Shown here: one piece after another, positions 1 through 64,000 of the stretch
Position numbering within the stretch: position 1 is the stretch's first letter
Layout: each line of letters begins with the position of its first letter
Assembly: GCA_001794755.1 (NCBI GenBank)
Contig: MGKT01000006.1
Span: forward strand, 40,700-104,699
Direction of reading: 5' to 3'
Source of the DNA: Candidatus Yanofskybacteria bacterium RIFCSPLOWO2_02_FULL_44_18
Lineage (GTDB): Bacteria > Patescibacteriota > Minisyncoccia > 2-02-FULL-40-12 > GWA2-44-9
Length of the DNA stretch: 64,000 nt
Notes under the pieces: model-generated
Told to the model about the DNA's origin: nothing
Databases searched by the model: none
Seen by the model: only the letters and a program-made list of their open reading frames with translations
Translations under genes and position numbers: made by a program

Positions 1-2083
1 AGGAGATTAAGGCCGTGGTCATTGCGATTCCGGCCGACGCTCCGTCCTTTTTTATTGCCCCGGATGGGACATGGACATGAACGTCTTCCTGGTTAAAATC
101 TTCTCTGGATCCTTTTTTGGCCACGTAGGCCCTGGCAAAACTCAATGCCGTCTGCACCGATTCTTTCATGACCGATCCCAGTTGACCCGTAAGAATTAGT
201 TTGCCTCGTCCCGGCATTTTTGTGGCCTCGATGGGCATAACTTCGCCCCCAACCGGAGTCCAGCCCAAGCCCGTAACAACGCCGATTTCGTCTTTTACTT
301 CTGCGGCTTGGTGGGTATATTTAACCGGCCCCAAGTATTTATGAATCACGCTCTTAGTAATTTTGACCTGCTTATTTGCGGATCCGTTGACAAGCCGGCG
401 TATGACTTTTCTCAAGATGGAAGCAAGCTGTCTTTCAAGATCTCTGACGCCGGCCTCCCGAGTATGAGAACGAATAATATCCACCATGGCTGAATCCTCG
501 AATGTGATTGAATTCTTTTTTATGCCGTGATCCTTGTATAATTTAGGCAAAAGAAAATTCTTGGCAATGTGAAACTTTTCATCCTCGGTATATCCGGCAA
601 ATTCTATTATTTCCAACCTGTCCCTTAAGGCCGGAGGAACCGTATCAAGCATATTGGCAGTAGCAATGAATAATACTTCGGACAAATCGAACGGAACTTC
701 CAAATAATGATCCGAGAAGGCGTGGTTCTGCTGGGGATCGAGGGCCTCAAGGAGAGCCGCCGACGGATCACCCCTGAAATCCATCCCGATTTTGTCAATC
801 TCATCCAGCATGAAAACGGGATTTTTCATTCCGATGGTGTGAATGCCCTGGATAATGCGGCCCGGCAAGGCGCCCACGTATGTGCGCCTATGTCCCCGTA
901 TCTCGGCCTCATCTCTCAAACCGCCCAGCGATACTCTGACAAATTTCCGGCCCAAGGCTCGAGCCACTGATTGCCCGATTGACGTTTTGCCCGTGCCCGG
1001 AGGCCCGACTAAGCACAGGATCGGACCTTTTAATTTACCGACTTGTTTTTGAACAGCTAAGAATTCCAGTATTCTTTCTTTTACTTTCTTGAGACCGTAG
1101 TGATCTTCATTTAAAACTTTTTCCGCCTCCTTGAGGTTTATTTTCTCCTTGGTTCTTTTTGACCAAGGCAATTCCACTAACCAATCCAGATATGTGCGCA
1201 GATACGAAACCTCGGGATTGAACGATGGCATCTTCACCAGCTTATTTAATTCCTTCATCGCTTTATCTTCCACTTCTTTGGGCATTCCGGCGGCCGAAAT
1301 TTTGTCCTTGAGAATATCAGCATCTCCCTTCTCGTCATCAACTCCTAATTCTTTTTCGATGCTTTTGAGCTGTTCTCTCAAAAAGAGTTCCTTCTGCATT
1401 TTTCCTATCTGTTTCTTTGTTTCCTTGGTTACGGATTTTTCAGCTTCCAGTATTTCTGCTTCGCGAGCCAAGAAAACATTCAGCTCTCTCAAGGCGTCGA
1501 GAGCGCTCTCGAACTCAAGTATTTTCTGCTGGCTGTCTACATCAAGATTCAAATTCGTGGCCATGAGGCTGATGATATGCTCCGTGTCCTTAATCTGCAT
1601 CATCATATATATGACCTCCGGCAGTATGGCCGGAAAAGCCCGGGCCTCGGATATCAATCTGAATTGTTCAATAGAGCGTCTTAGCAAAGCCTTTTCTTCA
1701 AGATTGTCCCTTATTATCAGATTATACGGCTGGGATTCGACTCTGAAGAACGGTTCCATGTCCAAAATGTCCACTATTTTCGCCCTAACTAAGCCTTCAA
1801 CGTCAACCTTAGACGATCCGTCGGGCATTTTAAAAGCAGACACTATCCGGCCTATTGTGCCGGTTTCATACAAATCATTTCGGTCAATATCATCTTCCGT
1901 ATTTCTTTGAGTCACAAAAAAAACCAATCTGTCCCTTGTTAAAGCACACTCAAGAGCCCCCACTGATTTGGGGCGCTGGACGATGAGCGGTATTATGACT
2001 TTTGGGTAAAGGACGGTGTTTTTTAAAGCGATAAGGGGAAGTTCGTCTGGGATTATGATTTTATTTTGTTTGATGTCAGCCAT
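1..2083 (-). CDS. lon: ATP-dependent protease Lon (La); C-terminus runs off the window start
   Basis: Reverse-strand translation begins MADIKQNKIIIPDELPLIALKNTVLYPKV (Lon N-domain), has the Walker A motif GPPGTGKTS, and ends with the S16 peptidase site KKDGASAGIAMTTALIS with no stop before position 1. The + strand serine-rich ORF 1131..1910 is its shadow. Confidence 0.9.
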   Translation of the reverse strand, partial: MADIKQNKIIIPDELPLIALKNTVLYPKVIIPLIVQRPKSVGALECALTRDRLVFFVTQRNTEDDIDRNDLYETGTIGRIVSAFKMPDGSSKVDVEGLVRAKIVDILDMEPFFRVESQPYNLIIRDNLEEKALLRRSIEQFRLISEARAFPAILPEVIYMMMQIKDTEHIISLMATNLNLDVDSQQKILEFESALDALRELNVFLAREAEILEAEKSVTKETKKQIGKMQKELFLREQLKSIEKELGVDDEKGDADILKDKISAAGMPKEVEDKAMKELNKLVKMPSFNPEVSYLRTYLDWLVELPWSKRTKEKINLKEAEKVLNEDHYGLKKVKERILEFLAVQKQVGKLKGPILCLVGPPGTGKTSIGQSVARALGRKFVRVSLGGLRDEAEIRGHRRTYVGALPGRIIQGIHTIGMKNPVFMLDEIDKIGMDFRGDPSAALLEALDPQQNHAFSDHYLEVPFDLSEVLFIATANMLDTVPPALRDRLEIIEFAGYTEDEKFHIAKNFLLPKLYKDHGIKKNSITFEDSAMVDIIRSHTREAGVRDLERQLASILRKVIRRLVNGSANKQVKITKSVIHKYLGPVKYTHQAAEVKDEIGVVTGLGWTPVGGEVMPIEATKMPGRGKLILTGQLGSVMKESVQTALSFARAYVAKKGSREDFNQEDVHVHVPSGAIKKDGASAGIAMTTALIS

Positions 2084-2130
2084 ATTTTAATGCTGGTTAT
2101 TATATATGAAAATCCGCTTAAAATCAAATT

Positions 2131-3498
2131 TTAAAGTTCGATTTCTTGACCGAGGGATGGGATAATGGAATCGATATTGAGATCGTTTTTTATTCTTGCG
2201 GCCAAGGCTTCGGCCGATTCTAATTCACCTTGAACGATAAAGACAGTTTTCAATTTTCCGGCTTCATTGCATTTAGCCACCCATTTTAAAAGCAATTCCT
2301 GGTCGGCATGGGCCGAATATCCGCCGATAGCCACGACGTCGCAGCGGACGGGGATAATTTCCCCTAATATTCTAACCGTCCTTTGGCCGTCTAATATCTT
2401 GCGGCCCGGAGTCCCTTCCGACTGATAGCCGATAAATAGAATCGTCGAATTAGGATCGGGAAGATATCTTTTTTCATGATGCTGTATTCTGCCGCCGTTG
2501 GACATGCCCGAACCGGCGATAATGACTTTCGGCCCGATAACTTCGTTTATTTCTTTAGACTCTTCGGAGCTTTTGGTAATTCTTAGGCCCGGAAAATTAA
2601 ATATATCATCGTCGGACTTAAGAATGTATTTAGCAGTTTTGTTAAAATAGCCCCCGTATTTGTGGTATACCTCCGTCAAACTGATGGCCAACGGGGAATC
2701 CATATATATCGGAACGGGCGGAATCTTTTTTTCGTTGATTAAATTATTTAACTCGTAAAGCAATTCCTGTGTCCTTTCCAGAGCAAAAGCCGGAATCATT
2801 AATGTTCCCCCGCGATTGATGGTATTGATTATAGTTTGAATCAGCAGCTGGCTCCTTTCTGATTTGTTTTCATGGATTCTGGAGCCATAGGCCGATTCAA
2901 TGACGATATAATCGGCATCATCGGGAAAGAACGGCTCGGGGAGGAGCGGCGTCGGCGGATTCCCCAAGTCGCCCGAAAAATATATCCGTTTGCCGTCCCA
3001 CCTGATTTCCACGATCGCCGAGCCGAGAACGTGGCCTGCGTCGTGAAACGTAACGGTAATTCCTCGGCCGCAGTTAAACGCATTTCCATATTTTAAACCC
3101 TGACTTAAATTGAGTATGTTTGTAATATCCGAAGAATCAAACAACGCCGCGTGGCCGTGATATTTTGCCTCGTCTTTCAACAGCGATAGATTGTCGGGCA
3201 GTGCCTTTCTAATTAAATCCAGCGTCGGTTCAGTTGAGAGCAATTTACCCCTAAAACCCTCCTTATACAGCTTCGGGAGCCGGCCGGTGTGGTCGGCATG
3301 GCTATGGGTTACAAACACAAAATCAATTTCCGAAGCCGTGTAAGGAAAATTCTCATAATTCAAATGTTCAGCTTCCGGCGAGCCTTGAAAAAGGCCGCAG
3401 TCAACGAGCATTATTAATCCGTCATGTTCAAGCAGATAATTGGCGCCGGTTACGGATCGGGCGCCGCCGAAAAAAGATATTTTCATTGAGTCAGCCAC
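2131..3498 (-). CDS. MBL-fold metallo-hydrolase, beta-CASP ribonuclease family (RNase J/CPSF73-like)
   Basis: 455 aa with the motif HSHADHTG (HxHxDH) and beta-CASP-type C-terminal His/Asp motifs. Its start overlaps the upstream ORF by a few nt. Confidence 0.65.
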   Translation of the reverse strand: MADSMKISFFGGARSVTGANYLLEHDGLIMLVDCGLFQGSPEAEHLNYENFPYTASEIDFVFVTHSHADHTGRLPKLYKEGFRGKLLSTEPTLDLIRKALPDNLSLLKDEAKYHGHAALFDSSDITNILNLSQGLKYGNAFNCGRGITVTFHDAGHVLGSAIVEIRWDGKRIYFSGDLGNPPTPLLPEPFFPDDADYIVIESAYGSRIHENKSERSQLLIQTIINTINRGGTLMIPAFALERTQELLYELNNLINEKKIPPVPIYMDSPLAISLTEVYHKYGGYFNKTAKYILKSDDDIFNFPGLRITKSSEESKEINEVIGPKVIIAGSGMSNGGRIQHHEKRYLPDPNSTILFIGYQSEGTPGRKILDGQRTVRILGEIIPVRCDVVAIGGYSAHADQELLLKWVAKCNEAGKLKTVFIVQGELESAEALAARIKNDLNIDSIIPSLGQEIEL

Positions 3499-3764
3499 GG
3501 CCGGGCCGGGTATTTGGATATGACATAGCGATAACCCTTACCGTCGGGTATTTTAATATCATTCTGCTTGACCCAGTCCCTGATTAACACCGACTCGGTC
3601 GCCGATATTCCTTTGACTTTTGCCTGGGTTGAATTCATTATGGAAATATCGGAGTTGAAATTTCTCATGGTGATAAATATGAGGCCTACGAAAAAAAGGG
3701 CCAGGCCGATTACAAATACGGAACCGACCCATGATTCGACTTCCATTGTCAGAAAATTTCTCAT
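3483..3764 (-). CDS. small single-pass membrane protein, function unknown
   Basis: 93-aa ORF with one hydrophobic helix (VFVIGLALFFVGLIFI). It overlaps both neighbours by 4 to 16 nt within the operon. Confidence 0.4.
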   Translation of the reverse strand: MRNFLTMEVESWVGSVFVIGLALFFVGLIFITMRNFNSDISIMNSTQAKVKGISATESVLIRDWVKQNDIKIPDGKGYRYVISKYPARPWLTQ

Positions 3765-4228
3765 CGCACGATTATGGCCCCCGTCTCATCTTGGTCTTTT
3801 TCATTGCGATATCCGAATGTGCCCTTGGCGGCAAAAGTATAAGAAAAATAGCTGCCGGGCGGGATGTCGCCGACGCTGTCGAATCCAACCAAATCTTCCG
3901 GCGGATCGGCTATTATGTGAATCGCGAACAGGCCGTCATTTTTGAAACGAACTGTATCCCCAGAGTGGATTCTTAAATTGGTGGGGCTAAACACTCCGGA
4001 TTTGTATGACACCGTGTATATTCTGGCTTGCTTTGAATCGCTGGGAGATTGGGTCGGCGAAATCGTGGCTTGGCCGATATCGTGTTCGGCCTGGCCGAAA
4101 ATTACGACCGCTGCGGCCATCAGCATCAGCGAGATTACGATTAAAAGCCAAAACATTCCCGGACCGTTTATGGGTTTGACTTTCGGCTCCCTTTTCACGA
4201 CTAATTGCGGCTCGATTTCATCACTCAT
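3761..4228 (-). CDS. membrane-anchored cupredoxin-like domain protein (no Cys ligand), function unknown
   Basis: 155 aa with an N-terminal TM helix and a C-terminal beta-rich region (RIHSGDTVRFKNDGLFAIHII) resembling a cupredoxin/plastocyanin-like fold, but without the copper-ligand Cys. Confidence 0.4.
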   Translation of the reverse strand: MSDEIEPQLVVKREPKVKPINGPGMFWLLIVISLMLMAAAVVIFGQAEHDIGQATISPTQSPSDSKQARIYTVSYKSGVFSPTNLRIHSGDTVRFKNDGLFAIHIIADPPEDLVGFDSVGDIPPGSYFSYTFAAKGTFGYRNEKDQDETGAIIVR

Positions 4229-5504
4229 TTTTCTTAATAAATTCTAGCACAATTTCTTTGTCTGACCAGGGGATTTTTTTGCCGCCGGCCACGGCCATCG
4301 ATATTTCCGAACCCTTGCCGGTAATCACAACCGTGTCGCCCGGCTCGGCCAAAGATATGGCCTTGCCAATCGCTTCTTTTCTGTCAATCAGTTTCCGGAA
4401 TTCTTTTCCTTTCAATCCCTGGCCAATCTGGCTGATAATGCTTTCCGGATTTTCCTCATAAGGATCCTCGTTCGTCAGGATAATCTCGTCCAGATATTCG
4501 GCGGCCGCTTCTCCGAATTCACTCCTTTTCCATTTGTCCCTGCCTCCGCCCGCCGCGCCCAAAACGCCGATGAGCTTTCCGCCGGCCAGCTGGGATTTTA
4601 AAGTATGATACACCTCTCTAAGTGAATCCGGCGTGTGCGCGTAATCGACGACAACCGCAAACGGCTGTTTTTGAATATATTCCATTCGCCCGGGTATGCT
4701 TCTGATTCCCGCGATTATCGGTTGCGAAGTCGGCAAATCTATACCGTACATGGCTACTGTCGACAGGGCGGCAAGACAATTTAATACATTGAATTTTCCG
4801 GACAAGTACGAGACAAATTCGGTTCCATAGACGATGAATGTCGTTTTTTCGGGCGATATTTGCACCTTTTCGGCCTTGATGTCGCCTCTTGAAATTCCGT
4901 AGAATACTTTTTTGCGGGCCGGATAATTCATAAAATCTTCTACGTGCATATCGTCGCCGTTTAAGACATGAATGTTTTTTGTGCGCTTGAATAATTCCTG
5001 TTTCGCTTTTTTATAATTGTCAAACGAGCCGTGGCTTTCGATATGTTCTTTGTGCAAGTTGGTGAAAACGGCGCAATCAAAATTTATTCCCAAATGCCTC
5101 CTTTGCTTTATGCCTTCCGAAGTCACTTCCAAGACGCAGAATTCGCAGCCGGCATCGCGGGCGCGAGCCATGAATTTATGAATCCGGAACCGGCCGGGCA
5201 TGGTCATCTTGAGGGTGTTAGGCCATTCTTTGTCAAGGATTTTAAATCCCAGAGAACCAATCGCCGCCACTTTTTTATTTCCAGCCTCTTCGAGAAGTTT
5301 AGAAATCATATAGACTGTTGTTGACTTGCCCTTCGTTCCTGTAACGCCGATGACTTTCATCGAATTAGACGGAAAACGATAATAAGCGGCGCCGGCATGG
5401 GACAATAATGCGTGATAATACGGAGCAAAAAAATTAAATACCCGTTTCGGGATTATCTTTTTTATCCTATATAATATTTTATCCACCCAGGATTCCGTAA
5501 TCAT
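4221..5504 (-). CDS. Mur ligase family protein (MurE/MurF-like UDP-MurNAc-peptide ligase)
   Basis: 427 aa with the ATP-binding motif GVTGTKGKST and Mur ligase middle and C-terminal domain motifs (DYAHTPDS). It lies immediately upstream of a FemAB-family gene. Confidence 0.7.
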   Translation of the reverse strand: MITESWVDKILYRIKKIIPKRVFNFFAPYYHALLSHAGAAYYRFPSNSMKVIGVTGTKGKSTTVYMISKLLEEAGNKKVAAIGSLGFKILDKEWPNTLKMTMPGRFRIHKFMARARDAGCEFCVLEVTSEGIKQRRHLGINFDCAVFTNLHKEHIESHGSFDNYKKAKQELFKRTKNIHVLNGDDMHVEDFMNYPARKKVFYGISRGDIKAEKVQISPEKTTFIVYGTEFVSYLSGKFNVLNCLAALSTVAMYGIDLPTSQPIIAGIRSIPGRMEYIQKQPFAVVVDYAHTPDSLREVYHTLKSQLAGGKLIGVLGAAGGGRDKWKRSEFGEAAAEYLDEIILTNEDPYEENPESIISQIGQGLKGKEFRKLIDRKEAIGKAISLAEPGDTVVITGKGSEISMAVAGGKKIPWSDKEIVLEFIKKNE

Positions 5505-6373
5505 TTGTTGTTTCTAAGTAATTTATAAACCAAGTACCAGAATTTTGAAACGGGCAAGTCAAAAGAGCCGGGATATTCAATTGTCTGCCCGCCCCAATTT
5601 AGCTTAAAACGGGTCACGCCCGGATACCTCTTTGCGTCAATCCCCCAAAAATCATAATTATTCAGGCCATATTTTTTTGCGACCTTGATTAGTTCCCAAT
5701 GTAAATAATAAGGAGCCATCATTGGTTTATATTTTGGATTTCTGTCCATGCCGCCGTGAAGATAGTACGCGGTATCGCCGTGAGCAAGCCAAATCGCGCC
5801 CGCGATTGGCACACCATCGTGTTCGACAAAAACCGTTTCCGCGTTCATTCCCGGCATAGTGCACAATTTTTCGTAATAGCTTTTCTCATGCGTGCTGAAA
5901 TTGTCATTTTTCGCGGTGTGTTTTAATAATTTCCAGAATCCATCCGTATCTTTGCGAAAAACCAATTTAAAATCATGTTTCTCCGCAACTTTAATATTGT
6001 ACCTTGTTTTATGATGCATCCGGCCAAGAAGCTCCTCCTCCGATTTGGTCAAGTCAATCACCACGGTTTTGGAAGGCTGTAGTTCCTTTTTTGATTTCTT
6101 AAAACCAAATTGACATAAAAGTTGAACCACAGAATCGTCTCGCGGCTCCGCTTTGACATAAAAAGATTTTTCAGCCGCCGCTAAATTTTTTAAATATTGA
6201 ATGAAATTTTGCGTCACGCCGCTCGGGCCATGAGGGATATACAAGTAATTTTTTCTAAACGGTAAATCGTGTCGTATAATATTAGCTTCAATCCCATCTT
6301 TCTCATATCGAAAAACTCTTCGGCCAAGAGATTTCTGAAAACTTAACCATTTTCCAGTCTGAAGAAAAGACAC
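5501..6373 (-). CDS. FemAB-family peptidyltransferase (aminoacyl-tRNA dependent peptidoglycan cross-bridge formation)
   Basis: 290 aa showing FemAB/FemX-like conservation (…AYYLHGGMDRNPKYKPMMAPYYLHWELIKVAKKYGLNNYDFWGI…). Overlaps the Mur ligase gene by 4 nt. Confidence 0.65.
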   Translation of the reverse strand: MSFLQTGKWLSFQKSLGRRVFRYEKDGIEANIIRHDLPFRKNYLYIPHGPSGVTQNFIQYLKNLAAAEKSFYVKAEPRDDSVVQLLCQFGFKKSKKELQPSKTVVIDLTKSEEELLGRMHHKTRYNIKVAEKHDFKLVFRKDTDGFWKLLKHTAKNDNFSTHEKSYYEKLCTMPGMNAETVFVEHDGVPIAGAIWLAHGDTAYYLHGGMDRNPKYKPMMAPYYLHWELIKVAKKYGLNNYDFWGIDAKRYPGVTRFKLNWGGQTIEYPGSFDLPVSKFWYLVYKLLRNNK

Positions 6374-6966
6374 TATTTTTTTCCTAAAAATTTTAATGCG
6401 TCGGCGACCTTTAATTCCAACGTCTCGCCCTTTGCTTCTTTTAGAGCTTCCTTGGCTTGGTTCAACGAATAGCCAAGAGTGAGTAGGGCTTCCATGGCTT
6501 GACCCTCATGACCCAGATCCATGCCACTAACGTCAGTTGAATCCAGATAGTCCACTTTGCTTTTGAGCTCTAAAATCAGGCGAGACGCCGTTTTCGGTCC
6601 GAGACCGGAAACTTTTTTTAGATAGTCAGAATCTTCATGGACCACAGCCGCTTTGAGATGCTTAGGTTCGACAACGGCCAAAATCCCCATCGCTCCTTTC
6701 GGCCCGATTCCGGAAACGGAAGTCAGCATATGAAACAAATCCAAATCTTCTTTTTTATCAAAGCCGTACATGTCAAAAGTGCCCTCGCGCATATTGAGCT
6801 GGGAATGGACAAAAAGCTTTATTTTTCCATTGACTTCAGGTTTGCTTTTTGATAAAATGTTCAGCAACTTGGGGGATACTATCACCCTATATCCTATGCC
6901 CCCAGTGTTCAAAATGACTTGTTTATCCCCTAAATGCTCGATTGTTCCCTCTATCAGACTAATCAT
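6373..6966 (-). CDS. ruvA: Holliday junction DNA helicase RuvA
   Basis: MISLIEGTIEH…GIGPKGAMGIL…VSGLGPKTASRLILELK (HhH motifs), with a C-terminal domain III. The start is taken at the internal Met (MISLIEG), 16 bp from the divergent uvrB. Confidence 0.85.
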   Translation of the reverse strand: MISLIEGTIEHLGDKQVILNTGGIGYRVIVSPKLLNILSKSKPEVNGKIKLFVHSQLNMREGTFDMYGFDKKEDLDLFHMLTSVSGIGPKGAMGILAVVEPKHLKAAVVHEDSDYLKKVSGLGPKTASRLILELKSKVDYLDSTDVSGMDLGHEGQAMEALLTLGYSLNQAKEALKEAKGETLELKVADALKFLGKK

Positions 6967-6982
6967 ACCCAAAGAATAACAA

Positions 6983-8992
6983 ATGTTTAAACTCGCGTCC
7001 AAATTCCAACCAACGGGTGATCAGCCGGAAGCGATAGATAAGCTGGTCAAAGGATTAAAATCAGGCAAAAAGCACCAAGTTCTTTTAGGTGTTACTGGAA
7101 GTGGAAAAACTTTTAGCATGGCGAAGGTCATCGAGGCGTACAAGAGACCAACTTTGATTGTTTCCCACAACAAAACATTAGCCGCCCAATTATACAAAGA
7201 ATTCAAGTCGTTCTTTCCCAAGAATGCCGTTCATTATTTCGTTTCGTATTATGATTATTACCAGCCCGAAGCGTATATTCCCCACACTGACACATATATA
7301 GAAAAGGATTCGAAGATTAATGAGGAGATAGACCGCTTGCGTCATGCCGCAACCCAAGCCCTAATGAACCGGGACGACGTAATAATAATCGCCTCGGTAT
7401 CATGCATATATAATCTGGGTTCGCCTGAGGATTATAAAAACCTGGGGCTGGAAATTTTCGAAGGAAAAAAAATAAATCCATCGGATCTGGTCAGAAGCCT
7501 GATGCGTCTTCAATATACCGCTGATATAGAATTAAAGAGAGGAGCCTTCCGTAAAACTGCCAATGAAATTGAGATTGTGTCTTCCAACGGCCAAGACGCA
7601 TATAAAATCACGTTTAAAAACGACGAGGTCGCCAAGATGTACCGCGCCGACGTAAAGGATCCAGAAGACCTTGAATTTAAAGATATGCAATACGAACGCG
7701 TCGTTAGCGCCGTTATTTTCCCGGCTAAGTATTGGATTGCGTCCGACGACAAAATATCCTTGGCAATTGAAAACATAAAAAGCGAGCTCCAAAAGCACGT
7801 CAAACATTTAAAAAAAATTGGCAAACTGGAAGAAGCGTTCAGACTCCAAGAAAAAACGATTCAGGATATAGAAATGATGCGCCAGACCGGCTACTGCCAT
7901 GGAATCGAAAACTACTCACGTCATCTTGATTTCCGAAAAGCCGGCCAACCGCCATATACCCTTCTGGATTTCTTCAGTTCAAAAGGCGAATTTTTGTCCA
8001 TAATCGATGAATCGCACATCACGATTCCCCAGCTTCGAAGCATGTATAACGGAGACCATTCCCGAAAATCAACTTTGATTGAATACGGCTTTAGGCTCCC
8101 CTCGGCGATAGACAACCGCCCTCTCAAGTTTCCGGAATTTACCACGAGGGTCCGGAAGCAAATATATGTATCGGCCACGCCCGGAAAATATGAAATGGAA
8201 AAAGCAGGAGAAAAAAACATCGCCGAGCAGGTTGTCCGGCCGACTGGCCTTCTTGATCCGACAATTGAAATCCAGCCGACGGAAAATCAAATCCCCCATT
8301 TGCTGAAAAATATCCAAGAAAGGGTAAGCAGCGGAGAGAGGGTTCTAGTAACGACCCTGACTAAAAGAATGGCCGAGGACTTGAGCGAACACCTTGCTGA
8401 TAAAGGCGTTAAAGTTAATTACCTTCACTCGGAAATTAAAACTCTGGACCGCTTAAAAATTCTAAAAGACCTGCGCCTGGGCAAACACGATGTAATCGTC
8501 GGCGTAAATCTTCTGCGTGAAGGCCTCGATCTCCCGGAAGTTTCGCTCATTGCCATTCTCGACGCGGACAAGGAAGGATTTCTGCGCAATACGACGACGC
8601 TGATTCAAACAATGGGCCGGGCCGCAAGGCACGTAAACGGCCACGTAATCATGTACGCCGACAAGCTTACCAAATCCATCGACTCGTCAATAAAGGAAAC
8701 CTTAAGGCGACGGAAGAAGCAGGAAAAATACAACACGGACAACAAGATTACGCCGACGACGATATTAAAGGACATCGGAGATTTCGATTTGCCGATATCA
8801 AAATCCGCGATGGGCAAACTGGGAAATACAAGCAGAGGCGGCGATAATGACTCGGGTATTGTCTTTTTTGGAGACGCAAACAAACAAAACGTTCTAAAAC
8901 AACTTAATAGGCTTATGGAAAAAGCCATGCGCCACTTTGATTACGAGAGGGCCATGGAAATAAAAGAGCAAATCAGGCGCATGAAGGAATAA
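6983..8992 (+). CDS. uvrB: excinuclease ABC subunit B (UvrB)
   Basis: 669 aa beginning MFKLASKFQPTGDQPEAIDKLVKGL with Walker A GVTGSGKTF, a helicase C domain, and the C-terminal UvrB/UvrC interaction helix (YERAMEIKEQIRRMKE). Confidence 0.95.
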   Translation: MFKLASKFQPTGDQPEAIDKLVKGLKSGKKHQVLLGVTGSGKTFSMAKVIEAYKRPTLIVSHNKTLAAQLYKEFKSFFPKNAVHYFVSYYDYYQPEAYIPHTDTYIEKDSKINEEIDRLRHAATQALMNRDDVIIIASVSCIYNLGSPEDYKNLGLEIFEGKKINPSDLVRSLMRLQYTADIELKRGAFRKTANEIEIVSSNGQDAYKITFKNDEVAKMYRADVKDPEDLEFKDMQYERVVSAVIFPAKYWIASDDKISLAIENIKSELQKHVKHLKKIGKLEEAFRLQEKTIQDIEMMRQTGYCHGIENYSRHLDFRKAGQPPYTLLDFFSSKGEFLSIIDESHITIPQLRSMYNGDHSRKSTLIEYGFRLPSAIDNRPLKFPEFTTRVRKQIYVSATPGKYEMEKAGEKNIAEQVVRPTGLLDPTIEIQPTENQIPHLLKNIQERVSSGERVLVTTLTKRMAEDLSEHLADKGVKVNYLHSEIKTLDRLKILKDLRLGKHDVIVGVNLLREGLDLPEVSLIAILDADKEGFLRNTTTLIQTMGRAARHVNGHVIMYADKLTKSIDSSIKETLRRRKKQEKYNTDNKITPTTILKDIGDFDLPISKSAMGKLGNTSRGGDNDSGIVFFGDANKQNVLKQLNRLMEKAMRHFDYERAMEIKEQIRRMKE

Positions 8993-9012
8993 AAAACGGG
9001 CATTTTTATTTC

Positions 9013-9041
9013 TTGCAATATCCAAAAAACAATGATATATT
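9013..9041 (+). promoter_or_regulatory. sigma70-like promoter of rpsT (TTGCAA-17-TATATT) producing a leaderless or near-leaderless mRNA
   Basis: TTGCAA at 9013-9018, a 17-nt spacer, and TATATT at 9036-9041, with the ATG at 9051 only about 9 nt downstream of the -10 element and no SD. Confidence 0.45.
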
Positions 9042-9050
9042 TTACATAAT

Positions 9051-9296
9051 ATGCCAATTACAAAATCCGCCAAAAAAGCGCTAAGACAATCAAAAACCAG
9101 AAGAATTGGAAATCTTGCCAAGAAAAAAGCGTATAAAGCGGCGATAAAAGAACTGAAAAAAACAAAAGACGTTAAATTGCTTGCCAAAACATATAAGGCG
9201 ATAGACAAGGCGGCCAAAACCGGGGTCATAAAGAAAAACAAGGCCGCTCGCCTCAAATCAAGCGCTTCCCGCATCCTTAATCAAAAAACCTCTTAA
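9051..9296 (+). CDS. rpsT: 30S ribosomal protein S20
   Basis: 81-aa lysine/alanine-rich protein: MPITKSAKKALRQSKTRRIGNLAKKKAYKAAIKELKK…. Confidence 0.85.
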   Translation: MPITKSAKKALRQSKTRRIGNLAKKKAYKAAIKELKKTKDVKLLAKTYKAIDKAAKTGVIKKNKAARLKSSASRILNQKTS

Positions 9297-9309
9297 TAGA
9301 GGTTTTTTG
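9283..9309. terminator. bidirectional intrinsic terminator between convergent rpsT and ftsW
   Basis: AAAAACCTCT-TAAT-AGAGGTTTTTT is a perfect 10-bp stem flanked by an A-tract and a T-tract, overlapping the rpsT stop. Confidence 0.7.
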
Positions 9310-9310
9310 A

Positions 9311-10384
9311 TTAACTTTTTGCCACATTTAGAACTATACCCAACCCGGCCAAGAGAGCTATCATAGCCGTGCCGCCATAGCTGATAAAAGGCAGTGGAAT
9401 TCCCGTCAGCGGCGCTAAGCCGGAAATGGCGGCGATATTAACAAAAGCCTGGGCGCATATCCAAATGTTTATCCCCGTCACTAACATCATACCGAATTTG
9501 TCATCGGCATTTTTGGCGATTCTCAATAAAATAAAAGACAAAATGACAAACAGAGAAATTGTAAAAACGGAACCGACATAGCCCAATTCTTCCGCTATGA
9601 CGGCAAATATCGAATCACCGACGACTTCAGGCAAAAATCCGAACTTCTGGGTGCTTTTGCCGTAGCCGACGCCGAATATTCCTCCTGACCCGATGGATAT
9701 CAGTGCCTGATTTATTTGATAGGAGCTGCCCCTGGTATCCTCGGAGGGATTTAAAAACGTCTTCACCCTCTCAAATCTGTAAGGCTCAATCCAAATTAAT
9801 ACCGATAGGATAACCAACAGAACGAGAATCAATGATACGAATTTTTTAAATTCCACTCCGGCCACGAAATACAGGCCAAGAGCGATAATCGTAACGACGA
9901 TAAGAGTGCCGATATCCGGTTGAAGGGCCAGCATGGCTCCGGTAACGCCCAAGATGACAAAAAAGGGAGCGCCGCCAAAAAACCAATTCTTTACCCGCTC
10001 TCGGCGTCCGCTGAACCAAGCGGCCAGATATATAATCAATGCCAGTTTCAACGTTTCCGAGGGCTGAAAAACAAAACCGGAAATATTAATCCACCTAGTC
10101 GCTCCTTTTAATCCAAAGCCGTAACCCGGTAAAAACACCAGGCCGGTCAATATTAAAGCGCCGAATAGAATAAGAAACGATAATTTCTTCCATATCTTGT
10201 ATCTGGTTTTAGAAAGAAAGAACATTAATATAAGTCCGGGAATAATACTGTAAAAAAGCTGATGTTTGGGATAATAGTAGGAATCGCCGAATTTTTTTTG
10301 CGAGTCAATAATTCCGGCTGATGAGAGCATCACTAATCCGAAAACGACGAGAATAAGAGTGGTGATAATGAGACCCTTAACCAT
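9311..10384 (-). CDS. ftsW: SEDS-family peptidoglycan glycosyltransferase (FtsW/RodA)
   Basis: 357 aa, polytopic, with the conserved SEDS C-terminal region …SDSIFAVIAEELGYVGS…PLPFISYGGTAMIA… It is adjacent to mraY. Confidence 0.8.
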   Translation of the reverse strand: MVKGLIITTLILVVFGLVMLSSAGIIDSQKKFGDSYYYPKHQLFYSIIPGLILMFFLSKTRYKIWKKLSFLILFGALILTGLVFLPGYGFGLKGATRWINISGFVFQPSETLKLALIIYLAAWFSGRRERVKNWFFGGAPFFVILGVTGAMLALQPDIGTLIVVTIIALGLYFVAGVEFKKFVSLILVLLVILSVLIWIEPYRFERVKTFLNPSEDTRGSSYQINQALISIGSGGIFGVGYGKSTQKFGFLPEVVGDSIFAVIAEELGYVGSVFTISLFVILSFILLRIAKNADDKFGMMLVTGINIWICAQAFVNIAAISGLAPLTGIPLPFISYGGTAMIALLAGLGIVLNVAKS

Positions 10385-10411
10385 TCATTAATTTTATTAC
10401 ACATTCTAAAG

Positions 10412-10441
10412 TATAAAAAGGGGCGACCCGTGGGCCGCCCT
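10412..10441 (-). terminator. GC-rich intrinsic terminator of the high-GC islet gene
   Basis: On the minus strand GGGCGGCCC-ACG-GGUCGCCC (8 bp including one G-U pair) is followed by TTTTTAT, immediately 3' of the 120-aa ORF. Confidence 0.55.
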
Positions 10442-10459
10442 GATGTGAGATGCTACATG

Positions 10460-10822
10460 CTACTTCGCCGACTCCTTCTTTTGCCACGCTCGATGCGTGG
10501 ATACCGCGCACGCGATCTGCCGCCTCGTCGCACCGTAGTGACGTGCGAGATTGTCTCGCATCTTCCGATACTGCGGAGTCTTGTGGTCCAGTGACCCCAG
10601 CTTCGTGCGAATCTCGTCGCACTCGGACGGCGTGAGTTCCCGAGCGGCCTTCTTGAGCAGGCGCCGCCGACGCTTGCCTCCGTTCGTGTCGCTTCCGACA
10701 TCCGACGACAGTCCCAGCATCGCCGCCGGGAGCTCGAGAATCTCGTCCGCCGTGGCGGACGAAACCCACTCCACCGCCCTCCTACGAAGCGCCTCAATGG
10801 CGCTCAAAAATGCTTTCGGCAT
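10460..10822 (-). CDS. horizontally acquired small basic protein with a putative HTH (sigma-70 region-4-like) motif, inside a 62% GC islet
   Basis: 120-aa ORF preceded by GGAGGGATAATC-ATG, a strong SD that is atypical for this genome. It contains …YGATRRQIACAVS…. The islet (10400-10830) is about 62% GC against a background of about 42%. Because of the high GC, other frames are also open (10453..10797, 10551..11015), but only this frame has SD, ATG and a terminator. Confidence 0.5.
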   Translation of the reverse strand: MPKAFLSAIEALRRRAVEWVSSATADEILELPAAMLGLSSDVGSDTNGGKRRRRLLKKAARELTPSECDEIRTKLGSLDHKTPQYRKMRDNLARHYGATRRQIACAVSTHRAWQKKESAK

Positions 10823-10885
10823 GATTATCCCTCCATATTTGTATTATAACACACGCCATGGCTATCTGTCAACTATTTCACTTAT

Positions 10886-11950
10886 TCAAAACAGGGGCGG
10901 GATTTTTGAGTCGATTAGAAAAATAATAAGCCCGATAGCCGCTCCCATGGCGTTTATCATCCAAAAGCGCATTGTAATTTGCGTTTCCGGCCAGCCGATG
11001 GCTTCAAACGTATGATGAATGGGCGTTGACGGGAAAATTTTTCTTTTAAGAAATTTCTTTGAAAACATCTGCACGATGACTGATAATGATTCCATGAGAG
11101 GCACTACGGCAATGAGCGGCAATAAAAGGGCGGTGTCAGTCAGCAGGGCCACTCCGGCGATGACAAAACCCAGCGCCATCACCCCGGTATCTCCCATGAA
11201 AAACTTAGCAGGATAAATGTTAAACCATAGGAATCCAATGAGCGCTCCCATAATCGCGGCCATAAAAGCCACTAAATCCATGCGGCCCTGATCAAAAGCA
11301 ATAATAGTGTAAGCCGCAAACATAATCAGATAAATGCCCCCGGATAAGCCATCAAGGCCGTCTGTTTCATTCATGGAAAATGCCGTCGCCACCATAATGA
11401 AAATAAAATACGGAATATAAAACCATCCCACAAAAATATCGCCTAAAAACGGAACGTTAATAAAATTGCGACCGAGTTTAAAAAAGAACCACCACGCCCC
11501 GATTACGGACAGGACGGTAAATATAAGCAATCTTTTTGATAAGCCGAAACCGCCTCTTTTAAAAACGCCTAGTGCATCATCGGCAAACCCCGCAATTCCG
11601 GCGATGATAAGCAGTCCCAGCGGAAGCCATGTCTGATTTCTGGACAAGAAATTGAGACGCCCCCAAAATCCGTCAAAATAAAAAGACAACGCCCACAAGC
11701 CCAGCGTGATAATCGATACCGTGACCCAAATCGGGAAACCGCCCATCGTCGGCGTACCTTCTTTTTTCTTGTGAAGAGCGTTAAAAATCGGTTTGTCCGG
11801 CCGTTCGATTTGCTTGCCGGGTTTGAAATACCTCAATAATATCTTTGTCCAGAAATGCGTGATTATGAGATTTAAAAAGAAAGCGATGGTGGCAACGACA
11901 AAAATCCTAACGACATTGGCAACCGTAAATAAATCTTGAATATCGTTCAT
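10886..11950 (-). CDS. mraY: phospho-N-acetylmuramoyl-pentapeptide transferase MraY
   Basis: 354 aa, polytopic, with MraY motifs …NETDGLDGLSGG…, …FMGDTGVMALG… and …HHTFEAIGW…. Confidence 0.9.
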   Translation of the reverse strand: MNDIQDLFTVANVVRIFVVATIAFFLNLIITHFWTKILLRYFKPGKQIERPDKPIFNALHKKKEGTPTMGGFPIWVTVSIITLGLWALSFYFDGFWGRLNFLSRNQTWLPLGLLIIAGIAGFADDALGVFKRGGFGLSKRLLIFTVLSVIGAWWFFFKLGRNFINVPFLGDIFVGWFYIPYFIFIMVATAFSMNETDGLDGLSGGIYLIMFAAYTIIAFDQGRMDLVAFMAAIMGALIGFLWFNIYPAKFFMGDTGVMALGFVIAGVALLTDTALLLPLIAVVPLMESLSVIVQMFSKKFLKRKIFPSTPIHHTFEAIGWPETQITMRFWMINAMGAAIGLIIFLIDSKIPPLF

Positions 11951-11951
11951 A

Positions 11952-12887
11952 TTATTCCCAGCGATATGATGATTTAACCCAATTAATTAATTTTTCCGTC
12001 TCTCCGAATCTGTCTTTGGATCCGAGCACGACACTAATTAGTGTATCATTTTTTTCGGGGATACTCACCAGTAAAACAAGACAGCCCAGAGCGTTATCTG
12101 TGTTTCCGGTTTTGCCGCCGATGATATTGGGAAGATTTCCCAAAAGGATATTCGTATTCTTAAGGGCATGCATTATTTTACCGTCTAGGGATTGAACGGA
12201 TGATTCCTTTTGCCTTAAGAATTCCCATATCATATCGTGTTTCATGGCGTATCGGGAAATTCTTACCATGTCCTGAGCGGATGAGTAGCCTTCGTCATTC
12301 AATCCGGCCGGATCGAGAAAGTTCGTGTCATTTAACCCCAAAGTCGAGATTTTTTGATTCATTGCTTCAACCAAGTTAATTCCCTTTTGAGACGCATAAT
12401 CTTTAAGAGCGTAGGCCGCGTCATTTGACGAGTCAACCAGCATCATTTTTAACAAATCCTCGATTTTAAGTAATTCGCCTTCATAAAGATCCTGTTTTTC
12501 TCCGTCGACTCTGACAGCCGCTGCGGACACAGCCACCGTATCCCTGGTGTTAAATTTCTCCAAAACAACAACCGCCGTTATTATTTTAGTCAGCGAAGCC
12601 ACCGGCAATCTTTGCCGAGAATTTTTTTCGTACAAAAAACGGCCTGAACGGATATCGTAGACGGCCGCTGATTTTGCGCCGATGCCCGAGATGTCTGAAT
12701 TTGAATCCAAGATTGGAAAATAGCTGGGCTCAGCCAATGGCAAGACATACGCCTGCGTGCTGTTAAAAAAAGGATTGCGGGTTATGCCGTCCGGTTGCTC
12801 GGTTTGAAAACTCGCAAACACAAAAGTCGTCAAACCAAGGGCAATTACCGCAAGAATAATTATCGATAAATAGGGTCGGATGGCCAT
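11952..12887 (-). CDS. D-alanyl-D-alanine carboxypeptidase (peptidase S11, low-MW PBP)
   Basis: 311 aa with an N-terminal TM anchor, the SxxK motif (ASLTKIIT), an SxN motif (SSND) and KTG (GGKTGNT). Confidence 0.8.
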   Translation of the reverse strand: MAIRPYLSIIILAVIALGLTTFVFASFQTEQPDGITRNPFFNSTQAYVLPLAEPSYFPILDSNSDISGIGAKSAAVYDIRSGRFLYEKNSRQRLPVASLTKIITAVVVLEKFNTRDTVAVSAAAVRVDGEKQDLYEGELLKIEDLLKMMLVDSSNDAAYALKDYASQKGINLVEAMNQKISTLGLNDTNFLDPAGLNDEGYSSAQDMVRISRYAMKHDMIWEFLRQKESSVQSLDGKIMHALKNTNILLGNLPNIIGGKTGNTDNALGCLVLLVSIPEKNDTLISVVLGSKDRFGETEKLINWVKSSYRWE

Positions 12888-12902
12888 TGGCGATTTTAAG
12901 CA

Positions 12903-14297
12903 TTATTTCTCCAGTTTCAGCTTCAGTTCCCTCAACTGCTTAGGGCTAATTTCAGACGGCGACTCCATCATAAGATCTCTCGCGTCTCCCGTTTTCGGAA
13001 AGGCGATTACTTCTCTGATGTTGGGTTCATTATTTAAAAGAGTAATCAAACGATCAAGGCCCCATGCGATTCCGCCGTGAGGCGGGGCGCCCAGACCCAA
13101 TGCCTCCAGCATGTGTCCGAAATTATCACGGATAGCATTCTTTTCAAATCCCATAATTTCGAAAACGGATTCCAGAGCTTCAGGCCGGTGGTTGCGAAGG
13201 CTCCCGCCGCCGATTTCCGATCCATTCAGAACAACGTCATACTGGGAAGTAAGAATATCATCAATATTCTTTTTATCCAGTAAGTCAGACATATATTCGG
13301 GCTTCGGAGCGGAAAACGGATTGTGTGTGAATGTGTATCTGCCAGATTCTTCATCTTTTTCAAAAAACGGAAAGTCGATAATCCAGCAAAAGGCCAAAAG
13401 ATTGGGGTCATTTTTGTCGTTTCTTAAATCGGGCCTGTCTGTCCCGTATTTTTCCATCGCCTCTTTAAAAGAAAGTCTTGGAAACGGGATTTCCTGGATT
13501 TTCTTTTCCGGGCATATTTTTTCGACGATATCTATCAGCAGTTCTTCATTGATGTTTATGAGATTTTCCCTGTCCGCGAAACTCATTTCCAAATCGAGCT
13601 GGGTAAATTCCGGCTGCCTGTCTCCCCTCGTATCCTCGTCCCGAAAACATCTGGCGATTTGAAAATATTTCTCAACTCCGCCGACCATTAACAATTGTTT
13701 GTATTGCTGGGGTGATTGGGGCAAAGCAAAAAACTTTCCCGGATACATGCGGGACGGGACGACATAATCTCTGGCTCCTTCTGGAGTCGATTTGGTTAAA
13801 ATGGGCGTCTCGATTTCGATAAAGCCTCTATTGTCAAGCCAATTGCGGATAAACAATATAATTTTATGTCTGACAGACATATTCTTTGACATCCTCTGTC
13901 TTCTCAAATCAATATATCTGTACTTCATCCGATTCTCCTCGCCAATCTCATATCCGTCCGTATCCAGAGCGAATGGCGGCGTTGCCGCTTCATTGAGAAT
14001 ATCCACCTCCAGCGGCGACAGTTCCACTTTACCCGTTTCCAATTCCGGATTAATCATTTTCTCGGGTCTGGCCTGAACCCGCCCTTTAACATTAACGACC
14101 CATTCCGATCTTAATTTTTCGGCTTTCTTGTATATTTCCTCATTATCCGGAGTAAAAACAACTTGAATCACTCCCGTCTTGTCCCTTAAATCAAGAAATA
14201 TCAGTTTGCCGTGATCGCGGCGATTATGAACCCAGCCGAATAAATTAACTTCCACGTCAATCAAATCTTTAGTTTCGCGGATATGGGTCCTTTGCAT
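12903..14297 (-). CDS. aspS: aspartyl-tRNA synthetase (short form lacking the GAD insertion)
   Basis: 464 aa with an N-terminal OB anticodon-binding domain (LFGWVHNRRDHGKLIFLDLRD) and class II motifs (FRDEDTRGDRQPEFTQLD; GGGSLRNH; GLGAPPHGGIAWGLDRL). Confidence 0.9.
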   Translation of the reverse strand: MQRTHIRETKDLIDVEVNLFGWVHNRRDHGKLIFLDLRDKTGVIQVVFTPDNEEIYKKAEKLRSEWVVNVKGRVQARPEKMINPELETGKVELSPLEVDILNEAATPPFALDTDGYEIGEENRMKYRYIDLRRQRMSKNMSVRHKIILFIRNWLDNRGFIEIETPILTKSTPEGARDYVVPSRMYPGKFFALPQSPQQYKQLLMVGGVEKYFQIARCFRDEDTRGDRQPEFTQLDLEMSFADRENLININEELLIDIVEKICPEKKIQEIPFPRLSFKEAMEKYGTDRPDLRNDKNDPNLLAFCWIIDFPFFEKDEESGRYTFTHNPFSAPKPEYMSDLLDKKNIDDILTSQYDVVLNGSEIGGGSLRNHRPEALESVFEIMGFEKNAIRDNFGHMLEALGLGAPPHGGIAWGLDRLITLLNNEPNIREVIAFPKTGDARDLMMESPSEISPKQLRELKLKLEK

Positions 14298-14344
14298 TAA
14301 CTAATATTACCAACAAAAATCCGCTCGTTCAAGCGGATATCTAT

Positions 14345-15370
14345 CTAAATGTCTATCAAGGCGTGGTCAAGAGTTCTATCGATTTTCGACATAAGTTCGA
14401 AAAGCTTATGTTTCACGTCCATGTAATCTGAAGGGCTCATTTCCGGTTTGAAGGGGCTACGTTGATGAGGCAAATCCACCAAAATAGACGCCGTCAATCT
14501 TTCGAGAAGATTTAGGGTAATGCACTCGGCCAGCCACGCTTCGGCGAAATAATTACTGCCGGCATTCACAAAGCCTCGCAGCCATCTCAAGCAATGGAAA
14601 AGAAGGGTATCGGCATCAAATTTATCAACCAGATGTAAAACATCATTCCAAATCCAGGCCGCGGGCGGATAAATCGGCCCTCTCTCCACAATCGGCGAGT
14701 TTAGAACATAATAATAATGACTCGAGAATCTGATGTCAGTGTTACCGAAATGGGCGAAAAAGTAAGATGGGACCATCATCGGCTGTCCGGCTTTTTCGAT
14801 TATCCGGTCGCGATATCTGGACAATGTTCTCAACTCATCAGGCGATAATGTCTCGGGTTTGCCCTCTGCGCCGAACCATTTATCAAATCTCTGTCTGAAA
14901 TAATCCGGCGCTGATAACTGCGGCGGTTTAAAATCCTTAAACACAAAATACGTCCGCCAGTAAATCAGCGTGACTTTGGCTATCTCTTCATCGGAAGGCC
15001 GCGCGATTTCTCTGACTGGAGAGATGTTGCTTTCCAATTTCTTGTGAATGACGTAGTCAAAAGCCTGACTATTAAATCTGGTCCCGCCGGCCCGTAAAAC
15101 AGTGGGCGCTCGCAATGCCAGCGATACGTTTTGAGTCTGTCTTATTTTCTCGTACTTCTGCCAGTCAGCCGCCGAATCAAATAAATTAACATCGGCTTCT
15201 CCGGCCACAATTAGAGTAGCGGGATGTCCTCTGTACCGGCCGTGCTTGATAATTTCTCTAAGCTGGCCCTGACCCAGACGCACTTGCCAGCCGGGATTGG
15301 AATTATCTTCCTCAAAATCGGTCGCTGAAATTACCACATTGTACCCTTCTAGCAAATCTTGAGTTTTCAT
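14345..15370 (-). CDS. hypothetical protein (341 aa), no recognisable domain
   Basis: Long ORF with coding-like composition and no motif I can assign. It borders the tRNA-Lys island. Confidence 0.4.
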   Translation of the reverse strand: MKTQDLLEGYNVVISATDFEEDNSNPGWQVRLGQGQLREIIKHGRYRGHPATLIVAGEADVNLFDSAADWQKYEKIRQTQNVSLALRAPTVLRAGGTRFNSQAFDYVIHKKLESNISPVREIARPSDEEIAKVTLIYWRTYFVFKDFKPPQLSAPDYFRQRFDKWFGAEGKPETLSPDELRTLSRYRDRIIEKAGQPMMVPSYFFAHFGNTDIRFSSHYYYVLNSPIVERGPIYPPAAWIWNDVLHLVDKFDADTLLFHCLRWLRGFVNAGSNYFAEAWLAECITLNLLERLTASILVDLPHQRSPFKPEMSPSDYMDVKHKLFELMSKIDRTLDHALIDI

Positions 15371-15482
15371 GTTTCTCCATTCTAAAACAACTGGCGATGA
15401 TAGTAAACAACATTTTCCTCCTTGTCAATATTTAAAAATAATCGGATAGGAAATATAATCCCTGAAGTACATGGGTGGGATT

Positions 15483-15743
15483 ATGAACGACTGGCGCAGA
15501 AGAGAATTGGAAATAATTAAAAATAGATTGCGTCTTGATGGCCATCCGTCACTGGCGGCCATTGAAGCGGAAATTTCAAACATCAGCTACGGCCCGCCGT
15601 TAGACCAAGTCGAGGTAGATATCCTAAAGCACATCCGTATGCTTATCGAAACTTATAGAGCATTGAGGATAAGAAGTAACTGGCAAAACCTGACTGAAGG
15701 CGACAAACAAATGCTCAAAGAATTCCACATTGCCGCCCATTAG
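15483..15743 (+). CDS. hypothetical small protein (86 aa)
   Basis: ORF MNDWRRRELEIIKNRL… preceded by GGTGGGATT (SD-like) and an upstream TATAAT. It is followed by a clean terminator. Confidence 0.4.
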   Translation: MNDWRRRELEIIKNRLRLDGHPSLAAIEAEISNISYGPPLDQVEVDILKHIRMLIETYRALRIRSNWQNLTEGDKQMLKEFHIAAH

Positions 15744-15764
15744 ACCCTAAAGGGTCTTTTTTCG
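15744..15764 (+). terminator. intrinsic terminator of the small + strand ORF
   Basis: GACCCTAAAGGGTC hairpin followed by TTTTTT, directly after the TAG stop. Confidence 0.65.
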
Positions 15765-15844
15765 CCTTTCTCGTCCGGCAGACAACTCCGTTGTCCGCCC
15801 TGCAGGACTCGGTCACGGATAATTTGCTCGTCAGTCACTCGCAA
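15763..15844. repeat. att-like direct repeat copy 3: X arm + tRNA-Lys 3'-end core + Y arm
   Basis: cgcctttctcgtccggcagacaac(t)c(c)gttg + TCCGCCCTGCAGGACTCG + gtcacggataatttgctcgtcagtcactcgcaa. The core is identical to the tRNA-Lys 3' end (19800-19817). The X arm is identical (2 mismatches) to the sequence flanking the tRNA (19769-19799), and the Y arm is identical to 19685-19717. Confidence 0.75.
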
Positions 15845-15853
15845 TGAGAACCG

Positions 15854-15883
15854 AGCCCAGCGTTAATCACGCTGGGCTTTTTG
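15854..15883 (+). terminator. hairpin (9-bp stem) + T-tract overlapping the stop codon of the PEP-utilizing gene; terminator-like on the + strand
   Basis: AGCCCAGCG-TTAATCA-CGCTGGGCT followed by TTTTG. The minus-strand gene's TAA stop sits in the loop. Confidence 0.45.
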
Positions 15884-18800
15884 AATGATGTGAACTACTC
15901 CTTTATTTCCATCTACTTCTACAATGTCCCCGTCTTTAATGAGGTCAGTAGCATTTCCAGTTCCTACTACACAGGGGATGTTCATTTCTCGACTCACGAT
16001 AGCGGCGTGAGACATCATGCCTCCTTGATTGGTAACAATTGCAGAAGCTTTTGAGCAAACGGGCATAAGCTCTGGCGAAGTAGTTTCTGCTATAAGAATA
16101 TCTCCGTTCACCATACTTTCCATTATCTTTTTCAGCCCATCAAAATTTCCATAATCAGCAATAATAACCTTTGCCATGCCTCTAACTTTTCCCTTATTGG
16201 CTGTTTTACCTTTAATTTCAGAGTGGAATTCGGGGGTAACAGTGTCAAATTTAGATACGATTACTTCCGCTTCTTTTCCATTTATATAAGTAAGATTCTC
16301 CCCATCACCAATCATTACATATGCACACTTTCTATCTTCTAAAATTGATGTTGAGACTTTTTGGTTTTCAAACAAATTAAGTAAATCACTCCTACTGTAA
16401 AGCATCAAAGAGTCCACTTCTACTCTAAATTGCTTTTGGAGTATGCTTAATATGGAAAAAAGAGCACTTTCGCTACCAAAGAATAATTTATTAAGATATT
16501 CACGTCCCGAATTTTTGATGCGCTCAAAATGCTTTAGATTCTCACTAGTTATTTCATCATTAAGTGAATACTGGTAAGCATCATCTGTAGCAAAGAACTC
16601 TGTTCTTCGATAAAAATGAAAGAGAGTTGACAAATTGATTAAAAACTCTTCCAAGTCTGCTCTAGTCAGCCTATCCTTTTTAGAGATTTTCTCAAAGTGT
16701 TCTGCTGTCTTCTTTTTATATGCTTCAAAACCATTACTATACTCATCAAATTTTTCCTTACTGCTGTATAGTTCTACCCCTTCTATTAGCGTATCTTTTA
16801 TAGATTGTTTTGGTAGATAAGTAGTCCAGATTCCATGTGCCAACATAGAAAACCCTTTAATCTTTTTGTATTCAGTCATAAAGATATCCGAAATGATATA
16901 AGGCATTCCCCCTACTTGGAAAAGTCTCTGATAATAATTGGGATCTTTAATGCCTAGATTATTTTCAATTATCTTTATAACACCAGTATCCGCATTCACT
17001 TCCACTAAGTCTCCATCCTTGAGTACTTTTGTTGCAATTTTTGTTCCTATAATGCAGGGTTTTCCCATCTCTCTTGCTGTAATGGCGGCGTGACTAGTGA
17101 CACCTCCTTCGTCAGTGACAAAAGCTGATGCTTTCTTCATGGCTGGTAAGAAGTCTGGGTTTGTCATCGGAGTCACCATAATGTCGCCTTCGTTTACTCT
17201 ATTGATATCAGTTTTAGTTAAGACTATTACCACTTTTCCTTTTGAGATTCCCTTATGAGCAACATTACCCCTTATCTCATTTGTTCCACTTATAACCTCA
17301 TCTTTTTCAATTTCAATACCAAGTTCTCGTTCGACCTGGATTAATGTCCTGTTATAGTAAAATTTATGGTCGTGAAAGATAAAATGTTCATCTCGTTTTC
17401 TCAACTCGTCTACAGTCGGTAACATACCTAAAATCTCATTGATGCTTAAAATCTTGGAGAAAGGAATTGCATAATCGGGGACAATCATCGGTATTGCTTT
17501 TTCAAATGTGGCGTTGGCATTGTAAAAGAAGTCTTCTGTTGATTTTCTTTGCTCTAGGCAGGCTTCTTTAGCTTTTGATGGCGCATCTTCAATTGCAGGC
17601 ACAAAATATATTATTGCGAATAAACTTTGAGTTCTGGCAAGCTTTTCGAAGAAAACTTCAAGGTTTTTCTTATTGGGTTTACTCAACAGCTGGCTTTCAA
17701 GCTTTTTTATTTCCTTTAATGCTTTCTGATAATTTTCAGTGATTTCTTCTACCCAGCCACTTCTAGCCAATTTTTTCTTAATAGCTTTAGTGGCATCAGC
17801 AAAAATCTTCTCATCTTCATATACTGTAAGCATTCCATTCGCTCGCTCGTAGACCAGTCTATCTGTAGTAACTCCTATCCAATTTTCAAGATATTCCGTA
17901 TCGCTTTTCTCCCAAAATTCGATAGCTGCTACGCATACATCTCTACTAACATTTTTTTTAAATAATGATTTCTTTTCACTGAACTCACCAATTATAGATA
18001 AATCTTCATCGATTAAGATATTATTTTCTTCTTGGAATTTCTCTAGATCTTTCCCAGTCGTTATATTCCCTTCAAAGAAAATAAAGAAGTCGTTTCGATT
18101 ATCAAGAGTTTCTTTATTTGGGATTTTATTGGAAAGCAATTCCTTAATTGATATGACATTTGCGTATTCCGCCAAATCAGGATATTGAAATTTAATTGCT
18201 CCAATTAGGGCATCTCCATGTTCATACTCGCCTGCCTGTGAGAGTTCTCTTAATTTGTAAGATTTTTCTATAATCGCTTTTGGAAGTTCCTTATTTGTGC
18301 TATTCCCAAATTGAACTATCACAGGCAAAAATCCCCAAAAATCCACGGAAGTTTTGTAAAAATCTTTTATATTTGTGTTTCGATAATTTATAGCAAATTG
18401 ATGCAGTTTCTTATAATCTTCCTCAAACTTTTTAGCTAAAGGTCTAAATTTGTCAGGATTATTTATAAAGAAATCAAAAAGCGGCTTAATGGCGGTATCC
18501 GGATTGTTGATGTCGTAGTAAACACTTGTATTGCCATCACTCGTTTTTATAAATAATGGATTAAATCTAGTTGAACCTTGTAGGAGTTTATTGAAAGCAT
18601 CATATTCGCCCTCCCACCAGTATTCCATAGTTACGAGGGAGAGCTTCCTGGTAAAGAATTTTTTGAAATGTCTTATGGGAGTTTTATTGGAAAGAGTGGT
18701 AATAGGTCTGCTCTGAGTTATGTAAAATTTACCATCCTCATATGCCCACTCAATATCACAAGGAAATCCGTAATGGTTTTCAATCTTAATTACAAGGTCA

Positions 18801-19630
18801 GCTAATTCCATAATCTGCGACACATTTAACACCTGTGATGAAGCTTTTGGCTCTGGTATTTCCTTCCACTCATTTTCTCCCCTTCTCGATTTATACAGAC
18901 CTCTCCTTTGAGTATTTACTGTTGTATCAATTATTTGTCTCGACTCCTTTTCAACAACATAAGAGTCGGGAGTTATAGAACCAGATACAATAGCCTCCCC
19001 AAGCCCAAAGCCAGCTTCGATGATGAGTTGATTTCTATCCTCCGTAATTGGATGGACCGAAAACGCTATTCCAGATACTTCCGACTGAACCATTTTCTGC
19101 ACCACAACGGCTACGGAAATACCCGTGCCGTGAAGTTCTTTTTCGAAGCGATAAAAGATTGCTCTGGGAGTAAAGAGAGAAGACCAGCATTTCTTAACTT
19201 TATCGAGTAAGTCATCTTCCGTGGTATTTAAATAACTCTCTAACTGACCTGCCCAGGCATGCTCCGCTCCGTCCTCTGCTGTGGCAGATGAGCGAACGGC
19301 CACAAACTCCGCCCGGAGTGCCTTAGATGCCCTTAAAATCTCGTCAGAAATGTCTTGCGGCAATTCTTCATTCTCAATTAGCCCTCGTATCTTTTCGGAA
19401 GCGCCCTCTACGGTGTGTATTGCTTTGTGGTCTACAGTCTTGAGTATCGCCTCAATTTCTTGAGCTAAATCTGTTTCGTGTAAAAATCGGTCAAAGGTTC
19501 CAGAGAGCACAACAAAACCATCTGGCACAGGAAGTCCTGCTTGTGTCATCTCACCAAGAGATGAACCTTTACCACCAGCGAGAAGTGAGTCGGTCTTCTT
19601 TATTTCATTAAAATTTTTAATCAGTTCCAT
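15863..19630 (-). CDS. PEP-utilizing enzyme family giant protein: PPDK-N (ATP-grasp nucleotide-binding) domain + two phosphohistidine swivel domains, no PEP/pyruvate TIM barrel (rifampin-phosphotransferase-like architecture, duplicated His domain)
   Basis: 1255 aa. The N-terminal ~310 aa match the PEP synthase/PPDK ATP-binding domain (…VAVRSSATAEDG…, …CDIEWAYEDGKFYITQSRPIT). Two PEP-utilizing 'mobile' domains carry the catalytic His motifs GGVTSHAAITAREMGKPCIIG (~aa 830) and GGMMSHAAIVSREMNIPCVVG (~aa 1200). An SD-like AAGGGATT precedes the ATG. AT content is higher than that of neighbouring genes. Confidence 0.8.
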   Translation of the reverse strand: MELIKNFNEIKKTDSLLAGGKGSSLGEMTQAGLPVPDGFVVLSGTFDRFLHETDLAQEIEAILKTVDHKAIHTVEGASEKIRGLIENEELPQDISDEILRASKALRAEFVAVRSSATAEDGAEHAWAGQLESYLNTTEDDLLDKVKKCWSSLFTPRAIFYRFEKELHGTGISVAVVVQKMVQSEVSGIAFSVHPITEDRNQLIIEAGFGLGEAIVSGSITPDSYVVEKESRQIIDTTVNTQRRGLYKSRRGENEWKEIPEPKASSQVLNVSQIMELADLVIKIENHYGFPCDIEWAYEDGKFYITQSRPITTLSNKTPIRHFKKFFTRKLSLVTMEYWWEGEYDAFNKLLQGSTRFNPLFIKTSDGNTSVYYDINNPDTAIKPLFDFFINNPDKFRPLAKKFEEDYKKLHQFAINYRNTNIKDFYKTSVDFWGFLPVIVQFGNSTNKELPKAIIEKSYKLRELSQAGEYEHGDALIGAIKFQYPDLAEYANVISIKELLSNKIPNKETLDNRNDFFIFFEGNITTGKDLEKFQEENNILIDEDLSIIGEFSEKKSLFKKNVSRDVCVAAIEFWEKSDTEYLENWIGVTTDRLVYERANGMLTVYEDEKIFADATKAIKKKLARSGWVEEITENYQKALKEIKKLESQLLSKPNKKNLEVFFEKLARTQSLFAIIYFVPAIEDAPSKAKEACLEQRKSTEDFFYNANATFEKAIPMIVPDYAIPFSKILSINEILGMLPTVDELRKRDEHFIFHDHKFYYNRTLIQVERELGIEIEKDEVISGTNEIRGNVAHKGISKGKVVIVLTKTDINRVNEGDIMVTPMTNPDFLPAMKKASAFVTDEGGVTSHAAITAREMGKPCIIGTKIATKVLKDGDLVEVNADTGVIKIIENNLGIKDPNYYQRLFQVGGMPYIISDIFMTEYKKIKGFSMLAHGIWTTYLPKQSIKDTLIEGVELYSSKEKFDEYSNGFEAYKKKTAEHFEKISKKDRLTRADLEEFLINLSTLFHFYRRTEFFATDDAYQYSLNDEITSENLKHFERIKNSGREYLNKLFFGSESALFSILSILQKQFRVEVDSLMLYSRSDLLNLFENQKVSTSILEDRKCAYVMIGDGENLTYINGKEAEVIVSKFDTVTPEFHSEIKGKTANKGKVRGMAKVIIADYGNFDGLKKIMESMVNGDILIAETTSPELMPVCSKASAIVTNQGGMMSHAAIVSREMNIPCVVGTGNATDLIKDGDIVEVDGNKGVVHIIQKAQRD

Positions 19631-19663
19631 AATCCCTTATCATCGACGTTAGCGACCCTATGT

Positions 19664-19717
19664 TTGTCCGCCCTGCAGGACTCGGTCACGGATAATTTGC
19701 TCGTCAGTCACTCGCAA
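19664..19717. repeat. att-like direct repeat copy 2: tRNA-Lys 3'-end core + Y arm
   Basis: TTGTCCGCCCTGCAGGACTCG + gtcacggataatttgctcgtcagtcactcgcaa, identical to 15791-15844. Confidence 0.75.
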
Positions 19718-19740
19718 ATTTCCTTGACCACGGCTCGCGG

Positions 19741-19760
19741 TTGCAATCTGCTGATTGCAA
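19741..19760. repeat. perfect palindrome TTGCAATC-TGCTG-ATTGCAA in the spacer between att copies
   Basis: 7-bp inverted arms (TTGCAAT/ATTGCAA) around a 6-nt centre. It is the only palindrome in the 50-bp spacer between repeat copies 1 and 2. Confidence 0.5.
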
Positions 19761-19799
19761 CATCGCTCCGCCTTTCTCGTCCGGCAGACAACTTCGTTG

Positions 19800-19872
19800 T
19801 CCGCCCTGCAGGACTCGAACCTGCGACCCTCTGCTTAAAAGGCAGGTGCTCTACCAACTGAGCTAAGGGCGG
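19800..19872 (-). tRNA. tRNA-Lys (anticodon UUU)
   Basis: Minus-strand sequence CCGCCCT-TA-GCTC-AGTTGGTA-GAGC-A-CCTGC-CTTTTAA-GCAGA-GGGTC-GCAGG-TTCGAGT-CCTGC-AGGGCGG-A. The acceptor stem (7 bp), D arm, anticodon arm and T arm all form. The anticodon loop CU-UUU-AA has U33 and A37. CCA is not encoded. Confidence 0.85.
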
Positions 19873-19903
19873 AATATTTATGAAATCATACCACATAATG
19901 GAC

Positions 19904-19937
19904 TGAAAACCAACAAAAAGGCACCTTGTTAGGTGCT
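19904..19937 (-). terminator. intrinsic terminator of the 289-aa gene, upstream of tRNA-Lys
   Basis: On the minus strand GCACC-TAACAA-GGTGC is followed by CTTTTTGTTGGTTTT. Confidence 0.55.
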
Positions 19938-20807
19938 TTACGACAAAAGAATCGCCCGCCTTGCTTCCCTGATTAATTCATCGTTTATAACTTTTTGGCA
20001 TTGCGGCGCTTCTGCAAAGTTCTTAGCCCGTTCTTGCTCATACCGCTTTTCCTCGTTTCTAAAATCGTTCAGTAAATCAAGATAATGATAATACTTCGCA
20101 ACACGCTCTGAGGTATCGCGATGCAACAGAACAAGTGTGATTTTATCTTCCTCATTAGTCCATTTTACGCCTACGTCACCCCTAACAATTCCTGCATGAG
20201 GAAGGGTGAACCTATTCTTGAATTCATTGTTGAATGCCTCTTCCTCCCTTTCTTCCTCCATATTCGATGCCGGAACGACTACTTGGCTATGGTGAAGGTA
20301 ATAATAATAATACCCATTATGAACTTGAGAATAAGAACCGGGATTTGACCGGATGTCGCATCGTGAGATAAAATCTGCCCATTTTAAAACACTGTCGAAA
20401 AATGGCTTCAAGGCATTAGGCAATGAATCCAGAGATAATTGTTGGCCGAGACATATTATCAATGACTGACTGCTGGTTTTTTGCTCAAGTATGGGCCGAA
20501 GCTCATTTAGAATCCTATCCAGAATATCCGGCCTTCTAGTACACGCGATCCGAAATCTTTTATCTGTCATTCTGCATCTTAGACGAAAGCGAATCGCTTT
20601 TAAACCTGTTCCAACATGCCAAGTAATCCATATCACTGATTCATATATTTTACCTTTAATAAATGATTCAATGTCGATTGTGTACGCATCTTCAATGGGC
20701 GGAATCACTGGACAGGCTTCCAAGATATCAATGGATGGGATTTCACCATTTACACCTTGAGCATCATACCTTCTTCTCCAGCCGTATGTTATGGGAACAC
20801 TACACAT
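19938..20807 (-). CDS. hypothetical protein (289 aa), no recognisable domain
   Basis: Long ORF that includes an acidic stretch (MEEEREEEAF) and a Tyr run (HNGYYYYYLHH). It sits between the HD hydrolase and tRNA-Lys. Confidence 0.4.
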   Translation of the reverse strand: MCSVPITYGWRRRYDAQGVNGEIPSIDILEACPVIPPIEDAYTIDIESFIKGKIYESVIWITWHVGTGLKAIRFRLRCRMTDKRFRIACTRRPDILDRILNELRPILEQKTSSQSLIICLGQQLSLDSLPNALKPFFDSVLKWADFISRCDIRSNPGSYSQVHNGYYYYYLHHSQVVVPASNMEEEREEEAFNNEFKNRFTLPHAGIVRGDVGVKWTNEEDKITLVLLHRDTSERVAKYYHYLDLLNDFRNEEKRYEQERAKNFAEAPQCQKVINDELIREARRAILLS

Positions 20808-20877
20808 ATACTCCTCTCAATGAACTAGGGATTATATCTCACAATATATGCAAAACGTCAAGGCGGTGGGACAATGA

Positions 20878-22128
20878 TTATTTTTTAAGCACTGACATTA
20901 TCTTGTCGGCATTTTCAAATATTAAATTCCTGTCGCCGATGATGCAGACCCTTACCGCAAGATAGTCTTCGAGTTCTGATTTCATGGACTCAAAATATTC
21001 CTTATGGGTTTTTTTCAGCGACATAACTTCGCCGTTATCGTGGTATACAATATCCTGCGGTTCAAATCGCCAAGGATTGAGAATCGGCACAATCACAATC
21101 TTGAAGGAATCAGCGCCGATAATTTTCGAAATTTGGCTCTCCAATTTTTCCAGATTCGCCGGTGAATTTCTTTTTGCGAATTTCTCAAAAAAATTAACAT
21201 CTTCGCCGACTACTTTGATATTTTTCCCGGCAATTCTTTCTCTTATCCTTCGGCTTTTCAATCTCACCACAAGCCCTGTCCGGGGCAGATTTCTTTCAAC
21301 CAGGGCTTGATATTGCCAGCGAAGAACGGCATCTTCGCTTAAAAATATTCTGGCCATAATCTGATGGTCGTTCATTTTCCAAAGATCAGGCGGTTTTATT
21401 TTTTCCTTCAGAATCAGTCTGGCAATTATTTTTTGCATGAATCTCTGCGAAATCAGAGTGGATTTATGCAGATACACTTCCTTGTACATATAGATATACA
21501 GTCTTTGGATTTGTTTTGCCGCTTCCAACGCTTTTTTATCAATGACCATATTGCCGTCCATAAAAGTAGAATAATCCAATATTGTTTCGACATCCGGCCT
21601 CTGGCCGAAACCGGTATGATATGTGTCCCGCTCAAGATAATCGAGCTTATCCGTGCCGATATTTCTGTCCATTACAATCCGATAAAGGCTATTCTTGCGA
21701 TTAAATAGTGTCAGAATAAAATTATAATCCCCGCCTGATTTTGTAATCGCTGTTTTTAGAGACTTGATGATTCTGGCCCCGTTTTTGTCGTGATCATACG
21801 GAGTTAATTCCTCGATAACATGGGAAAACGGGCCGTGGCCGATGTCATGAAGCAGACCGAAAAGAGAGATATTCAACGCTTCTTTATGGTTGAGAATATA
21901 ATCCGTAATCAGGCGCTGGCAAAAATTCCTAGTTTTATGATAAACGCCCAAAGCATGCTCAAACCGGTTATGGGTCGCGCCGGGGAAAACGCTCAAAGTC
22001 GTGCCCAGCTGGCCGACATGCAAAAGCCGCTGAAATAGCGGATGATTTATTATCGGTAATATGTTCCTGACGTCGATGCTTACTCCCGGCGGTATTCGAA
22101 TATACTTCTTGTAGTGTCCGGACTCCAT
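20878..22128 (-). CDS. HD-domain dNTP triphosphohydrolase-like protein (Dgt/SAMHD1 family)
   Basis: 416 aa with the motifs …HNRFEHALGVYH…, LLHDIGHGPFSH and …DKLDYLERDTYHTG…, which are diagnostic of the dGTPase/SAMHD1 HD subfamily. Confidence 0.75.
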   Translation of the reverse strand: MESGHYKKYIRIPPGVSIDVRNILPIINHPLFQRLLHVGQLGTTLSVFPGATHNRFEHALGVYHKTRNFCQRLITDYILNHKEALNISLFGLLHDIGHGPFSHVIEELTPYDHDKNGARIIKSLKTAITKSGGDYNFILTLFNRKNSLYRIVMDRNIGTDKLDYLERDTYHTGFGQRPDVETILDYSTFMDGNMVIDKKALEAAKQIQRLYIYMYKEVYLHKSTLISQRFMQKIIARLILKEKIKPPDLWKMNDHQIMARIFLSEDAVLRWQYQALVERNLPRTGLVVRLKSRRIRERIAGKNIKVVGEDVNFFEKFAKRNSPANLEKLESQISKIIGADSFKIVIVPILNPWRFEPQDIVYHDNGEVMSLKKTHKEYFESMKSELEDYLAVRVCIIGDRNLIFENADKIMSVLKK

Positions 22129-22171
22129 ATCCAGAAACTAACAAAATATGGATTACTGGTAAAGGAATGAT

Positions 22172-23740
22172 CTACTCTTTTTTCTTCAAAGCATCCTGAA
22201 GCAGTTTTCTCAATTCATCGGTATTGGTTTCCTTTTTCTCTTTGTCCTTCTGGCTTTTTTCAACCCGGCGGCCTTTAAAATCAACGGCCCCTCTGTTTAA
22301 GTCTCGCAATGAGGCGGACCTGGAGCCGACATTGGCTTCTTGTATTCGGCTGCGGCGGTCGGCATCCCTGGCCGGTGGACGCATCGGGGCCGGCGGGCGG
22401 ATCGGACTTCTCTGGGGCGTAAACTGCCTTTCTCTTTCCATATTTTCTTGGGCCACCCATCCCATCCAGTCCGCAGTATGTTTTTCGACAATTTCTTTCG
22501 GCGTCGTAAACTGTTCGCGCGATGCGGAGACAATTTCTTTTTTGAAATTTACTTCCGGTTTCGGAAACGGCGGCAATGTCCCGGCTGAAAACGGCTTAGA
22601 GGAGATACCATCAATCATCAGTCTTAAATATATGTTGTATTTTCCCAAATTGACCAAATCCGTCATTGTAAAATCAGGTTCATACCATCTTTCCAGAAAT
22701 TCGGCGTCCTCCGCTCCGACGCGGAATGTGACTAAAGTGCCGACGTTGCCGAATACGGCATCTCTGACGACTTCTTCCATTTGAGTAATATACTGATGGC
22801 CCAGCGTCAGGCATAAATGGTATTTTCTGGCCTCGGATAATATGTTTACGAACGATTCGGTGGCAAAATTTTGAAACTCATCGACATAGAGATAAAAATC
22901 AGGCCGCTGATTTTCAGGCACATCAACGCGCGACATGGCTGCTAGCTGTAGTTTAGTAATCAAAAGCGCTCCCAAAAGACGCGAAGCATCCTCGCCAATT
23001 TCGCCTTTTGACACGTTTACAATTAATATCTTGCCCTCATCCATAATCTTGCGCATGTCGATTTTTGAACGCGGCTGGCCGATGATATTCCTGATAACGT
23101 TGTTGGAACTGAATTGGCCAACCTTATTTTGAATCGCGGCTGTGGCTTCGGTCGCAAACTTATCCGCATATTTCGCGAATTCATCAATCCAGAAACCTTT
23201 GACAATCGGGTCTTTGATGTTGGATACGACCTCTTTTCGATATTCCTTGTTGGAAAGCATCCGGTTGATGCCGAGAATGGTGGAATTGGGATACTCAAGC
23301 AAGGCCAGTATCGTGTTATTTAAAATATATTCCATTCGGCCCGACCAGGCATCCACCCATATTTTCTTGAAAACACCCAGAAGACCGCTGGCCACGAGAT
23401 GGCGATATTCAAAAGGGACTTTCTCCATGACGTTGAACGCGATTGGAAAATCAAGGTCATTGGGTTGGAAATATATAACGTCTTTGATTCTCTCTTCTGG
23501 CACGAAATCAAGAAGGTCAATCGCTGCGTCTCCGTGAGGATCAATAAAGGCAACGCCGCGTCCGGCTTCGATGTCCTGTATGGCCATGTTCTTCATGAGC
23601 TCAGATTTGCCCATACCGGTCGAGCCGATAACGTAAACGTGGCGGCGGCGGTCATCCGGTTTTACGCCAAATCGAACTTTCTTGTTCCGAAAATTTGTCT
23701 CTCCCAAAAATACGATATCTCTTTCGTCTGTTTGTCTCAT
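22172..23740 (-). CDS. VirD4/TraD/TraG-like type IV secretion coupling-protein ATPase homologue (T4SS DNA-transfer domain)
   Basis: 522 aa with Walker A VIGSTGMGKSE, …FIDPHGD…, Walker B-like …LYVDEFQNF…, and a long charged, disordered C-tail. Confidence 0.65.
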   Translation of the reverse strand: MRQTDERDIVFLGETNFRNKKVRFGVKPDDRRRHVYVIGSTGMGKSELMKNMAIQDIEAGRGVAFIDPHGDAAIDLLDFVPEERIKDVIYFQPNDLDFPIAFNVMEKVPFEYRHLVASGLLGVFKKIWVDAWSGRMEYILNNTILALLEYPNSTILGINRMLSNKEYRKEVVSNIKDPIVKGFWIDEFAKYADKFATEATAAIQNKVGQFSSNNVIRNIIGQPRSKIDMRKIMDEGKILIVNVSKGEIGEDASRLLGALLITKLQLAAMSRVDVPENQRPDFYLYVDEFQNFATESFVNILSEARKYHLCLTLGHQYITQMEEVVRDAVFGNVGTLVTFRVGAEDAEFLERWYEPDFTMTDLVNLGKYNIYLRLMIDGISSKPFSAGTLPPFPKPEVNFKKEIVSASREQFTTPKEIVEKHTADWMGWVAQENMERERQFTPQRSPIRPPAPMRPPARDADRRSRIQEANVGSRSASLRDLNRGAVDFKGRRVEKSQKDKEKKETNTDELRKLLQDALKKKE

Positions 23741-24987
23741 ATTGGCAGATCAGCCGGCGCCTCCCCTTTCTTGGCCTCAATCCTGGGCAACGTCGCTGTT
23801 TTTACTCCAACATCGGGTATATGGAATATCGACGCCAATTCTTCCGTGTTTAAAACATAAGATTTATCCAAAAATTTTCTTTTTTTGTATCCTTTGTATA
23901 ACTCCACTTTATGATTATACTCTCTGCTTTTTTTAAATACCCAATCAAAATCCGCCGAGATTTTCTTAAAACCGTTGAGGCTTAAGGACGAGAACTGCTT
24001 CAACGTGCCGGATATAACGGCCGGGCGGCTTTTGTTGAATGTCTCCACCGGAGATATGTATACCATTCTTAGGGTGGATTTAAATCCCAATTTTGTGATA
24101 TTTCTTTCAATCGCCTTCAATGCCTCCAGCTTTCCGGGTGTTAATTTCATGCTTGAGAATTCATCCGCTTTCTTATCATCTTTACCCCCAGCCCCGAACA
24201 AAGAATCAATGAAGTCAAAAAACACATTGAATATGTTTTTCTTTACTTCTTCCTTCTTGCCCGTCAGCTTGTCAATTACTTTCTGGGAGTCTTTAACCCA
24301 GTCTTCTCCTTTTTTTGACTGGATTAGTATTTGTAACGCCAGACACTCGCCGGGTCCAAGCAGACTCATGCCTTCAACCAGCGAAGCCAAGGGATCAATT
24401 CTTTGATATTCGTCTTTTCCAGGATTTTTTTCCTCAAAATCGACATAGGTTCGAATCGGATAGGCATCGGGTTTTTCCAGCGTGAATTCACCGACGGCTA
24501 TGTCTGTTTTGTCATCGGGAAGCGTATCGGGATACGCGGCCATATAATCATCAGCGAGGTAAATTTCAGCTTCCGGAAACTGGGCGTATATTGATGACTC
24601 GACCAGATTCCGATGCGCTTCAAGAGTTCTGATAAAAAAATGTATTTCTCCGCCCATGCTCACCAATTCCAAGGAAAACCAATCGCCGACTTTGCCTTTC
24701 CAAAATCCTTCAACCCACTTTTTTCTGACACCGCCCGGAGCGCTGTGCAAAGCGGCAAAAATCTGCTCCATGGCCAAAGGGCTGCGTTTTGATTCTCGGG
24801 GTAATTTCAATTCAAGCATTATCCACTTGAGATTGGATAGGTATATGGATTTTTTGTAATCCTTGAACATGTCAAAGACGACCAAAAACAAAATCACGGG
24901 CGCAATCGCCCACCAATATGAGAACATTGTTAAAAAAACGTTTCCGAGAATATCCCAAACGGGACCTAAAAAGTCAGTGACTAGCAT
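23737..24987 (-). CDS. membrane protein co-encoded with (4-nt overlap) the VirD4-like ATPase; function unknown
   Basis: 416 aa with two N-terminal TM helices and then a soluble domain. Its stop and the ATPase start overlap by 4 nt. Confidence 0.45.
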   Translation of the reverse strand: MLVTDFLGPVWDILGNVFLTMFSYWWAIAPVILFLVVFDMFKDYKKSIYLSNLKWIMLELKLPRESKRSPLAMEQIFAALHSAPGGVRKKWVEGFWKGKVGDWFSLELVSMGGEIHFFIRTLEAHRNLVESSIYAQFPEAEIYLADDYMAAYPDTLPDDKTDIAVGEFTLEKPDAYPIRTYVDFEEKNPGKDEYQRIDPLASLVEGMSLLGPGECLALQILIQSKKGEDWVKDSQKVIDKLTGKKEEVKKNIFNVFFDFIDSLFGAGGKDDKKADEFSSMKLTPGKLEALKAIERNITKLGFKSTLRMVYISPVETFNKSRPAVISGTLKQFSSLSLNGFKKISADFDWVFKKSREYNHKVELYKGYKKRKFLDKSYVLNTEELASIFHIPDVGVKTATLPRIEAKKGEAPADLPI

Positions 24988-25035
24988 ATCGTAATTCTAA
25001 TCTAACCGTAGGCATCAATCAATACTCCGTGTTGG

Positions 25036-25067
25036 GCGCAATCCCGATGGCCTCATCGGGATTGCGC
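25036..25067. repeat. perfect 14-bp GC-rich inverted repeat (GCGCAATCCCGATG-gcct-CATCGGGATTGCGC)
   Basis: 14/14 complementarity with a 4-nt loop and no flanking U-tract on either strand. It lies between the stop of the sigma-r4 gene and the start of the membrane-protein gene. Confidence 0.6.
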
Positions 25068-25080
25068 GAATTGACTTTGA

Positions 25081-26139
25081 TTAGAGTTCCTTGAGTTTAT
25101 ACGTTCCGTCTTCCTGCTTGTGAAAGATGTCCGTATCCTGGAGATTGAGCAAAATCGTATTTTCCTTAACCATGCGCATGTCTTTCACCTTGGCCACAAG
25201 CTGGGCCTTTGGCATCGGTTTTTGAGCGTTCCGAAGAATATCCACCAGTACGTCTTTCACGGTGCCCGCCTTATATCCCCAATCCGAAAGAGCGTACATG
25301 CCGCGGCCGACCAGAATAAAACGATTATCTTTAATCAGTTCATTATGAACAGTCTGGACGTTGGCCCGACGGTTATCAAATCTGGATGCATTTATTAATC
25401 TGGCAATATCAGAAAAATGGCGAGGCTGATTTTCTTTCTTTAAAACCAGATAGGCTTTATCCCTGACGCCTTTGGGCTGTATTTCCGGCCAAGCCGCAAG
25501 ACCGATTTCATTAAAAATATTTTTATCGATTTTTTTAGACACGTTTAAGGCCAGATTGACATGATTTTCATTTAACGGCTGGCTGTCAAATCCGGACACA
25601 TTCGTCTTTCTGGCCAAAGACAGCAGTTCTTCTTTTGACATAACATTGTTGTGACGAGCCAGAGTTGAAATTAGGCTCTCGGTCATAGCCTTAAATCCCT
25701 TGGAATGTTCACCGCTTAATGCCCAGAAAGCGTGATATGTATCATTTTCTGAAAAACGTTCTAATTTGTTACTAAGGGTGAGTATAAAAACAAGACCGGA
25801 ATTTTGGGCCGTTTCTTTTTCTGAGCCGGTAGCAATGCCGAAAAGGCCGCTTTCTTTTATAACGCCCTGGTGATCGTCGATTATATTCTTGACGGTTTCA
25901 ATGTGAAACTGCGCGTCGGGCAGGGCAGAAATGTTCTTTGCAAGCTGTTTTAACGTAGCTTCTTCAATCTGGCGAACTCTTTCTCTTGTGATTTTATAAC
26001 TGGCTCCGATTGACTCCAGGGTTTCTTTTTTCCCTTTTATAAGACCAAAACGGCGAGACAGAATGTCTCGATTTCGAGGTGAAAGGGTTTTTAAGACGGC
26101 CTTTACCGTCTTATTTATTTGTGAGAAATTACTTGCCAT
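25081..26139 (-). CDS. sigma-70 region-4 (HTH) domain protein with a long C-terminal domain of unknown function
   Basis: 352 aa. The N-terminus LSPRNRDILSRRFGL…ETLESIGASYKITRERVRQIEEATLKQL is a canonical sigma-70 region 4/LuxR-like HTH. The remaining ~280 aa match nothing I can assign. Confidence 0.55.
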   Translation of the reverse strand: MASNFSQINKTVKAVLKTLSPRNRDILSRRFGLIKGKKETLESIGASYKITRERVRQIEEATLKQLAKNISALPDAQFHIETVKNIIDDHQGVIKESGLFGIATGSEKETAQNSGLVFILTLSNKLERFSENDTYHAFWALSGEHSKGFKAMTESLISTLARHNNVMSKEELLSLARKTNVSGFDSQPLNENHVNLALNVSKKIDKNIFNEIGLAAWPEIQPKGVRDKAYLVLKKENQPRHFSDIARLINASRFDNRRANVQTVHNELIKDNRFILVGRGMYALSDWGYKAGTVKDVLVDILRNAQKPMPKAQLVAKVKDMRMVKENTILLNLQDTDIFHKQEDGTYKLKEL

Positions 26140-26181
26140 CTATATTATATATTATATCATTTCGCATAAAATACGTCAATA

Positions 26182-27066
26182 TCACCTCTTTTTTGTCCAC
26201 CATACCAGAATCGGAGAGGCGATGAAAATTGATGAATATGCCCCTAAAAATATGCCTATTATCAAAGCCAAGGCAAAATATTTAACGGTCTCGCCCCCAA
26301 ACACGTATATGGCAACCAGTGAAAGAAGCGTTGTGAAAGTAGTGCTCAATGATCGGGATAAAGTCTGCATTATGCTTAGGTGAACAGTTTTTCCGAATTC
26401 TTCTCTTGTCTTACCTCTTATAATATTTTCTCTGACTCTGTCAAATACCACCACCGTATCGGAAACGGAATACCCCAATATAGTCAAGACGGCGGCCACG
26501 AACACGGCCGTTATCTCCACATTATACAACCTGCCAAGAATGGCAAACACTCCCATGGGAATAATAATGTCGTGGACCAAAGCCGCCGTGGCCGATAAGC
26601 CCATAGCCCAAGGCGACAGCACGCGAGCAAGTTTTCGAAATACGATGGCAATGTATACGATAATGCAGGCGAGAACGATAATAATAGCGGTTAAACTTTT
26701 TTCCTTCAATTCTTTTCCGATGACCGGGCCAATCGAATCAAACCTTTTTTCCTCAATTTGGCCGAAGTCCGACTGGAGACTTGCCAGAATCCGCTGATGT
26801 TCTTCTTCGCTTAATTGCTCTGTCTTAATGATTAAACTGTTCTCCTCTGAGGGGCTGACCGATGATTTAATCCCGGATTCAAGAATGTTTTTTTGGACAA
26901 CGTGGGCTTCGGGCTTTGACTGAAAAGATATCTCCATCAGGCTTCCGCCTCTAAAATCCACGCCGAAGTTAAGGCCGAAAATAACAATCATGACCACAGC
27001 CAAAATCGTCAATGCAATGGAAAAGAAGAATATTATCGGATATATCTTGGACATTAAAATAGCCAT
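26182..27066 (-). CDS. secF: protein translocase subunit SecF
   Basis: 294 aa with six TM segments and SecF C-terminal conservation (…GGETVKYFALALIIGIFLGAYSSIFIASPILV). It follows secD with a 13-nt overlap. Confidence 0.85.
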   Translation of the reverse strand: MAILMSKIYPIIFFFSIALTILAVVMIVIFGLNFGVDFRGGSLMEISFQSKPEAHVVQKNILESGIKSSVSPSEENSLIIKTEQLSEEEHQRILASLQSDFGQIEEKRFDSIGPVIGKELKEKSLTAIIIVLACIIVYIAIVFRKLARVLSPWAMGLSATAALVHDIIIPMGVFAILGRLYNVEITAVFVAAVLTILGYSVSDTVVVFDRVRENIIRGKTREEFGKTVHLSIMQTLSRSLSTTFTTLLSLVAIYVFGGETVKYFALALIIGIFLGAYSSIFIASPILVWWTKKR

Positions 27067-28337
27067 TTTTTCCGATCAAATCGGGGACCGGAAAAAACGT
27101 TCAGAAATGCTCTGGTAACAATAGTGGCAGTGAATAAACTGGTTAGGACACCCACTCCCAATGTCAAAGCGAATCCTTTTACGATTGACGTTGTAAATAT
27201 ATACAGGACAACGGCGCCGATTAAAGTCGTCACGTGGCTGTCCCGGATTGAAAGCCAAGCTCTGGAAAAACCTTCATGCATGGATTGATAAACAGTTTTA
27301 CCAGCTTTCATTTCTTCCCTCATTCGCGCGAAGATAAGAACATTTGCGTCAACTGCCATGCCCAGGGACAATATAAAACCGGCAATGCCCGCCAACGAAA
27401 GCGTAACCGGTATCAGCTTGTATACCGCCAAAACAATTAATACGTATATTATCAAGGCAAGAACGGAAATAGCCCCGGGCAGGCGGTACATAATAATCAT
27501 AAACACTGCCACAAAAATCAAACCGTATATTCCGGCTTTAAGACTTTTGGCCAGCGATTCAGCGCCTAAAGTGGCCCCAATCGTCTGCTGGGATATCAAT
27601 TTAATGGGAACCGGCAATGCCCCGGAATTCAGGCGAGTGGCCAGAAGCTTTGCCTCTTGAGCCGTGAATCGCCCCGATATGACGGCATTGCCGTCCGGAA
27701 TCTCTGTTTGGACAACGGGTGTTGATATCGGCTGGCCATCCAAATATATGGCCAGTATTTTGCCGATATTTCTTTTGGTGATTTCGGCAAAGAGTTTCCG
27801 GCCTTCATCATTTAATTGTAAACTAATCTCCGGCTGATATGTCTGCGGATCGAATATGACTGAAGCTCTTTGGAGATGTCGGCCGTTGAGGCCGGTGCTT
27901 GTGAACGGGTCATCGTTACTTTCTCCTTTATTAATCCGCTCGACAATTTCATTGAAATTCGGCTTCTGCTCTTTGAATTCCAGAAAAGGAGTTTCGCCTA
28001 TCAATTGTATGGCTTGGTTTACGTCTTTGATGCCCGCCAGTTCGACAACCAATCTGTCTGATCCGCTGACTTGAACCACCGGCTCGGCCACGCCGAAAAG
28101 ATTGACTCTTCTTTCAATGACATCCCTTATGCCGTCCATGGCATCGCTCCGTTCACTCGGACCAATTTGAGACAAGTCGGCCTCGTACAGCAAATGGGCC
28201 CCGCCTAGAAGATCAAGGCCGAGTCTAAAGGGAGTGTTTGGAAACGAGGGATAAAATTTTTGGACTGATTGAGGATATACAAAAATAAAAAGAAGCAGGG
28301 AGGCAAGAATTATGATAACCGGATAATATTTTTTCAC
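27054..28337 (-). CDS. secD: protein translocase subunit SecD
   Basis: 427 aa with a large periplasmic domain and a C-terminal TM bundle (…LGVGVLTSLFTAT…). Confidence 0.85.
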   Translation of the reverse strand: MKKYYPVIIILASLLLFIFVYPQSVQKFYPSFPNTPFRLGLDLLGGAHLLYEADLSQIGPSERSDAMDGIRDVIERRVNLFGVAEPVVQVSGSDRLVVELAGIKDVNQAIQLIGETPFLEFKEQKPNFNEIVERINKGESNDDPFTSTGLNGRHLQRASVIFDPQTYQPEISLQLNDEGRKLFAEITKRNIGKILAIYLDGQPISTPVVQTEIPDGNAVISGRFTAQEAKLLATRLNSGALPVPIKLISQQTIGATLGAESLAKSLKAGIYGLIFVAVFMIIMYRLPGAISVLALIIYVLIVLAVYKLIPVTLSLAGIAGFILSLGMAVDANVLIFARMREEMKAGKTVYQSMHEGFSRAWLSIRDSHVTTLIGAVVLYIFTTSIVKGFALTLGVGVLTSLFTATIVTRAFLNVFSGPRFDRKKWLF

Positions 28338-28376
28338 GTCTTAATTATTAAAACACACCTATAATTTTTTGCAAAT

Positions 28377-28398
28377 AAAAAACGGGGCTTTCACCCCG
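28377..28398 (-). terminator. intrinsic terminator of the NYN gene
   Basis: On the minus strand CGGGG-TGAAAG-CCCCG is followed by TTTTTT. Confidence 0.6.
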
Positions 28399-28424
28399 TC
28401 ATCCTCGTTTAGAGGATACCACTA

Positions 28425-29060
28425 CTACACGTCAGACACCTTGGTTTCCGTACTCGCCCCGTCGGCGATCCGGATCAACGACTGGAGAAGTTTCTGGATG
28501 ACATCGGCCGGCGCCACGAGTGTCAGTTTGAACTCGAGCTTTTTTCGTGGCGGTTCCCGCACCGGCTCGGTTTTGTCTTCCCACGGCCGGCGCATGATTT
28601 GCATCGCATGGTCGGCAAGGTCGACGAACTCGAACTCACCCTTCTCGAACAGGTCGATCAACGACTGGCTGATGGAGGTTGAGCTCCCATTTCCAGCCTT
28701 TGTTCCGACCCAGACGATCCTTGCACCTCCTTCTTTCTTGATGCGAAGATTCGATACGAAATCCTGGTCGTTGGAAACGATGATGATCTCGTTCGCTTTC
28801 GTTTCGTTGATGAGCGCGTAAATTACCGCGTCATCGGCACCCGGCTCATCCACCGGAATCACTTCAAACCCTGCCGTCCGCAGGTGTTTGCCGAATGCTT
28901 TTTCACTGGCCCTATTTAGGACGTATGTCATGCGTTCAAGTTCCGCCGATTTGCCGAGTCCCCTGAGCAACGCAGCCAGCTCACCGAAGTTGAAAACCCC
29001 GATGCCAAGAGCCCGCCGCATCCATGAGAGCGAGTTGCCATCCACGAAAACTGATTTCAT
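28425..29060 (-). CDS. NYN-domain (LabA/PIN-like) putative ribonuclease with a ~70-aa C-terminal extension, in a high-GC islet
   Basis: 211 aa. The N-terminus MKSVFVDGNSL…IIVSNDQDF matches the NYN/LabA signature (vFvDgeN … D). A strong SD TAGGAGCCGAT precedes the ATG. The region 28375-29345 is about 56% GC. Confidence 0.65.
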   Translation of the reverse strand: MKSVFVDGNSLSWMRRALGIGVFNFGELAALLRGLGKSAELERMTYVLNRASEKAFGKHLRTAGFEVIPVDEPGADDAVIYALINETKANEIIIVSNDQDFVSNLRIKKEGGARIVWVGTKAGNGSSTSISQSLIDLFEKGEFEFVDLADHAMQIMRRPWEDKTEPVREPPRKKLEFKLTLVAPADVIQKLLQSLIRIADGASTETKVSDV

Positions 29061-29162
29061 ATCGGCTCCTAAAGGTACTGTGGGGTGAAATACCCCAATA
29101 TCTTATATTATATCATAATTTTATTAAAAACGCAAGAGCGCCGTGTGGGCGCTCTGTATGGG

Positions 29163-29327
29163 CTACATATTATCCTGTCCTTCTGATCCCCCGGCCATCG
29201 GCGTTGAGGATTCGTCGTGTCCCTCGGCGGACGGTTGCATCGTGCTCTCGCCACCGCACTTGGAACAATTCGCTACGGCTTCGACCGATTCTTCGGTATT
29301 GCCGCATGCTGTACATTTATACATCAT
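29163..29327 (-). CDS. small zinc-ribbon protein (C-x2-C…C-x2-C), 54 aa, co-oriented upstream of the NYN gene
   Basis: Not in the ORF track (<60 aa). Manual translation of the minus strand gives MMYKCTACGNTEESVEAVANCSKCGGESTMQPSAEGHDESSTPMAGGSEGQDNM*. It has high GC, an acidic tail and four Cys in two CxxC pairs. Confidence 0.45.
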   Translation of the reverse strand: MMYKCTACGNTEESVEAVANCSKCGGESTMQPSAEGHDESSTPMAGGSEGQDNM

Positions 29328-29413
29328 TAGTTTTTCCGGTTAATTAAATATTGAACCGGCATTATATTTTATTTTTCGACGCAGTGTTTCTTATTATATC
29401 ACATATCTAGAAA

Positions 29414-30859
29414 TCAAGCCATATCCGTTTCCAGCTTCTCCTTTGACTTATGGGGCTTTTGTCCGCTAAGCCATTCTTTTATGACCATAGTCGCCCGAAC
29501 GTCATCTTCGTTGTATTTAAGAAGTTTTTGAAACATCTCATCGGAATGGCTGTTCAGCCATTCATTGTACCAGACCACCGATTCCGCTCCGCCGGCCTCG
29601 GGATCATTCCATGTATATCCGAAATATCCGGCCGTGTCTTTAAGGCTGTAGAAGTAGAGGGGAAGGACGACCGAATCAACGAGTTTGGCGTGCAGATCAA
29701 TCGTATTTTCCTTGAATTTATCAACCAAAGATTGGGGCGCCCCGTAGCGCAAAGCCAATCTGTCAAAAACCTGCCGCTCGTAATACGCATAATGATATAT
29801 GACAAAATCATCCAGACCGGTGAGAAAATCAAGAAATCCCCTCCAGATATCCGGCTCTTCCGATTTATCTTTGGCGAAAAAATATCTGTACTGGGTTTTA
29901 CCGGTTTCGGTGTTTTTTATCAGAAATCCGAGAAGATAATCTATGTCGTGAGTAGGATCGCTCTCTATGTCAAAATAGACTTCATTTTTGACTGCCGGAA
30001 AACTGGACTTGGCCAATATCTTTGTCTCATTTGTTATTAAGGACTTGGCCTGATTGGAAAACCTGACAATCTTATCGAATGGCCAATCTTCTAGCTTATT
30101 TCTCAATTCTTCAATATCGGCATTCGCCAAATCATCCACTGTCTTGATTCCGATATCATATAGCCGTCTTTGGTCGGACTGGCTGACTTTGTGCACCAGA
30201 GAAACATCGTTGCAGCCTTGAGTTTCGGCCAGGCATATTGAATACCAAGGGGTGCGGCGGCAGCCGGATTTCAGAAACGGAGCCGGCTTTTCGCCGTTTA
30301 GTATTTTCTGGATTTGATTTCTGGTCAGATGAAACTGGTCAAGATAGTCGTCAATTAAAAATGAGCGCTCGTTGCCTTGAGGATCGATGACATAAGCTTC
30401 TTTGGGCCGCGTGCCCTGCAGCCGCTCCAGAATCAGACTGTAGAATATAAGCTGAAATTTGTAATCGTCGCCCAAATCCAACGATCTCTGGGCATCGTAT
30501 ACGACATATTCCCAATTCCCGAAATTTGATTTCCCTGGCCGAGCTTCAAGCAAATCAGGCATGCCCACCCAATCCTTATCCATTAACACGCCATGATAAA
30601 TATTTTTCCCCTGTTTCATCAGATCCAGCGTCGCTATCAAAGCTTCGTCGAGGTCTTGAAGCATTTCCGGCTTTATTATTTCAAACTGCTTGTGATTGCT
30701 CAACACATTATGGGCGTCAATCATTTTCCCTTTATGTATCAAATCCAAAAGGGGCGGCACTTTCTTTTTCTTTTCGGCATCGCCGTATATGTCATACCAA
30801 ATCCAGTGCGGACACTGGAAAAACTTATAGAAATGTTCAGCGGTGAGTTTTTGTTCCAT
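29414..30859 (-). CDS. TM0106-family RecB-like nuclease: N-terminal PD-(D/E)xK/Cas4-like domain + C-terminal RNase-H-like (YprB) 3'-5' exonuclease domain
   Basis: 481 aa. The N-terminus has FFQCPHWIWYD (Cas4/RecB-type). The C-terminus has …VYFDIESDPTHDIDYLLGFL… (DEDD-like exonuclease motif). Confidence 0.6.
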   Translation of the reverse strand: MEQKLTAEHFYKFFQCPHWIWYDIYGDAEKKKKVPPLLDLIHKGKMIDAHNVLSNHKQFEIIKPEMLQDLDEALIATLDLMKQGKNIYHGVLMDKDWVGMPDLLEARPGKSNFGNWEYVVYDAQRSLDLGDDYKFQLIFYSLILERLQGTRPKEAYVIDPQGNERSFLIDDYLDQFHLTRNQIQKILNGEKPAPFLKSGCRRTPWYSICLAETQGCNDVSLVHKVSQSDQRRLYDIGIKTVDDLANADIEELRNKLEDWPFDKIVRFSNQAKSLITNETKILAKSSFPAVKNEVYFDIESDPTHDIDYLLGFLIKNTETGKTQYRYFFAKDKSEEPDIWRGFLDFLTGLDDFVIYHYAYYERQVFDRLALRYGAPQSLVDKFKENTIDLHAKLVDSVVLPLYFYSLKDTAGYFGYTWNDPEAGGAESVVWYNEWLNSHSDEMFQKLLKYNEDDVRATMVIKEWLSGQKPHKSKEKLETDMA

Positions 30860-31596
30860 TATTCTTCTGGTATTAATAAATAATCTTGATCTGTTTCAGT
30901 CGCGTGGGATACGGGCAGGTGTCCAGACGCTCGAATAACATAATTGCAATGCTCACAAGTTGGACTGGCCTGGGGCGCTTCTTCTTGTCTGGCCGCATGG
31001 ACAGCTTGGTTGAATGTATTCTCGATCCAGCTTGGGTTTACACCCACTCTTCTCAACTCTTCTTTGAAGGGCAGGGAATTTTGAAATCCACCGCCGTCTT
31101 TCTGGACAACATAGAAAACAAAGTAAGCGTGGGGCTGGGTGGCGAATCCATTTTTTCCCAAAAGATAAGTGTAAACGTCCATTTGTTTCTGATAGTCATC
31201 GTAAATCCTGATTTCCCTCGAACCGGATGATTTGTAATCCACGACTGCCAAAGAGCCGTCCGAAAATTCTAAAACATCATCAACCGCTCCGTATAATCGC
31301 GCGTTAAGCTCCTCATCAAAAAATGAAACGCCTTTAAAATTATTGCGCCATTCGGTAAGTTCCGGGCCTGAATACAATTTGGCATCAATATTTTCAAAAA
31401 CGGCTGGCAGTTCGCCTCGTTCACGATATTTATCGAATTCTTGTTTGACTAAATAATCCACTGCCGCCGACAGCGTATAGGGATATCCGGGCGGCCTCTT
31501 TATTTTATGGTGCAAATCAAGCCAAAAACACTTCGGACACTCTTGAAAAAGTTTCAGGCCACTGCGCGATATTTTTAACGGATTACTAATCATCAC
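30859..31596 (-). CDS. PD-(D/E)xK nuclease, Cas4/AddB-like with a 4-Cys Fe-S cluster
   Basis: 245 aa. It has an N-terminal QECPKCFW, a core …GAVDDVLEF…LAVVDYKSS…QMDVYTYLL (D…EVVDYK…Q..Y), and a C-terminal CEHC. Confidence 0.6.
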   Translation of the reverse strand: MMISNPLKISRSGLKLFQECPKCFWLDLHHKIKRPPGYPYTLSAAVDYLVKQEFDKYRERGELPAVFENIDAKLYSGPELTEWRNNFKGVSFFDEELNARLYGAVDDVLEFSDGSLAVVDYKSSGSREIRIYDDYQKQMDVYTYLLGKNGFATQPHAYFVFYVVQKDGGGFQNSLPFKEELRRVGVNPSWIENTFNQAVHAARQEEAPQASPTCEHCNYVIRASGHLPVSHATETDQDYLLIPEE

Positions 31597-31624
31597 ATAT
31601 TATCATGATACTCTATTTTATTTC

Positions 31625-34267
31625 CTATTTCCCATGACACTTTTTATATTTCAATCCCGAACCGCAGGGACAGGGATCATTTCGGCCGACATTCGCGAAT
31701 TTCGGATCTGAAATATTTGGGTTTTCAGATTTGTTTGTTTCAAGATTTTTAATTTCCGACGGCTGATTGTCAGTCTGTATGTTTATTTTAAATATAATAT
31801 TCGCGACATTGGCTCGGATTGTTCCCAGCAGTTCTTGGAATAATTTTTGGGCTTCTGTCTTGTATTCAACCAGCGGATCTCTCTGGCCATACGCCCGCAG
31901 CTGAACCGAATCCCTTAAATGCTGCATCGTTTCAATATGCTCCATCCATATTTCATCTATACTCCGCAGTAAAACATAGTTTTCTGCTTTGCGCATATTT
32001 TCTTCCCCCAACCCTTTTTCTTTTTTTACATACATTGCATCGGCTTTGCCTGTCAGAAATGCCAGCATCTCCTTATCGCCTTCTTTATATTTATCTTCTA
32101 TGTCACCGAGCAGAGATTCATTATTTCCAGTCAATGCCCTGAATGACTCGTCAATTTCCTTTAAATTCGTATTCTCTTCTGGGGCAATACCGGCTGACGC
32201 GTGAAATTGTATTAATTTTTCCAGATACTCTTGAACGCAATCAACTACCAGCTGTCTGTTGTTTTCAGAAAACAAGACTTGCCTTCTGAAAGCATAAACG
32301 GCTTCCCTGTGCTTGTTCATCACGTCATCGTATTCTAGGACGTGCTTTCTTGAATCAAAATGAAAACCCTCAATCCTGGATTGAGCCTGTTCAATGGCTT
32401 TGGATACGAATTTGTTTTCTATAACGTCATCGTCGCCGACACCGAGTCGGTTCATGATGCTTTTTAACCTGTCCCCTCCGAATACGCGAGCCAGATTATC
32501 CTCCGTTGATACGAAAAATTGCGAAGAGCCCGGATCGCCTTGGCGGCCGGCCCGGCCTCTTAATTGATTGTCTATTCGGCGGGCCTCGTGTCTTTCCGTG
32601 CCTACAACATGAAGACCCCCGAGCATTCGAATTTTTTCAGCTTCTTCGTTATCGGCCGGATTGCCGCCAAGAATAATATCTACGCCTCGGCCTGCCATAT
32701 TCGTAGCTACAGTTACAGCGCCGACTCTGCCGGCCTGGGCTATGATCTGGGCCTCCTGCTCGTGATTCTTGGCATTTAATATCTGATGGGCTATTCCTTC
32801 TCTTTTCAAAAGACTGCCCAGCAATTCATTTTTTTCTATGGAAACCGTTCCGACAAGAACCGGCTGGCCTTTTTCATTTCTTTCCTTTATTTCTCCGACC
32901 ACTGCTTTGAATTTTCCCTGCTCCGTTTTGTAAATCCTGTCCGGCAAATCTTTTCTTATCAACGGTTTATTCGTGGGTATAGAAACAACATCAAGCTTGT
33001 ATACTTTATGAAATTCTTCGGCCGAAGTTCTGGCCGTTCCGGTCATGCCGGCCAGCTTTTTGTACAATCTGAAATAGTTTTGAAAAGTGACCGTGGCCAA
33101 AGTCCTGGATTCTTTTTGAACCATTACATCCTCTTTGGCTTCGATGGCCTGATGAAGGCCGTCCGACCAGCGGCGGCCCGGCATGAGCCGGCCGGTAAAT
33201 TCATCTACGATTATCACTTCTCCGTCTTTGACGACATAGTCACGATCCCGCTTGAATATAATCTGGGCTTTTAAAGCTTGCTCCAGATGATGGACAAGAC
33301 GGATTCCACCCTCGCTGTAAATATCTTTCATGCCCAGTTTCCTCTCGACTTTTTCAATACCCTTTTCCGTAATTGAAACGGCTTTTTGTTTTTCATCCAC
33401 GTTATAATCTTCATTTTCTTTTAAATCAGGAATTACCCGGGCGAACGTCTGGTAGAGTTTTCCGGAATCCTCGTCGGGCATTGAAATAATGAGCGGCGTT
33501 CTGGCTTCGTCGATTAATATCGAATCGACTTCGTCGACAATCGCAAAGGCGTGTTCTCTTTGAACCATGTCATCTTTGGTTTGGACGAGATTGTCGCGGA
33601 GATAATCAAAACCATATTCGTTGTTCGTGCCGTAAATGATATCGGCCTTGTACGCTTGAGCTTTTAATACTGGCCTTAAAAATTCATGCACGATTTTAAA
33701 TCCGCCCTCCGCGTCCCTTTCCTTATCCAAAGGATCGGAGGGATTTTGATGAGTCGGATCATATACGTAGCTCTCAGAGTGAGTAATACAGCCTGTCGTC
33801 AGACCCAAAGCATGATATATCTCGCCCATCCACGCCGCATCGCGCATGGCCAGATATTCGTTAACTGTCACCAAATGAACACCCTTGCCTTCGAGTGCGT
33901 TCAGATACGCAGGCAGAGTGGCGACGAGGGTTTTTCCTTCGCCTGTTTTCATTTCAGCGATGCCGCCGCGGTGCAAAACAATGCCGCCCATGAGCTGGAC
34001 GTCGAAATGCCTCTGGCCGAGAGTGCGTTTTGCCGCCTCGCGGACGGCGGCGAAAGCTTCGGGCAAGATTGAATCCAGCGTTTCAGGAACTCCTTTGGCG
34101 TCAGTTGAGGGATTAAGCCGCCGGTTGAATTCCGCCGTTTTGTCTTTCAGCTCCGAATCTGAAAATTTCCCAAAGTCATTCTCTAGGTTATTAATCTTTT
34201 GGACGATAGGTTTGAGAGAATCTGTGTACTTCTGATTCGCGTCGCCGAAAATTTTTAATAAAAACAT
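31625..34267 (-). CDS. secA: preprotein translocase ATPase SecA
   Basis: 880 aa with a DEAD-like motor (…MKTGEGKTLVATL…), a preprotein cross-linking domain, and the C-terminal zinc-binding tail CPCGSGLKYKKCHGK. Confidence 0.95.
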   Translation of the reverse strand: MFLLKIFGDANQKYTDSLKPIVQKINNLENDFGKFSDSELKDKTAEFNRRLNPSTDAKGVPETLDSILPEAFAAVREAAKRTLGQRHFDVQLMGGIVLHRGGIAEMKTGEGKTLVATLPAYLNALEGKGVHLVTVNEYLAMRDAAWMGEIYHALGLTTGCITHSESYVYDPTHQNPSDPLDKERDAEGGFKIVHEFLRPVLKAQAYKADIIYGTNNEYGFDYLRDNLVQTKDDMVQREHAFAIVDEVDSILIDEARTPLIISMPDEDSGKLYQTFARVIPDLKENEDYNVDEKQKAVSITEKGIEKVERKLGMKDIYSEGGIRLVHHLEQALKAQIIFKRDRDYVVKDGEVIIVDEFTGRLMPGRRWSDGLHQAIEAKEDVMVQKESRTLATVTFQNYFRLYKKLAGMTGTARTSAEEFHKVYKLDVVSIPTNKPLIRKDLPDRIYKTEQGKFKAVVGEIKERNEKGQPVLVGTVSIEKNELLGSLLKREGIAHQILNAKNHEQEAQIIAQAGRVGAVTVATNMAGRGVDIILGGNPADNEEAEKIRMLGGLHVVGTERHEARRIDNQLRGRAGRQGDPGSSQFFVSTEDNLARVFGGDRLKSIMNRLGVGDDDVIENKFVSKAIEQAQSRIEGFHFDSRKHVLEYDDVMNKHREAVYAFRRQVLFSENNRQLVVDCVQEYLEKLIQFHASAGIAPEENTNLKEIDESFRALTGNNESLLGDIEDKYKEGDKEMLAFLTGKADAMYVKKEKGLGEENMRKAENYVLLRSIDEIWMEHIETMQHLRDSVQLRAYGQRDPLVEYKTEAQKLFQELLGTIRANVANIIFKINIQTDNQPSEIKNLETNKSENPNISDPKFANVGRNDPCPCGSGLKYKKCHGK

Positions 34268-34268
34268 T

Positions 34269-34598
34269 TTATTTTTTAGGCTGGCGTTCGGAGTCTGAGC
34301 GCTTTTCTTTAAATTTCTTGATCTGGATTTTTAACTCGTTTCTGACATCAACAATCGCGGAACGGATATCGATATGATAGGCTTCGGCTCTTAACAGCGT
34401 GCGTCCGATTTTTAAGTTCGCTTCGGCGTAAAAAACGTAGCCCTTAGCATGATGCTTTGAGGGGCGGCTGACTTCAACTTTTATTTCCATCGGCCAATCT
34501 TTAATAATTTTAAGAACCGAGCCGATTTTCTGATTGATAAAAACCTCAAGGGGCGGAGTTAATTTGATGTTTTTTGCGTTTATAATTATTCCATTCAT
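34269..34598 (-). CDS. hpf: ribosome hibernation promoting factor / RaiA (short HPF)
   Basis: 109 aa, MNGIIINAKNIKLTPPLEVFINQKIGS… matching the sigma-54-modulation-protein/S30EA fold. It is directly downstream of secA, as is common. Confidence 0.75.
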   Translation of the reverse strand: MNGIIINAKNIKLTPPLEVFINQKIGSVLKIIKDWPMEIKVEVSRPSKHHAKGYVFYAEANLKIGRTLLRAEAYHIDIRSAIVDVRNELKIQIKKFKEKRSDSERQPKK

Positions 34599-34625
34599 GT
34601 TCTTATTTTATCACCATTTCAACCA

Positions 34626-34657
34626 AAAAGAAACCCCGAAAATCGGGGTTTCTTTTG
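34626..34657. terminator. bidirectional hairpin terminator (GAAACCCCG-AAAAT-CGGGGTTTC) 28 nt upstream of the hpf start
   Basis: Perfect 9-bp stem with A-runs 5' and T-runs 3', so it reads as a terminator on both strands. On the minus strand it ends the transcript of the upstream protease-like gene. Confidence 0.6.
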
Positions 34658-34679
34658 AAGTGGAGAGAAGCTTATCTTC

Positions 34680-34717
34680 TCTTCTTTGCCTTCTTTGCTT
34701 TCTTTGCTTTCTTTGCC
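34680..34717. repeat. tandem ~9-mer microsatellite (TTCTTTGCC)x4
   Basis: cttctttgcc ttctttgc tttctttgc tttctttgcc: four head-to-tail units of 8 to 10 nt. Confidence 0.7.
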
Positions 34718-34860
34718 ATTTATTAGACAGGCAATGGAATTTTGAAATTCAATTTTTGAATTGTTAGTTCCAAATACCTTCTTGTGTGCGGCAGACGACC
34801 AACCCGCCGCTAATTTTTTTTAAAAAATTATTTTTCCTACTTACATTTTAATATATTCAA

Positions 34861-34984
34861 CGAAACGAGTGCAATGAAAAAGTGGATAACTAGAGCAGAG
34901 AAGTTTCTTAATCGCCCGCGAGGGTCCCTTTAGGGATACGCGTTGGCGATTAGAATCTCTGTCAGCGTCCACTAAAAAGTTTCG
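34861..34984. ncRNA. candidate structured RNA / 3'-UTR element: 124-nt rod-like imperfect hairpin (strand undetermined)
   Basis: Nested complementarity: cgaaac/gtttcg, agtgga/tccact, gagcagag/ctctgtcagc, ttaatcgcc/ggcgatta(g), cgcg/cgcg and tccc-ttta-ggga, roughly 40 bp with internal loops. It lies in a 410-nt intergenic region. Confidence 0.3.
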
Positions 34985-35010
34985 CGGAAGAAAATTAAGA
35001 TTAAATGAAT

Positions 35011-36657
35011 TTACCGGGTGATATCTGATCCGGTTTTGTATGCGTTGAGCTCGTGCTCGTTAATAATGAATATTGAATTCCAATCGCGGCCTGTTTCGGT
35101 AAACGTATTCGCGCTCATGCGCAGCCAGTGCTTCGTGCCATCCGGCCAAACAGCATAAACTTTTTGATCGTTGACGTAGCGGACATAATTCGCGCTTATG
35201 TACGAATCAAAAGTTTTGGAATCCAAAACTATTGCCTTGGTCGGATCCAGATGTCCGTACATTTTAATAATCTCGGGCCTTAGATATCGCTTGTATCTGC
35301 CTTCAATTACATATAACTCTGGTTCGCCTTGTTTATGAACCAGCATGCCGTTTTCCAGAGTAACTCCGAAAAGGCCGGTGGGCATTTCATCGGTATAAGA
35401 CAAACTGACCGATAAATTGCGGCTCCCGGTTTGATCATGAAAAGGTATAAGTAAAAAGTTCCGAAGAGCGCCGTCAGAAGGATTGGTGACGAATGCCGGG
35501 CTTGTAATCAGTCCGAGCCGGCCAAGATTGTCCACGTACATTATTTTCATACCCGCGTCGAACGTTATCTTAATCGCCTTTTTGTTATCGGAATCATTGT
35601 ATATCTGATGCCAGTAAGCCTGCCACGGGCCCAGTGTGTAAGAAAAATTATAACTCGTGCCCTCCGTGACCGACGTTGATCGCGTCGGACCGATTTTGAT
35701 ATTTTTCAAAATATCCTGCTTATACGTCAAACGCGGATCCAGACTGGGCGAATTAAAATAATTCGCCGCCGCCCAAAGGCCGAAAATGTCTTCGAATCTT
35801 TCTTTGTAGCCGTGTCGGGCCAGAAAGTCGTTTATGGAAGACGCTCCCCGCCCGGAACTGAAAATGGTTTCTTTAAGGATATCCGGATAGTGGCCGGCAA
35901 TATAGCGGCCGAACAATGCGACTTGGGAATAATCCAAAGACACATTGGGCCATTCGGTTAAGCTATCTGAGGGCGATTGTTTGAACGACTCAATCCGCTT
36001 GGCCAGAACCGAATCAGCCGACTGCGAGCTGTACCCGATGACGTCTGACGCATATTCCGACCTTAATTCATTAAGCCAAACTTCCTCATCAACCTGATAT
36101 TTATTTTCCTTCTGGGCGAAGGAAATTAAATGCTGAAATTCATGGCCCAGGAAAATATTAATCTGCGGGTTAAATGCGGAATCGGCGTTCAAATACAGCA
36201 TTTCACGCTGGTTAGAACCGGGCGCTTCTGATCGCGCGTAACCGTTAATGGTCAAAAAATATCCCCCGAATCCCGATTTCATATCTTCAATCAAAACAGT
36301 TATGCGCGGATCCCCGTCAATGCCGGGGTTTTCTTCAAATCCCCAATAATTTGTGCTCTTGGGGTATATCAACTCGTCAAACTCATTGGAAAGTTTTGAG
36401 ATTGCGTCGGAAAAACGGCTTTGGCCCGAGGGCGTAAGATCGGTCCAATATTTATCATCAACATAAAAGTAGGCCTTATCGCTTATGGCTCGCAATGTCG
36501 CGTTTATTTGAGATCTTCCGCTTGCGTCGTATTGAGCGTTAGTGGAAAATTGGGTTCTTTGGCCAAGAGTATCGGCAAAAGCGTCACCGACATTAAACAA
36601 CAAAGGCACGGTAAGTGCCAGACACAAAACGAATACTTTTAGATTTCTTTTTACCAC
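35011..36657 (-). CDS. secreted protein with an HExxH zinc-metallopeptidase motif
   Basis: 548 aa with an N-terminal signal peptide (MVKRNLKVFVLCLALTVPLLFNVGDAFA) and …IFLGHEFQHLISFAQKE… (HExxH…E, gluzincin-like). I recognise no other domain. Confidence 0.5.
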   Translation of the reverse strand: MVKRNLKVFVLCLALTVPLLFNVGDAFADTLGQRTQFSTNAQYDASGRSQINATLRAISDKAYFYVDDKYWTDLTPSGQSRFSDAISKLSNEFDELIYPKSTNYWGFEENPGIDGDPRITVLIEDMKSGFGGYFLTINGYARSEAPGSNQREMLYLNADSAFNPQINIFLGHEFQHLISFAQKENKYQVDEEVWLNELRSEYASDVIGYSSQSADSVLAKRIESFKQSPSDSLTEWPNVSLDYSQVALFGRYIAGHYPDILKETIFSSGRGASSINDFLARHGYKERFEDIFGLWAAANYFNSPSLDPRLTYKQDILKNIKIGPTRSTSVTEGTSYNFSYTLGPWQAYWHQIYNDSDNKKAIKITFDAGMKIMYVDNLGRLGLITSPAFVTNPSDGALRNFLLIPFHDQTGSRNLSVSLSYTDEMPTGLFGVTLENGMLVHKQGEPELYVIEGRYKRYLRPEIIKMYGHLDPTKAIVLDSKTFDSYISANYVRYVNDQKVYAVWPDGTKHWLRMSANTFTETGRDWNSIFIINEHELNAYKTGSDITR

Positions 36658-36701
36658 GTTGTTATTTTATCTTATTTTGACCGGCACGTCGAATTGATTA
36701 A

Positions 36702-36730
36702 TTGACACATACCGAATATTGAGGTATATT
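36702..36730 (+). promoter_or_regulatory. consensus sigma70-like promoter TTGACA-17-TATATT for the glycan locus priming transferase
   Basis: TTGACA at 36702-36707, a 17-nt spacer, and TATATT at 36725-36730. The ATG at 36743 implies a ≤6-nt leader with no SD. Confidence 0.5.
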
Positions 36731-36742
36731 TATTAGTAAATA

Positions 36743-38113
36743 ATGAAGAAATTCATACTCTTTTTTTCGGATCTTGCCGTTTTTTACTTGTCTCTCGTAC
36801 TCACCCTTGTAATACGCTACGGGGAAGTGACGGATTATATTTGGAATCTTCACTTTTTACCGTTCACGATTTTATTTCTGGTTTGGTTGATTGTCTATTA
36901 TATCACTGACCTTTATGAGGTAACTAATCTTAAAAATAATACGTTCTTCTACGAGAGTCTTCTTCGAGCCACGATTATCGCCAGCGCCATCGCCGTGATA
37001 TTTTTCTACCTGATTCCGATTTTTTCAATTACGCCGAAAACGAATCTTGTGATATTCATCATTGTCTACACCGTTCTGGAGGGGTTGAACCGAGCCTTTT
37101 CAAACTCGGTGCTAAGCACGCGATTCCGCCGGCCGTTGATTATTATCGGGCTGAATTCGCAGTCAGTCGAGCTTGCCCGTTTTATCAAGGCTCATCCCCA
37201 GCTTGGATATGAACTGCAGTATGTTGTCAGCCTCCATGATCCTTCAATCATCAACTTGCCGGAAAAACCGGACCATGAAGGCTTACCCATAATCCACGGC
37301 ATTCATAATTTGGAGCAAATTATTGATCGGGGAGCCGTCGCCGGAATCGTAATCAGCCCGGAGGCTTACCAGATTAACGACATTACGAATCTGCTGTATC
37401 GCTCTTTGGATCGAAATATTGTTTTTTATAATCTTTCTTTTTTTTATGAGAGGGTCACCGGACGAGTGCCGCTAGGCGCGATTAATCAGATTTGGTTTCT
37501 GGAAAATTTAAGCGAAAGAAAAAAGAAAACGTATGAATTTTTTAAAAGATCAGGCGACATTGTCCTGGCTTTGGTCGGTGGTCTAATATCGTTGGTTTTC
37601 TACCCATTCATCATCATGGCCATTAAATATACGTCGCCCGGCCCAGTATTTTACAATCAAAAAAGGGTCGGCTATTTGGGCCGTCAATTTACAATGACCA
37701 AATTCCGCACAATGAAGCACGGCGCGGAAAAGAAAACCGGGCCTGTCTGGGCCTCGGCCGATGATCCGAGAGTAACGATGGTTGGAGGGTTTTTGCGCCG
37801 AACCAGACTCGATGAATTGCCTCAGCTTTGGATGATATTAAAAGGCGAAATGTCTTTTGTCGGCCCTCGAGCCGAGCGGCCGGAATTCCAAAAAACACTG
37901 CAGATTAACGTTCCGTTTTATGAAGAGCGTTATCTGATTAAGCCGGGCCTGACCGGCTGGGCCCAGATTAACTATCACTACGGGTCATCTGTTAAGGATG
38001 CGGCTGAAAAATTACAGTACGATTTATATTACATCAAAAATCGTTCGATTATATTGGACATCGGCATAATTCTCAAGACAATCCGCATCGCGCTCCAGCA
38101 GTCCGGCCAGTAG
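36743..38113 (+). CDS. polyprenyl-phosphate hexose-1-phosphate transferase (WbaP/bacterial sugar transferase family), glycan-initiating enzyme
   Basis: 456 aa with N-terminal TM helices and a C-terminal conserved sugar-transferase domain (…KFRTMKHGAEKKTGPVWASADDPRVT…DELPQLWMILKGEMSFVGPRAERPEF…). Confidence 0.85.
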   Translation: MKKFILFFSDLAVFYLSLVLTLVIRYGEVTDYIWNLHFLPFTILFLVWLIVYYITDLYEVTNLKNNTFFYESLLRATIIASAIAVIFFYLIPIFSITPKTNLVIFIIVYTVLEGLNRAFSNSVLSTRFRRPLIIIGLNSQSVELARFIKAHPQLGYELQYVVSLHDPSIINLPEKPDHEGLPIIHGIHNLEQIIDRGAVAGIVISPEAYQINDITNLLYRSLDRNIVFYNLSFFYERVTGRVPLGAINQIWFLENLSERKKKTYEFFKRSGDIVLALVGGLISLVFYPFIIMAIKYTSPGPVFYNQKRVGYLGRQFTMTKFRTMKHGAEKKTGPVWASADDPRVTMVGGFLRRTRLDELPQLWMILKGEMSFVGPRAERPEFQKTLQINVPFYEERYLIKPGLTGWAQINYHYGSSVKDAAEKLQYDLYYIKNRSIILDIGIILKTIRIALQQSGQ

Positions 38114-38115
38114 AA

Positions 38116-38820
38116 CTACAATATCAGCCGCCAGGGCAGCCAAATCGCTTCCCATATGACGACTGACGACATTTTAGACAGGCCCTCGCGGCGTTCGCGA
38201 AAAGTTATCGGTATCTCAATCGTAGTTGCGCCGGCCCGAATAAGATAATATTTAAGTTCAGTTAAAAAGGCATAGCCATCAGATTTAATAATCGAGAGGT
38301 GGTCTTTTTTCAAAACTGTCGCCCGATACCCGTTGAAACCGGTTGTAACATCACGTATCGGCAACCCGAGAATGGTTCGGACGTAAAGATTGGCAAACTT
38401 GCTTAACATTCTTCTTCGAAGACTCCAATTTTCTATTTCCCCGCCCTTAACATACCTCGAGCCTACAACCATGTCGGCCTTGGTAAGGGCCGCGATTATT
38501 TGCGGTATCGAATTAAAATCATGGGAAAAATCCGCGTCCATTGTGACAATATATTCATGGCCGCGATTGATTGCCCACTGAAAAGCCTCGAGGCACGACC
38601 GGCCGTAGCCACGATCGCTTAGCCGCTTGAGAAAAAAGAGGCGGATAAAATTGCCCCGTAAATTATTTATTAATTCTTCGGTTCCGTCTTTTGAATTATC
38701 ATCAGCGACCAAAACGTTAATATCCGGAATCAAATCAAAAATAGCCGGAATAAGTTTTTCCAGATTTTCCCTCTCGTTAAGCGTCGGGATAACGATGATT
38801 GTTTTGGAATAAATATCCAT
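38116..38820 (-). CDS. GT2 polyprenol-phosphate glycosyltransferase (DPM1/GtrB-like)
   Basis: 234 aa with IIVIPTLNERENL… and VADDNSKDGT… (DxD region). Confidence 0.75.
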   Translation of the reverse strand: MDIYSKTIIVIPTLNERENLEKLIPAIFDLIPDINVLVADDNSKDGTEELINNLRGNFIRLFFLKRLSDRGYGRSCLEAFQWAINRGHEYIVTMDADFSHDFNSIPQIIAALTKADMVVGSRYVKGGEIENWSLRRRMLSKFANLYVRTILGLPIRDVTTGFNGYRATVLKKDHLSIIKSDGYAFLTELKYYLIRAGATTIEIPITFRERREGLSKMSSVVIWEAIWLPWRLIL

Positions 38821-39922
38821 ATTCGTAAATAATAAACAAAATTAAAGCCGCCCAAAAAGGAATCAAATACAGCCAGAGGTTGATCCAATAATTATGGCCG
38901 AAATAATTCCAAATCGGCAGAAATACGAAGAAAGAATCGACAAACACCAAAATCATCAGCCATCTGTGTTTCAGAAGATAACCGATTGAAACCAAAGCAA
39001 ACAGGGTTGTCATCGGCAGGAGATATTTTGAAAAAGAAAATGTCAGACTGCCGACTAGGACAAAATTCAAAACGACGGCCCAGATTATTTCTTTCCTTAC
39101 TTTCAGGCTCTTATCCAGTAATAACGCGAATGCGCCCAAAATAATTACAAGAGGTGAAATCATAATTTTTCGAAAATGCAGAAGTAAATTGGCGCCGACC
39201 CTTAAAAATCCCTTAATTGACGGGACGAAACTTTCGGCCAATGCCGGTGTATTGGAGGGATCAAAATTCCCCTGATACGAATTAATAGCAGCGTTGTTGA
39301 CGAAGTGCCCGGTCTGATAGTAATTGGCGCCCAGATACAAACCCCCAAAAGCCAGCGCCGCGAATACCCAAATTTTCGATTTAGACGTGAAAGTTTTAAT
39401 TGATTCTTTTAAAAATAACGGGGCAAGAACGAGAGCAAATGGTTTTACAATACCCCCAATTGACCAGGCTAATGGCGTCCATTTTTTTTCGCTAATACTT
39501 CCGTAAATAATTAAAAGGATAAAAAACAGCAATGCTGCCTCCTGAAAACCCCGCATCATCGTCGTATATGGATACGGTGCCAATAGAAATAATATCAAAA
39601 AATACATACCCGCTCTCCGGCTTTGAAAATAATCTCTGCCGACAGCATACGCCAAGGGAATGGAAAGAAGGGAAAATATCATTGACGCGATGATAATAGA
39701 ATTATGAGAACCGGTCAGCCAATATATCGGCACGGCAAAAAAAGACAAACCCTGAAATCCATAAAAAGACTTGAAATCCAGTTTCCCTCCGGCCAGCGCC
39801 TCAGCAAAGCCTTCATAATGAAAGCCGTCGTCCATCATAACTGGAGCAGCAATCAAAAAATAAACAAGCATCGCCAGAATCACAGCGATCAATAATCTTA
39901 TTTCTTTTTTATCTAAATTCAT
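38777..39922 (-). CDS. polytopic membrane protein, probable GT-C/polymerase-like
   Basis: 381 aa with about 10 predicted TM segments. It overlaps the downstream GT2 gene by 44 nt. Confidence 0.4.
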   Translation of the reverse strand: MNLDKKEIRLLIAVILAMLVYFLIAAPVMMDDGFHYEGFAEALAGGKLDFKSFYGFQGLSFFAVPIYWLTGSHNSIIIASMIFSLLSIPLAYAVGRDYFQSRRAGMYFLILFLLAPYPYTTMMRGFQEAALLFFILLIIYGSISEKKWTPLAWSIGGIVKPFALVLAPLFLKESIKTFTSKSKIWVFAALAFGGLYLGANYYQTGHFVNNAAINSYQGNFDPSNTPALAESFVPSIKGFLRVGANLLLHFRKIMISPLVIILGAFALLLDKSLKVRKEIIWAVVLNFVLVGSLTFSFSKYLLPMTTLFALVSIGYLLKHRWLMILVFVDSFFVFLPIWNYFGHNYWINLWLYLIPFWAALILFIIYEYGYLFQNNHRYPDA

Positions 39923-41244
39923 TGAACCACTTTTTGATTAAGCTTTTTTATTAAATAAACAAATGATATTAGATGTGAAATCGTAAACCATATCGTTACC
40001 ATTATAACTGATCCCGAGAGTCCGTAATTTTCAATTAGCCACAGTCCCAATGGAATACCGCCCACCATTACTAATGAATTTATTATTATCGATACTTTCA
40101 CTTTGTTTATCGCCCGCCACATAGGACCCAAACCAACGCCTATTCCGTATAATGCTCCGTAAATGATAAGACCAAATACATAATTGATGCTCGGCAAGTA
40201 ACTCTCGCCGTAAAGGATCTTGAACACTATCGGCGAAGCGATGGCAGCCGCACTCGTCAAGACAATAGAAAGCAGAAGTGAGTACAATGAAACTCTTATA
40301 AAATTTGCGCGTAATTTTTCGTTGTCTTGAAATTGCAATTTAGGAAATTCTACGTTTAAAAGTATGGAAATCGGGCCAAGTAAACTCAAAGCAAGATTGG
40401 TGTATCCGAAGGCCAATTTAAAATAAGAAACCTCGGAAGCGCTGACATAAATACCCGTCAAAATAACCGGCAGGGCCATGAAAACATTGCCCATGTTTCT
40501 ATCAAGAGCCACCCACAAAGTAAATCCTAAATATTTTTTAATATTTATCCTATTGGCAGCCAAGACAAGCCCACGCAGACCGGGAAATAATGGCTCTCTT
40601 TTTGTAAAATTATTGAACAATACTGCTGATGTAATAAAAATTATTACCGCTCCAGTTAATTGGCCACTAATGGCGCCGGCAACCCCGAAACCGACAATAA
40701 CCAGTACCAAGGACAAACTGTGCCTTAGCGACTGATCGGATAGCATCAAAACGGCAAGTGATTTAATTTTTCCGGATACTTGAAAAGATGAATAGGTAAG
40801 AGTAAATAAGAACGAAGACAAAATTGCCGCAACCGCAATAATGGCCGCATAAATTCCAATCAGAGAATTTCCGTACAATCTACTGGAAATATTCGGCAAA
40901 AAAATAGAAACAACAATAACAATCAAGGCCGCCAGAAAAGTTATCTTGAGCATAAACCCGAGAATATTTTCCATTTCGGGTTTATCTTTTTGAACATAAG
41001 CTCGGCCCAGTAAACTGGATACGGCCTCTTGAATTCCCATGCCCAACACCAAGCTGGTCATGCTGGCTAATCCTATAGCCAGAGAATAAACGCCGAAAAG
41101 TTCCGGTTGAAGCAGTCGGGCAATGACAATTCCGATTCCGGCTTGAATTATGCTTCCCGTAAAACTCCCCATCTGGAGTGTGGCCACGTTTTTAATAAAA
41201 GAGTGTTGTCGTAAATGTAATATATTATCTTTGATAAAATTCAT
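39919..41244 (-). CDS. oligosaccharide flippase (Wzx/MOP-family polysaccharide biosynthesis protein)
   Basis: 441 aa with about 12 TM segments and a MOP/Wzx-like profile (…ALDRNMGNVFMALPVILTG…). Confidence 0.6.
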   Translation of the reverse strand: MNFIKDNILHLRQHSFIKNVATLQMGSFTGSIIQAGIGIVIARLLQPELFGVYSLAIGLASMTSLVLGMGIQEAVSSLLGRAYVQKDKPEMENILGFMLKITFLAALIVIVVSIFLPNISSRLYGNSLIGIYAAIIAVAAILSSFLFTLTYSSFQVSGKIKSLAVLMLSDQSLRHSLSLVLVIVGFGVAGAISGQLTGAVIIFITSAVLFNNFTKREPLFPGLRGLVLAANRINIKKYLGFTLWVALDRNMGNVFMALPVILTGIYVSASEVSYFKLAFGYTNLALSLLGPISILLNVEFPKLQFQDNEKLRANFIRVSLYSLLLSIVLTSAAAIASPIVFKILYGESYLPSINYVFGLIIYGALYGIGVGLGPMWRAINKVKVSIIINSLVMVGGIPLGLWLIENYGLSGSVIMVTIWFTISHLISFVYLIKKLNQKVVQ

Positions 41245-42528
41245 TTTTCTTCGATAATTTTTCTATAAAGATCGGCCTGCTGATCAATTAATGCCTCAAA
41301 ATTGAAGTTTTTTTTCACATGATCCCGACCGAAGCGACCAAGAGAGGGCCAAAGCTCCGGATGTTCCACCATAAACAAAATTTTTTGAGCAAGTGCTTCG
41401 TAATCGCCCTCATTTACCATAAATCCATTTTGGCCTTCAATAATTTGTTCGGAAAATGCGCCATGGTTTGAGGTTATTGTGGGTAATCCGGTAGCAAGAG
41501 CGTGTAGTACAGATGTGGTCATGTGATGTGTGTTACTCCATATCACCATCAGATGCAGTTTTGGATGGCTGTAAATAAAAATGAATTCGCAAAAAATAAT
41601 TTATTATGTCTTCTATTTTCATATAGCCTTTATAAGAAACAACGTCATCAAGACCCAATTCCTTGGTCATTGTGCGGAGTTTGGGTTCAAGCGGTCCGCC
41701 TCCTATTATATTACACATGAATTTCTTGTCGGTTCTATTTTTCACAATCGCTAATGCTCTTAAAATATCGTCAAAACCCTTTTTCTCAACAAAGCGCCCA
41801 ACAGCAGCCATTTGAACTATCTCGCCTGGTTTCAATGTTCTTTCCGTAAATGGATAGTCATTCACATCAATGCCAAATATCGGTAAAACTTTAATTTTGT
41901 TTTCATCAAATCCTTTTGTGACTATTCTATTTTTCATAAAATCAGACATCGCGATGAAAATGGAACTCTCTTTTTTGAGGCGCATATAAATATCTTCACC
42001 GGGATGATCCAAAAATCTTTTGCTCACATCCTGCCCGTAAAACGAGGTGATCAATTTTGTATTTATACCGACTACGTCTTTGATGATTAAGAATTTATTC
42101 GCGATGGAGCCGTCATGGAGATGAATAAGGTCATACTTTTTACCCACAAACGGTTCGGACCAGAAAAGAAGCTTAAGAGATAAAGAATCTTTTCCGTATC
42201 TATTTACGTCAAAAATTCTTGTGAGTGTATTGGGAGATATAAATAATAATCTACCAATTTTTGGCAATGCCTTAATCGCTCTTTCAAACCTATTTTCAGG
42301 CATACCGATATACTTGGTTCTTCCTAACAGGTTATAATTTCTATATTTTTCGGAGATATATTTTTTATCAATACCTTGGGATGTAAATGCATAAATATCA
42401 ATATCAAATCCGCGATCCAGGAGTCCTGTAATCTGATTGATCATCCATGTTTCAGAGACAGCCGGAAAAACACCGACCACAAAAGCAATTTTTGATGGTT
42501 TATTTGCCATAGTCATTACAGGCGGCAA
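41241..42528 (-). pseudogene. GT4 glycosyltransferase interrupted by a -1/+1 frameshift (ORFs 41533..42528 and 41241..41549)
   Basis: The upstream ORF ends …FYLQPSKTASDGDME*. The downstream ORF continues in another frame with …TTSVLHALATGLPTITSNHGAFSEQIIEGQNGFMV… Together these reconstitute the GT4 signature (S..EG… LEAMA.G.PVI). The two ORFs overlap by 17 nt. Confidence 0.6.
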
Positions 42529-43603
42529 TCACTTTTGATACCTCCCGGGCAGTCATAGTCGGATTAAGCGGCAAACTAATGACGGTATCATGGATTTTTT
42601 CAGAAATAGGAAAAATCATTTTGTTCCATTCTTTGTAAGCCCTCTGCTTGTGGGGTGGAATTGGATAATGGATCAGTGTATCAATACCTTTCTTTAGTAG
42701 ATATTTTTGAAATTCGTCACGCTTTGCAGTACGTACAACAAATAGGTGCCAAACGTGAGCCAAATCATATGATGCAGAAGGTAAGATCAGCAATGGGTTC
42801 TTGATCATGCTAATGTAGCTTCTAGCTATTTTACGTCTTATTACATTTTCTCTATCAAGATATTTAAGCTTAACCAACAAAACCGTAGCTTGAAGTTCAT
42901 CAAGTCGACTATTGATACCCTTGTATTCATTCAAGTATTTCTTGTGGCTACCGTAATTTCTTAAAAGCCGAACCATATCGGCTAATTTCTGATCATTGGT
43001 TGTAACAGCTCCACCGTCGCCTAATCCCCCCAAATTTTTTGAAGGATAAAAGCTGAAACCAGCCGCGTCGCCGAGAGAGCCGACCTTTTTACCCTTATAT
43101 ACCGCGCCGTGAGCCTGCGCGCAGTCTTCAATAATTTTGAGATTATATTTTTTTGCAATCCTTTTCATAGATTCTGAATATCCAACCTGGCCATACAGAT
43201 GGACAACCAGGATTGCTTTGGCTTTCTTGGTAATGTTCTGTTCAATTTTTTCAACGTCAATATTGTAAGTGAGAAGATCGGGTTCGACCGGAACGGGTTT
43301 CAACCGATTTTCACTGATTGATAAAATACTGGCAATATAAGTATTGGCTGGAACTAAAATCTCGTCCCCCTCTTTGAAGACACCAAGCTCCTTGTACGAC
43401 CTTATAATTAGATTCAATGCGTCCAAGCCATTTCCAGTGCCGATAGTATGCTTAACCAGGCAATACTTTGAAAATTCTTTTTCAAATTCAACTACTTTCG
43501 GGCCTAATATGTACCGGCCCGAATCAATGACCTCTGAAATCGCGGCCATTAGTTTTTTTTTGTACGAAACGTTTAGATCTTTAAAATTTAAAAATGGTAT
43601 CAT
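42500..43603 (-). CDS. DegT/DnrJ/EryC1/StrS-family PLP-dependent sugar aminotransferase
   Basis: 367 aa. The PLP-lysine motif is retained (…[19 protein letters not shown]…). Confidence 0.8.
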
Positions 43604-43706
43604 ATCGGACTAAATATACACAAAACCCATACTTTTTACAATGATTTTACTTGACATAATAAAATTAAAATGCTATTTTAATTTCAGTACTAAAGGAGTG
43701 CCAAAA

Positions 43707-44039
43707 ATGAACCGAACCGCCATGATCTTCTCTTCGTTAACGTTATTTTTGATTTTGATGGGCTGTGGACCAGTCGCCACAGGAGATTCTATACTGGAAC
43801 GCAAAACAGCAGTTATATTAGAAAAACACATGACAGTAACAAACGATTTCTTTGATGGCACTCGGAAATACTGCCAACTTCTTTTGGAAACAGAGGATAA
43901 AAAGAGAATTTCCATTTCTGGCTTATGGACACTCGGAGCGGCTCCATATGATCTGTGTCAATATATGCGAGAAGGCGAAAAAGTTCAGATTGTTCGATAT
44001 AAAGAACATGGCTGGTATTTAGCAGACGCAAGAGACTAA
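43707..44039 (+). CDS. small lipoprotein (lipobox LMGC), function unknown
   Basis: MNRTAMIFSSLTLFLILMGCGP… fits a signal peptidase II lipobox. SD AAGGAG lies 9 nt upstream. The ORF-track start at 43641 is probably too early. Confidence 0.5.
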   Translation: MNRTAMIFSSLTLFLILMGCGPVATGDSILERKTAVILEKHMTVTNDFFDGTRKYCQLLLETEDKKRISISGLWTLGAAPYDLCQYMREGEKVQIVRYKEHGWYLADARD

Positions 44040-44053
44040 CCAGCTCTGCCTAA

Positions 44054-44103
44054 CACTTTGCAGAACTCGCAAAAACGAGACTAACTGCAAAGTGTTTTAT
44101 TTT
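44054..44103 (+). terminator. intrinsic terminator after the lipoprotein gene
   Basis: CACTTTGCAG-(21-nt loop)-CTGCAAAGTG followed by TTTTATTTT. Confidence 0.55.
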
Positions 44104-44108
44104 GATCC

Positions 44109-45383
44109 CTAGCTAATAATCTTAAATTCAGGAAGTGGAAGAACAAATTTTGATTTGAGACCTTTGGCACGCCAATTCTTCATAATGTAGTCGCCGTAGT
44201 GCCAGGCAAGAACAACGACATAATCCGGCCTTTCTTTCATTATTATCTCGTTTCCAACAACAGGAATGTGGGTTCCTGGCATGAATTTGCCTACTTTTTC
44301 CGATTGAGGCAATTGAGCGATATAGGGCATTATGGTTTTATCAAGGCCGTAATAATTAACAATCACCGTTCCGCGACCAGGACAAGAATCTGCGACAAAA
44401 CGCAAACCCTTGCTTCGAGCTTTATGTGCTAAATCTAAAAACCGATGACGATTTTCAACAATTCGCCCTCTCCATTTTGCCCATGTTCTCGGTTTAAACA
44501 ATCCGGATTTTTCCTCTAATACCAACAATTTACCCACGTCAGGACTGATGGGGTACACCCCTTTTCGGGCCACATAAACTCGAATACTGCCCTCGCGTGA
44601 AGCTAATTTTTGGGCATCAAAAACTTCCATGCCATAATATGAAAATAGTTTAACCAGAGATTTTACGCTGTAAAGACGAATGTGCTCATGATAGACCTGA
44701 TCAAATTGATTTCTGTTAAGAATATCGAGAAGATATTGGCTCTCTGTCATGAACACCCCGTCTTTATCCAAAAGACGGTCTAATCCTCGCATGACCTCCC
44801 CCAGAGTAGCCATATGCGCGAATACATTTGTCATGGTGATTATTTTTGCGCGTCCATATTCTTTAACTATATCTCTCGCCACCGATTCAGTAAAAAAATT
44901 TTGAATAGTTTCAATTTTATTTTCTCGTCGCGCAAACTTAGCCATGTTTGTCGGTTCTACGCCAATGGTTCGCAGACCGTAACGCTTAAATCCGGACAGA
45001 AGAGTGCCGTCATTGCAACCCACATCGACACATAATGATTTAGGCAGAACCTTGAATCTTTTTACAACGTCATCGGCAAATCCCAAAAGATAGAGCCGGA
45101 GCGGTTCCGATATGCCGGCACGATACGGGTATTCGGCAGGATAAATAATTTTTCCGTCAACGACATAATCCAACTGTCCCAATCCGGACTCGGGACAAAT
45201 CATAAGCCGTAAAGGATAATGCGCTTCTGGTTGATTTAGGGCTTCCTTTGTCAACAAAGCATCACAGGGCGGCTGATGGCCGAGGTCTATGGCTTCAAAA
45301 AGATTATTAGAACCCGTGATTTGGCAATGATCTAATATGCCCGGCGCGGCATCCTGATTTGGTTTCTTTTTTTGCTCTCTCAT
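44109..45383 (-). CDS. NDP-hexose C-methyltransferase family protein (N-terminal Zn-ribbon + SAM MTase + C-methyltransferase C-domain; TylC3/Methyltransf_13/14-like)
   Basis: 424 aa with an N-terminal Cys cluster (…HCQITGSNNLFEAIDLGHQPPCD…) and a SAM-binding fold (…CVDVGCNDGTLL…). Confidence 0.55.
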   Translation of the reverse strand: MREQKKKPNQDAAPGILDHCQITGSNNLFEAIDLGHQPPCDALLTKEALNQPEAHYPLRLMICPESGLGQLDYVVDGKIIYPAEYPYRAGISEPLRLYLLGFADDVVKRFKVLPKSLCVDVGCNDGTLLSGFKRYGLRTIGVEPTNMAKFARRENKIETIQNFFTESVARDIVKEYGRAKIITMTNVFAHMATLGEVMRGLDRLLDKDGVFMTESQYLLDILNRNQFDQVYHEHIRLYSVKSLVKLFSYYGMEVFDAQKLASREGSIRVYVARKGVYPISPDVGKLLVLEEKSGLFKPRTWAKWRGRIVENRHRFLDLAHKARSKGLRFVADSCPGRGTVIVNYYGLDKTIMPYIAQLPQSEKVGKFMPGTHIPVVGNEIIMKERPDYVVVLAWHYGDYIMKNWRAKGLKSKFVLPLPEFKIIS

Positions 45384-45427
45384 AAAGACCTACTATATTA
45401 CACAAAGCTAACAAGTAATTCAAGGAA

Positions 45428-46201
45428 TTATTTTTTGCCAACTATAACTATTTCAAAACCGAAATTCCTTGTGAAAAATCTCTCCGTAAACCTATCTAAA
45501 ATTTTGGATAATCTATTTATCGCCCGGCCCCAAAAATGGAACATTTTATGATATCTTTTCAATCGAAACAGTCCATAGCCAACATAAAAACCATCTTCGG
45601 CTTGAACATGAAGTCCTGTATCCTTGAAAGCTTTTCTTAATTCAGACTTCTTGAAAGATTTTTCATAATCATATTCAAATTTTCTTCCGAGTAGTGGCAG
45701 GATGGATTTGTACAATGTGTGAAAATTCCAAAAATTCGGTACGGCCACGATTAATGTCCCGCCCGGCTTTAGTACCCTCACCATCTCCGAAACGGCATCT
45801 ATATGGTTCGTAAACAGCTGAATCACGCCATCAGCAAAAACAACATCAAAATAATTATCTTCAAAACTAATATGCAAACAATCTTGAACGCTAAACTCTA
45901 TATTACGCACATCAAGTTCATCGGCCAAATTTCTGGCTAAATCCAAAGATTCTTCTAAAATATCTGAAACGTAAACTTTACTATTCTTAAAATCCTTAGC
46001 GATACTAACTCCAAACCGTCCGCACCCTGTAGCAAGTTCCAATATCTTACCCGCCGTATCGGGAATATATTTTTTAAAAACTGGATACGCCTCAACAAAA
46101 AATCGATTTGTTATAACACCAAGGTTTGACTCTCCTTCTTTCCAGGTTTTTCTCCAAACATTATTTATTTCCTTTTGGCCAATCTTTCCATTTTCATTCA
46201 T
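45428..46201 (-). CDS. class I SAM-dependent methyltransferase
   Basis: 257 aa with motif I …ILELATGCGRFGVSIAK… and a post-I acidic residue. Confidence 0.7.
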   Translation of the reverse strand: MNENGKIGQKEINNVWRKTWKEGESNLGVITNRFFVEAYPVFKKYIPDTAGKILELATGCGRFGVSIAKDFKNSKVYVSDILEESLDLARNLADELDVRNIEFSVQDCLHISFEDNYFDVVFADGVIQLFTNHIDAVSEMVRVLKPGGTLIVAVPNFWNFHTLYKSILPLLGRKFEYDYEKSFKKSELRKAFKDTGLHVQAEDGFYVGYGLFRLKRYHKMFHFWGRAINRLSKILDRFTERFFTRNFGFEIVIVGKK

Positions 46202-46343
46202 AATAAAAAATTCCTATATTATTAAAACCTACAACCAATATTAGCATGGCTAATAAATAAAAAAAGCACATTAGGTATCCTTTACAAAAGCCCTAATATC
46301 TGATATACTTTAAACCAAAGTTGGACAATTTAGACACATACTC

Positions 46344-48125
46344 TTGTTGTATATTCTGAAGAAAATAACCTATCTCTATAAGCTGACCGCAAGCTTTATA
46401 ACTTCTTACAAAAAAAGATTTGTTTTTATAGTTTTGCTTGGTTTTATAAATGGACTTGCTGGAAGTGTTGGGATAGGCATTATAATCCCATTGTTTTCAG
46501 TGTTTACTGGCAGTGGTATTGCCGGCACAGACTTCATAACCAGCAGTACTGAAAAATTCTTCATGATATTTAAAATCCCACTAACAGCTCCCTCTTTGAT
46601 AATATTTATGGTCCTCCTATTTGCGCTAAAAGCATTCGCACAATTTATCGCTAAATATAATACTGAAAAACTTGCTGCCGGGTTTGAAGAAAATCTCCGG
46701 TCAGAACTTCTTAAAAAAACCCTTAAAACAGGCTGGCCTTATTTGTCTAATCAAAAAATAGGACACCTTGAGAGAACATTATTTTACGATATTAATCAAT
46801 CAACCACGATCTTACTGCAAATTGGAACTGGAATTCTTATATTAACCAGTTTCATTACTTATTCAATTGTTGCTTTTAAAATATCGGCCCCAATTACCTT
46901 GGCAACACTTTTATTCGGTATTATTTTATTCCCGATATTAAAGCCCTTATTTTACAAAATTAGAAAACTTTCAGAACAGACCAGTCAACTCTATAAGCAG
47001 GTAGCCAATCATGTCAGTGAAAATATTATTGGCATTAAAGTGGTCAAAACCACAGCAACAGAAGACGCGGTAATCAAGGCCGGAAACAATTACTTCAAAG
47101 AACTTAAACTTGCCCGGACGAAGTCGGGTATGCACAGTTATGCAATCGGGAGTTCAATAGAACCTATCGGAATTGTTTTCGTCGGAGTGCTGTTCATACT
47201 CACCTACCGCTTACCCGGCTTCAACATCGCTTCATTTGGAGTGGTTGTTTATCTTATCCAAAAAATATTTTCATTCATTCAATCAATACAGGGACAATTT
47301 CAGACTTTCGTCAGCATTACCCCAAATATAGAAAATGTGATTAGTTACCGTTTGGCGATAGAAAAAAACAGCGAGGAAAATCTTGGCTCAGATCCTTTTA
47401 TTTTTATAAAATCTCTTGAATTTGTAGATGTGGGCTTTTCTCATGACAAAGATTCAATTATTCTTAAAAAAATTAACTTATCAGTAGGGAAAGGGCAGAT
47501 GATAGGAATTATAGGACCTTCCGGTGCCGGTAAAACAACAACTGCAGACATTCTTTTGAGGCTCCTTGTTCCTAAAGAAGGACAAATCCTTTTGGACGGC
47601 AAGGATTATTTAAAAACTGACATAAAGGAATGGAGAAAAAATATCGGTTATGTCCCTCAAGATATTTTCTTAATAAACGACACAATAGAAAACAATATAA
47701 TATTTTATGATAAATCCATTTCCAAAGAAGAAATTATAGAAGCAACCAAAACTGCCAACATCTATGATTTCATAGAAGGCTTGCCTGATAAATTCAATAC
47801 TGTTGCTGGCGAAAGAGGCGTAAAACTTTCGGGCGGACAGAAACAAAGAATTGTTTTGGCCAGGGCATTGGCCAGAAAACCTCAGATTTTAATCTTGGAT
47901 GAGGCCACCAGTGCTATAGATAATGAATCAGAGATGCTAATTCAGGAAGCAATACAGAAATTAAAAGGACAGGTTACCGTTATCATAATTGCTCACAGAA
48001 TAAATACTATAATGAGAACCGATTATGTTTTTGTTATTGATGGCGGTAAATTAGTGGAATCTGGGCAGCCCAATGAATTATTAAAAAATAATGCTTCATA
48101 TCTTCATCGGGTTTACCATCTGTAA
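46344..48125 (+). CDS. ABC exporter, fused permease-ATPase (MsbA/type-I exporter-like)
   Basis: 593 aa with six N-terminal TM helices, Walker A GPSGAGKTT, signature LSGGQKQR, and Walker B ILILDEATSAID. Confidence 0.9.
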   Translation: MLYILKKITYLYKLTASFITSYKKRFVFIVLLGFINGLAGSVGIGIIIPLFSVFTGSGIAGTDFITSSTEKFFMIFKIPLTAPSLIIFMVLLFALKAFAQFIAKYNTEKLAAGFEENLRSELLKKTLKTGWPYLSNQKIGHLERTLFYDINQSTTILLQIGTGILILTSFITYSIVAFKISAPITLATLLFGIILFPILKPLFYKIRKLSEQTSQLYKQVANHVSENIIGIKVVKTTATEDAVIKAGNNYFKELKLARTKSGMHSYAIGSSIEPIGIVFVGVLFILTYRLPGFNIASFGVVVYLIQKIFSFIQSIQGQFQTFVSITPNIENVISYRLAIEKNSEENLGSDPFIFIKSLEFVDVGFSHDKDSIILKKINLSVGKGQMIGIIGPSGAGKTTTADILLRLLVPKEGQILLDGKDYLKTDIKEWRKNIGYVPQDIFLINDTIENNIIFYDKSISKEEIIEATKTANIYDFIEGLPDKFNTVAGERGVKLSGGQKQRIVLARALARKPQILILDEATSAIDNESEMLIQEAIQKLKGQVTVIIIAHRINTIMRTDYVFVIDGGKLVESGQPNELLKNNASYLHRVYHL

Positions 48126-48126
48126 T

Positions 48127-48585
48127 ATGCTCGTAAAAAAGATAAAATATCCATTCACGCCAAAAGAGTATAAAAAAATATACTCCAAGGTTCCTCGTCT
48201 ATGCGTTGAGTTAGTCATTCAAGACAAAAAAGGTATTCTTTTTTCTCTGAGAAAAGCAAAAAGTTGGAATGGGATGTGGCATTTGCCAGGCGGAACTTTG
48301 TACCACGGAGAAACACTTTCAAAATGCATTGACAGAGTAGCCAGAGACGAACTTGGCATTAAGTTGAACAAGAAAAAATTCCTAGGATACATTGAATATC
48401 TCCAAGATGAGAAGAACCGACGAAGTTTTGGAACTTCAGTCGGATTATTATTTTTATGCATGATAAAATCGGGAAAAATACGAGGAAGCGATCAGGCTGA
48501 ACAAATAGATTTCTTCAAAAGATTACCAATCAACATCATACCCGCCCATCGAACATTTCTCAAGAAAGTACTCAAAATTAAATAA
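48127..48585 (+). CDS. NUDIX hydrolase
   Basis: About 152 aa with a Nudix-box-like GGTLYHGETLSKCIDRVARDELGI. The start is taken at MLVKK… because the ORF-track start overlaps the ABC gene. Confidence 0.55.
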   Translation: MLVKKIKYPFTPKEYKKIYSKVPRLCVELVIQDKKGILFSLRKAKSWNGMWHLPGGTLYHGETLSKCIDRVARDELGIKLNKKKFLGYIEYLQDEKNRRSFGTSVGLLFLCMIKSGKIRGSDQAEQIDFFKRLPINIIPAHRTFLKKVLKIK

Positions 48586-48591
48586 CCAACA

Positions 48592-49410
48592 CTAGTTTAC
48601 ACTTGATGTACGGAAAACTTTTAATTTATGGAAGTAGCGTCTTTTGGTTTTAACCGCAATTAATAATGCGTCACATAACCATTTATATGCAAGAATATAG
48701 GAGTAGTTAATAGATTTATTCTCCATTTCTATAAAAGGATAGCGCAAGACATGCTCTCGGCTTTCTTTATTTTCAAAATCAGCGGTTACGTATTTGTATA
48801 GCTTAGTGGGGTCGCTCTTTTTGAAAACTTCTAACTTACGATCCACATCGGCTTTGCTGACATATCCGTAGTGTTTGATTCTAAAAGGAACGGTCCGAAC
48901 TGGTGTGGTGATGCCTTGAATCCCTCCCGGGTGGATAACAACATCTTTAAAATAAGTGCCTTCAACATTGCGCCACATAAAACGTTGGGGCCTTAACGTA
49001 TAGAAGAACCAATCTCGATCAAAACGGCAATACTTCATACTCTGCCAAAAATGGCACATCCTAAAACCAATGCAGTCATATGTGTGCTGCCTCATGTATT
49101 TCTCCAAAATAGCTCTTGTTAAATTCTTCTCGAATACTTCATCAGGCCACGCCATAGTAATCCAATCAGCATTTCTTTTTTTAGCTTCTTCCAATAATAT
49201 ATTCATGTCTCTCCCTTCATGAAAGTTGCCCGTGTCATCTCTATATAACACTTGGGCGATTTTGGGAAATTTTTTAAACACCTCGATGGTTCCGTCAGTG
49301 GATCCATTGTCCATGATAATTATTTCATCCATGAGCTCGGAAAGCTTCTCGAGACAGTCTTCAAGTTTCAATAAAGAGTTTTTTGTCCGCAATATAGCGA
49401 CAATTTTCAT
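48592..49410 (-). CDS. GT2 glycosyltransferase
   Basis: 272 aa with …IIIMDNGSTDGT… (GT2 A-domain). Confidence 0.7.
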   Translation of the reverse strand: MKIVAILRTKNSLLKLEDCLEKLSELMDEIIIMDNGSTDGTIEVFKKFPKIAQVLYRDDTGNFHEGRDMNILLEEAKKRNADWITMAWPDEVFEKNLTRAILEKYMRQHTYDCIGFRMCHFWQSMKYCRFDRDWFFYTLRPQRFMWRNVEGTYFKDVVIHPGGIQGITTPVRTVPFRIKHYGYVSKADVDRKLEVFKKSDPTKLYKYVTADFENKESREHVLRYPFIEMENKSINYSYILAYKWLCDALLIAVKTKRRYFHKLKVFRTSSVN

Positions 49411-49415
49411 GTAGA

Positions 49416-50300
49416 TTAATTTCCTGTTCTAAGTATTTTATAGATCCTACCCCCAAAGAGCATGCTCAAATAATGAACAAAGTATAGCACAGAAAAATAA
49501 TTTGTCATTGCCTGTTTGAACATGCTCCTAGCTTCTAGAAATTGACCATTGTCTCTATACATCAAACCCAGACCAAAATTCTGAGCGGCTAATAATTTTT
49601 TATCTTTCTTTATTTCTTCCATATATTTGGCCAATATCATCTCTCTTCCTAAAATTCTTCTCTTTAGACTGCCCCCGACCTGCTGATGCCCGCCCATAGT
49701 AACCCTCACTAATGGTTGATTAATACCGAGGCCTTTAAATTTACACGTCACTCTGATCATGAGGTCAGCTTCTTGGTGGCTTGGGAATTTCTCGTCAAAC
49801 AAACCGACTTCTTCAAATACGTATTTTTTTATTATCAAAGTTACCGTCAAGAGGGATTTGAAGTAGGACAAAGCCAACTGGTGATAATCGGCAATTCCCC
49901 CCGGCACCGTCGTAATATATCTTCTGGTCGAATAAACATTTTCAACTGCCGAGAAACAAAATCCAACGTCATGGGGAGTTGATTCAAATTGAGCCATCTG
50001 AATGGCAAGTTTGTGGGGCAGCCACTCATCGTCATCGTCAAGAAAGGCGATAAATTCTCCGCCGGCATTTTTAATTCCCGTATTTCTGGCCGCTGAACCG
50101 CCTTTTTCTTCCGAATGTTGAATATATTTCAACCGAGGATCGTTGATGTTATTTATAACCTGGTCGGCTCTTATTTCTAGTCCATCATCTATGACGATGA
50201 CTTCTAAATCTTTGTAGGTTTGACACAAAACAGAATTAATCGCTCTTTTAAGAAGTTCGGGCCGATTGTGAGTTGGAATTATGACAGAGACGTTAACCAT
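49416..50300 (-). CDS. GT2 glycosyltransferase
   Basis: 294 aa with VSVIIPTHNRPELLKRAINSVLCQTY…VIVIDDG…FLDDDDEW (canonical GT2 motifs). Confidence 0.8.
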   Translation of the reverse strand: MVNVSVIIPTHNRPELLKRAINSVLCQTYKDLEVIVIDDGLEIRADQVINNINDPRLKYIQHSEEKGGSAARNTGIKNAGGEFIAFLDDDDEWLPHKLAIQMAQFESTPHDVGFCFSAVENVYSTRRYITTVPGGIADYHQLALSYFKSLLTVTLIIKKYVFEEVGLFDEKFPSHQEADLMIRVTCKFKGLGINQPLVRVTMGGHQQVGGSLKRRILGREMILAKYMEEIKKDKKLLAAQNFGLGLMYRDNGQFLEARSMFKQAMTNYFSVLYFVHYLSMLFGGRIYKILRTGN

Positions 50301-51315
50301 TTGAAAAAATATCAGCTAGTTTTTCAGTCGCGTCATCCCAGGAAAAATTAGATCTGATAAAATCATAGCCTCTCTGGCTTATCTCATTTCTAAGTTTTTC
50401 ATTTCTAATTGCCAGTCTTAATTTTGTTTCAAGATCATCAGCGTCATTATGTTTTGCCACAAAAGATGTATTTCCATCAATGGCATATTCGTTTGATCCA
50501 CCAGTATCAAAAGTGACATTCGCGCATTTACAGGCCATTGCCTCCATCGGCGGCATACCCAAGGCCTCGTATTCAGACGTGCAGACAAAAATATGGCAAG
50601 ATGAATATATTTTAGCCAAATCTTCCTGTTTTGGATTATAATGATATTCATCGCAAAGAGGATTATCAACTTTTTTATTTCTTACTCCAAACATCACCAA
50701 TTGCGTTTCTGGAAAATCATTTTTTATTCTGGAAAATACTTCTAATCCAATCTTAGTTCCCTTCCATGGATATGTATGATTAAGCATCATGACTCTTATT
50801 GGAGCTGGCTTGCGATACTCAGGTAAAAATTTAAAAAGATCTAAATCAACAGGAATTACTATCACGTGACTGTCCGATTGAAATTTATCTTTAATTATTT
50901 TCTGGAGCCAGCGAGAAGGAACTATTTTTGTTAATGGCAAGCGGTATGTTGGATCCACCAACTCCGCAGGACCATGATAAAGGCTCTCATAATGCAGACT
51001 CAAATAAAACTTTTTCCCTTTTTGGGGGGCATAAGAATCAACTGGCCCTGCAGTCTGCCAAGCCGTAGCAACCACGACATCCCCGTCAGGTATATTATTT
51101 TCATCATAACCAGCAGTCCAAATAACTTTAGCAGCCATCGGCATCCAATTCGGCTTTATATTTAAGGCATTTTTAACAGCTCGCCTGAAATTTCCTTTTG
51201 TTGGCGCAATAATACACACATCATGCCCCTTGCGGGCAAGTAAGTGTGCATAGGTAAGAATTATCCTATTGCCGCCATTTATTTTAAGATGTGTAGCTAA
51301 AAATGTTATTTTCAT
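50293..51315 (-). CDS. GT4 glycosyltransferase
   Basis: 340 aa with a GT-B fold and the C-terminal …CTSEYEALGMPPMEAMACKCANV… (E-x7-E-like GT4 motif). Confidence 0.7.
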   Translation of the reverse strand: MKITFLATHLKINGGNRIILTYAHLLARKGHDVCIIAPTKGNFRRAVKNALNIKPNWMPMAAKVIWTAGYDENNIPDGDVVVATAWQTAGPVDSYAPQKGKKFYLSLHYESLYHGPAELVDPTYRLPLTKIVPSRWLQKIIKDKFQSDSHVIVIPVDLDLFKFLPEYRKPAPIRVMMLNHTYPWKGTKIGLEVFSRIKNDFPETQLVMFGVRNKKVDNPLCDEYHYNPKQEDLAKIYSSCHIFVCTSEYEALGMPPMEAMACKCANVTFDTGGSNEYAIDGNTSFVAKHNDADDLETKLRLAIRNEKLRNEISQRGYDFIRSNFSWDDATEKLADIFSNG

Positions 51316-51318
51316 ATT

Positions 51319-53073
51319 CTAATCAATTTTAAATATTTCATAATGCCCATCATTATATACAGATGTCATGGTAAACGATCTTTGTTTGGCCGAAAGCGGA
51401 CCTCGGGTAATATCACGAATGAAATAAGAGACGTGATATTTTTTTAAATACTGCCTTATATTGGGACGAATAGTTTCATTGTTTAGTTTGAACGCTTCGG
51501 CAACGGCATCATTTTTTTGCACGTTTAAGGTATCCAAAAAGTCCTCTCGGCAAAACTCGGCCCGTATTTTAAACATCGTGCACAAACTATTACGTAATTC
51601 CAATTCATTTTTTTTATAATCAAAATATGAACCTTCATATTTTACATATTCTTCCGTCAATGTCTTCTTGCTGAGATTCTCAAAGTATTGACTGACTAAA
51701 TACCTTTCACGAATTTCCGATGTTTGCATAATATAAAAATGGACATTTAGAAGACCTGGATATAAAACATAATGTTTTGAAAGATAAGGAACATATCTAC
51801 TAAGCTCATCGTCCGCCCAAATAACAACCGGCTCCTTCTCACTACCATCAAGCCAAGCCAAGGGGGCTCGATAATCCTGAACAGCAAGCGCGTCGGTGTA
51901 AGATATCGAAAATGGAGGAGACACCGAACGTTTAATCTCGGCAAATACGGTTAGGGTGCCGATTAACATCAGGAAAAGTGCTACTATGACTACAAACATT
52001 TTTCCGCGATATAGTTTTAGAATTATGAAATAATACAGGAACATGCCGAGTACAAGAGCAAACCAAACAGTTGTAAATCTGTTAACATGCGTAGCAATCA
52101 AAAAATCTTTTCCGGTAATAGCATTACTGACAAGGGCCAGAAAAACGGCCGCGCTTACAATCAAAAAATACCAAATGGTGATTGTTTTTTCTTTCAACTG
52201 TTTTCTAAAAAATAAAACCCAAATCAGGCCGGCCATTATCAGCCATCGGCCATAGTAATATGCTTCAATCGGTGGTAAATGAGTAGCGACAAAACCGACT
52301 CTCTGCACATTCTCCCAGTAACCGGGTGTCAGAAAACTTACTTTAAATGTATAGAATATGGCTGGTGTAGCCATAATTAACGAGAGGAACGATATTTTCA
52401 AAAGAACAGAAAACTTTTTCCACTGCCTGAATATCATTAAATATATGCATGTAAAAAATACGACAAGAACTACAATCTGCCAAAGGTAAGAATATAAGTA
52501 AAACGAAGCGGCAATAGCCAGTCCGAGAAAAATTCCATAACGTTTTTTTTCGGATTGAAGCCAGCTGAACATTGACCAGTTGAAAAAAATGAAGGCGGGC
52601 ATTATTACCTCCATGACTACCGGTCTTACCAGTCCGCCGTATGAAACAACGTAGACCAGAGAAGCAAGAATTACGGCCCATAGGCGACCGACAAAAAATC
52701 TTAGAAATTTATATGTAAATAGGGCAAAAAAAATGCTCGCCGCAATAAAACCTAACAATAATCCCGCATTAAAAGAAATCCCGAACTTCATCGGAAGCGC
52801 AACAATCGTTTCAGCGATGGAAAATACGGGTTGAGAATCGAAACGATGTTCCAAATAATAGTGATTTCCGGACATGGGGAAATCGGCAATTGTTTTATTA
52901 ATACGGGCGAGATAAAAAGTGGAATCAGTAATATAATTCGGAATTACTCCTCGCCAATTATCTTCCAGATTAAATCTAATCCAAAGAATGGGAAGAGCGC
53001 TGGCAAAAGCAATCGCGATTAGCCAGATAAACAATAATATTTTAAATTTATTTTTTCGTTGCATACTCGTCAC
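51319..53073 (-). CDS. large polytopic membrane protein (≥12 TM) with a C-terminal soluble domain; GT-C/YfhO-like candidate
   Basis: 584 aa. It is hydrophobic through about aa 380 and then has a soluble ~200-aa tail. It sits among GT genes. Confidence 0.4.
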   Translation of the reverse strand: MTSMQRKNKFKILLFIWLIAIAFASALPILWIRFNLEDNWRGVIPNYITDSTFYLARINKTIADFPMSGNHYYLEHRFDSQPVFSIAETIVALPMKFGISFNAGLLLGFIAASIFFALFTYKFLRFFVGRLWAVILASLVYVVSYGGLVRPVVMEVIMPAFIFFNWSMFSWLQSEKKRYGIFLGLAIAASFYLYSYLWQIVVLVVFFTCIYLMIFRQWKKFSVLLKISFLSLIMATPAIFYTFKVSFLTPGYWENVQRVGFVATHLPPIEAYYYGRWLIMAGLIWVLFFRKQLKEKTITIWYFLIVSAAVFLALVSNAITGKDFLIATHVNRFTTVWFALVLGMFLYYFIILKLYRGKMFVVIVALFLMLIGTLTVFAEIKRSVSPPFSISYTDALAVQDYRAPLAWLDGSEKEPVVIWADDELSRYVPYLSKHYVLYPGLLNVHFYIMQTSEIRERYLVSQYFENLSKKTLTEEYVKYEGSYFDYKKNELELRNSLCTMFKIRAEFCREDFLDTLNVQKNDAVAEAFKLNNETIRPNIRQYLKKYHVSYFIRDITRGPLSAKQRSFTMTSVYNDGHYEIFKID

Positions 53074-53076
53074 TTA

Positions 53077-53691
53077 TTAATTAATAAAACGATATTTTAT
53101 AATCGTCCATAGTATTCTAAAACCGTGATGCCATTTTATTTTTTTGCCGGCATGATAGTTCCTCGGATAATAATAAATCGGTACATCAATAGTTTTGTAT
53201 CCTTTTTTCAACAATTTGCAGATCAGTTCATTGTCATAATCAAAATTATTGGTATTAACTTTGACTTGCCTCAAAATATCAGCTCGAAATACCTTATAGC
53301 ATCCTTCATAGTCTTTAGCGTTATTCCAATAAAGCCAATTTGTCGTCAGTGAAATCAGATGATTGCCCAGCCATGCGGCCCAGTAGTAAGATTTCTTTCT
53401 CCTTTCATCTTTATCGGGTTTTATGCGTGCTCCCATGACAACTGATGTTTTTTTCTCAATTATAGGCAATATTAATCGGGGATAATCGTTCGGATCATAT
53501 TCAAGATCAGCATCCTGAATTATCACGATATCGCCTGTTGCCCTGGCAATTCCAGTCTTTAGGGCGCCGCCTTTTCCTAGGTTCCGCTCATGGAAGACAA
53601 AATGAATCCCATTGATAGTCTTGAGAATATTACGGGTCCCATCCGTTGATCCATCATCAACGACGATAATTTCTTTTTCGATATCGGGCAA
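53077..53691 (-). CDS. GT2 polyprenol-phosphate glycosyltransferase (DPM1-like); true N-terminus probably extends to ~53772 with a non-ATG start
   Basis: 204 aa called from a TTG start. The in-frame upstream sequence encodes (I)[45 protein letters not shown]…, which is the canonical GT2 N-terminus. There is no ATG, GTG or TTG in frame, but ATT at 53770-53772 would give [12 protein letters not shown]. An A9 homopolymer lies within this extension. Confidence 0.6.
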
Positions 53692-53888
53692 GGTTACTGT
53701 TTGAACCCGCTGAATTATTTCTGTAATTGTTTTTTTTTCGTTAAAAACCGGAATAATAATAGAGAGTTTAATGATAAAAGTGTTAATTATTATTCTAAAA
53801 TTTTAACTTTTTTATCAATAAAAGTCCAGTTGCCGATTTAGCTGTTTTTTGATACGATGGACTCTATTATTAAAAATTTCAATGCTCT

Positions 53889-54497
53889 ATGCATAATTCA
53901 AAAAATGTAACTCCGGGGCATGGGCTGCTGGAAAAATTTCTTTCTAAAAAAAGGGCCAAGTTGGCCAATCGATTTATCAGGCAGCACCCGACTCGCGACC
54001 GTATTTTGGATATTGGCTGCGGAGTTGTGCCATTGTTTTTGATATCTGCCAATTTTGACGAAAAGATCGGAATCGATCCTTCCGTAAACAATTACTATCA
54101 GAATCATGGAAACCAGAAAATAAATTTGATAAACTTTGATGTAGAGACATGCCAAAACCTTCCGTTTGCCGACAAATATTTCGATGCGGTGACAATGCTC
54201 GCGGTATTTGAACATATTGAACCGGAGAAGCTTCCCTACCTTTTGGGTGAGATCCGCAGAATACTTAAGCCGGGAGGTATTTTTTTTATGACTACCCCTT
54301 GCCCGTGGTCAGACAAACTACTTAAAACATTGGCTAAATACCACATTGTAAGCCAAGAAGGCATGAATGAACATAAAGGCGCTTATACACACAAAGAGAT
54401 AGCTGACTACTTTGCTAAAGGAGGATTTAAATATGAAAAAATGGGCTTTGGCTACTTTGAATTGTTTTTAAACTCTTGGGCTTATGTCCAAACCTGA
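53889..54497 (+). CDS. class I SAM-dependent methyltransferase (Methyltransf_11-like)
   Basis: 202 aa with …ILDIGCGVVPL… and …LKPGGIFFMTTP…. Confidence 0.7.
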   Translation: MHNSKNVTPGHGLLEKFLSKKRAKLANRFIRQHPTRDRILDIGCGVVPLFLISANFDEKIGIDPSVNNYYQNHGNQKINLINFDVETCQNLPFADKYFDAVTMLAVFEHIEPEKLPYLLGEIRRILKPGGIFFMTTPCPWSDKLLKTLAKYHIVSQEGMNEHKGAYTHKEIADYFAKGGFKYEKMGFGYFELFLNSWAYVQT

Positions 54498-54501
54498 TCT
54501 T

Positions 54502-55848
54502 TTAGTATTGCGATAGAAAGTCATCAAACACCCCGCATACATAATCCACCATCTCATCAGTCATACCATGGTGAGCGCCAATAACAAATGTGTTCTTCAT
54601 TATTTTATCAGCGTTAGCAAGTTTCCCCACTACTCGTTTCGGAATTTTCCGAAACGCGGGTTGTCTCAAGATGTTGCCGGCAAACAATAATCTTGTCTGA
54701 ATTTTATTAGCTTCCAGATGTTTTAGAATATCTAAGCGAGTAAACGGAACATTGTCTCTGATCGTAATTGGAAATGCTAGCCAATATGCTTCTGCTTTGG
54801 GCAGATCAGTCGGTAAAAGAAAAAACTTTTCATATTTTTTCAAATAGTTTCCTAACCGATCAAAATTTCGCCTGCGGATTTTATTGAATTCTTGTAATTT
54901 TTTTAATTGCACTAAGCCAAACGCAGCCTGAACCTCGATAGGCTTCAGATTATAACCCACCATTGAATATACGAATTTGCGATCATAAGGTATACCATCA
55001 ATATTGATATTGAAACGTTCCTCCACGCTTTCGTTATCATCTCCAAACCTTCCCCAATCTCTATATGCAAGAGCTCTGGCTAGTAATTTTTCATCATCCA
55101 TGCACAATATTCCGCCGCCGCCGGCTGCAGTGATATTATGAGAGGCATAAAAACTGGAAACCGTTATGTCTGCAAATGACCCGGTCGGCTTACCGGCAAA
55201 TCTGCCGCCTATGGTGTCACAACTATCCTCAATAAAATAAAGTTTATGTTTCCTGCATAGCTTCTGTAGTGTTTCCATGTCATTCAAACTCCCCAATGTA
55301 TGAGGTAAAATAACAGCCCTAGTTTTTCTTGAGATCATTTTGGGTAAATTTTTCAAATCTAGATTGTAGGTACCCAATTCACTGTCGGCTAAAACTGGCA
55401 CTAAATTATTATTCAGAATAGCAGCCAAAGTCGTGGCAAAAGTACAGGCTGTGGTTATAACTTCCGAACCGGGAGGAAGATTTAATATCTTTAAAGAAAG
55501 AAACGTTCCTGAAGAACCGGAATTAACTAACACCCCGTGTTTTTTACCAAAAATAGCTGAAACCTTTTTTGCAAATTCGGCAGAATAATTACCAAGCCCA
55601 AGCCAGCCCTTATCAAGTGCTTCCACTACCGCTTTTTTCTCTTCATCTCCATACACAGCAATAGTGTAATATATTTTGTCAGAACCCGGCTTAAATTTCT
55701 TACTTAAGAAAGTCGGCCCCAAATAAGCCGAGCTTACAAAAAATCTCTGTTCTGATTTATTGTCAGTTAGCACACTGGCAAACTTAGCCACAACCTTGCC
55801 TGCCTCACGCGATTCATTAATTGCTGAGGTTATTTTATTTTTTTTCAT
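54502..55848 (-). CDS. DegT-fold NDP-4-keto-6-deoxyhexose 3-dehydrase (RfbH/DdhC/E1-like), catalytic Lys replaced by His
   Basis: 448 aa. The PLP-site motif reads …ITVSSFYASHNITAAGGGGIL…, with His where aminotransferases have the Schiff-base Lys. The length matches E1 (~440 aa). Confidence 0.55.
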   Translation of the reverse strand: MKKNKITSAINESREAGKVVAKFASVLTDNKSEQRFFVSSAYLGPTFLSKKFKPGSDKIYYTIAVYGDEEKKAVVEALDKGWLGLGNYSAEFAKKVSAIFGKKHGVLVNSGSSGTFLSLKILNLPPGSEVITTACTFATTLAAILNNNLVPVLADSELGTYNLDLKNLPKMISRKTRAVILPHTLGSLNDMETLQKLCRKHKLYFIEDSCDTIGGRFAGKPTGSFADITVSSFYASHNITAAGGGGILCMDDEKLLARALAYRDWGRFGDDNESVEERFNINIDGIPYDRKFVYSMVGYNLKPIEVQAAFGLVQLKKLQEFNKIRRRNFDRLGNYLKKYEKFFLLPTDLPKAEAYWLAFPITIRDNVPFTRLDILKHLEANKIQTRLLFAGNILRQPAFRKIPKRVVGKLANADKIMKNTFVIGAHHGMTDEMVDYVCGVFDDFLSQY

Positions 55849-56323
55849 TAAATTCTTTTAAAAATTTTTTTATTTTAATCCAGGTCTCACCATTTCCAAC
55901 ATTTTTCGAAGATACGAATAGCTGTTCTTCCAAAGCAGGCATCCATGCCGGATAGCGATAAACTAGAACCTTAGCCTGACTTTTACCGATATTCTTAATT
56001 CCATGCAGATATCCTTTTGGAACAAAAACGGTTTTGAAATTGTCACCACCCATCGGAATTTCCCGCTTTGTATTCTTATTCTTATAAATAATACTCGCAA
56101 CTTGCCCATCCAAACAAGTAATAAATAGGTCGGCAGCAGCATGCACATGGTAACCCTTAAATAATCCCGGTTCCACTACTGTCAGATAAATTTGGCCTCT
56201 AATGTGTTTTGTAAAGTTGTCTTTATCACTAACAATTTCTAAGACCCACCCATTTGGTTTTTTGTCTGCATCAAATGTTTCTATTTTTTTACACGGCTTT
56301 GTTTTGATAAAAGCTTTTTCCAT
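55835..56323 (-). CDS. RmlC-like cupin (dTDP-sugar 3,5-epimerase / FdtA-WxcM-type 3,4-ketoisomerase)
   Basis: 162 aa with a small beta-barrel signature (…GYHVHAAADLFITCLDGQ…VFVPKGYLHGIKNIG…). Confidence 0.55.
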   Translation of the reverse strand: MEKAFIKTKPCKKIETFDADKKPNGWVLEIVSDKDNFTKHIRGQIYLTVVEPGLFKGYHVHAAADLFITCLDGQVASIIYKNKNTKREIPMGGDNFKTVFVPKGYLHGIKNIGKSQAKVLVYRYPAWMPALEEQLFVSSKNVGNGETWIKIKKFLKEFNEKK

Positions 56324-57012
56324 TTTGAACTATTTAAAGACACGTCCCGTGGCAGTTTAACGCGAGCACTCTCAATTGAAATCTTTCCGACATTAGGAGA
56401 AGTCCGTCTGGCCAAATCATAAATAGTTTTTCTTTTTCCGGATATGTGTATAACCCCTTTTAACGTGGTCATCAGTGAGGCCTTAATTATATCTGGCGCT
56501 CTTTCTGAAGAAAAATCTGAACATGTCCATTGATCGACAAATGCTTTCTCATATTCCCACGAACCATCCTTTTTGAATCCCGTCCGAATGATCAAAGTAT
56601 TTTGATATTGAACCACAATAGCTTCTCCGATTAATTTTGTCAATGAATAAAAATTAACGGGATTCGGTACATCGTCTTCTTTATAATTTCCAGTCATGCC
56701 GTCAAAAACATAATGAGTCGAAATATAAATGAAACGTTTCCCCTTTGAAGCACGGACCATGTTCTCCGTCCCTGAAACATTTACAGACCAACACTTGGTT
56801 TTTTCTTTTTCCGCGGCCAAAACATCTGTCCAACCGGCACAGTGGATAACAATATCGGGGTTATACTTACCGACCGCATTCACACATTTTTTATAGTCAG
56901 TTATATCAAGTTCCTTGGAATCTGGGGCATGGCATTTAACCAGCTTTCTTATATTGGATCCAAGTGCGCCGGAACCTCCGGTTATTAAAATAATTTTTTT
57001 GGTTTTAAACAT
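56281..57012 (-). CDS. SDR-family NAD(P)-dependent sugar reductase (RmlD-like dTDP-4-dehydrorhamnose reductase)
   Basis: 243 aa with a Rossmann ILITGGSGALGSNI and YxxxK (YSLTK). Confidence 0.6.
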   Translation of the reverse strand: MFKTKKIILITGGSGALGSNIRKLVKCHAPDSKELDITDYKKCVNAVGKYNPDIVIHCAGWTDVLAAEKEKTKCWSVNVSGTENMVRASKGKRFIYISTHYVFDGMTGNYKEDDVPNPVNFYSLTKLIGEAIVVQYQNTLIIRTGFKKDGSWEYEKAFVDQWTCSDFSSERAPDIIKASLMTTLKGVIHISGKRKTIYDLARRTSPNVGKISIESARVKLPRDVSLNSSKWKKLLSKQSRVKK

Positions 57013-58054
57013 TTTTTAATTCCTTGAGCAATTCTCCGGTTATGATTTTTGGCACATATCTTTCTTCAAATAATTTCCTCGCATTAAGTGATAATTTTCG
57101 CAACAAAACACTGTCATTCTTTAACTGAATAATTTTATTGGCTATCTCCCCAGGGTTAGCTCTGGGGCATAATATAGCTGTATCACCATCGGTCAATATC
57201 TCCCGGGAAGCTAAACTGTCTCCGGTAATAATGGCTTTACCGCAAGCTAAATATTCAAAAAGCTTATTCATACTCACCGTCTTTGCTTTGTGTGTATCAC
57301 CAAACCCACCTAAACAGATATCTGCTCGATTAATATAATTAGGAAGTTCTTTATAATCAACGCGATCTGTCCAAGTAATATTTTTTAAATATAAATCTTC
57401 AGCTATTTTTTTTATTTTTTTATATTCTTGTCCCTGTCCTATAATCTGGAAATGGATGCTATCGTCAATTAATATGCCGGCCGCTTTAATAATATATTCT
57501 ATGCCCTGAAGAGGTATAAAATTACCGTGAAAATGAACAATAAACTTTTCATTATTCTTAATAATAAGTTCGGGCTTAAATATGTTATCGTCAGTACCGA
57601 CAAAAACTCTGGTAAACTTTGATACGTCCACATTGAATGTTTCTTTGAAATATTCAATGTTAGCGTTTGTGTCCAGTAATATCTTGTCAGCCAATTTGCA
57701 ACTTAACCAATCCGAGAGCCAATAATACCTGGCCTTTAAGCTTCCGGGCTTAACCAGTTTTCTGTCGAATACCCAAGAATCATAAATAGAATAAAAAGCA
57801 TCCCAGATTATTTTTTTATCTGATATCAGTTTAATAAAAGGAACCATAAACCTGGAATCAGAATAACCGACTAGTACGGCATCAAATCTACTTTTTAGGG
57901 AGAAATATTTTTTTCCCAAATCCGCTAATCCTCTCCAACCGCGTAGTGATGTATTGGCAAATAGAATCTCTACTCCGTTTTCCTTAAGGCCGCGAATGAT
58001 AACTCTGTTCCTAGAGTAGTTGGGATTAAAATTGCCAAAATAACATATTTTCAT
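57005..58054 (-). CDS. GT-B fold glycosyltransferase (GT4-like)
   Basis: 349 aa. The C-terminal half carries …EYLACGKAIITGDSLASRE… (GT4 E-x7-E-type motif). Confidence 0.55.
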   Translation of the reverse strand: MKICYFGNFNPNYSRNRVIIRGLKENGVEILFANTSLRGWRGLADLGKKYFSLKSRFDAVLVGYSDSRFMVPFIKLISDKKIIWDAFYSIYDSWVFDRKLVKPGSLKARYYWLSDWLSCKLADKILLDTNANIEYFKETFNVDVSKFTRVFVGTDDNIFKPELIIKNNEKFIVHFHGNFIPLQGIEYIIKAAGILIDDSIHFQIIGQGQEYKKIKKIAEDLYLKNITWTDRVDYKELPNYINRADICLGGFGDTHKAKTVSMNKLFEYLACGKAIITGDSLASREILTDGDTAILCPRANPGEIANKIIQLKNDSVLLRKLSLNARKLFEERYVPKIITGELLKELKNV

Positions 58055-58707
58055 GATTGATTTTCTTTCTTAACTGCTTTGACGACTAATGTCAACGCGA
58101 AGAGATTGGGAAGTTTTCTCATTAAAAATCGGCTTAATGTTCCTATCGCAAACTTATTCTGCCAGAATGTCCGACATTTTAGAGCAACAATGTCGAGATT
58201 GTGACCATCTAGCATTTTTTTAAGAACATCCCAATTGAACCAATAAACATGGCCCTTACCCCGCCTGTTATTTTCGGGCACCTTGCCCAAAACAACCTGC
58301 AGACGCGCCGGCAGCGAACTAAAATTTGGAACGCTTAAAATTACAAATTTTTTTGTAACTCTTTTTGCCTCATTCAAAAGCTTGGCCGGGTCATATAAAT
58401 GCTCAAGCACATCAAGCATAATTACATAATCAAAACTGTCATTTTCATATGGTAATTTTCCGTCGGAAAAATCAAAATGTTCAACATCGAGACCCTTTAA
58501 TTTGCACTTATTAACCGCTTCTTGAGATATATCCAAGCCTCGGGCATGTATATTGCGAGATTTAAGAAAATCCAAAAGGGTGCCATCGCCACAGCCTAAA
58601 TCTAAAATTGAACCGCCGCTTATCATTTTCAATGCTGATTCGTGATTAAAACCGAGCCATGAATCTCGGTTTCGCCATCTTAAATTCTCAAAATATTCTA
58701 TACTCAT
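58051..58707 (-). CDS. class I SAM-dependent methyltransferase
   Basis: 218 aa with …ILDLGCGDGTLLDFL… and …MLDVLEHLYDP…. Confidence 0.7.
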   Translation of the reverse strand: MSIEYFENLRWRNRDSWLGFNHESALKMISGGSILDLGCGDGTLLDFLKSRNIHARGLDISQEAVNKCKLKGLDVEHFDFSDGKLPYENDSFDYVIMLDVLEHLYDPAKLLNEAKRVTKKFVILSVPNFSSLPARLQVVLGKVPENNRRGKGHVYWFNWDVLKKMLDGHNLDIVALKCRTFWQNKFAIGTLSRFLMRKLPNLFALTLVVKAVKKENQS

Positions 58708-58710
58708 TGC

Positions 58711-60357
58711 TTAGATCTCCGTACAATTAAATATATATGAATTGATATTTTTATCGTTGAATTGCTTGTCTAATTTGCACCTTTCAAGCAAAGGCCAGTA
58801 TCTTCCATTTTTATCAATGGCCGGAAAATCAACGACCATATAATAACCTTTATAAGCATTAAATCTCGGCAAATAGTCGCGAGAGGGAGCGGTAAAAAAT
58901 CTTCCCGCGGATTTATCAGCCAAGATAAGATGATAATTCCCTATATCGTAATATGTTGTCACGTCCTTAATTTTAGGATTATTCAGAACATATTTGACTG
59001 ATGCATCAGCCACCTTCGGGACACTTCCGAATAAACCGCCCAATAAATATTCATTTAAGAATAAAATATTGTAACCGACGCCAATAATAATAAAACCGAG
59101 GATAAATTTTTGTTTGTGAACTTTAGACAATAATCCCGAAATCAATAACACGGCCGCGGCAAGCCATGACCATAATACATATTGGGCGGAAAAATAAAAT
59201 CCGACCGGACCAGAACCGCCGGTGAACGGTATTAGAAAATTGAAGTCTAAATTCTTTATGTGATTTACATAGTTTACTTTCGGGTCAAGCGGCAATACGC
59301 TGTGGGGCATCAATAAGATAACGACGGAAAACAAAATAAACGCCGCTGCAATTAAAAATATTTTCTTAGACTCTTTACGCCAATTAAAGCCGTCCATCAA
59401 TTCAACCAATATTCCAGCCGAAATTATACAACATGGAATAATCAAAAACATCAGGTATCTCTCGACTGTTAATTTCGCGAAATCAAACAAAACCAAATAA
59501 AATATCAGGTTAAAAAACAGAAATACATACCAAAACCGATATCTTTTGACGGTTTCTTGTTTAAATAATCCAGCGATAACCGGCAGGAGAAGAAGTGGAG
59601 AAAGCCAAACAAATGATTTTAAAATTTTGAACGACAACTCAAAGTAAGCCCGAGACGCAAAGTTTAGCGACTGAAAATGTCGGCCGTACTCAATCACGGT
59701 ATTTATTTCACCAAGATTGAAAGAATATAAAGCCGCCGCCAATAAAGCAAAGATGCCAAAAAATTTTAAGACACTAATGGAAACTTTCTTAATATTCAGC
59801 CGGCCAGAATAAAATATCGTAAAAAAATAATCAACAATTAACGCCCCGATAAAAATAATAAAGCTTAATTTAGTAAGAAATCCTCCCGCGATTCCTATTC
59901 CAAAAACAATCCACCACATTTTCTTATTTCCCGAAAGTAGCTCGAGATAAGCGTAATAAGCCAGCAATATAAAAAATGGCAAAATCGCGCCGTCGATATC
60001 TATTTGCAAACTGGCAATGGCGCTATATACGCTTAGGATGTATAGCAATACCCCAAGAAGAGCCGTGTTTGGTTTTTGAGTGATTTTCCAGACTATCAGA
60101 TAAATAAGCGCCAAGGACAAAAAACTGAACAACAATGGTGTAAATCTCAAGTTTTCAAATCCCAGGATATTTCCGGTCAACCTAAAAGTATATTTACCCA
60201 AAGGCGGATGCGGGCTCTCGTAGTCAAAAACGGGGTCGGCCTGCATGGCCCACTTATATTCATCTTGGTGATAAATCTGTTGAACGGCCGGAAGGCGTGT
60301 TATTAAAAAAACGCCCGCAATAAGAATAAAAATCCAAATGTTCTTATTTGTCTTCAT
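58711..60357 (-). CDS. GT-C family glycosyltransferase (ArnT/PMT-like, GT39/GT83)
   Basis: 548 aa with about 12 TM helices. The first extracytoplasmic loop has the DE motif (…HQDEYKW…) typical of ArnT/PMT. Confidence 0.6.
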   Translation of the reverse strand: MKTNKNIWIFILIAGVFLITRLPAVQQIYHQDEYKWAMQADPVFDYESPHPPLGKYTFRLTGNILGFENLRFTPLLFSFLSLALIYLIVWKITQKPNTALLGVLLYILSVYSAIASLQIDIDGAILPFFILLAYYAYLELLSGNKKMWWIVFGIGIAGGFLTKLSFIIFIGALIVDYFFTIFYSGRLNIKKVSISVLKFFGIFALLAAALYSFNLGEINTVIEYGRHFQSLNFASRAYFELSFKILKSFVWLSPLLLLPVIAGLFKQETVKRYRFWYVFLFFNLIFYLVLFDFAKLTVERYLMFLIIPCCIISAGILVELMDGFNWRKESKKIFLIAAAFILFSVVILLMPHSVLPLDPKVNYVNHIKNLDFNFLIPFTGGSGPVGFYFSAQYVLWSWLAAAVLLISGLLSKVHKQKFILGFIIIGVGYNILFLNEYLLGGLFGSVPKVADASVKYVLNNPKIKDVTTYYDIGNYHLILADKSAGRFFTAPSRDYLPRFNAYKGYYMVVDFPAIDKNGRYWPLLERCKLDKQFNDKNINSYIFNCTEI

Positions 60358-61129
60358 CGTTTCTTATTTTCAAAACATCAATTTCTTTTTCCCAATTATA
60401 TTGCCAACGGCTGTATTTTTCAATTAAATCTCGACTTTCAAATCCTGGATGACAGCCTAATTCTACAATTTTTTCCGGGTATCTTTTTCCCAATTTCTCG
60501 GCCGACTTTAAGTCTTTAATCTCTAAATTTCCGGCATTTATAAACCCAACAAAAAAATCATTGCAGGTCAGGCCGAATTTTTTAATTTTCTTTTTTGCCA
60601 GTCCAGACAGAAAATTTAGGAATAATAATTGGACTTGTCTGAATAATCTACCCTCGTTTAAGAATATAGGTTCATTAACAATCCTGATACATGGAATATC
60701 AAACTTTCTGGCCAGCTCGATAATAATATCCATAATACCCGGCAAGAGATGTAAATGCTGATGGCTATTGATAAAGGCCGGCTTTATGCCTGCTCTAGTA
60801 AGTTTATTTGTTTGCGCCTCCAGCTCTTTTCTGATGTCGCCCAACCGGATTAATCCAAGGATATATTTAATAAAAAAAATCTTATGATTTGCGGGAAAGC
60901 TTTTTAAAACGAGCGGCTGTTCTTCCACAAGCACAAAATGAATTCCTATATTGGAAGTGTTTTTTATTCTGATTAAAGCATCTTCAAACGCTTTGCCATT
61001 GGGCATTAAAGATGCGCCGTCAATTAATCTTTGCTCAAAAGCAAAAAAAATGCCGTCGTTAACAGCTTTATTAAGACCCAAATCATCAGCAATGATAAAA
61101 AAACTGCGATTAGAGTGAGTGAATGCCAT
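60344..61129 (-). CDS. YdjC/ChbG/HpnK-family carbohydrate deacetylase
   Basis: 261 aa with …FIIADDLGLNKAVNDGI…, …HFVLVEE… and …NSHQHLHLLP… (YdjC metal-binding signature). Confidence 0.6.
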   Translation of the reverse strand: MAFTHSNRSFFIIADDLGLNKAVNDGIFFAFEQRLIDGASLMPNGKAFEDALIRIKNTSNIGIHFVLVEEQPLVLKSFPANHKIFFIKYILGLIRLGDIRKELEAQTNKLTRAGIKPAFINSHQHLHLLPGIMDIIIELARKFDIPCIRIVNEPIFLNEGRLFRQVQLLFLNFLSGLAKKKIKKFGLTCNDFFVGFINAGNLEIKDLKSAEKLGKRYPEKIVELGCHPGFESRDLIEKYSRWQYNWEKEIDVLKIRNDEDK

Positions 61130-62090
61130 ACGATGTTTCTTTCACGCTATCCTTCTCTATATTGAATGTTTCTGAAACAATATAAAGAGGCCGCCCTTTC
61201 ACTTCATTAAACATTTTAAACATATATTCTCCTATTATTCCCAATACCATTAATTGAATACTGCCCAAAAATAAGACTATCAATGATATTGTTGCGTATC
61301 CGGCCGCTAATGGATTCGGATTCAAATAATGATCCAGGATAACAAAAATTCCCAATCCAACGCTAATTAAGAAAACAATAATTCCAATCCAGAATGATAT
61401 TCTCAATGGAAAAGCCGAAAAAGAAGTAATGCCGCTCAATACTAGTCTGGTCAATTTTTTAATACTATATTTGGGAGTTCCGGCCTTTCTTTTTTCCGCT
61501 ATGTATGTCACATATGTTTTCTCAAAACCGAGCCATTGAATCATGCCTCTCAGATACCTTTCTCTCTCCGGTAATTTTTTTAACGCTTCTATTACTGGTC
61601 TTTTATAGAGAGCGAAATCTGAGATATTCCTAAATTCCAAATTGGTAATAGCACTCATCAGCTTATAATAACTTCGGCCGAGTGCCTCCCTAAATTTAGA
61701 ATTTTGTTTGTTGTCCAATCTTTCGCCAATAACAATGTCATAACCCTCTTCAGCGTGCTTGATAAGTGTCGATATCAGAGATGGCGGATGCTGAAGGTCC
61801 CCATCCATGGTTATCACCATATCGCCCTGAGCAAAATCGATGCCGACATTGAAAGCAGCCTGATGACCAAAATTTCTTGAAAGTTTAATGATTTTAAACT
61901 TTGAATCTTTTTCGGCGGTTTTTTTAATTAATTCTAAAGTATCATCTTTTGAACCATCGTCCACTAAAATAATCTCGAAGCTTTTATTAAGATTCCCACA
62001 AACCTTATTGAGTTCTTCGAGTAAAAAAGGGATAACCTCTTCCTCATTAAAAAGCGGGACAACTATAGATAAATCAATACTTTTTGACAT
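61110..62090 (-). CDS. GT2 polyprenol-phosphate sugar transferase with a C-terminal TM pair (ArnC/GtrB-like)
   Basis: About 326 aa with SIVVPLFNEEEVIPFL…ILVDDGSKDDT…, plus two C-terminal TM helices. The start is taken at MSKSIDL…. Confidence 0.75.
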   Translation of the reverse strand: MSKSIDLSIVVPLFNEEEVIPFLLEELNKVCGNLNKSFEIILVDDGSKDDTLELIKKTAEKDSKFKIIKLSRNFGHQAAFNVGIDFAQGDMVITMDGDLQHPPSLISTLIKHAEEGYDIVIGERLDNKQNSKFREALGRSYYKLMSAITNLEFRNISDFALYKRPVIEALKKLPERERYLRGMIQWLGFEKTYVTYIAEKRKAGTPKYSIKKLTRLVLSGITSFSAFPLRISFWIGIIVFLISVGLGIFVILDHYLNPNPLAAGYATISLIVLFLGSIQLMVLGIIGEYMFKMFNEVKGRPLYIVSETFNIEKDSVKETSYGIHSL

Positions 62091-62160
62091 AATCAAATAA
62101 TACCACAAAAATCTGGATTTGTGAAGATAGGCAAAAGAATTAAATGATTAAAAAGAGATG

Positions 62161-63096
62161 CTAAATTTTTATACTTTCTTTATAGATAGAGATGGTGTCC
62201 GCCACGCCAGCCTTTAAATCAAATTTTGGCTCCCAGCCCAAGACCAATCTCGCCTTATCGTTGACGAGAGTGCCCCTTCTTTGCCTGTCAGAAACAGAGT
62301 GGGTTTTGTATTTTAATTTTTTACCGGTAGAAGCCTCCACTGCATTGATAAAATCAATCAGAGTCATCGCTCTTCCGCCGGAAATGTTAAAAATACCGTT
62401 TCCATCATGAAACATAAGTTTCTTAATACCTTCTGCCAAATCCTTCACATATGTAAAATCCAAAAGTGCTGCTTCGTTAATCTTCAGGTTGCCCTTGCCA
62501 GTCAAAGCATTTTCAATAATTATCTGCGGCACGCGATTGTTAAAATCTCCCGCACCATAGACCGAAGTTGTCCTGATTATGCCGTAATTGTTCGAGAATG
62601 ATTTAATCAAATATTCACTGGCGGCCTTACCAATCCCATAATGAGATGACGGATCAAGGTGCATGATTTCCGTGGCAGCATGGTCAAAATGACCCATCGC
62701 AAAAAGGGATGACATATAAACAATGCGGGCATTGAATTTCTCATTTGCCTTTAGGACATTTACAATTCCCGAGGCTTCAACCGAAAACTGCTCGAACTTA
62801 TCTGGATAATTAGCAAAAGGGATGCTGGCTAAAAATACAATGATATCCGGTTTTTCTTTATTGATGAATCGCTCAACTTGTTTCGGGTCCCTGACGTCGC
62901 CTTTGACTTGCCTCACGTCGGCCAAAAGTTTTTTCCTAAAATTCATTACTTTGGCCGTCCTTTTTGGGTCGTAGTCACTAAACTTTTTATGGATATCAAA
63001 TGTGACGATATCGCCATGGTCTGATTTAAGCAAATTTATCAGCCATGAACTTATAAAACCGTTACCTCCAAAAATAACTATTTTGGGATTTATCAT
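62161..63096 (-). CDS. NAD-dependent sugar epimerase/dehydratase (extended SDR, GalE/RmlB-like)
   Basis: 311 aa with a Rossmann IVIFGGNGFISSWL and YxxxK (YGIGK). Confidence 0.7.
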   Translation of the reverse strand: MINPKIVIFGGNGFISSWLINLLKSDHGDIVTFDIHKKFSDYDPKRTAKVMNFRKKLLADVRQVKGDVRDPKQVERFINKEKPDIIVFLASIPFANYPDKFEQFSVEASGIVNVLKANEKFNARIVYMSSLFAMGHFDHAATEIMHLDPSSHYGIGKAASEYLIKSFSNNYGIIRTTSVYGAGDFNNRVPQIIIENALTGKGNLKINEAALLDFTYVKDLAEGIKKLMFHDGNGIFNISGGRAMTLIDFINAVEASTGKKLKYKTHSVSDRQRRGTLVNDKARLVLGWEPKFDLKAGVADTISIYKESIKI

Positions 63097-64000
63097 TGTT
63101 TTTGAGCAAAATTGTCTACTGTTTTTTCTATAAACTTTATCATATCCGGTGTCGTTCGAGGCGACAAACCGATGAATAAACCATTTCTAAGAACTTTGCT
63201 TGAATTCGGACAAGTGCCTAATGATTTGGCTTTGTTGCCGATTGGGTGAGATAATATATTTCCTGCGAATATCGGTCTCGTTTCAATGTTGTTTTTTGCA
63301 AAATAATTAACAAGATCTGATTTTGGAACGCCATGGATGAAAATGGGAAAAGAAAACCAGCATGGCTCGGATTTTTCTTCAGCCCGAACCGGTTTAAATA
63401 AATTCGGATATTTTGAGAAAATCCTATGGAGTTCTTTAAAATTGTTCGTTCTTATTTTTTTAAATATTTCTAATTTTTTAAGCTGAACCAATCCGACTGC
63501 GGCTTGTAGCTCTAGTGGTTTTAAATTAAAGCCCAAAACCGGATAACTGTATCTTCTGGGATAGTCGGAAGGCAAGCCGGCAAGTTGCGTCGGCGCGTCA
63601 TCTCCATCTTCCCTGCCCCAATCTCTGTATTGTCTTGCCCTGTTTGCAATTACTCCATCGCTAGTAAATACCGCTCCGCCTTCGCCAGTAGTAATGATGT
63701 GGGCGGCATGGAAAGATGTAACTGCGATATCGGCAAGCGATTCTACTGGTTTGTTGTCGTATACTCCTCCGAAGCCATCGCAATTGTCTAAAATTAATTT
63801 TGATTCATATTTTTTTGTAAGTTTTCTAATAGCGACAAGATTGGGTATGTTTCCGGCAATATTTACAGCAATAACCGCTTTAATATTCGGGTGTTTTCTA
63901 AAAGCTTTTTCCAGTTCTTTTTCATCAATATTAAATGTTTCAACTTTTGAATCAACAACAAGCGGTTTGTATCCCGCGTAAATGACTGAACTAAAAGCGG
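63093..64000 (-). CDS. DegT-fold sugar 3-dehydratase (ColD-like; His replaces PLP-Lys), N-terminus beyond the window end
   Basis: Manual translation continues in frame from 64000 to the TTG/ORF start: …DNCDGFGGVYDNKPVESLADIAVTSFHAAHIITTGEGGAVFTSDGVIANRARQYRDWGRED…PSDYPRRYSYPVLGFNLKPLELQAAVGLVQLKKL… The motif SFHAAH (not SF.P.K) resembles GDP-4-keto-6-deoxymannose 3-dehydratase. The + strand ORF 63694..63981 is a shadow. Confidence 0.55.
   Translation of the reverse strand, partial: AFSSVIYAGYKPLVVDSKVETFNIDEKELEKAFRKHPNIKAVIAVNIAGNIPNLVAIRKLTKKYESKLILDNCDGFGGVYDNKPVESLADIAVTSFHAAHIITTGEGGAVFTSDGVIANRARQYRDWGREDGDDAPTQLAGLPSDYPRRYSYPVLGFNLKPLELQAAVGLVQLKKLEIFKKIRTNNFKELHRIFSKYPNLFKPVRAEEKSEPCWFSFPIFIHGVPKSDLVNYFAKNNIETRPIFAGNILSHPIGNKAKSLGTCPNSSKVLRNGLFIGLSPRTTPDMIKFIEKTVDNFAQKQ

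Follow-up and report, generated by a model that had tools for sequence, protein, structure and literature searches.

The tRNA-Lys locus described here, from the streamlined genome of an uncultured groundwater bacterium of the Parcubacteria (Ca. Yanofskybacteria type), is a flexible one-gene slot occupied either by a kinase resembling rifampin phosphotransferase and PEP synthase or by a tRNA-dependent cyclodipeptide synthase (CDPS). As this slot is filled by different genes in strains that occur together, the locus is most likely a scar left when a gene was inserted site-specifically. Our preferred explanation, to which we give about an even chance, is that the 3' end of tRNA-Lys was once the target of site-specific integration and that the islet is a CIME-like relic of this, devoid of an integrase and now behaving as a polymorphic slot for one gene. 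In CPR bacteria, gene flow and mobile DNA are poorly charted; the locus provides a clean and population-resolved example of such a slot at a tRNA, and a distant relative bears the same repeat footprint. The defined junction sequences make excision, integration and homologous swapping testable in Rifle metagenome reads: were a trans-acting recombinase to be found, the locus would represent a very small type of integrative cassette in CPR bacteria, and if there is none it would be an ordinary integration scar turned recombination hot spot.

Results

Within the window, i.e. the whole stretch of 64,000 nucleotides that was analysed, there are three exact copies of the 18-nt 3' end of tRNA-Lys, as the original prediction had stated; they lie at 15794, 19667 and 19800, and none is expected in shuffles. 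The segment common to all three copies is 21 nt long and lies in direct orientation (+ strand TTGTCCGCCCTGCAGGACTCG; Table 1); in the tRNA gene it comprises the T-loop CGAGT, the 3' strand of the T-stem, the 3' strand of the acceptor stem and the discriminator, followed by CAA. No further degenerate copies of the core are present in the 64-kb window, and the core and its two flanking arms, X' and Y', are confined to the locus within the window even when 3-6 mismatches are allowed, confirming that the repeats are not members of a dispersed family. Comparison with the 5' part of tRNA-Lys places a sharp core boundary at the T-loop, and upstream of copies 2 and 3 no similarity to that 5' part was detected. 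A match between this span, which begins in the T-loop and reaches slightly beyond the discriminator, and the att cores of tRNA-targeting elements is supported; the insertion lies at the 3' end of a tRNA-Lys that is itself intact, with repeats immediately downstream, and direct repeats of the tRNA 3' segment stand at both borders of the islet.

The cores are embedded in longer repeats, of which a repeat search returned a 54-nt pair consisting of Y' and core (15791-15844 and 19664-19717; 100% identity) and a 49-nt pair consisting of core and X' (15763-15811 and 19769-19817; 98% identity). The interval between copies 1 and 2 repeats the chromosomal flank. Several details differ from those first proposed: the two X' arms differ by one mismatch rather than two (G in X'b for A in X'a, inside the hairpin loop), the spacer measures 51 bp rather than 50, and the arms of its perfect palindrome (GTTGCAATC, 19740-19748, and GATTGCAAC, 19753-19761) are of 9 bp rather than 7. 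As X' repeats the core in inverted orientation, core and X' together form a palindrome; at the tRNA it reads GTCC(TGCAG)GGCGGACAAC-GAA-GTTGTCTGCC-GGAC and spans 19779-19814, and at copy 3 it spans 15773-15808. The description of copy 3 as a textbook attR is consequently not unique, X' being an inverted core that also follows copy 1; since it does so, copy 1 resembles an intact attB rather than an attL. An equally valid reading of the structure is a single element of 4.0 kb that has the 49-nt core-X' pair at its ends and the 54-nt repeat inside. A 135-nt module folds far better than shuffles, as RNA and as single-stranded DNA alike (z about -5.9), and the unit from tRNA to core copy 2 has no match in Rfam. 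The hairpin of the tail, beyond the cargo gene, is followed by a T-run on the + strand, antisense to the cargo.

Table 1. Features of the tRNA-Lys islet, in window coordinates.
Feature	Position	Strand	Remarks
tRNA-Lys(UUU), intact	19799-19872	-	ARAGORN; Rfam RF00005, 71.8 bits
Core copy 1	19797-19817	-	last 18 nt of tRNA-Lys plus CAA
X'a	19769-19796	-	flank downstream of tRNA-Lys; inverted copy of core
Spacer	19718-19768	-	51 nt; perfect 9-bp palindromic hairpin, 4-nt loop
Y' arm, proximal copy	19685-19717	-	33 nt; directly upstream of core copy 2
Core copy 2	19664-19684	-	21 nt, exact
Leader Z	19631-19663	-	33 nt, core copy 2 to cargo start codon; weak AAGGG ribosome-binding motif
Cargo gene, PEP-utilizer	15863-19630	-	1255 aa; GC 0.373
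Tail	15845-15884	+	9-11-bp hairpin (about 15854-15878), cargo stop codon in its loop
Y' arm, distal copy	15812-15844	-	identical to proximal copy
Core copy 3	15791-15811	-	21 nt, exact
X'b	15763-15790	-	second copy of tRNA-downstream flank
Terminator of convergent 86/90-aa ORF (15471-15743, +)	15742-15762	+	right border of repeat structure

Between copies 2 and 3 there is, as predicted, exactly one gene, a single ORF whose product contains a PPDK_N ATP-grasp domain and two PEP-utilizer swivel (phosphohistidine) domains according to Pfam, with no Pfam match to a PEP/pyruvate-binding domain; the protein resembles PEP synthase and rifampin phosphotransferase. The proposal that this cargo is more AT-rich than its neighbours holds for the adjoining flanks (GC 0.41-0.47), but a glycan cluster at 38-64 kb is equally AT-rich. 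The CDPS gene found in other strains has a GC content of 0.311 against the same flanks. A Shine-Dalgarno sequence had also been put forward as a distinguishing mark of the cargo, and this did not hold up, the motif being weak and an SD-like 4-mer occurring in 10 of 50 genes. The closest relative of the PEP-utilizer (P0002, 70%) lies in another context with no tRNA, and the notion that CDPS genes are generally tRNA-linked cassettes in Patescibacteria was rejected, the relatives sitting in an HTH-CDPS-SET operon with no tRNA.

In six assemblies from the same aquifer, a CDPS of 227 aa takes the place of the PEP-utilizer, with junctions that are identical among them. The left flanks of the two alleles are 99.99% identical over 9.1 kb and the segment X'a-spacer-Y'-CGA (about 115 nt) is 100% identical, the alleles parting after the first 3 nt (CGA) of core copy 2. 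The CDPS allele is without intact cores, its junctions reading Y'-CGAaTCC/... and ...TTTCGAATTTAG/GACAAC, and these are not reproduced by a single conservative crossover inside core copy 2. The terminator of the 86/90-aa ORF varies among strains independently of the cargo, and one assembly (L112) combines the PEP cargo with a terminator variant known from the CDPS allele; as flank polymorphisms reassort in this way, homologous exchange acts at the locus and could alone move the alleles. A comparison of related genomes, the check proposed with the original prediction, yielded the CDPS allele and, in a sister species, a bare tRNA-Lys (see below). At strain level neither an empty site nor a circular junction was seen among the assemblies examined, although the collapsing of similar places in the search could conceal an empty site.

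The three-copy structure is identical in at least five independent assemblies (JGI L004, MEGAHIT L005 and L109, NCBI L006/L110, and L112), and the final k-mers, given in the contig names as k127 to k141, exceed its repeats, which measure 54 nt at most. In the NCBI record of the present contig the unit is interrupted by an N gap at which an overlap was left unmerged, and several contigs end in the islet region. A possible extra 133-bp tandem unit appears only in the scaffolds of one pipeline (L002/L012 and L011) and constitutes weak evidence.

In agreement with the original prediction, there is no recognisable recombinase nearby: Pfam searches of the 10 kb on either side and of the other tested ORFs of the 64-kb window detected no recombinase domain. 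With the PEP-utilizer as its sole gene, the islet itself encodes no tyrosine or serine integrase, nor any other recombination or transfer gene. Three flanking ORFs (289, 330/341 and 86 aa) were considered as cryptic recombinases, and none has a Pfam or PHROG match; the 289-aa and 341-aa proteins have no sequence match in the PDB, and AlphaFold models built from single sequences for the 330-aa and 289-aa proteins (pLDDT 38 and 36, respectively) are unusable for fold assignment, so that the three may still include a recombinase. Mobile forms were sought in several collections. Three scans of viral contigs for Y', the spacer palindrome and the tRNA end returned no match, as did a search for X' in a metagenome contig collection lacking this population, and among the matches listed for the whole islet against plasmids and phages (blastn) there were only the tRNA gene and one weak ppsA segment. 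Neither the 64-kb window nor these viral, plasmid and phage collections yielded a related element with an integrase.

The footprint recurs in a distant relative (L107), whose TrwB and HD proteins are 59-67% and 36-45% identical, respectively, to those of the window organism. There a second copy of the 21-nt tRNA end, with identical boundaries and a single mismatch, lies 169 nt downstream of tRNA-Lys, with unrelated co-oriented ORFs behind it. The L107 unit also folds strongly (z -4.4), and no X'-like palindrome is present at its tRNA end. Apparent common blocks between the window and L107 units gave z = 1.25, with 98 of 1000 shuffles as good; these being not significant, homology of the two units is not claimed. 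In each of the three cases the cargo gene begins 33-63 nt beyond core 2 and runs in the orientation of the tRNA. In a sister species (L115/L116) the synteny SecDF-sigma-DUF8128-TrwB-HD-tRNA-Lys-AspRS is kept and the tRNA end is not duplicated, the distance from tRNA-Lys to AspRS being about 375-390 nt versus about 5.5 kb here. A search for AspRS in genome contigs, among which the species of the window is absent, located a nearby tRNA-Lys in L060 and L062 only, inverted and without repeats.

Discussion

An integration relic is supported by the three exact tRNA-end repeats with their sharp T-loop boundary, by the presence of Y' upstream of both non-tRNA copies, by the recurrence of the same core boundaries in L107, by the CDPS gene in the slot and the bare tRNA-Lys of L115/L116, by the AT-richness of both cargos relative to their flanks, and by the lack of a recognisable recombinase in the tested ORFs of the window. 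Simple integration does not, however, predict X' after both copies 1 and 3, for which an extra step is needed, whether flank capture, an att identity block reaching 28 nt past the tRNA, or duplication. The lack of a strain-level empty site or circular junction in the assemblies examined, the CDPS junctions and the homologous exchange evident in L112 also speak against it. In the mechanism that we envisage, a recombinase encoded elsewhere or since lost would have recombined the 21-nt segment, the att core being this segment, either by itself or extended by the palindromic flank X' that adjoins it. A series of events with partial decay could then have left the present arrangement: an intact tRNA, a gene-less and strongly folding remnant of 112 nt (X'a-spacer-Y'), the second core and one promoter-proximal cargo gene, with Y', the third core and X'b beyond it. 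We infer that a recombinase made the repeats, that events followed this order and that the islet is immobile today; it may still be mobilizable in trans, and the PEP-utilizer kinase and CDPS alleles are now probably exchanged mainly by homologous recombination through their identical flanks.

It is possible, though we think it unlikely, that the locus is a hot spot of homologous recombination and nothing else, at which slippage or unequal exchange near a tRNA gene duplicated the repeats, the two cargos were ordinary flexible genes of particular strains, swapped by transformation and homologous recombination, and a site-specific recombinase never acted. The essentially identical flanks of the two alleles, the independent reassortment of the right-flank terminator in L112 and the CDPS junctions, which are not clean cores, are all consistent with such a history, as are the lack of an integrase in the tested ORFs of the 64 kb and of an empty site or circle in the assemblies examined; the possible 133-bp tandem unit (L002, L011) would likewise fit unequal exchange. 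Random duplication, however, leaves unexplained why Y' lies immediately upstream of both non-tRNA cores, and the repeat boundaries coincide with an exact 3' segment of the tRNA, doing so independently in the distant L107. The left boundary between the alleles is, moreover, unusually sharp for homologous exchange: it falls within a few nucleotides inside core 2, and the 9.1 kb of flank contain no other difference.

The alternative reading of the repeats noted above, a single Campbell-type element of 4.0 kb in which the 49-nt core-X' pair is the identity block and copy 2 is internal, seems to us distinctly improbable. Elements consisting of spacer, Y' and cargo, with a common non-coding left-end module, would on this account have crossed over in the palindrome GGACAAC-GRA-GTTGTC at the tRNA end, through a trans-acting and possibly host Xer-like recombinase. 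One conservative crossover within GACAACG does yield an exact match to both alleles, PEP and CDPS, down to the A/G difference that distinguishes X'a from X'b in each, and the account would accommodate the complete identity of X'a-spacer-Y'-CGA in both alleles, the 10-3-10 form of the core-X' palindrome and the strong folding of the 135-nt module. The common module is nevertheless equally explained if it is simply chromosomal, the tRNA end of L107 is without an X'-like palindrome, the internal 54-nt repeat requires an extra duplication and no circular form was found in the assemblies examined. In addition, the 3-nt gap between the palindrome arms is unlike the overlap regions of tyrosine-recombinase sites, which measure 6-8 nt.

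We see a small chance that tRNA-Lys serves as a minimal cassette platform in some Parcubacteria, following an integron-like or pdif-like logic. Single genes devoid of promoters would then be attached to a strongly folding module without genes, about 110-150 nt in length and terminated by a copy of the tRNA 3' end; they would be inserted at the palindromic site formed by tRNA end and trailer, by a recombinase whose gene lies elsewhere, and expressed by read-through from the tRNA promoter. Integron cassettes resemble the islet in being single-ORF, co-oriented units near an upstream promoter-bearing gene and in their imperfectly palindromic, strongly folding sites, and in both cases the recombinase would act in trans. 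Unlike integrons, the islet has repeats derived from a tRNA 3' end; intI and attI are absent, the tested ORFs of the 64-kb window being devoid of integrase domains, and the palindrome ends GGACAAC and GTTGTCT violate the attC consensus RYYYAAC and GTTRRRY despite the strong folding. Xer-dependent IMEX elements and the pdif modules of Acinetobacter plasmids are small modules of one or a few genes with short palindromic sites, moved by host recombinases. The islet is similarly bracketed by palindromes and without a recombinase gene, but its arms are of about 10 bp with a 3-nt gap, as against the dif-like 11-6-11, it sits at a tRNA gene rather than at dif or on a plasmid, and its palindrome is built from the 3' end of that gene; these features give no ground for inferring Xer dependence.

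A very improbable explanation is that the interval from tRNA to core 2 is a structured RNA or DNA of the host, for instance a module serving as tRNA trailer or in processing, or a site folded like attC; the repeated tRNA end would then be kept by selection for pairing with X' and not as an integration scar. The window and L107 units both fold strongly, each with a perfect palindromic hairpin of 9-12 bp and a closing stem in which the duplicated tRNA end takes part; the core is kept between these distant hosts and its neighbouring sequence is not, and the position and co-orientation of the cargo after core 2 would also fit. Against this, the two units lack significant similarity, Rfam offers no match and covariation could draw on two lineages only, the element is absent from the sister species and from L060 and L062, and copy 3 is left unexplained. 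An assembly artefact or a decayed tandem duplication of tRNA-Lys, to which the N gap and the contig ends might point, is effectively refuted by the identity of the independent assemblies, produced by different assemblers with k-mers longer than the repeats, and by the sequence preceding copies 2 and 3, which has no residual similarity to the 5' part of the tRNA.

For an integration relic, precedents exist in integrase-less att-flanked elements (CIMEs) and in tandem accretion at tRNA-Lys, as documented for ICESt1/CIME of Streptococcus thermophilus and for the composite IME_Sag2603_tRNAlys at a tRNA-Lys 3' end (PMC5704250). These share with the islet the direct repeats of the 3' end of the target gene, three tandem att-like copies and the use of a tRNA-Lys 3' end, and the islet likewise has repeats at both borders and no integration or transfer genes inside. 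It differs from them in having neither an ICE or IME module remnant nor an integrase-bearing partner element that could be found, in its one-gene cargo and a proximal 'element' of merely 112 nt, in the duplicated chromosomal flank X' that is an inverted copy of the core, and in its Parcubacteria/CPR host. In the ssrA islands of Dehalococcoides, a small-RNA gene has its 3' end repeated directly and in tandem as multiple 20-nt copies that start in the T-loop, each with a conserved motif immediately upstream that does not align with the gene (PMC3146451) and is analogous to the Y' arm of the islet. Whilst these islands have, next to attL, a conserved integration module with a CcrB-like serine recombinase (PMC3146451), the islet has 112 nt of non-coding DNA beside the tRNA and no recombinase was found within 64 kb. 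Both reside in streamlined hosts and carry strain-specific cargo of low GC content.

Organisation of the islet

As originally noted, the islet contains three direct copies of the tRNA-Lys 3′ end, the 18-nt core having three exact occurrences in the window where shuffles lead us to expect none, and a single gene, encoding a 1255-aa PEP-utilizing protein (the cargo), lies alone between copies 2 and 3. The extended repeats comprise 54 nt at 100% identity and 49 nt at 98%. Some details required correction: the spacer does hold a perfect palindrome, but measures 51 nt with 9-bp arms rather than 50 bp with a 7-bp palindrome, and the second copy of the chromosomal flank X′, thought to carry two mismatches, is present but differs from the first only once (A vs G). 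No further copies of the core or of either arm (X′, Y′) occur elsewhere in the 64 kb, allowing 3-6 mismatches, and these sequences, being confined to the locus, are therefore not the dispersed repeat family that had been considered as an alternative.

Features of the tRNA-Lys islet, in the direction of the tRNA (− strand), from the tRNA 5′ part to the terminator of the convergent 86-aa ORF
Feature	Position	Length	Strand	Remarks
tRNA-Lys(UUU)	19799-19872		−	
Core 1	19817-19797			CGAGTCCTGCAGGGCGGA + CAA; after tRNA 5′ part
X′a		28 nt		after core 1
Spacer		51 nt		perfect 9-bp palindromic hairpin inside
Y′, proximal copy		33 nt		between spacer and core 2
Core 2	19684-19664			
Leader		33 nt		between core 2 and cargo gene
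Cargo gene	19630-15863	1255 aa	−	
Tail		18 nt		after cargo gene, before second Y′
Y′, distal copy				between tail and core 3
Core 3	15811-15791			
X′b				after core 3, before terminator of convergent 86-aa ORF

X′ is the core copied in inverted orientation, GTCC(TGCAG)GGCGGACAAC-GRA-GTTGTCTGCC-GGAC, so that core and X′ together make up a palindrome, one located at the tRNA end (19779-19814) and another at copy 3 (15773-15808), with the sole X′a/X′b difference sitting in the loop. The segment of 135 nt that runs from the tRNA end up to and including core 2 folds far more strongly than shuffles (z ~ −5.9; 0/200 as good), whether treated as RNA or as single-stranded DNA. The cargo stop codon lies inside the loop of a 9-11-bp GC-rich hairpin, which is followed by a T-run on the opposite (+) strand (15854-15884 in all); this terminator-like signal therefore opposes the cargo gene.

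The NCBI record of this contig (LCAK01000004.1; L001/L003/L010, L003 ~9090) has an N gap inside the non-coding unit between cores 1 and 2, and the unmerged overlap after the gap begins again in the T-arm of the tRNA. A full second 133-bp unit is present instead in scaffolds L002, L011 and L012, leaving the unit copy number uncertain.

Cargo gene and search for a recombinase

The source of the window is a Rifle groundwater population of Parcubacteria (CPR); MAGs named Candidatus Wolfebacteria GW2011_GWB1_41_12 and Candidatus Yanofskybacteria encode proteins identical to the cargo protein and to those around it. Pfam identifies a PPDK_N ATP-grasp and two phosphohistidine swivel domains in the cargo, with no match to the PEP/pyruvate-binding domain. 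Among solved structures, its best relatives are PEP synthases, some of them Listeria enzymes that bear this label in the PDB but which we take to be rifampin phosphotransferases. The family is common in Patescibacteria and DPANN, the nearest non-self relatives being just 70% (partial) and 44% identical.

Consistent with the reported lack of an integrase nearby, neither the cargo nor the precomputed Pfam annotation of ±10 kb shows a recombinase domain, and none was detected elsewhere in the window among the tested ORFs of at least 150 aa, which exclude three near its right end (61110-63575). Three uncharacterised flanking ORFs (289, 330/341 and 86 aa) had no match in Pfam or PHROG; the 289-aa and 341-aa proteins had no PDB sequence match, and their single-sequence structure models were unusable.

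The cargo is indeed AT-rich relative to its flanks (GC 0.373 vs 0.41-0.47), but a glycan-synthesis cluster at 38-64 kb is equally so, and low GC is thus not islet-specific. That cluster is large (38000-64000, GC 0.34-0.40) and probably represents a further flexible region subject to horizontal exchange; among its products are glycosyltransferases, sugar aminotransferases, methyltransferases, a flippase-like protein and an ABC transporter. The supposedly rare Shine-Dalgarno sequence of the cargo is merely AAGGG, and SD-like 4-mers accompany 10 of 50 window genes. In L006/L110 (NCBI GCA_001000905.1) a frameshift splits the cargo into 192-aa and 1076-aa ORFs and a 69-nt in-frame deletion shortens the convergent small ORF (63 instead of 86 aa), reflecting either islet decay in one strain or assembly errors.

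A second allele in the same slot

An alternative cargo occupies the slot in six contigs: in L007, and in five short ones recovered from further samples of this aquifer, a 227-aa cyclodipeptide synthase (CDPS; PF16715, GC 0.311) replaces the PEP-utilizer. The junctions, identical in all six contigs, join Y′-CGAaTCC to gaagaac at one end and tagtttcgaatttag to GACAACGgAGTTGTC (X′b) at the other; they contain no intact cores, and a single crossover inside core 2 fails to reproduce them. Over 9130 bp of left flank the allele matches the window at 99.99% identity, and a G-to-A change inside core 2 is the sole mismatch. The right flank differs in the terminator adjoining X′b, and since the PEP-bearing L112 carries the same variant, this flank polymorphism reassorts independently of cargo. 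Compared with L112, the CDPS allele differs only from the CGA of core 2 to the GGACAAC at core 3, plus a few flank SNPs. The short CDPS contigs (~1 kb), together with contigs ending at the tRNA or unit (L002, L008, L009, L111, L114, L117), look like assembly bubbles from co-existing alleles.

Elsewhere in Patescibacteria, CDPS genes occupy an HTH-CDPS-SET operon with no tRNA link, which rules out a cassette nature as a general CDPS trait. This conserved operon (L099, L100, L101, L102) comprises an HTH regulator, CDPS, a SET-domain methyltransferase and a 133-aa protein; the islet CDPS is a solo gene. A T-loop-like YCGAATYY with A stands at both CDPS junctions (L007 9126-9135, 9930-9945), and the sister species' tRNA-Lys (L115 9860-9882) has the matching A variant, TTCGAATCC, the resident tRNA having TTCGAGTCC; these motifs hint at an origin of the CDPS segment in a lineage that has the other tRNA-Lys variant.

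The locus in related genomes

Scanning for the tRNA 3′ end identified a distant relative (L107/L108; TrwB 59-67% and HD 36-45% identical) that keeps the TrwB-HD-tRNA-Lys synteny and repeats the same 21 nt, with one mismatch and unchanged boundaries, 169 nt downstream, ahead of small co-oriented ORFs that are unrelated. The 148 nt in between likewise show strong folding (z −4.4) and include perfect palindromes of 9 and 12 bp; their similarity to the window's unit is not significant (z = 1.25), and we therefore claim no homology.

In the sister species L115/L116 (HD 60% identical) synteny is intact (SecDF-sigma-DUF8128-TrwB-HD-(120 aa)-tRNA-Lys-terminator-(70 aa, reverse)-AspRS-S11-MraY-FtsW), no duplicated tRNA end is present, and the tRNA-to-AspRS distance is ~375-390 nt vs ~5.5 kb in the window. 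The empty site sought thus exists at species level, but exact-protein look-ups revealed neither a strain-level empty site nor a circular junction among the places shown, although those collapsed as 'similar' could hide either. A circular form likewise found no support in viral, plasmid and phage collections, which lacked both unit and cargo, the matches listed being almost all the tRNA gene itself. L060 and L062 have their tRNA-Lys in the same neighbourhood (3827-3900 and 8821-8894, respectively), free of repeats and with its strand reversed against TrwB/HD and AspRS, so an inversion of the tRNA gene has occurred in one lineage or the other.

Origin of the islet

With middling confidence, we regard the islet as an integrase-less remnant of integration targeted to a tRNA, which has become a polymorphic slot for one gene with alleles swapped largely by homologous recombination. 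On this reading it arose through site-specific integration at the tRNA 3′ end, tandem accretion and subsequent decay. The proposed footprint bears the classical signature: the repeats extend from the T-loop to a point shortly beyond the discriminator, boundaries shared by a distant lineage, an identical Y′ directly precedes each non-tRNA core, the alternative cargos are both AT-rich and the sister site is bare. A textbook att arrangement is nevertheless precluded: X′ follows copy 1, so that copy 1 resembles an intact attB and not an attL, the CDPS junction cores are not intact, and the flanks are demonstrably subject to homologous exchange. The structure can be parsed in two ways. The original one has two tandem elements, a 112-nt remnant and a cassette of 3.87 kb with the 54-nt repeat at its borders; the other has one 4.0-kb element bounded by the 49-nt core-X′ repeat, with crossover in GACAACG within the palindrome and copy 2 internal. 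The latter would yield both alleles, including the X′a/X′b A/G pattern, from a single conservative event, but requires an extra internal duplication and receives no support from L107.

Homologous recombination alone would accommodate the exchange at the flanks, but the recurrent boundaries point to integration, and this origin is possible though unlikely. A Campbell-type element, its identity block long and its recombinase acting in trans, would be compatible with the missing integrase; no circular junction was seen, and we consider it improbable. Still less plausible is a tRNA-based, integron-like platform for single-gene cassettes served by a trans recombinase. A structured element of the host would suit the strong folding, but with the sister site bare it is very unlikely. 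An artefact or decayed tRNA duplication is scarcely credible, as independent assemblies by different assemblers (L004, L005, L006, L109, L110, L112) reproduce the identical three-copy structure, and the sequence upstream of cores 2 and 3 does not resemble the tRNA 5′ part, so the copies are not decayed tandem tRNAs.

The islet has its closest documented analogues in CIMEs and accreted elements, some of them composites at tRNA-Lys (PMC5704250), and in the Dehalococcoides ssrA islands, which lie in tandem and have a conserved motif ahead of every 20-nt repeat (PMC3146451), much like Y′ here. Genomic islands at tRNA genes are already well known, as are att repeats in tandem and derivatives that lack an integrase; what is new is the CPR host, the extreme minimalism of a single gene beside a 112-nt module that holds no gene but folds strongly, the palindrome of core and flank, and the population-level allele pair.

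Surrounding synteny block

The block at 9300-29000 (SecD-SecF, sigma-70-like, DUF8128, TrwB/VirD4-like coupling ATPase, HD hydrolase, tRNA-Lys, AspRS, S11 peptidase, MraY, FtsW) is shared with the Yanofskybacteria-like genomes L114, L115, L116, L060 and L107/L108, its only strongly variable part being HD-to-AspRS (~1 kb in L115, ~3.9 kb in L060, ~6.6 kb in the window). Between FtsW and MraY, a short GC-rich stretch (10377-10822, ~0.49) holds several overlapping ORFs, among them a 120-aa arginine-rich ORF with no family assignment that is called as a gene in all assemblies.

Follow-up and report, generated by a model that had tools for sequence, protein, structure and literature searches.

What kind of enzyme is encoded by a long gene that joins an ATP-grasp head to two phosphohistidine swivel domains, and why does it lie beside a tRNA-Lys gene in a tiny Patescibacteria (CPR) bacterium? 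PEP synthase and PPDK, which have homologous domains, are defined by a PEP/pyruvate TIM barrel, and a first-pass annotation had found none here. We analysed the gene, its relatives and the surrounding DNA (the whole stretch of 64,000 nucleotides, referred to as the window).

Domain layout and genomic setting

The ORF is uninterrupted and encodes 1255 amino acids (ORF list and translation; Table 1), for which a domain map based on our own family HMMs gives the layout A-X1-X1-S-X2-S: one ATP-grasp head (A), three cassettes (X1a, X1b and X2) and two phosphohistidine swivel domains (S1 and S2). The head and swivels proposed by the first-pass annotation are intact: PPDK_N (PF01326) matches at aa 17-318 with an E-value of 2.4e-95 (320 bits against a cut-off of 27) and PEP-utilizers (PF00391) matches in two stretches (E 2.1e-54), with the swivel boundaries given in Table 1 mapped by the family HMMs. 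Both swivels exhibit GGxxSHAA (GGVTSHAA at aa 842-849 and GGMMSHAA at aa 1203-1210), so that the catalytic histidines His847 and His1208 lie within the GGxx[ST/C]H motif of the superfamily. In the head, which can be aligned with the ATP-grasp domains of both PpsA (8a8e) and rifampin phosphotransferase (RPH; 5fbs), the family alignment shows no variation at Lys21 and Arg113, the equivalents of RPH Lys22 and Arg117, which provide the nucleotide-binding residues typical of the superfamily. The absence of the TIM barrel is borne out as well: PF02896 (PEP-utilizers_C) gave no match in the query even at E<=1 and is present in none of the 120 best homologues (precomputed Pfam lists), and AlphaFold models of aa 319-1255 display alpha/beta and helical cassettes instead of a (beta/alpha)8 barrel.

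Table 1. Positions in the window of the gene, its encoded domains and the flanking repeats
Feature	Position	Strand	Basis
Whole ORF, A-X1-X1-S-X2-S	15863..19630	-	ORF list, translation, Pfam, family HMMs
ATP-grasp (PPDK_N) head, aa 3-314; Lys21 (GGKG), Arg113 (VAVRSSATAED)	18689..19624	-	Pfam PF01326
Cassette X1a, aa 322-540	18011..18667	-	family HMM E 9e-63
Cassette X1b, aa 557-775	17306..17962	-	family HMM E 4.6e-58; AF2 model
Swivel S1, aa 785-889	16964..17278	-	Pfam PF00391, motif
His847 codon (S1)	17090-17092	-	
Cassette X2, aa 900-1128	16247..16933	-	family HMM E 7.8e-82
Swivel S2, aa 1138-1250	15881..16219	-	Pfam PF00391 best stretch 1175-1244, motif
His1208 codon (S2)	16007-16009	-	
tRNA-Lys (UUU), directly upstream of ORF	19799..19872	-	ARAGORN
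54-nt direct repeat, upstream copy	19664..19717	.	family D1, 100% identity, spacing 3873 nt
54-nt direct repeat, downstream copy, 18 nt past stop codon	15791..15844	.	family D1
49-nt repeat, upstream copy	19769..19817	.	family D2, 98% identity, spacing 4006 nt
49-nt repeat, downstream copy (displaced tRNA 3' end + flank)	15763..15811	.	family D2

The interpretation of the locus as a tRNA-Lys islet is also supported. The gene sits between perfect 54-nt direct repeats containing the tRNA-Lys 3' end, each composed of a 33-nt non-tRNA arm and a 21-nt tRNA-Lys 3' core, whilst the upstream copy of the 49-nt repeat comprises the tRNA-Lys 3' end together with 28 nt of its downstream flank; the downstream copies of the two repeats overlap by the 21-nt core. 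The gene has a low GC3 of 0.328, compared with 0.458 +/- 0.061 in the other genes of the window, relatives do not share its genomic context, and no further homologues of A, X1a, X2 or S2 are present in the window.

Cassettes and their modular family

The regions between the head and the swivels had been regarded as uncharacterised spacers of about 480 and 290 amino acids. They prove to consist of three copies of a cassette of ~220-230 amino acids: two in tandem, X1a and X1b, make up the first spacer, and the second holds a single ~229-aa cassette, X2, with short linkers. Since the first spacer contains two cassettes, the acceptor-type domains outnumber the swivels by three to two; X1a lacks a swivel of its own, and a strict rule of one cassette to one swivel therefore fails. 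X1a nevertheless retains the family-conserved residues Arg461, Glu497 and Arg512 and is a putative acceptor-binding-type domain. The conserved residues of X1b are Arg695, Glu732 and Arg746 (invariant columns R134/E171/R185 in alignment A2), and those of X2 are Lys1039 and Arg1043 (KNxGR), Asp1016 (TEFFxTD) and Arg1100. HHalign comparison of X1 with X2 (probability 96.9%, E 1.9e-10) identifies the two, at the level of sequence profiles, as remote homologues, and the AF2 model displays a secondary-structure pattern common to all three cassettes.

The cassettes are homologous not only to each other but also to the acceptor domain of RPH. Whilst no PDB sequence match was found for the cassettes alone, the predicted structure of X2-S2 (pLDDT 94.5, pTM 0.90) has RPH-Lm as its best Foldseek matches in the PDB (5fbu and 5fbt, E 5e-12, ~400 columns) and aligns to RPH across 289 residues including the swivel, in agreement with the earlier proposal that RPH offers the closest domain logic. 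The rifampin-binding domain of RPH is the sole solved structure to match the models of X2-S2 and of aa 319-1255 past the swivel; in the latter model the mutual placement of the modules is not confidently predicted (pTM 0.58). At the profile level, RPH residues 674-866 align to positions 154-356 of the module, an alignment that begins just after the conserved K..GR motif and adjoins RPH Arg666/Glu667/Lys670, residues that bind the transferred phosphate (PMC4844700); the correspondence of catalytic residues between cassette and RPH is extrapolated from this alignment to within ~1 residue. The modelled module thus appears to place an acceptor domain of the RPH rifampin-binding fold against a swivel, with homology reaching up to RPH residue 674, although the predicted secondary structure of the cassette seems to fit only arm 1 and the apex of RPH.

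The protein is one member of a sizeable "beads-on-a-string" family of phosphotransferases. We found no published description of this arrangement or family in the literature, and to that extent the earlier view of the arrangement as undescribed stands; it is not, however, unique but the rule across the 120 best homologues, all of which are built as A-(X-S)n, with n reaching at least 5. Named members among these 120 are from Patescibacteria and DPANN archaea, the number and order of modules vary freely and the histidine is kept in every swivel domain (313/313). Swivel subtype tracks cassette type (Fisher p 5e-41): when each swivel is matched to its nearest neighbour in another protein, that neighbour follows the same type of cassette in 218 of 226 cases. 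This speaks against the suggestion that a substrate/His module was duplicated within the gene: the identity between S1 and S2 is just 44%, whereas S1 shares 68-72% with swivels located after X1 cassettes in other proteins and S2 70-86% with those located after X2 cassettes. As each is nearer to swivels of its own class elsewhere than to the other, two old module classes have been combined here.

The family pattern is modular, split and fused. Stand-alone X2-S proteins account for 76 of 133 further X2-bearing cluster representatives, and stand-alone X-S genes encode ~360 amino acids; operon-like X-S arrays beside a separate ATP-grasp gene also occur. In metagenomic loci (L093, L102, L103, L124, L130, L159), one ATP-grasp gene adjoins several X-S genes, or up to seven X-S genes are consecutive. 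The closest relative (P0002, 70% identity) is A-X1-X1-S; after it comes a separate X2-S gene of 363 aa, which shares 47% identity with X2-S2 of the query. The ATP-grasp part is likewise separate from X-S in relatives L087, L102, L103 and L124, whereas in the query the ATP-grasp and acceptor/swivel parts are fused in one gene, which is hence not a two-component system.

Proposed mode of action and alternatives

The reading that we favour, with slightly better than even confidence, is that the protein is a multi-headed ATP-dependent dikinase on the RPH plan, the cassette-swivel modules of which work in parallel. The N-terminal ATP-grasp domain would bind ATP and phosphorylate the histidine of a mobile swivel; by analogy with RPH, PpsA and PPDK, the beta-phosphate would go to the histidine and the gamma-phosphate to water, with release of AMP and Pi, so that the overall reaction would presumably be ATP -> AMP + Pi + phospho-acceptor via phosphohistidine. 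Each swivel would then dock on the cassette just upstream, S1 through His847 on X1b and possibly also on X1a, S2 through His1208 on X2, and would hand its phosphate to a hydroxyl group of the acceptor held there. The acceptors are most likely small molecules with a phenolic, enolic or alcoholic OH. Cassette-swivel pairs would in this way be autonomous acceptor modules, each with its own specificity, and X2-S2, usually a separate protein of ~360 amino acids, would here be fused to an A-X1-X1-S core; S2 would presumably receive its phosphate from the N-terminal head, either in cis or inside an oligomer. The two-component dikinase HpeHI combines an ATP-grasp subunit with a subunit of RPH-like acceptor domain plus swivel, the latter of which alone catalyses phosphotransfer between acceptors (PMC12167813): HpeHI is thus a precedent for working in trans. 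Given stand-alone X-S genes and arrays beside one ATP-grasp gene, parallel rather than serial operation is the most likely mode.

A serial phosphorelay would instead pass phosphate from the ATP-grasp domain to His847 (S1) and on to His1208 (S2), with the last module alone phosphorylating the acceptor or with each step gating the next. The presence of at least two phosphohistidine domains on a single chain and the distance in sequence of S2 from the head would suit such a scheme, and there is a precedent in the related PTS, where phosphate passes His-to-His from Enzyme I to HPr. The RPH paper itself points out structural echoes of PTS components (PMC4844700). However, every swivel is inherited along with its own upstream cassette, X-S units are mostly stand-alone genes and can be lined up, as many as seven together, next to one ATP-grasp gene, and the freely varying order and number of modules fit interchangeable parallel units better. 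We therefore regard the tandem relay, which the first-pass annotation had put forward, as improbable. Similarly doubtful is a regulatory or protein-directed kinase, the swivels of which would autophosphorylate whilst the cassettes bind protein partners or effectors and a neighbouring phosphatase reverses the modification. M. tuberculosis VadK, a PPDK-derived protein reported to be an autophosphorylating regulatory kinase (PMC13400623), provides a precedent. Low-molecular-weight phosphatase genes (LMWPc, CxGNTCRS motif) do adjoin family genes in six distinct loci, in five of them convergent and 27-50 nt downstream (L084, L086, L087, L088, L091) and in L115 just upstream on the same strand, but this window contains no LMWPc gene. 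Furthermore, the predicted cassette fold and its conserved basic residues correspond to those of the RPH small-molecule site, and characterised relatives without a TIM barrel (RPH, HpeHI) act on small molecules, as do phenylphosphate synthase and PigC.

That RPH is the best match of the predicted structure, and that the gene lies in an islet of horizontally acquired appearance, could suggest a true rifamycin-inactivating phosphotransferase and hence an antibiotic resistance gene. This we consider very unlikely: the query falls far under the cut-offs of the RPH HMMs (NF041857, 392.8 bits against 999; NF000283, 284.2 against 1700), its cassettes alone find no sequence match in the PDB, and a cassette of ~229 amino acids compares with a rifampin-binding domain of 428. 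There is even less to be said for a housekeeping variant of PEP synthase or PPDK, or for a decaying pseudogene. PpsA models are the best NCBIfam matches by E-value, yet TIGR01418 and NF005057 score below cut-off (537.8 against 598 and 514.1 against 739.75 bits), the TIM barrel is absent by HMM and by fold, and genomic context varies among relatives; as for decay, the ORF is intact with all catalytic residues conserved. To the extent that sequence and fold allow a judgement, this explanation is refuted.

Beyond the single protein, the family hints, tentatively, at an unrecognised combinatorial phosphotransfer platform in Patescibacteria and DPANN archaea, in which one ATP-grasp "charger" serves variable plug-in acceptor modules. 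Were this so, the charger could be fused or separate, and modules, each a cassette with its phosphohistidine swivel, would be shuffled, fused, split and moved horizontally, sometimes with serine recombinases or at tRNA sites. Such a platform would amount functionally to an ATP-driven counterpart of the PTS, or to a "Swiss-army knife" among kinases, allowing ultra-small symbionts to phosphorylate many scavenged or toxic host metabolites via a single energy-coupling domain; the gene in the window would be a freshly acquired version with three cassettes.

Comparison with known phosphotransfer systems

RPH-Lm (5FBS/5FBT/5FBU, 5HV1) shares with the query the order of ATP-grasp, acceptor-binding domain and C-terminal swivel as well as the lack of a TIM barrel, and from residue 674 to its C-terminus RPH is recognisably homologous in sequence. 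RPH, however, has one acceptor domain with three subdomains and one swivel, as opposed to three smaller cassettes and two swivels. In HpeHI and phenylphosphate synthase PpsAB, a separate ATP-grasp subunit charges an acceptor-plus-swivel subunit, a split format also found in relatives of the query; there, one acceptor subunit is present per ATP-grasp, whereas in the query family a locus can contain as many as six or seven X-S paralogues or, alternatively, a single chain can string together up to five or more X-S modules. Cassettes of the query family are also smaller, and its hosts, Patescibacteria and DPANN archaea, are not aromatic-compound degraders.

PpsA and PPDK possess a homologous ATP-grasp head and swivel (Pfam E 2e-95 and 2e-54), and presumably have their swivelling-domain dikinase chemistry in common with the query; the query differs in its missing TIM barrel, its extra cassettes and its second swivel. 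Prodiginine ligases (PigC/RedH) and PRK06241-type "PEP synthase-like" proteins resemble the query in combining ATP-grasp, central domain and swivel, with NCBIfam matches (E 1e-107 to 1e-135) over the ATP-grasp and swivels, but the query reaches only 358-451 bits against cut-offs of 866-1350, and these proteins contain a single module. Finally, PTS Enzyme I has a homologous phosphohistidine swivel domain, and the PTS resembles the query in concept, with one phosphoryl-charging component for many substrate-specific components; it differs in using PEP rather than ATP, in its separate HPr and EII proteins and in being coupled to transport, none of these parts being present in the query.

Domain architecture of the islet protein

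The gene carried by the tRNA-Lys islet encodes a protein in which the first-pass annotation had recognised an ATP-grasp head and two His-swivel domains but no PEP-binding TIM barrel, and the Pfam search bears this out: PPDK_N (PF01326) lies at aa 17–318 (E 2.4e-95), PEP-utilizers matches two stretches (E 2.1e-54) and PEP-utilizers_C is absent even at E<=1. Both swivel motifs quoted in that annotation were found, with His847 and His1208 as the catalytic residues. The two spacers that it had called uncharacterised do exist, although they can now be resolved using family HMMs, built iteratively from segments of the query and its 120 best homologues in the database: the ~480-aa spacer is a tandem pair of the same ~220-aa cassette (X1a and X1b), whilst the second is a single ~229-aa cassette (X2). 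The architecture is therefore A-X1-X1-S-X2-S, with A denoting the ATP-grasp head and S the swivels (S1 and S2). X1 and X2 are, as judged by profile comparison, remote homologues (HHalign probability 96.9%, E 1.9e-10). The Pfam search of the query returned no model for either X1 or X2, and sequence-profile searches of the PDB with X1 alone or X2 alone gave chance-level matches only (E >= 0.09).

Coordinates of the islet, its surroundings and the cassettes (window or protein positions), and of recurrent genes in loci from other genomes or metagenomes (L numbers, positions in the fetched locus)
Feature	Location	Strand	Remarks
Islet gene	15863–19630	-	single ORF, 1255 codons
Perfect 54-nt direct repeat	19664–19717 and 15791–15844		33-nt non-tRNA arm + last 21 nt of tRNA-Lys
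49-nt direct repeat, 98% identity	19769–19817 and 15763–15811		tRNA 3' end + 28 nt of downstream flank
ORF, 289 aa	19938–20807
ORF, 90 aa	15471–15743
ORF, 341 aa	14345–15370
HD-domain protein	20878–22128
TrwB/VirD4-like coupling-protein ATPase	22172–23740
Cassette X1a	aa 322–540		family HMM
Cassette X1b	aa 557–775		family HMM
Cassette X2	aa 900–1128		family HMM; second spacer
LMWPc genes	L084 12398–12841; L086 10440–10910; L087 2787–3218; L088 8072–8503; L091 7492–7905; L115 5647–6279
Serine recombinases	L088 3452–4873 (also L089, L090); L091 3668–4570; L103 2083–3111
Runs of consecutive stand-alone cassette-swivel genes	L093 1–9068; L102 6111–15438; L159 2063–12228

A family of cassette-swivel modules

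All of the 120 best homologues (120/120; 700–2150 aa) begin with one ATP-grasp domain, after which come cassette-swivel units, from one to five or more in number, that combine X1, X2 and one or more longer cassette types (~370–390 aa) in many orders; for the third type, a single-sequence PDB search with a ~390-aa example (aa 315–812 of the homologue P0060) gave swivel matches only. Named sources are Patescibacteria (Zambryskibacteria, Paceibacterota, Parcubacteria) and one Woesearchaeota archaeon, with the proteins carrying either no database name or that of 'phosphoenolpyruvate synthase'. Across the 120 homologues the catalytic histidine is retained in 313 of 313 swivel domains, and swivel motif goes with cassette type (Fisher p 5e-41): a GGxTCH swivel stands behind X1 in 91 of 110 cases and a GGxxSH swivel behind X2 in 113 of 116. 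When each of 226 swivels was compared with those of other proteins, its closest match lay behind the same type of cassette in 218. On these sequence comparisons, cassette and swivel are inherited as one unit. The initial proposal of a substrate/His module duplicated within the gene does not survive this analysis: identity between S1 and S2 is only 44%, whereas S1 shares 68–72% identity with X1-linked swivels elsewhere and S2 70–86% with X2-linked ones, and the modules are therefore old, distinct classes that have been brought together.

The X2 profile, searched exhaustively as an HMM against 1.84 billion representative proteins, retrieved no more than 653 clusters, of which 435 reached E<=1e-10. 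Among the 133 newly retrieved X2 representatives, 76 consist of a single stand-alone X2-S unit (median length 365 aa). Loci were collected using the X2-S alignment as query, and in this census, which is a sample whose counts are lower bounds, every intermediate between split and fused formats is present among the loci listed. The closest relative, P0002 (70% identity to the query), has the architecture A-X1-X1-S, and behind it a separate gene encodes a 363-aa X2-S protein with 47% identity to the C-terminal module of the query; in loci L084 and L086, giant family genes are flanked by additional stand-alone modules; and loci L093, L102, L103, L124, L130 and L159 are operon-like arrays, exhibiting either one separate ATP-grasp gene with several separate X-S genes or runs of up to seven consecutive X-S genes, the L102 run having a separate ATP-grasp gene alongside. 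Some genes in the L093, L102 and L159 runs encode swivels behind cassettes that are missed by both the X1 and X2 models, and hence further cassette classes exist. The best full-length relative, P0003 (1990 aa, 44% identity), is A-X1-X1-S-X2-S-X2-S-X1-S; on its contig (L085) it neighbours archaeal genes for TFIIB, tRNA-intron endonuclease and ribosomal protein S8e, surroundings that imply gene exchange between Patescibacteria and DPANN archaea.

The tRNA-Lys islet and the neighbours of family genes

The source genome of the window belongs to the Patescibacteria, as do the best relatives (up to 77% identity) of the neighbouring class II aaRS, DD-carboxypeptidase, MraY-like and FtsW genes. Two nested direct-repeat pairs enclose the islet gene; from their composition, the 21-nt tRNA core is present three times, a layout characteristic of recombination into a tRNA gene. 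It could have arisen either by a single insertion of 4.0 kb that contains an internal repeat or by insertion of a 3.87-kb unit into an older scar. The repeat-bounded segment contains no recombinase, and for this segment the earlier description of the gene as sole cargo is correct. The same islet structure is present in an independent assembly from ENA that matches the window at 99.86% identity across 11,986 nt; its contig k141_340137 (L003) starts inside tRNA-Lys, at window position 19848, an end that may be due to differences between strains upstream of the islet. The GC3 of the islet gene is 0.328, compared to 0.458 +/- 0.061 for the 25 other window genes and 0.38 to 0.51 for its immediate neighbours. 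In the right-hand third of the window (44000–64000), which might itself be foreign, several genes are equally low (46344–48125, 0.328; 54502–55848, 0.350), and low GC3 alone is therefore not islet-specific.

In L051, which is the closest of the syntenic genomes, the interval between the HD-domain and aaRS genes (3286–7180, window 14298–20877) contains tRNA-Lys and small unrelated ORFs, with no family member. The window tRNA-Lys is inverted relative to L051 and to a further locus, L053, and the window ORFs of 289, 90 and 341 aa have neither a Pfam match nor a homologue in L051; thus, the interval looks like a variable hot spot. Just upstream of tRNA-Lys, the coupling-protein ATPase and HD-domain genes are maintained as a pair in L051 (75% and 59% identity) and hence belong to the core neighbourhood, not to the islet. 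Defence-system models (PADLOC) gave no match, and a phage collection gave partial PpsA/RPH-like matches only.

The first-pass annotation had named clear orthology to housekeeping PpsA with a conserved genomic context as evidence against its reading; no conserved operon partners were found, with the closest full-length relatives lying in unrelated contexts. Among the loci listed, the recurrent neighbours are low-molecular-weight phosphatase (LMWPc) genes, further X-S genes and serine recombinases only, none of which occurs in the window. The LMWPc gene (~143 aa, CxGNTCRS motif) adjoins family genes in at least six distinct loci, and in five of the six tabulated it is convergent and 27–50 nt downstream of the family gene. 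Aryl phosphates are the typical substrates of this enzyme class; the linkage is compatible with products of the aryl or phenol type and equally with protein targets, and the phosphatase may act on the dikinase products. Large serine recombinases (Resolvase + Recombinase + Zn_ribbon_recom) adjoin family genes in at least three distinct loci, suggesting that family genes travel on integrative elements. In L092 the family gene lies immediately behind tRNA-Gly; no tRNA-derived repeats were found around the relatives in L091 and L092. The horizontal acquisition originally proposed for the islet gene is therefore well supported.

Relationship to rifampin phosphotransferase and candidate mechanism

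With 31 module sequences as input, AlphaFold2 modelled X2-S2 confidently (pLDDT 94.5, pTM 0.90), and the top Foldseek matches of this model are structures of the Listeria rifampin phosphotransferase (RPH; E 5e-12, ~400 alignment columns): cassette and swivel therefore jointly superpose on the rifampin-binding domain of RPH with its docked swivel. A second AlphaFold model covering aa 319–1255, whose input alignment (A7) was first checked for domain register, reached a pLDDT of 89.2 and a pTM of 0.58, with the inter-module geometry not confidently predicted. In this model X1a, X1b and X2 exhibit an identical order of secondary-structure elements, RPH is again the sole PDB chain matched beyond the swivel, and barrel enzymes are missing from the top fold matches. 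The link to RPH is visible only by fold search and with the profile of X2 plus swivel, not with cassette-alone sequence profiles: positions 154–356 of the X2-S profile align with RPH residues 674–866, and homology hence reaches ~90 residues into the cassette. This alignment starts right behind the conserved K..GR motif of the cassette (Lys1039, Arg1043), whilst just upstream of the aligned stretch RPH Arg666, Glu667 and Lys670 hold the transferred phosphate (PMC4844700). The arginine equivalent to that of RPH is invariant across X1 cassettes, including Arg461 and Arg695 of the query, the residue equivalence being an extrapolation good to ~1 position.

By homology, the ATP-grasp head would phosphorylate the swivel histidines with release of AMP and Pi, and each swivel would hand its phosphate to an acceptor bound in the partner cassette, as in RPH. 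That every histidine is conserved, that cassette and swivel are co-inherited, that stand-alone module genes exist and that module arrays adjoin one ATP-grasp gene argues that each X-S unit is an acceptor module complete in itself, with one head charging these modules in parallel, either in cis or in trans. For the query, the stoichiometry and the identity of the acceptors are inferred; S1 may serve both X1a and X1b, and S2 presumably has access to the head, the inter-module geometry being predicted with low confidence. Characterised relatives include enzymes that phosphorylate the hydroxyls of phenol and prodiginine precursors. Rifampin (PMC4844700) and hydroxyphenylethanones (PMC12167813) are further small molecules phosphorylated on hydroxyls, and the two-component dikinase HpeHI provides a precedent for the split format, with its acceptor/swivel subunit alone passing phosphate between acceptors (PMC12167813).

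Compared with such parallel charging, a serial relay handing phosphate from one swivel histidine to the next appears unlikely, and we place a regulatory autokinase like VadK at the same low level. The NCBIfam models for PpsA, RPH, PigC/RedH and the PRK06241 'PEP synthase-like' groups all match the query, as do PDB sequences of PpsA (8a8e, 9dae) and RPH (5fbs, 5hv1), in every case via the ATP-grasp and swivel parts only and, for NCBIfam, below each curated cut-off. A true rifamycin phosphotransferase is very improbable: identity as RPH in the curated sense was rejected on the sub-threshold match, an acceptor domain of different size and the presence of two swivels. A PpsA variant or pseudogene is less probable still, and assignment as PpsA or PPDK was rejected because the defining TIM barrel is absent.

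The main interest lies at the level of the family, more than in the single islet gene. CPR and DPANN organisms, with ~1-Mb genomes and few kinases, keep and exchange these 3–6-kb genes despite their small genomes, which points to an important function, probably host- or environment-related, such as salvage, detoxification or resistance. Hundreds of family proteins are wrongly labelled 'phosphoenolpyruvate synthase', and the cassette domain awaits a Pfam model. Literature searches for multi-swivel or CPR dikinases returned nothing relevant, including no paper on several-swivel proteins or module arrays. In the swivelling-domain dikinases PPDK, PpsA and RPH, one mobile phosphohistidine domain shuttles between two active sites; one head with two to five or more swivel/acceptor modules, fused or separate, raises the question of how carriers share the charging site. 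The islet protein is a distinct multi-module branch of the RPH-like, barrel-less dikinase superfamily: by analogy it would work like RPH and the two-component dikinases, with a chemistry that is probably conventional and an architecture that is not.

What the first reader, a model, noticed from the sequence alone, without database searches (positions are those of the whole stretch)
19938..22128. SAMHD1/Dgt-type HD dNTPase plus an orphan 289-aa protein immediately upstream of the tRNA-Lys insertion hot spot
The HD protein has the full dGTPase/SAMHD1 motif set (FEHALGVYH, LLHDIGHGPFSH, DYLERD). Bacterial homologues of this family have been shown to act as anti-phage dNTP-depleting enzymes, although many are housekeeping enzymes.

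Here the gene sits in an accessory neighbourhood. On one side are the tRNA-Lys islet, a VirD4-like ATPase and unknown proteins. On the other is an uncharacterised 289-aa protein (acidic patch, YYYYY run) with its own terminator. A defence or mobile-region role is therefore plausible.
Basis: partly seen in the sequence, partly recalled or inferred. Interest (0 to 1): 0.5.

Follow-up and report, generated by a model that had tools for sequence, protein, structure and literature searches.

The report
Conserved HD phosphohydrolase plus small-family neighbour
The HD gene is an ordinary, vertically inherited SAMHD1/EF1143-type nucleotide phosphohydrolase of a Yanofskybacteria (CPR) genome, with no sign that it is a phage-defence gene, and its 289-aa neighbour belongs to a small, fast-diverging Parcubacteria-only protein family of unknown function that sits in a variable slot around tRNA-Lys.

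Summary
Both ORFs exist exactly as described: HD 20878..22128(-), 289 aa 19938..20807(-), with all quoted motifs, the YYYYY run and a terminator.

**HD protein.** It is SAMHD1/EF1143-type (Pfam HD + HD_assoc_2; Foldseek TM about 0.7 to BT4208, EF1143 and SAMHD1). It is not Dgt-type, and it is not in the defensive dGTPase family (PADLOC dGTPase E=1.8e-4 over about 50 residues). In Yanofskybacteria relatives it lies in a conserved block, SecD-SecF-sigma/HARE-DUF8128-VirD4-like-HD-tRNA-Lys...AspRS. Its pairwise-identity clusters match those of its neighbours, which indicates vertical descent. It is dispensable: five syntenic loci fetched through the VirD4-like gene and one fetched through the 289-aa family lack it. 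In three of these, VirD4-like runs into tRNA-Lys with no HD gene between.

**VirD4-like ATPase.** It is a core Patescibacteria gene, paired with DUF8128 in every fetched locus that holds upstream sequence. It is not a marker of a mobile element here.

**289-aa protein.** It is not an orphan. A full HMMER search finds about 28 full-length relatives (267-316 aa, 21-32% identity), the named ones from Paceibacterota and Portnoyibacteriota. None has a Pfam, PDB, PADLOC or PHROG match. Its closest homologue lies in the same tRNA-Lys slot in a genome that lacks HD, so the two genes are not partners.

**Verdict.** The tRNA-Lys slot is truly variable, but no defence or mobile role is supported. Low interest.

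The parts
20878..22128 (-). SAMHD1/EF1143-family HD phosphohydrolase (416 aa; HD + HD_assoc_2), a probable dNTP triphosphohydrolase
   Evidence: Pfam HD 34 bits and HD_assoc_2 46.7 bits, both above cut-off. PDB sequence hits: 2hek 1.6e-29, 2q14 7.6e-28, EF1143 (2o6i) 1e-21, SAMHD1 about 1e-19. AF2 model pLDDT 82.7. Foldseek TM 0.71-0.73 to BT4208 and 0.72 to EF1143. The residues equivalent to the SAMHD1 catalytic set are invariant in 22 relatives.
19938..20807 (-). 289-aa member of an uncharacterised, fast-diverging Parcubacteria-restricted protein family
   Evidence: The full HMMER search gives 34 hits at E<=1e-3, about 28 of them full-length (267-316 aa, 21-32% identity). Alignment A2 shows shared motifs (GEIP, LPP, NDxRLKxQY, DGYY, FDP, VLPH, YYGY, a K/E-rich C-terminal helix, and an ...LLS end). 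There are no Pfam, NCBIfam, PADLOC, PHROG, PDB or phage matches.
20808..20877 (-). HD-289 intergenic spacer with a promoter-like TTGACG-19 nt-TATAAT and a GAGAGGAG Shine-Dalgarno sequence
   Evidence: Read directly from the sequence. The 19-nt spacer falls outside the 16-18 nt range of the scan, so this site was not scored. This is an inference only.
19921..19936 (-). Intrinsic-terminator-like hairpin plus T-run after the 289-aa gene
   Evidence: 6-bp stem (4 GC pairs), 4-nt loop, tail CTTTTTGTTG.
19799..19872 (-). tRNA-Lys(UUU), the conserved landmark of the variable slot
   Evidence: ARAGORN. A tRNA-Lys(UUU) follows HD or VirD4-like in L002, L004, L005, L006, L007, L085-L088, L090, L096, L098, L102, L105, L148 and L176.
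22172..24987 (-). Conserved DUF8128 (23737..24987) and VirD4-like ATPase (22172..23740) pair upstream of HD. This is context, not part of a mobile element.
   Evidence: Pfam. The pair is present in all 74 fetched loci that hold enough upstream sequence; the other 6 of the 80 are cut off just upstream of the VirD4-like gene. It is embedded in SecD-SecF-sigma synteny.

Best explanation
These are two unrelated, separately inherited genes.

(1) The 416-aa gene encodes a SAMHD1/EF1143-family (COG1078-type) metal-dependent HD phosphohydrolase. By homology it most likely hydrolyses dNTPs to deoxynucleoside plus triphosphate. It would then serve nucleotide-pool control or salvage in a CPR bacterium that cannot make nucleotides de novo. 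It is an old chromosomal resident of Yanofskybacteria, inherited vertically next to the DUF8128/VirD4-like pair and tRNA-Lys. It is non-essential and has been lost from the locus in several lineages. The catalytic site is intact, but the SAMHD1 guanine-nucleotide allosteric site 1 is not conserved, so regulation probably differs from SAMHD1.

(2) The 289-aa gene is its own transcription unit. It belongs to a small, rapidly diverging, Parcubacteria-only family of soluble proteins: a globular N-terminal part of about 230 aa with conserved Trp, Asp and His positions, then a Lys/Glu-rich C-terminal helix. It is cargo of the variable slot around tRNA-Lys. My best guess, held with low confidence, is an accessory role tied to genome conflict or host interaction, not core metabolism.

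Shown: family membership, synteny, vertical inheritance, and lack of linkage between the two genes. Inferred: dNTPase activity, the physiological role, and everything about the biochemical function of the 289-aa protein.
For: **HD family.** Searches place it in the SAMHD1/EF1143 family. R55, H58, H94, D95, H98, H103, D160, K161, Y164, D168 and Y219 (equivalent to SAMHD1 R164, H167, H206, D207, H210, H215, D311, K312, Y315, D319 and Y374) are 22/22 invariant. H113, the H233 equivalent inferred through the fungal SAMHD1 (9mr6) and 2hek alignments, is His in 14 and Glu in 8 of 22. The D137 equivalent is N or H and the R145 equivalent is L in 20/22.

**Synteny.** The block RNase_H_2/Cas4-like-SecD-SecF-Sigma70_r4/HARE-DUF8128-VirD4-like-HD occurs in 10 distinct loci, with AspRS-PBP-MraY-like-FtsW beyond the slot.

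**Vertical descent.** The nearest-neighbour pairs are the same for HD, VirD4-like and SecD: WIN-L001, L002-L089, L005-L087, L085-L098 and L007-L088-L105. HD GC3 is 0.475 against a local mean of 0.487.

**Housekeeping contexts.** NUDIX follows HD in L002/L004 and overlaps its stop codon by 4 nt in L106. Distant CPR homologues sit between GyrB and NusG-L11-Tmk, and next to IMPDH.

**Dispensability.** L102, L148 and L176 run VirD4-like to tRNA-Lys without HD. L097 and L099, whose VirD4-like proteins are 85-89% identical to that of HD-bearing L087, also lack it.

**289-aa gene.** The family is real. Members lie in unrelated contexts, with no HD called or matched in any of those loci. The closest homologue sits in the same slot without HD. 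GC3 is 0.376, about 1.8 sd below the local mean. No relative's locus holds a copy at tblastn E<=1e-3, and a profile search of 2.4 Mb of fetched loci found no further members. dN/dS is 0.21 between two close copies, based on only 9 substitutions.
Against: No enzyme of this exact subclade has been assayed. The closest structures, BT4208 and Aq_1910, are structural-genomics entries without a known activity, so 'dNTPase' rests on EF1143 and SAMHD1 at about 20% identity. The equivalents of SAMHD1 R366 and Q375 are Tyr and Leu, so substrate handling may differ.

HD lies at the edge of a variable, indel-prone region and is present at the locus in only 4 of the 9 syntenic loci that were fetched without reference to it. 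That pattern is also typical of accessory and defence genes.

For the 289-aa protein there is no structural or functional evidence at all. The single-sequence AF2 model was unusable (pLDDT 36). Several family motifs are degenerate in this copy (FDP to FTLP, VLPH to VLLH, YYGY to YYHY).
Confidence: 0.7

Rival explanations
1. One reading: the HD protein is an anti-phage dNTP-depleting enzyme, like SAMHD1 or the defensive dGTPases, carried in a defence or mobile island at tRNA-Lys, possibly working with the 289-aa protein.
For: The family is related to SAMHD1 and the catalytic site is intact. The gene borders a variable slot that in relatives holds selfish-element genes (Y1_Tnp, LAGLIDADG_3, a GIY-YIG-like ORF). 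HD is missing from the locus in several close relatives. Tal et al. speculate that all-dNTP enzymes such as EF1143 might also defend.
Against: The PADLOC dGTPase model matches only the HD motif (19 bits), and no neighbour matches a defence system. Clustering congruent with SecD and VirD4-like, together with native composition, indicates vertical descent, not transfer. The att-like repeats place the integrated islet on the other (3') side of the tRNA. Distant homologues sit among ribosomal, gyrase and nucleotide-metabolism genes. The 289-aa family never co-occurs with HD elsewhere.
Confidence: 0.1
2. HD works together with the adjacent DUF8128/VirD4-like ATPase module, for example by processing nucleotides derived from DNA that the module handles. 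On this reading the conserved adjacency reflects function, not just shared ancestry.
For: The adjacency VirD4-like then HD is kept in more than 10 Yanofskybacteria loci on the same strand, with only a 43-nt gap in the window.
Against: The gap ranges from 43 nt to about 1.5 kb, with unrelated ORFs inserted. About 70 other loci carrying DUF8128/VirD4-like have no HD within 6 kb. Distant CPR HD homologues lack the pair. Three lineages lack HD at the locus but keep the pair.
Confidence: 0.08
3. The 289-aa ORF is a decaying or non-functional remnant of an inserted gene.
For: Several family motifs are degenerate in this copy. GC3 is atypical. It is absent from the fetched relatives' loci, although the closest relative's contig (L001) ends just after HD. 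The closest homologue's copy in L176 is N-terminally truncated by an in-frame stop codon.
Against: It has a full-length open frame with a Shine-Dalgarno sequence, a promoter-like site and a terminator. It aligns end to end with the family (residues 8-287 against P0122; profile score 233 bits).
Confidence: 0.1

Closest known systems
EF1143 (Enterococcus faecalis dNTP triphosphohydrolase; PDB 2o6i/3irh/4lrl) and human SAMHD1
   Same: Same HD + HD_assoc_2 architecture and the same fold (Foldseek TM about 0.72 and 0.65-0.70). The sequence aligns directly (1e-21 and about 1e-19). The metal-binding and catalytic residues are conserved.
   Different: Only about 20% identity, and shorter (416 aa against about 450-626). 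It has no SAM domain. The SAMHD1 allosteric-site-1 residues D137 and R145 are replaced by N/H and L, and the R366 and Q375 equivalents are Y and L. Activity has not been tested.
BT4208 (PDB 2q14) and Aquifex Aq_1910/O67745 (PDB 2hek), uncharacterised HD phosphohydrolases from structural genomics
   Same: These are the best sequence matches (profile E-values 9e-39 and 4e-34) and the best structural matches (TM 0.71-0.79). They are of similar length, 370-410 aa.
   Different: 21-24% identity. Neither has a known function, so they add no functional information.
Defensive dGTPases of Tal et al. (Sp-dGTPase and others) and E. coli Dgt (TIGR01353; HD + HD_assoc PF13286)
   Same: HD superfamily. The proposed chemistry is the same: removal of triphosphate from dNTPs.
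   Different: A different subfamily. TIGR01353 scores 20 bits against a cut-off of 152, and PADLOC dGTPase scores 19 bits over about 50 residues. Tal's proteins cannot be aligned directly to SAMHD1, whereas this one can. It is not located next to restriction-modification or other defence genes.

Membership tests
SAMHD1/EF1143-type HD phosphohydrolases (Pfam HD + HD_assoc_2; COG1078-like) | An HD domain followed by the HD_assoc_2 region, both above the Pfam gathering scores | tested here: met
   HD 34.3 bits (cut-off 22). HD_assoc_2 46.7 bits (cut-off 23.1).
SAMHD1/EF1143-type HD phosphohydrolases (Pfam HD + HD_assoc_2; COG1078-like) | The H...HD...D metal site plus the catalytic and substrate residues (SAMHD1 R164, H167, H206, D207, H210, H215, H233, D311, K312, Y315, D319, Y374) | tested here: met
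   All are present in the window protein. All but the H233 equivalent (H in 14, E in 8) are invariant in 22 relatives. The H233 equivalence is inferred through the fungal SAMHD1 and 2hek alignments. SAMHD1 numbering was derived from the 6tx0 alignment offset.
SAMHD1/EF1143-type HD phosphohydrolases (Pfam HD + HD_assoc_2; COG1078-like) | Overall fold similar to solved family members | tested here: met
   The AF2 model (pLDDT 82.7) gives Foldseek probability 1.00 and TM 0.62-0.74 to 2q14, 4lrl, 9mr6, 2hek and SAMHD1.
SAMHD1/EF1143-type HD phosphohydrolases (Pfam HD + HD_assoc_2; COG1078-like) | Guanine-nucleotide allosteric site 1 (SAMHD1 D137, Q142, R145) | tested here: not met
   Only the Q142 equivalent is conserved. 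The D137 equivalent is N/H and the R145 equivalent is L in 20/22. This site defines SAMHD1-style regulation, not family membership.
SAMHD1/EF1143-type HD phosphohydrolases (Pfam HD + HD_assoc_2; COG1078-like) | dNTP triphosphohydrolase activity | not testable with these tools
   This needs an enzyme assay.
Dgt-type dGTP triphosphohydrolase (TIGR01353; HD + HD_assoc PF13286) | A score above the TIGR01353 cut-off, and the Dgt C-terminal HD_assoc domain | tested here: not met
   TIGR01353 scores 20.4 bits against a cut-off of 152.35, covering residues 51-108 only. There is no PF13286 hit.
Defensive dGTPase (PADLOC dGTPase model; Tal et al.) | A full-length match to the defence dGTPase profile, or at least 45% identity to Sp-dGTPase | tested here: not met
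   PDLC02374 gives E=1.8e-4 and 19 bits over residues 52-107 only.
Defensive dGTPase (PADLOC dGTPase model; Tal et al.) | Co-location with known defence systems, or carriage on mobile elements | tested here: not met
   No defence-system hit among 8 neighbours. Synteny is conserved and clustering is congruent with neighbours. Distant homologues sit in housekeeping contexts. No genome-wide defence-score analysis was done.
Orphan (taxonomically restricted single-genome) gene, for the 289-aa ORF | No detectable homologue in large protein collections | tested here: not met
   The word-indexed search found only the protein itself. Full HMMER against 1.84 billion representatives found 34 hits at E<=1e-3, 10 of them at E<=1e-10.

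The most novel reading that the evidence does not exclude
The 289-aa family could be a previously unrecognised, fast-evolving accessory factor of Parcubacteria that repeatedly settles near the chromosomal VirD4-like ATPase gene and tRNA-Lys. In the window it lies 1.4 kb from the VirD4-like gene, in L176 about 1 kb, and in the separate L092 context 2.7 kb. It might act as a conflict gene (defence, anti-defence or host interaction) tied to that DNA-handling module. Separately, the HD enzyme might double as a CPR antiviral dNTPase.
Probability: 0.1. Interest if true: 0.5.

Novelty: new member of a known kind. Interest (0 to 1): 0.2.

Why it matters
It matters only modestly. The result removes a candidate 'defence island' from the list. 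It shows that in Patescibacteria a VirD4-like ATPase next to a gene is not evidence of a mobile element. It documents a tRNA-Lys-centred variable slot in Yanofskybacteria. It also defines a small uncharacterised protein family that a word-indexed search had wrongly left as an orphan. If the HD enzyme is a dNTPase, it bears on how nucleotide-auxotrophic CPR cells manage salvaged deoxynucleotides.

Tried and rejected
- The word-indexed homology search for the 289-aa protein, with the single sequence and with the family profile, returned only the protein itself plus one other sequence. This would have wrongly confirmed 'orphan'. The full HMMER search overturned it.
- Single-sequence AF2 of the 289-aa protein gave pLDDT 36 and was unusable, so no fold search was made on it. 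I then spent the second and last structure job on HD, so no alignment-based model of the 289-aa family could be made.
- The genome-contig scan with the HD alignment was saturated by the generic HDIGHGPF motif. It gave only 5 CPR loci among 80. Synteny was therefore built from the look-up of encoding contigs and a metagenome scan seeded with the VirD4-like neighbour.
- The search for related loci with the 289-aa family alignment failed because no stretch was conserved enough.
- A relation between the 289-aa family and the LAGLIDADG_3 protein next to its closest homologue was rejected. One member had a weak PHROG LAGLIDADG hit, but hhalign gave probability 0.1%.
- No phage carries the 289-aa protein. 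HD has only 22-34% identity partial hits, in Listeria, Enterococcus and Staphylococcus phage records among those listed.
- The idea that HD and the 289-aa gene lie inside the tRNA-integrated islet was rejected. The repeats of the tRNA 3' end bound only the PEP-synthase-like gene, on the other side of the tRNA.
Full report
**Observation**

The window comes from a Candidatus Yanofskybacteria genome. The only exact database match of the 289-aa protein is named 'Candidatus Yanofskybacteria bacterium GW2011_GWA2_44...'.

All quoted motifs are present, as are the YYYYY run and the acidic patch. A hairpin plus T-run terminator follows the 289-aa stop codon. tRNA-Lys(UUU) lies 66 nt further on the same strand. 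The 70-nt spacer between the two genes holds TTGACG-19 nt-TATAAT and a GAGAGGAG ribosome-binding site (read). The 289-aa gene therefore looks like a transcription unit of its own.

**What the HD protein is**

- Pfam gives HD plus HD_assoc_2, both above threshold.
- The Dgt model TIGR01353 reaches only 20 bits against a cut-off of 152.
- The PADLOC defensive dGTPase model matches about 50 residues around the HD motif, at E=1.8e-4.
- By sequence it matches Aq_1910 (2hek, 1.6e-29), BT4208 (2q14), EF1143 (1e-21) and SAMHD1 (about 1e-19).
- An AF2 model built on 22 relatives (pLDDT 82.7) superposes on BT4208, EF1143 and SAMHD1 with TM 0.62-0.74.
- I mapped SAMHD1 numbering through the HMMER alignment. 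The equivalents of R164, H167, H206, D207, H210, H215, D311, K312, Y315, D319 and Y374 are invariant in all 22 relatives. The H233 equivalent, inferred through the fungal SAMHD1 and 2hek alignments, is His in the window protein and His or Glu in relatives.
- The allosteric-site-1 residues D137 and R145 are replaced by N/H and L, and the R366 and Q375 equivalents are Y and L.

The protein is therefore a catalytically competent member of the SAMHD1/EF1143 family. It is not a Dgt. Its regulation probably differs from that of SAMHD1.

**Synteny and inheritance of HD**

More than 1,100 homologues were found. The top 120 are all about 420 aa and 57-79% identical, and many come from named Yanofskybacteria or Paceibacterota genomes.

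Ten distinct loci fetched through HD share one order: RNase_H_2/Cas4-like, SecD, SecF, Sigma70_r4/HARE-HTH, DUF8128, VirD4-like, HD. A variable stretch follows, then AspRS, a PBP, an MraY-like gene and FtsW. A tRNA-Lys(UUU) follows HD in nine of them, on either strand.

Fetching loci through HD is circular as a test of HD conservation. I therefore fetched 80 metagenome loci with a profile of the VirD4-like neighbour.

- The DUF8128/VirD4-like pair is present in all 74 loci that hold enough upstream sequence. The other six are cut off just upstream of the VirD4-like gene.
- HD follows only in the subset with Yanofskybacteria-type synteny, and not in all of those. It is present in L096, L098, L105 and L106. 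It is absent in L097, L099, L102, L148 and L151.
- L102 and L148 run VirD4-like, tRNA-Lys, AspRS with no HD. In L102 the tRNA follows VirD4-like directly. In L148 three small unrelated ORFs lie in between.
- L097 and L099 are closer to HD-bearing L087 (VirD4-like 85-89% identity) than HD-bearing L005 is. Their lack of HD at the locus is therefore recent, by loss or rearrangement.

Pairwise identity matrices give the same nearest-neighbour groups for HD, VirD4-like and SecD. Correlations between HD and its neighbours (Pearson 0.28-0.69) mostly overlap those among the neighbours themselves (0.50-0.84). HD's GC3 is native, at 0.475 against a local mean of 0.487.

I conclude that HD was in the slot in the common ancestor, was inherited vertically, and is dispensable.

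**Clues to the role of HD**

- A NUDIX hydrolase follows HD in L002/L004 and overlaps its stop codon by 4 nt in L106.
- The 37-38% identical homologues in other CPR lineages lie between GyrB and NusG-L11-thymidylate kinase (L009, Terrybacteria) and between MetE and a vitamin transporter plus IMPDH (L008).
- None of the eight window neighbours scanned matches a known defence system. The VirD4-like hits to mad8 and HerA are generic P-loop similarity.
- Tal et al. report that their defensive dGTPases could not be aligned directly to SAMHD1, and that homologues below 45% identity to Sp-dGTPase are not defence-associated.

These points favour a nucleotide-pool housekeeping or salvage enzyme. Defence is not excluded, but nothing specific supports it.

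**The VirD4-like ATPase**

It is in fact one of the most conserved genes here: 62-89% identity in the first set of relatives, always paired with DUF8128. Quinonero-Coronel et al. count 5,713 VirD4-like homologues in 2,918 Patescibacteria genomes, only 148 of them near virB4 (PMC12102498). It is a chromosomal core gene.

**The 289-aa protein**

- It has no match in Pfam, NCBIfam, PADLOC, PHROGs or the PDB.
- The word-indexed search found only the protein itself.
- The exhaustive HMMER search found 34 proteins at E<=1e-3. About 28 align end to end, at 267-316 aa and 21-32% identity.
- Their alignment shows invariant Trp and Pro positions and the shared motifs GEIP, LPP, NDxRLKxQY, DGYY, FDP, VLPH and YYGY. 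A Lys/Glu-rich C-terminal helix follows, and the sequences end in ...LLS.
- Named members come from Paceibacterota and Portnoyibacteriota.
- Neither the profile nor any member matches a known family, solved structure, defence model or phage.
- Contexts differ from genome to genome: a glycosyltransferase cluster (L092), TrmD and a lyase (L093), RelA/SpoT and ParAB (L094), and Peptidase_M3 and AlaRS (L178). No HD gene is called or matched in any of them.
- The closest homologue (about 30% identity) lies in the same slot of another Yanofskybacteria-type genome (L176). The order there is SecD, SecF, sigma, DUF8128, VirD4-like, tRNA-Lys, LAGLIDADG_3, the family member on the opposite strand, two unknown genes, AspRS. 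That genome has no HD at the locus.
- A profile search of all 176 fetched loci (2.4 Mb) found no further members.
- The window copy has low GC3 (0.376, about 1.8 sd below the local mean) and several degenerate motifs, but it is full-length.
- Two near-identical copies give dN/dS of about 0.2, from only nine substitutions.

The gene is therefore real. It belongs to a small, fast-diverging lineage-specific family, is cargo of the variable slot, and is not a partner of HD. Its biochemical function is unknown.

One weak lead remains. Three of the seven contexts, two of them independent, lie within 3 kb of a VirD4-like gene.

**The slot itself**

Between VirD4-like or HD and AspRS, relatives carry NUDIX, a histidine phosphatase, an IS200-like Y1 transposase, LAGLIDADG_3, a GIY-YIG-like ORF, a PaaX-like protein, a cobalamin adenosyltransferase, an EamA fragment and unknown genes.

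In the window, the tRNA 3' end is repeated twice downstream. A 54-nt repeat (15791-15844 = 19664-19717) and a 49-nt repeat (15763-15811, about equal to 19769-19817) bracket only the low-GC 1255-aa PEP-synthase-like gene. The integrated islet therefore lies on the 3' side of the tRNA, while HD and the 289-aa gene lie on the 5' side.

**Verdict**

The Dgt type, the 'orphan' label, the VirD4-like gene as a mobility marker, and the defence role do not hold. This is a new member of a known enzyme family plus a member of an uncharacterised small family. Interest is low.

Noticed in passing
window 15763-19817 (gene 15863..19630, - strand): A 1255-aa protein with PPDK_N and two PEP-utilizers swivel domains, an architecture like PEP synthase or rifampicin phosphotransferase. 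Its GC3 is 0.33 against a local mean of 0.49. It is bracketed by exact or near-exact repeats of the tRNA-Lys 3' end (15791-15844 = 19664-19717; 15763-15811 about equal to 19769-19817). It is absent from every relative's locus. It looks like an integrase-less islet integrated at the tRNA 3' end.
   Followed up: partly
window 28425..29060 (-): A NYN-domain 211-aa gene with GC3 0.68, about 3 sd above the local mean. It lies between SecD and the RNase_H_2/Cas4-like gene and has no counterpart in any syntenic relative. It is probably a second small insertion.
   Followed up: partly
window 22172..24987 (-); loci L096-L175: The DUF8128 protein and the VirD4-like ATPase form an invariant gene pair in all 74 fetched Parcubacteria loci that hold enough upstream sequence. 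PHROG 5156 (824 aa) covers both as if fused. The pair's function is unknown, and it is not next to other T4SS genes here.
   Followed up: partly
window 14345..15370 (-) and 15471..15743 (+): A 341-aa and a 90-aa ORF between the islet and AspRS have no hit in Pfam (the 341-aa also none in NCBIfam or PADLOC; both none in PHROGs). Neither has a counterpart in relatives' slots. No exhaustive homology search was run on them.
   Followed up: no
L002:11333-11866, L004:8322-8879, L106:9628-10158: A NUDIX hydrolase gene lies immediately downstream of the HD gene in at least two Yanofskybacteria lineages. In L106 it overlaps the HD stop codon by 4 nt. This hints at a shared role in nucleotide-pool maintenance.
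   Followed up: partly
L176:8001-9809, L091: In the genome that carries the closest homologue of the 289-aa protein, a free-standing LAGLIDADG_3 homing-endonuclease-like gene sits directly downstream of tRNA-Lys, convergent with the family member. The family member there is N-terminally truncated by an in-frame stop codon in L176, but it is full-length in L091.
   Followed up: partly
window 25081..26139 (-): A 352-aa protein combines an N-terminal sigma-70 region 4 with a HARE-HTH domain. It has no sigma regions 2 or 3. It is conserved at this position in all Yanofskybacteria relatives, and its N-terminus also matches the MzaA defence-associated sigma model.
   Followed up: no
window 38000-64000: This half of the window has clearly lower GC (0.33-0.41) than the first half (about 0.42-0.50). 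The cause, whether a surface-polysaccharide-type cluster or a foreign segment, was not examined.
   Followed up: no
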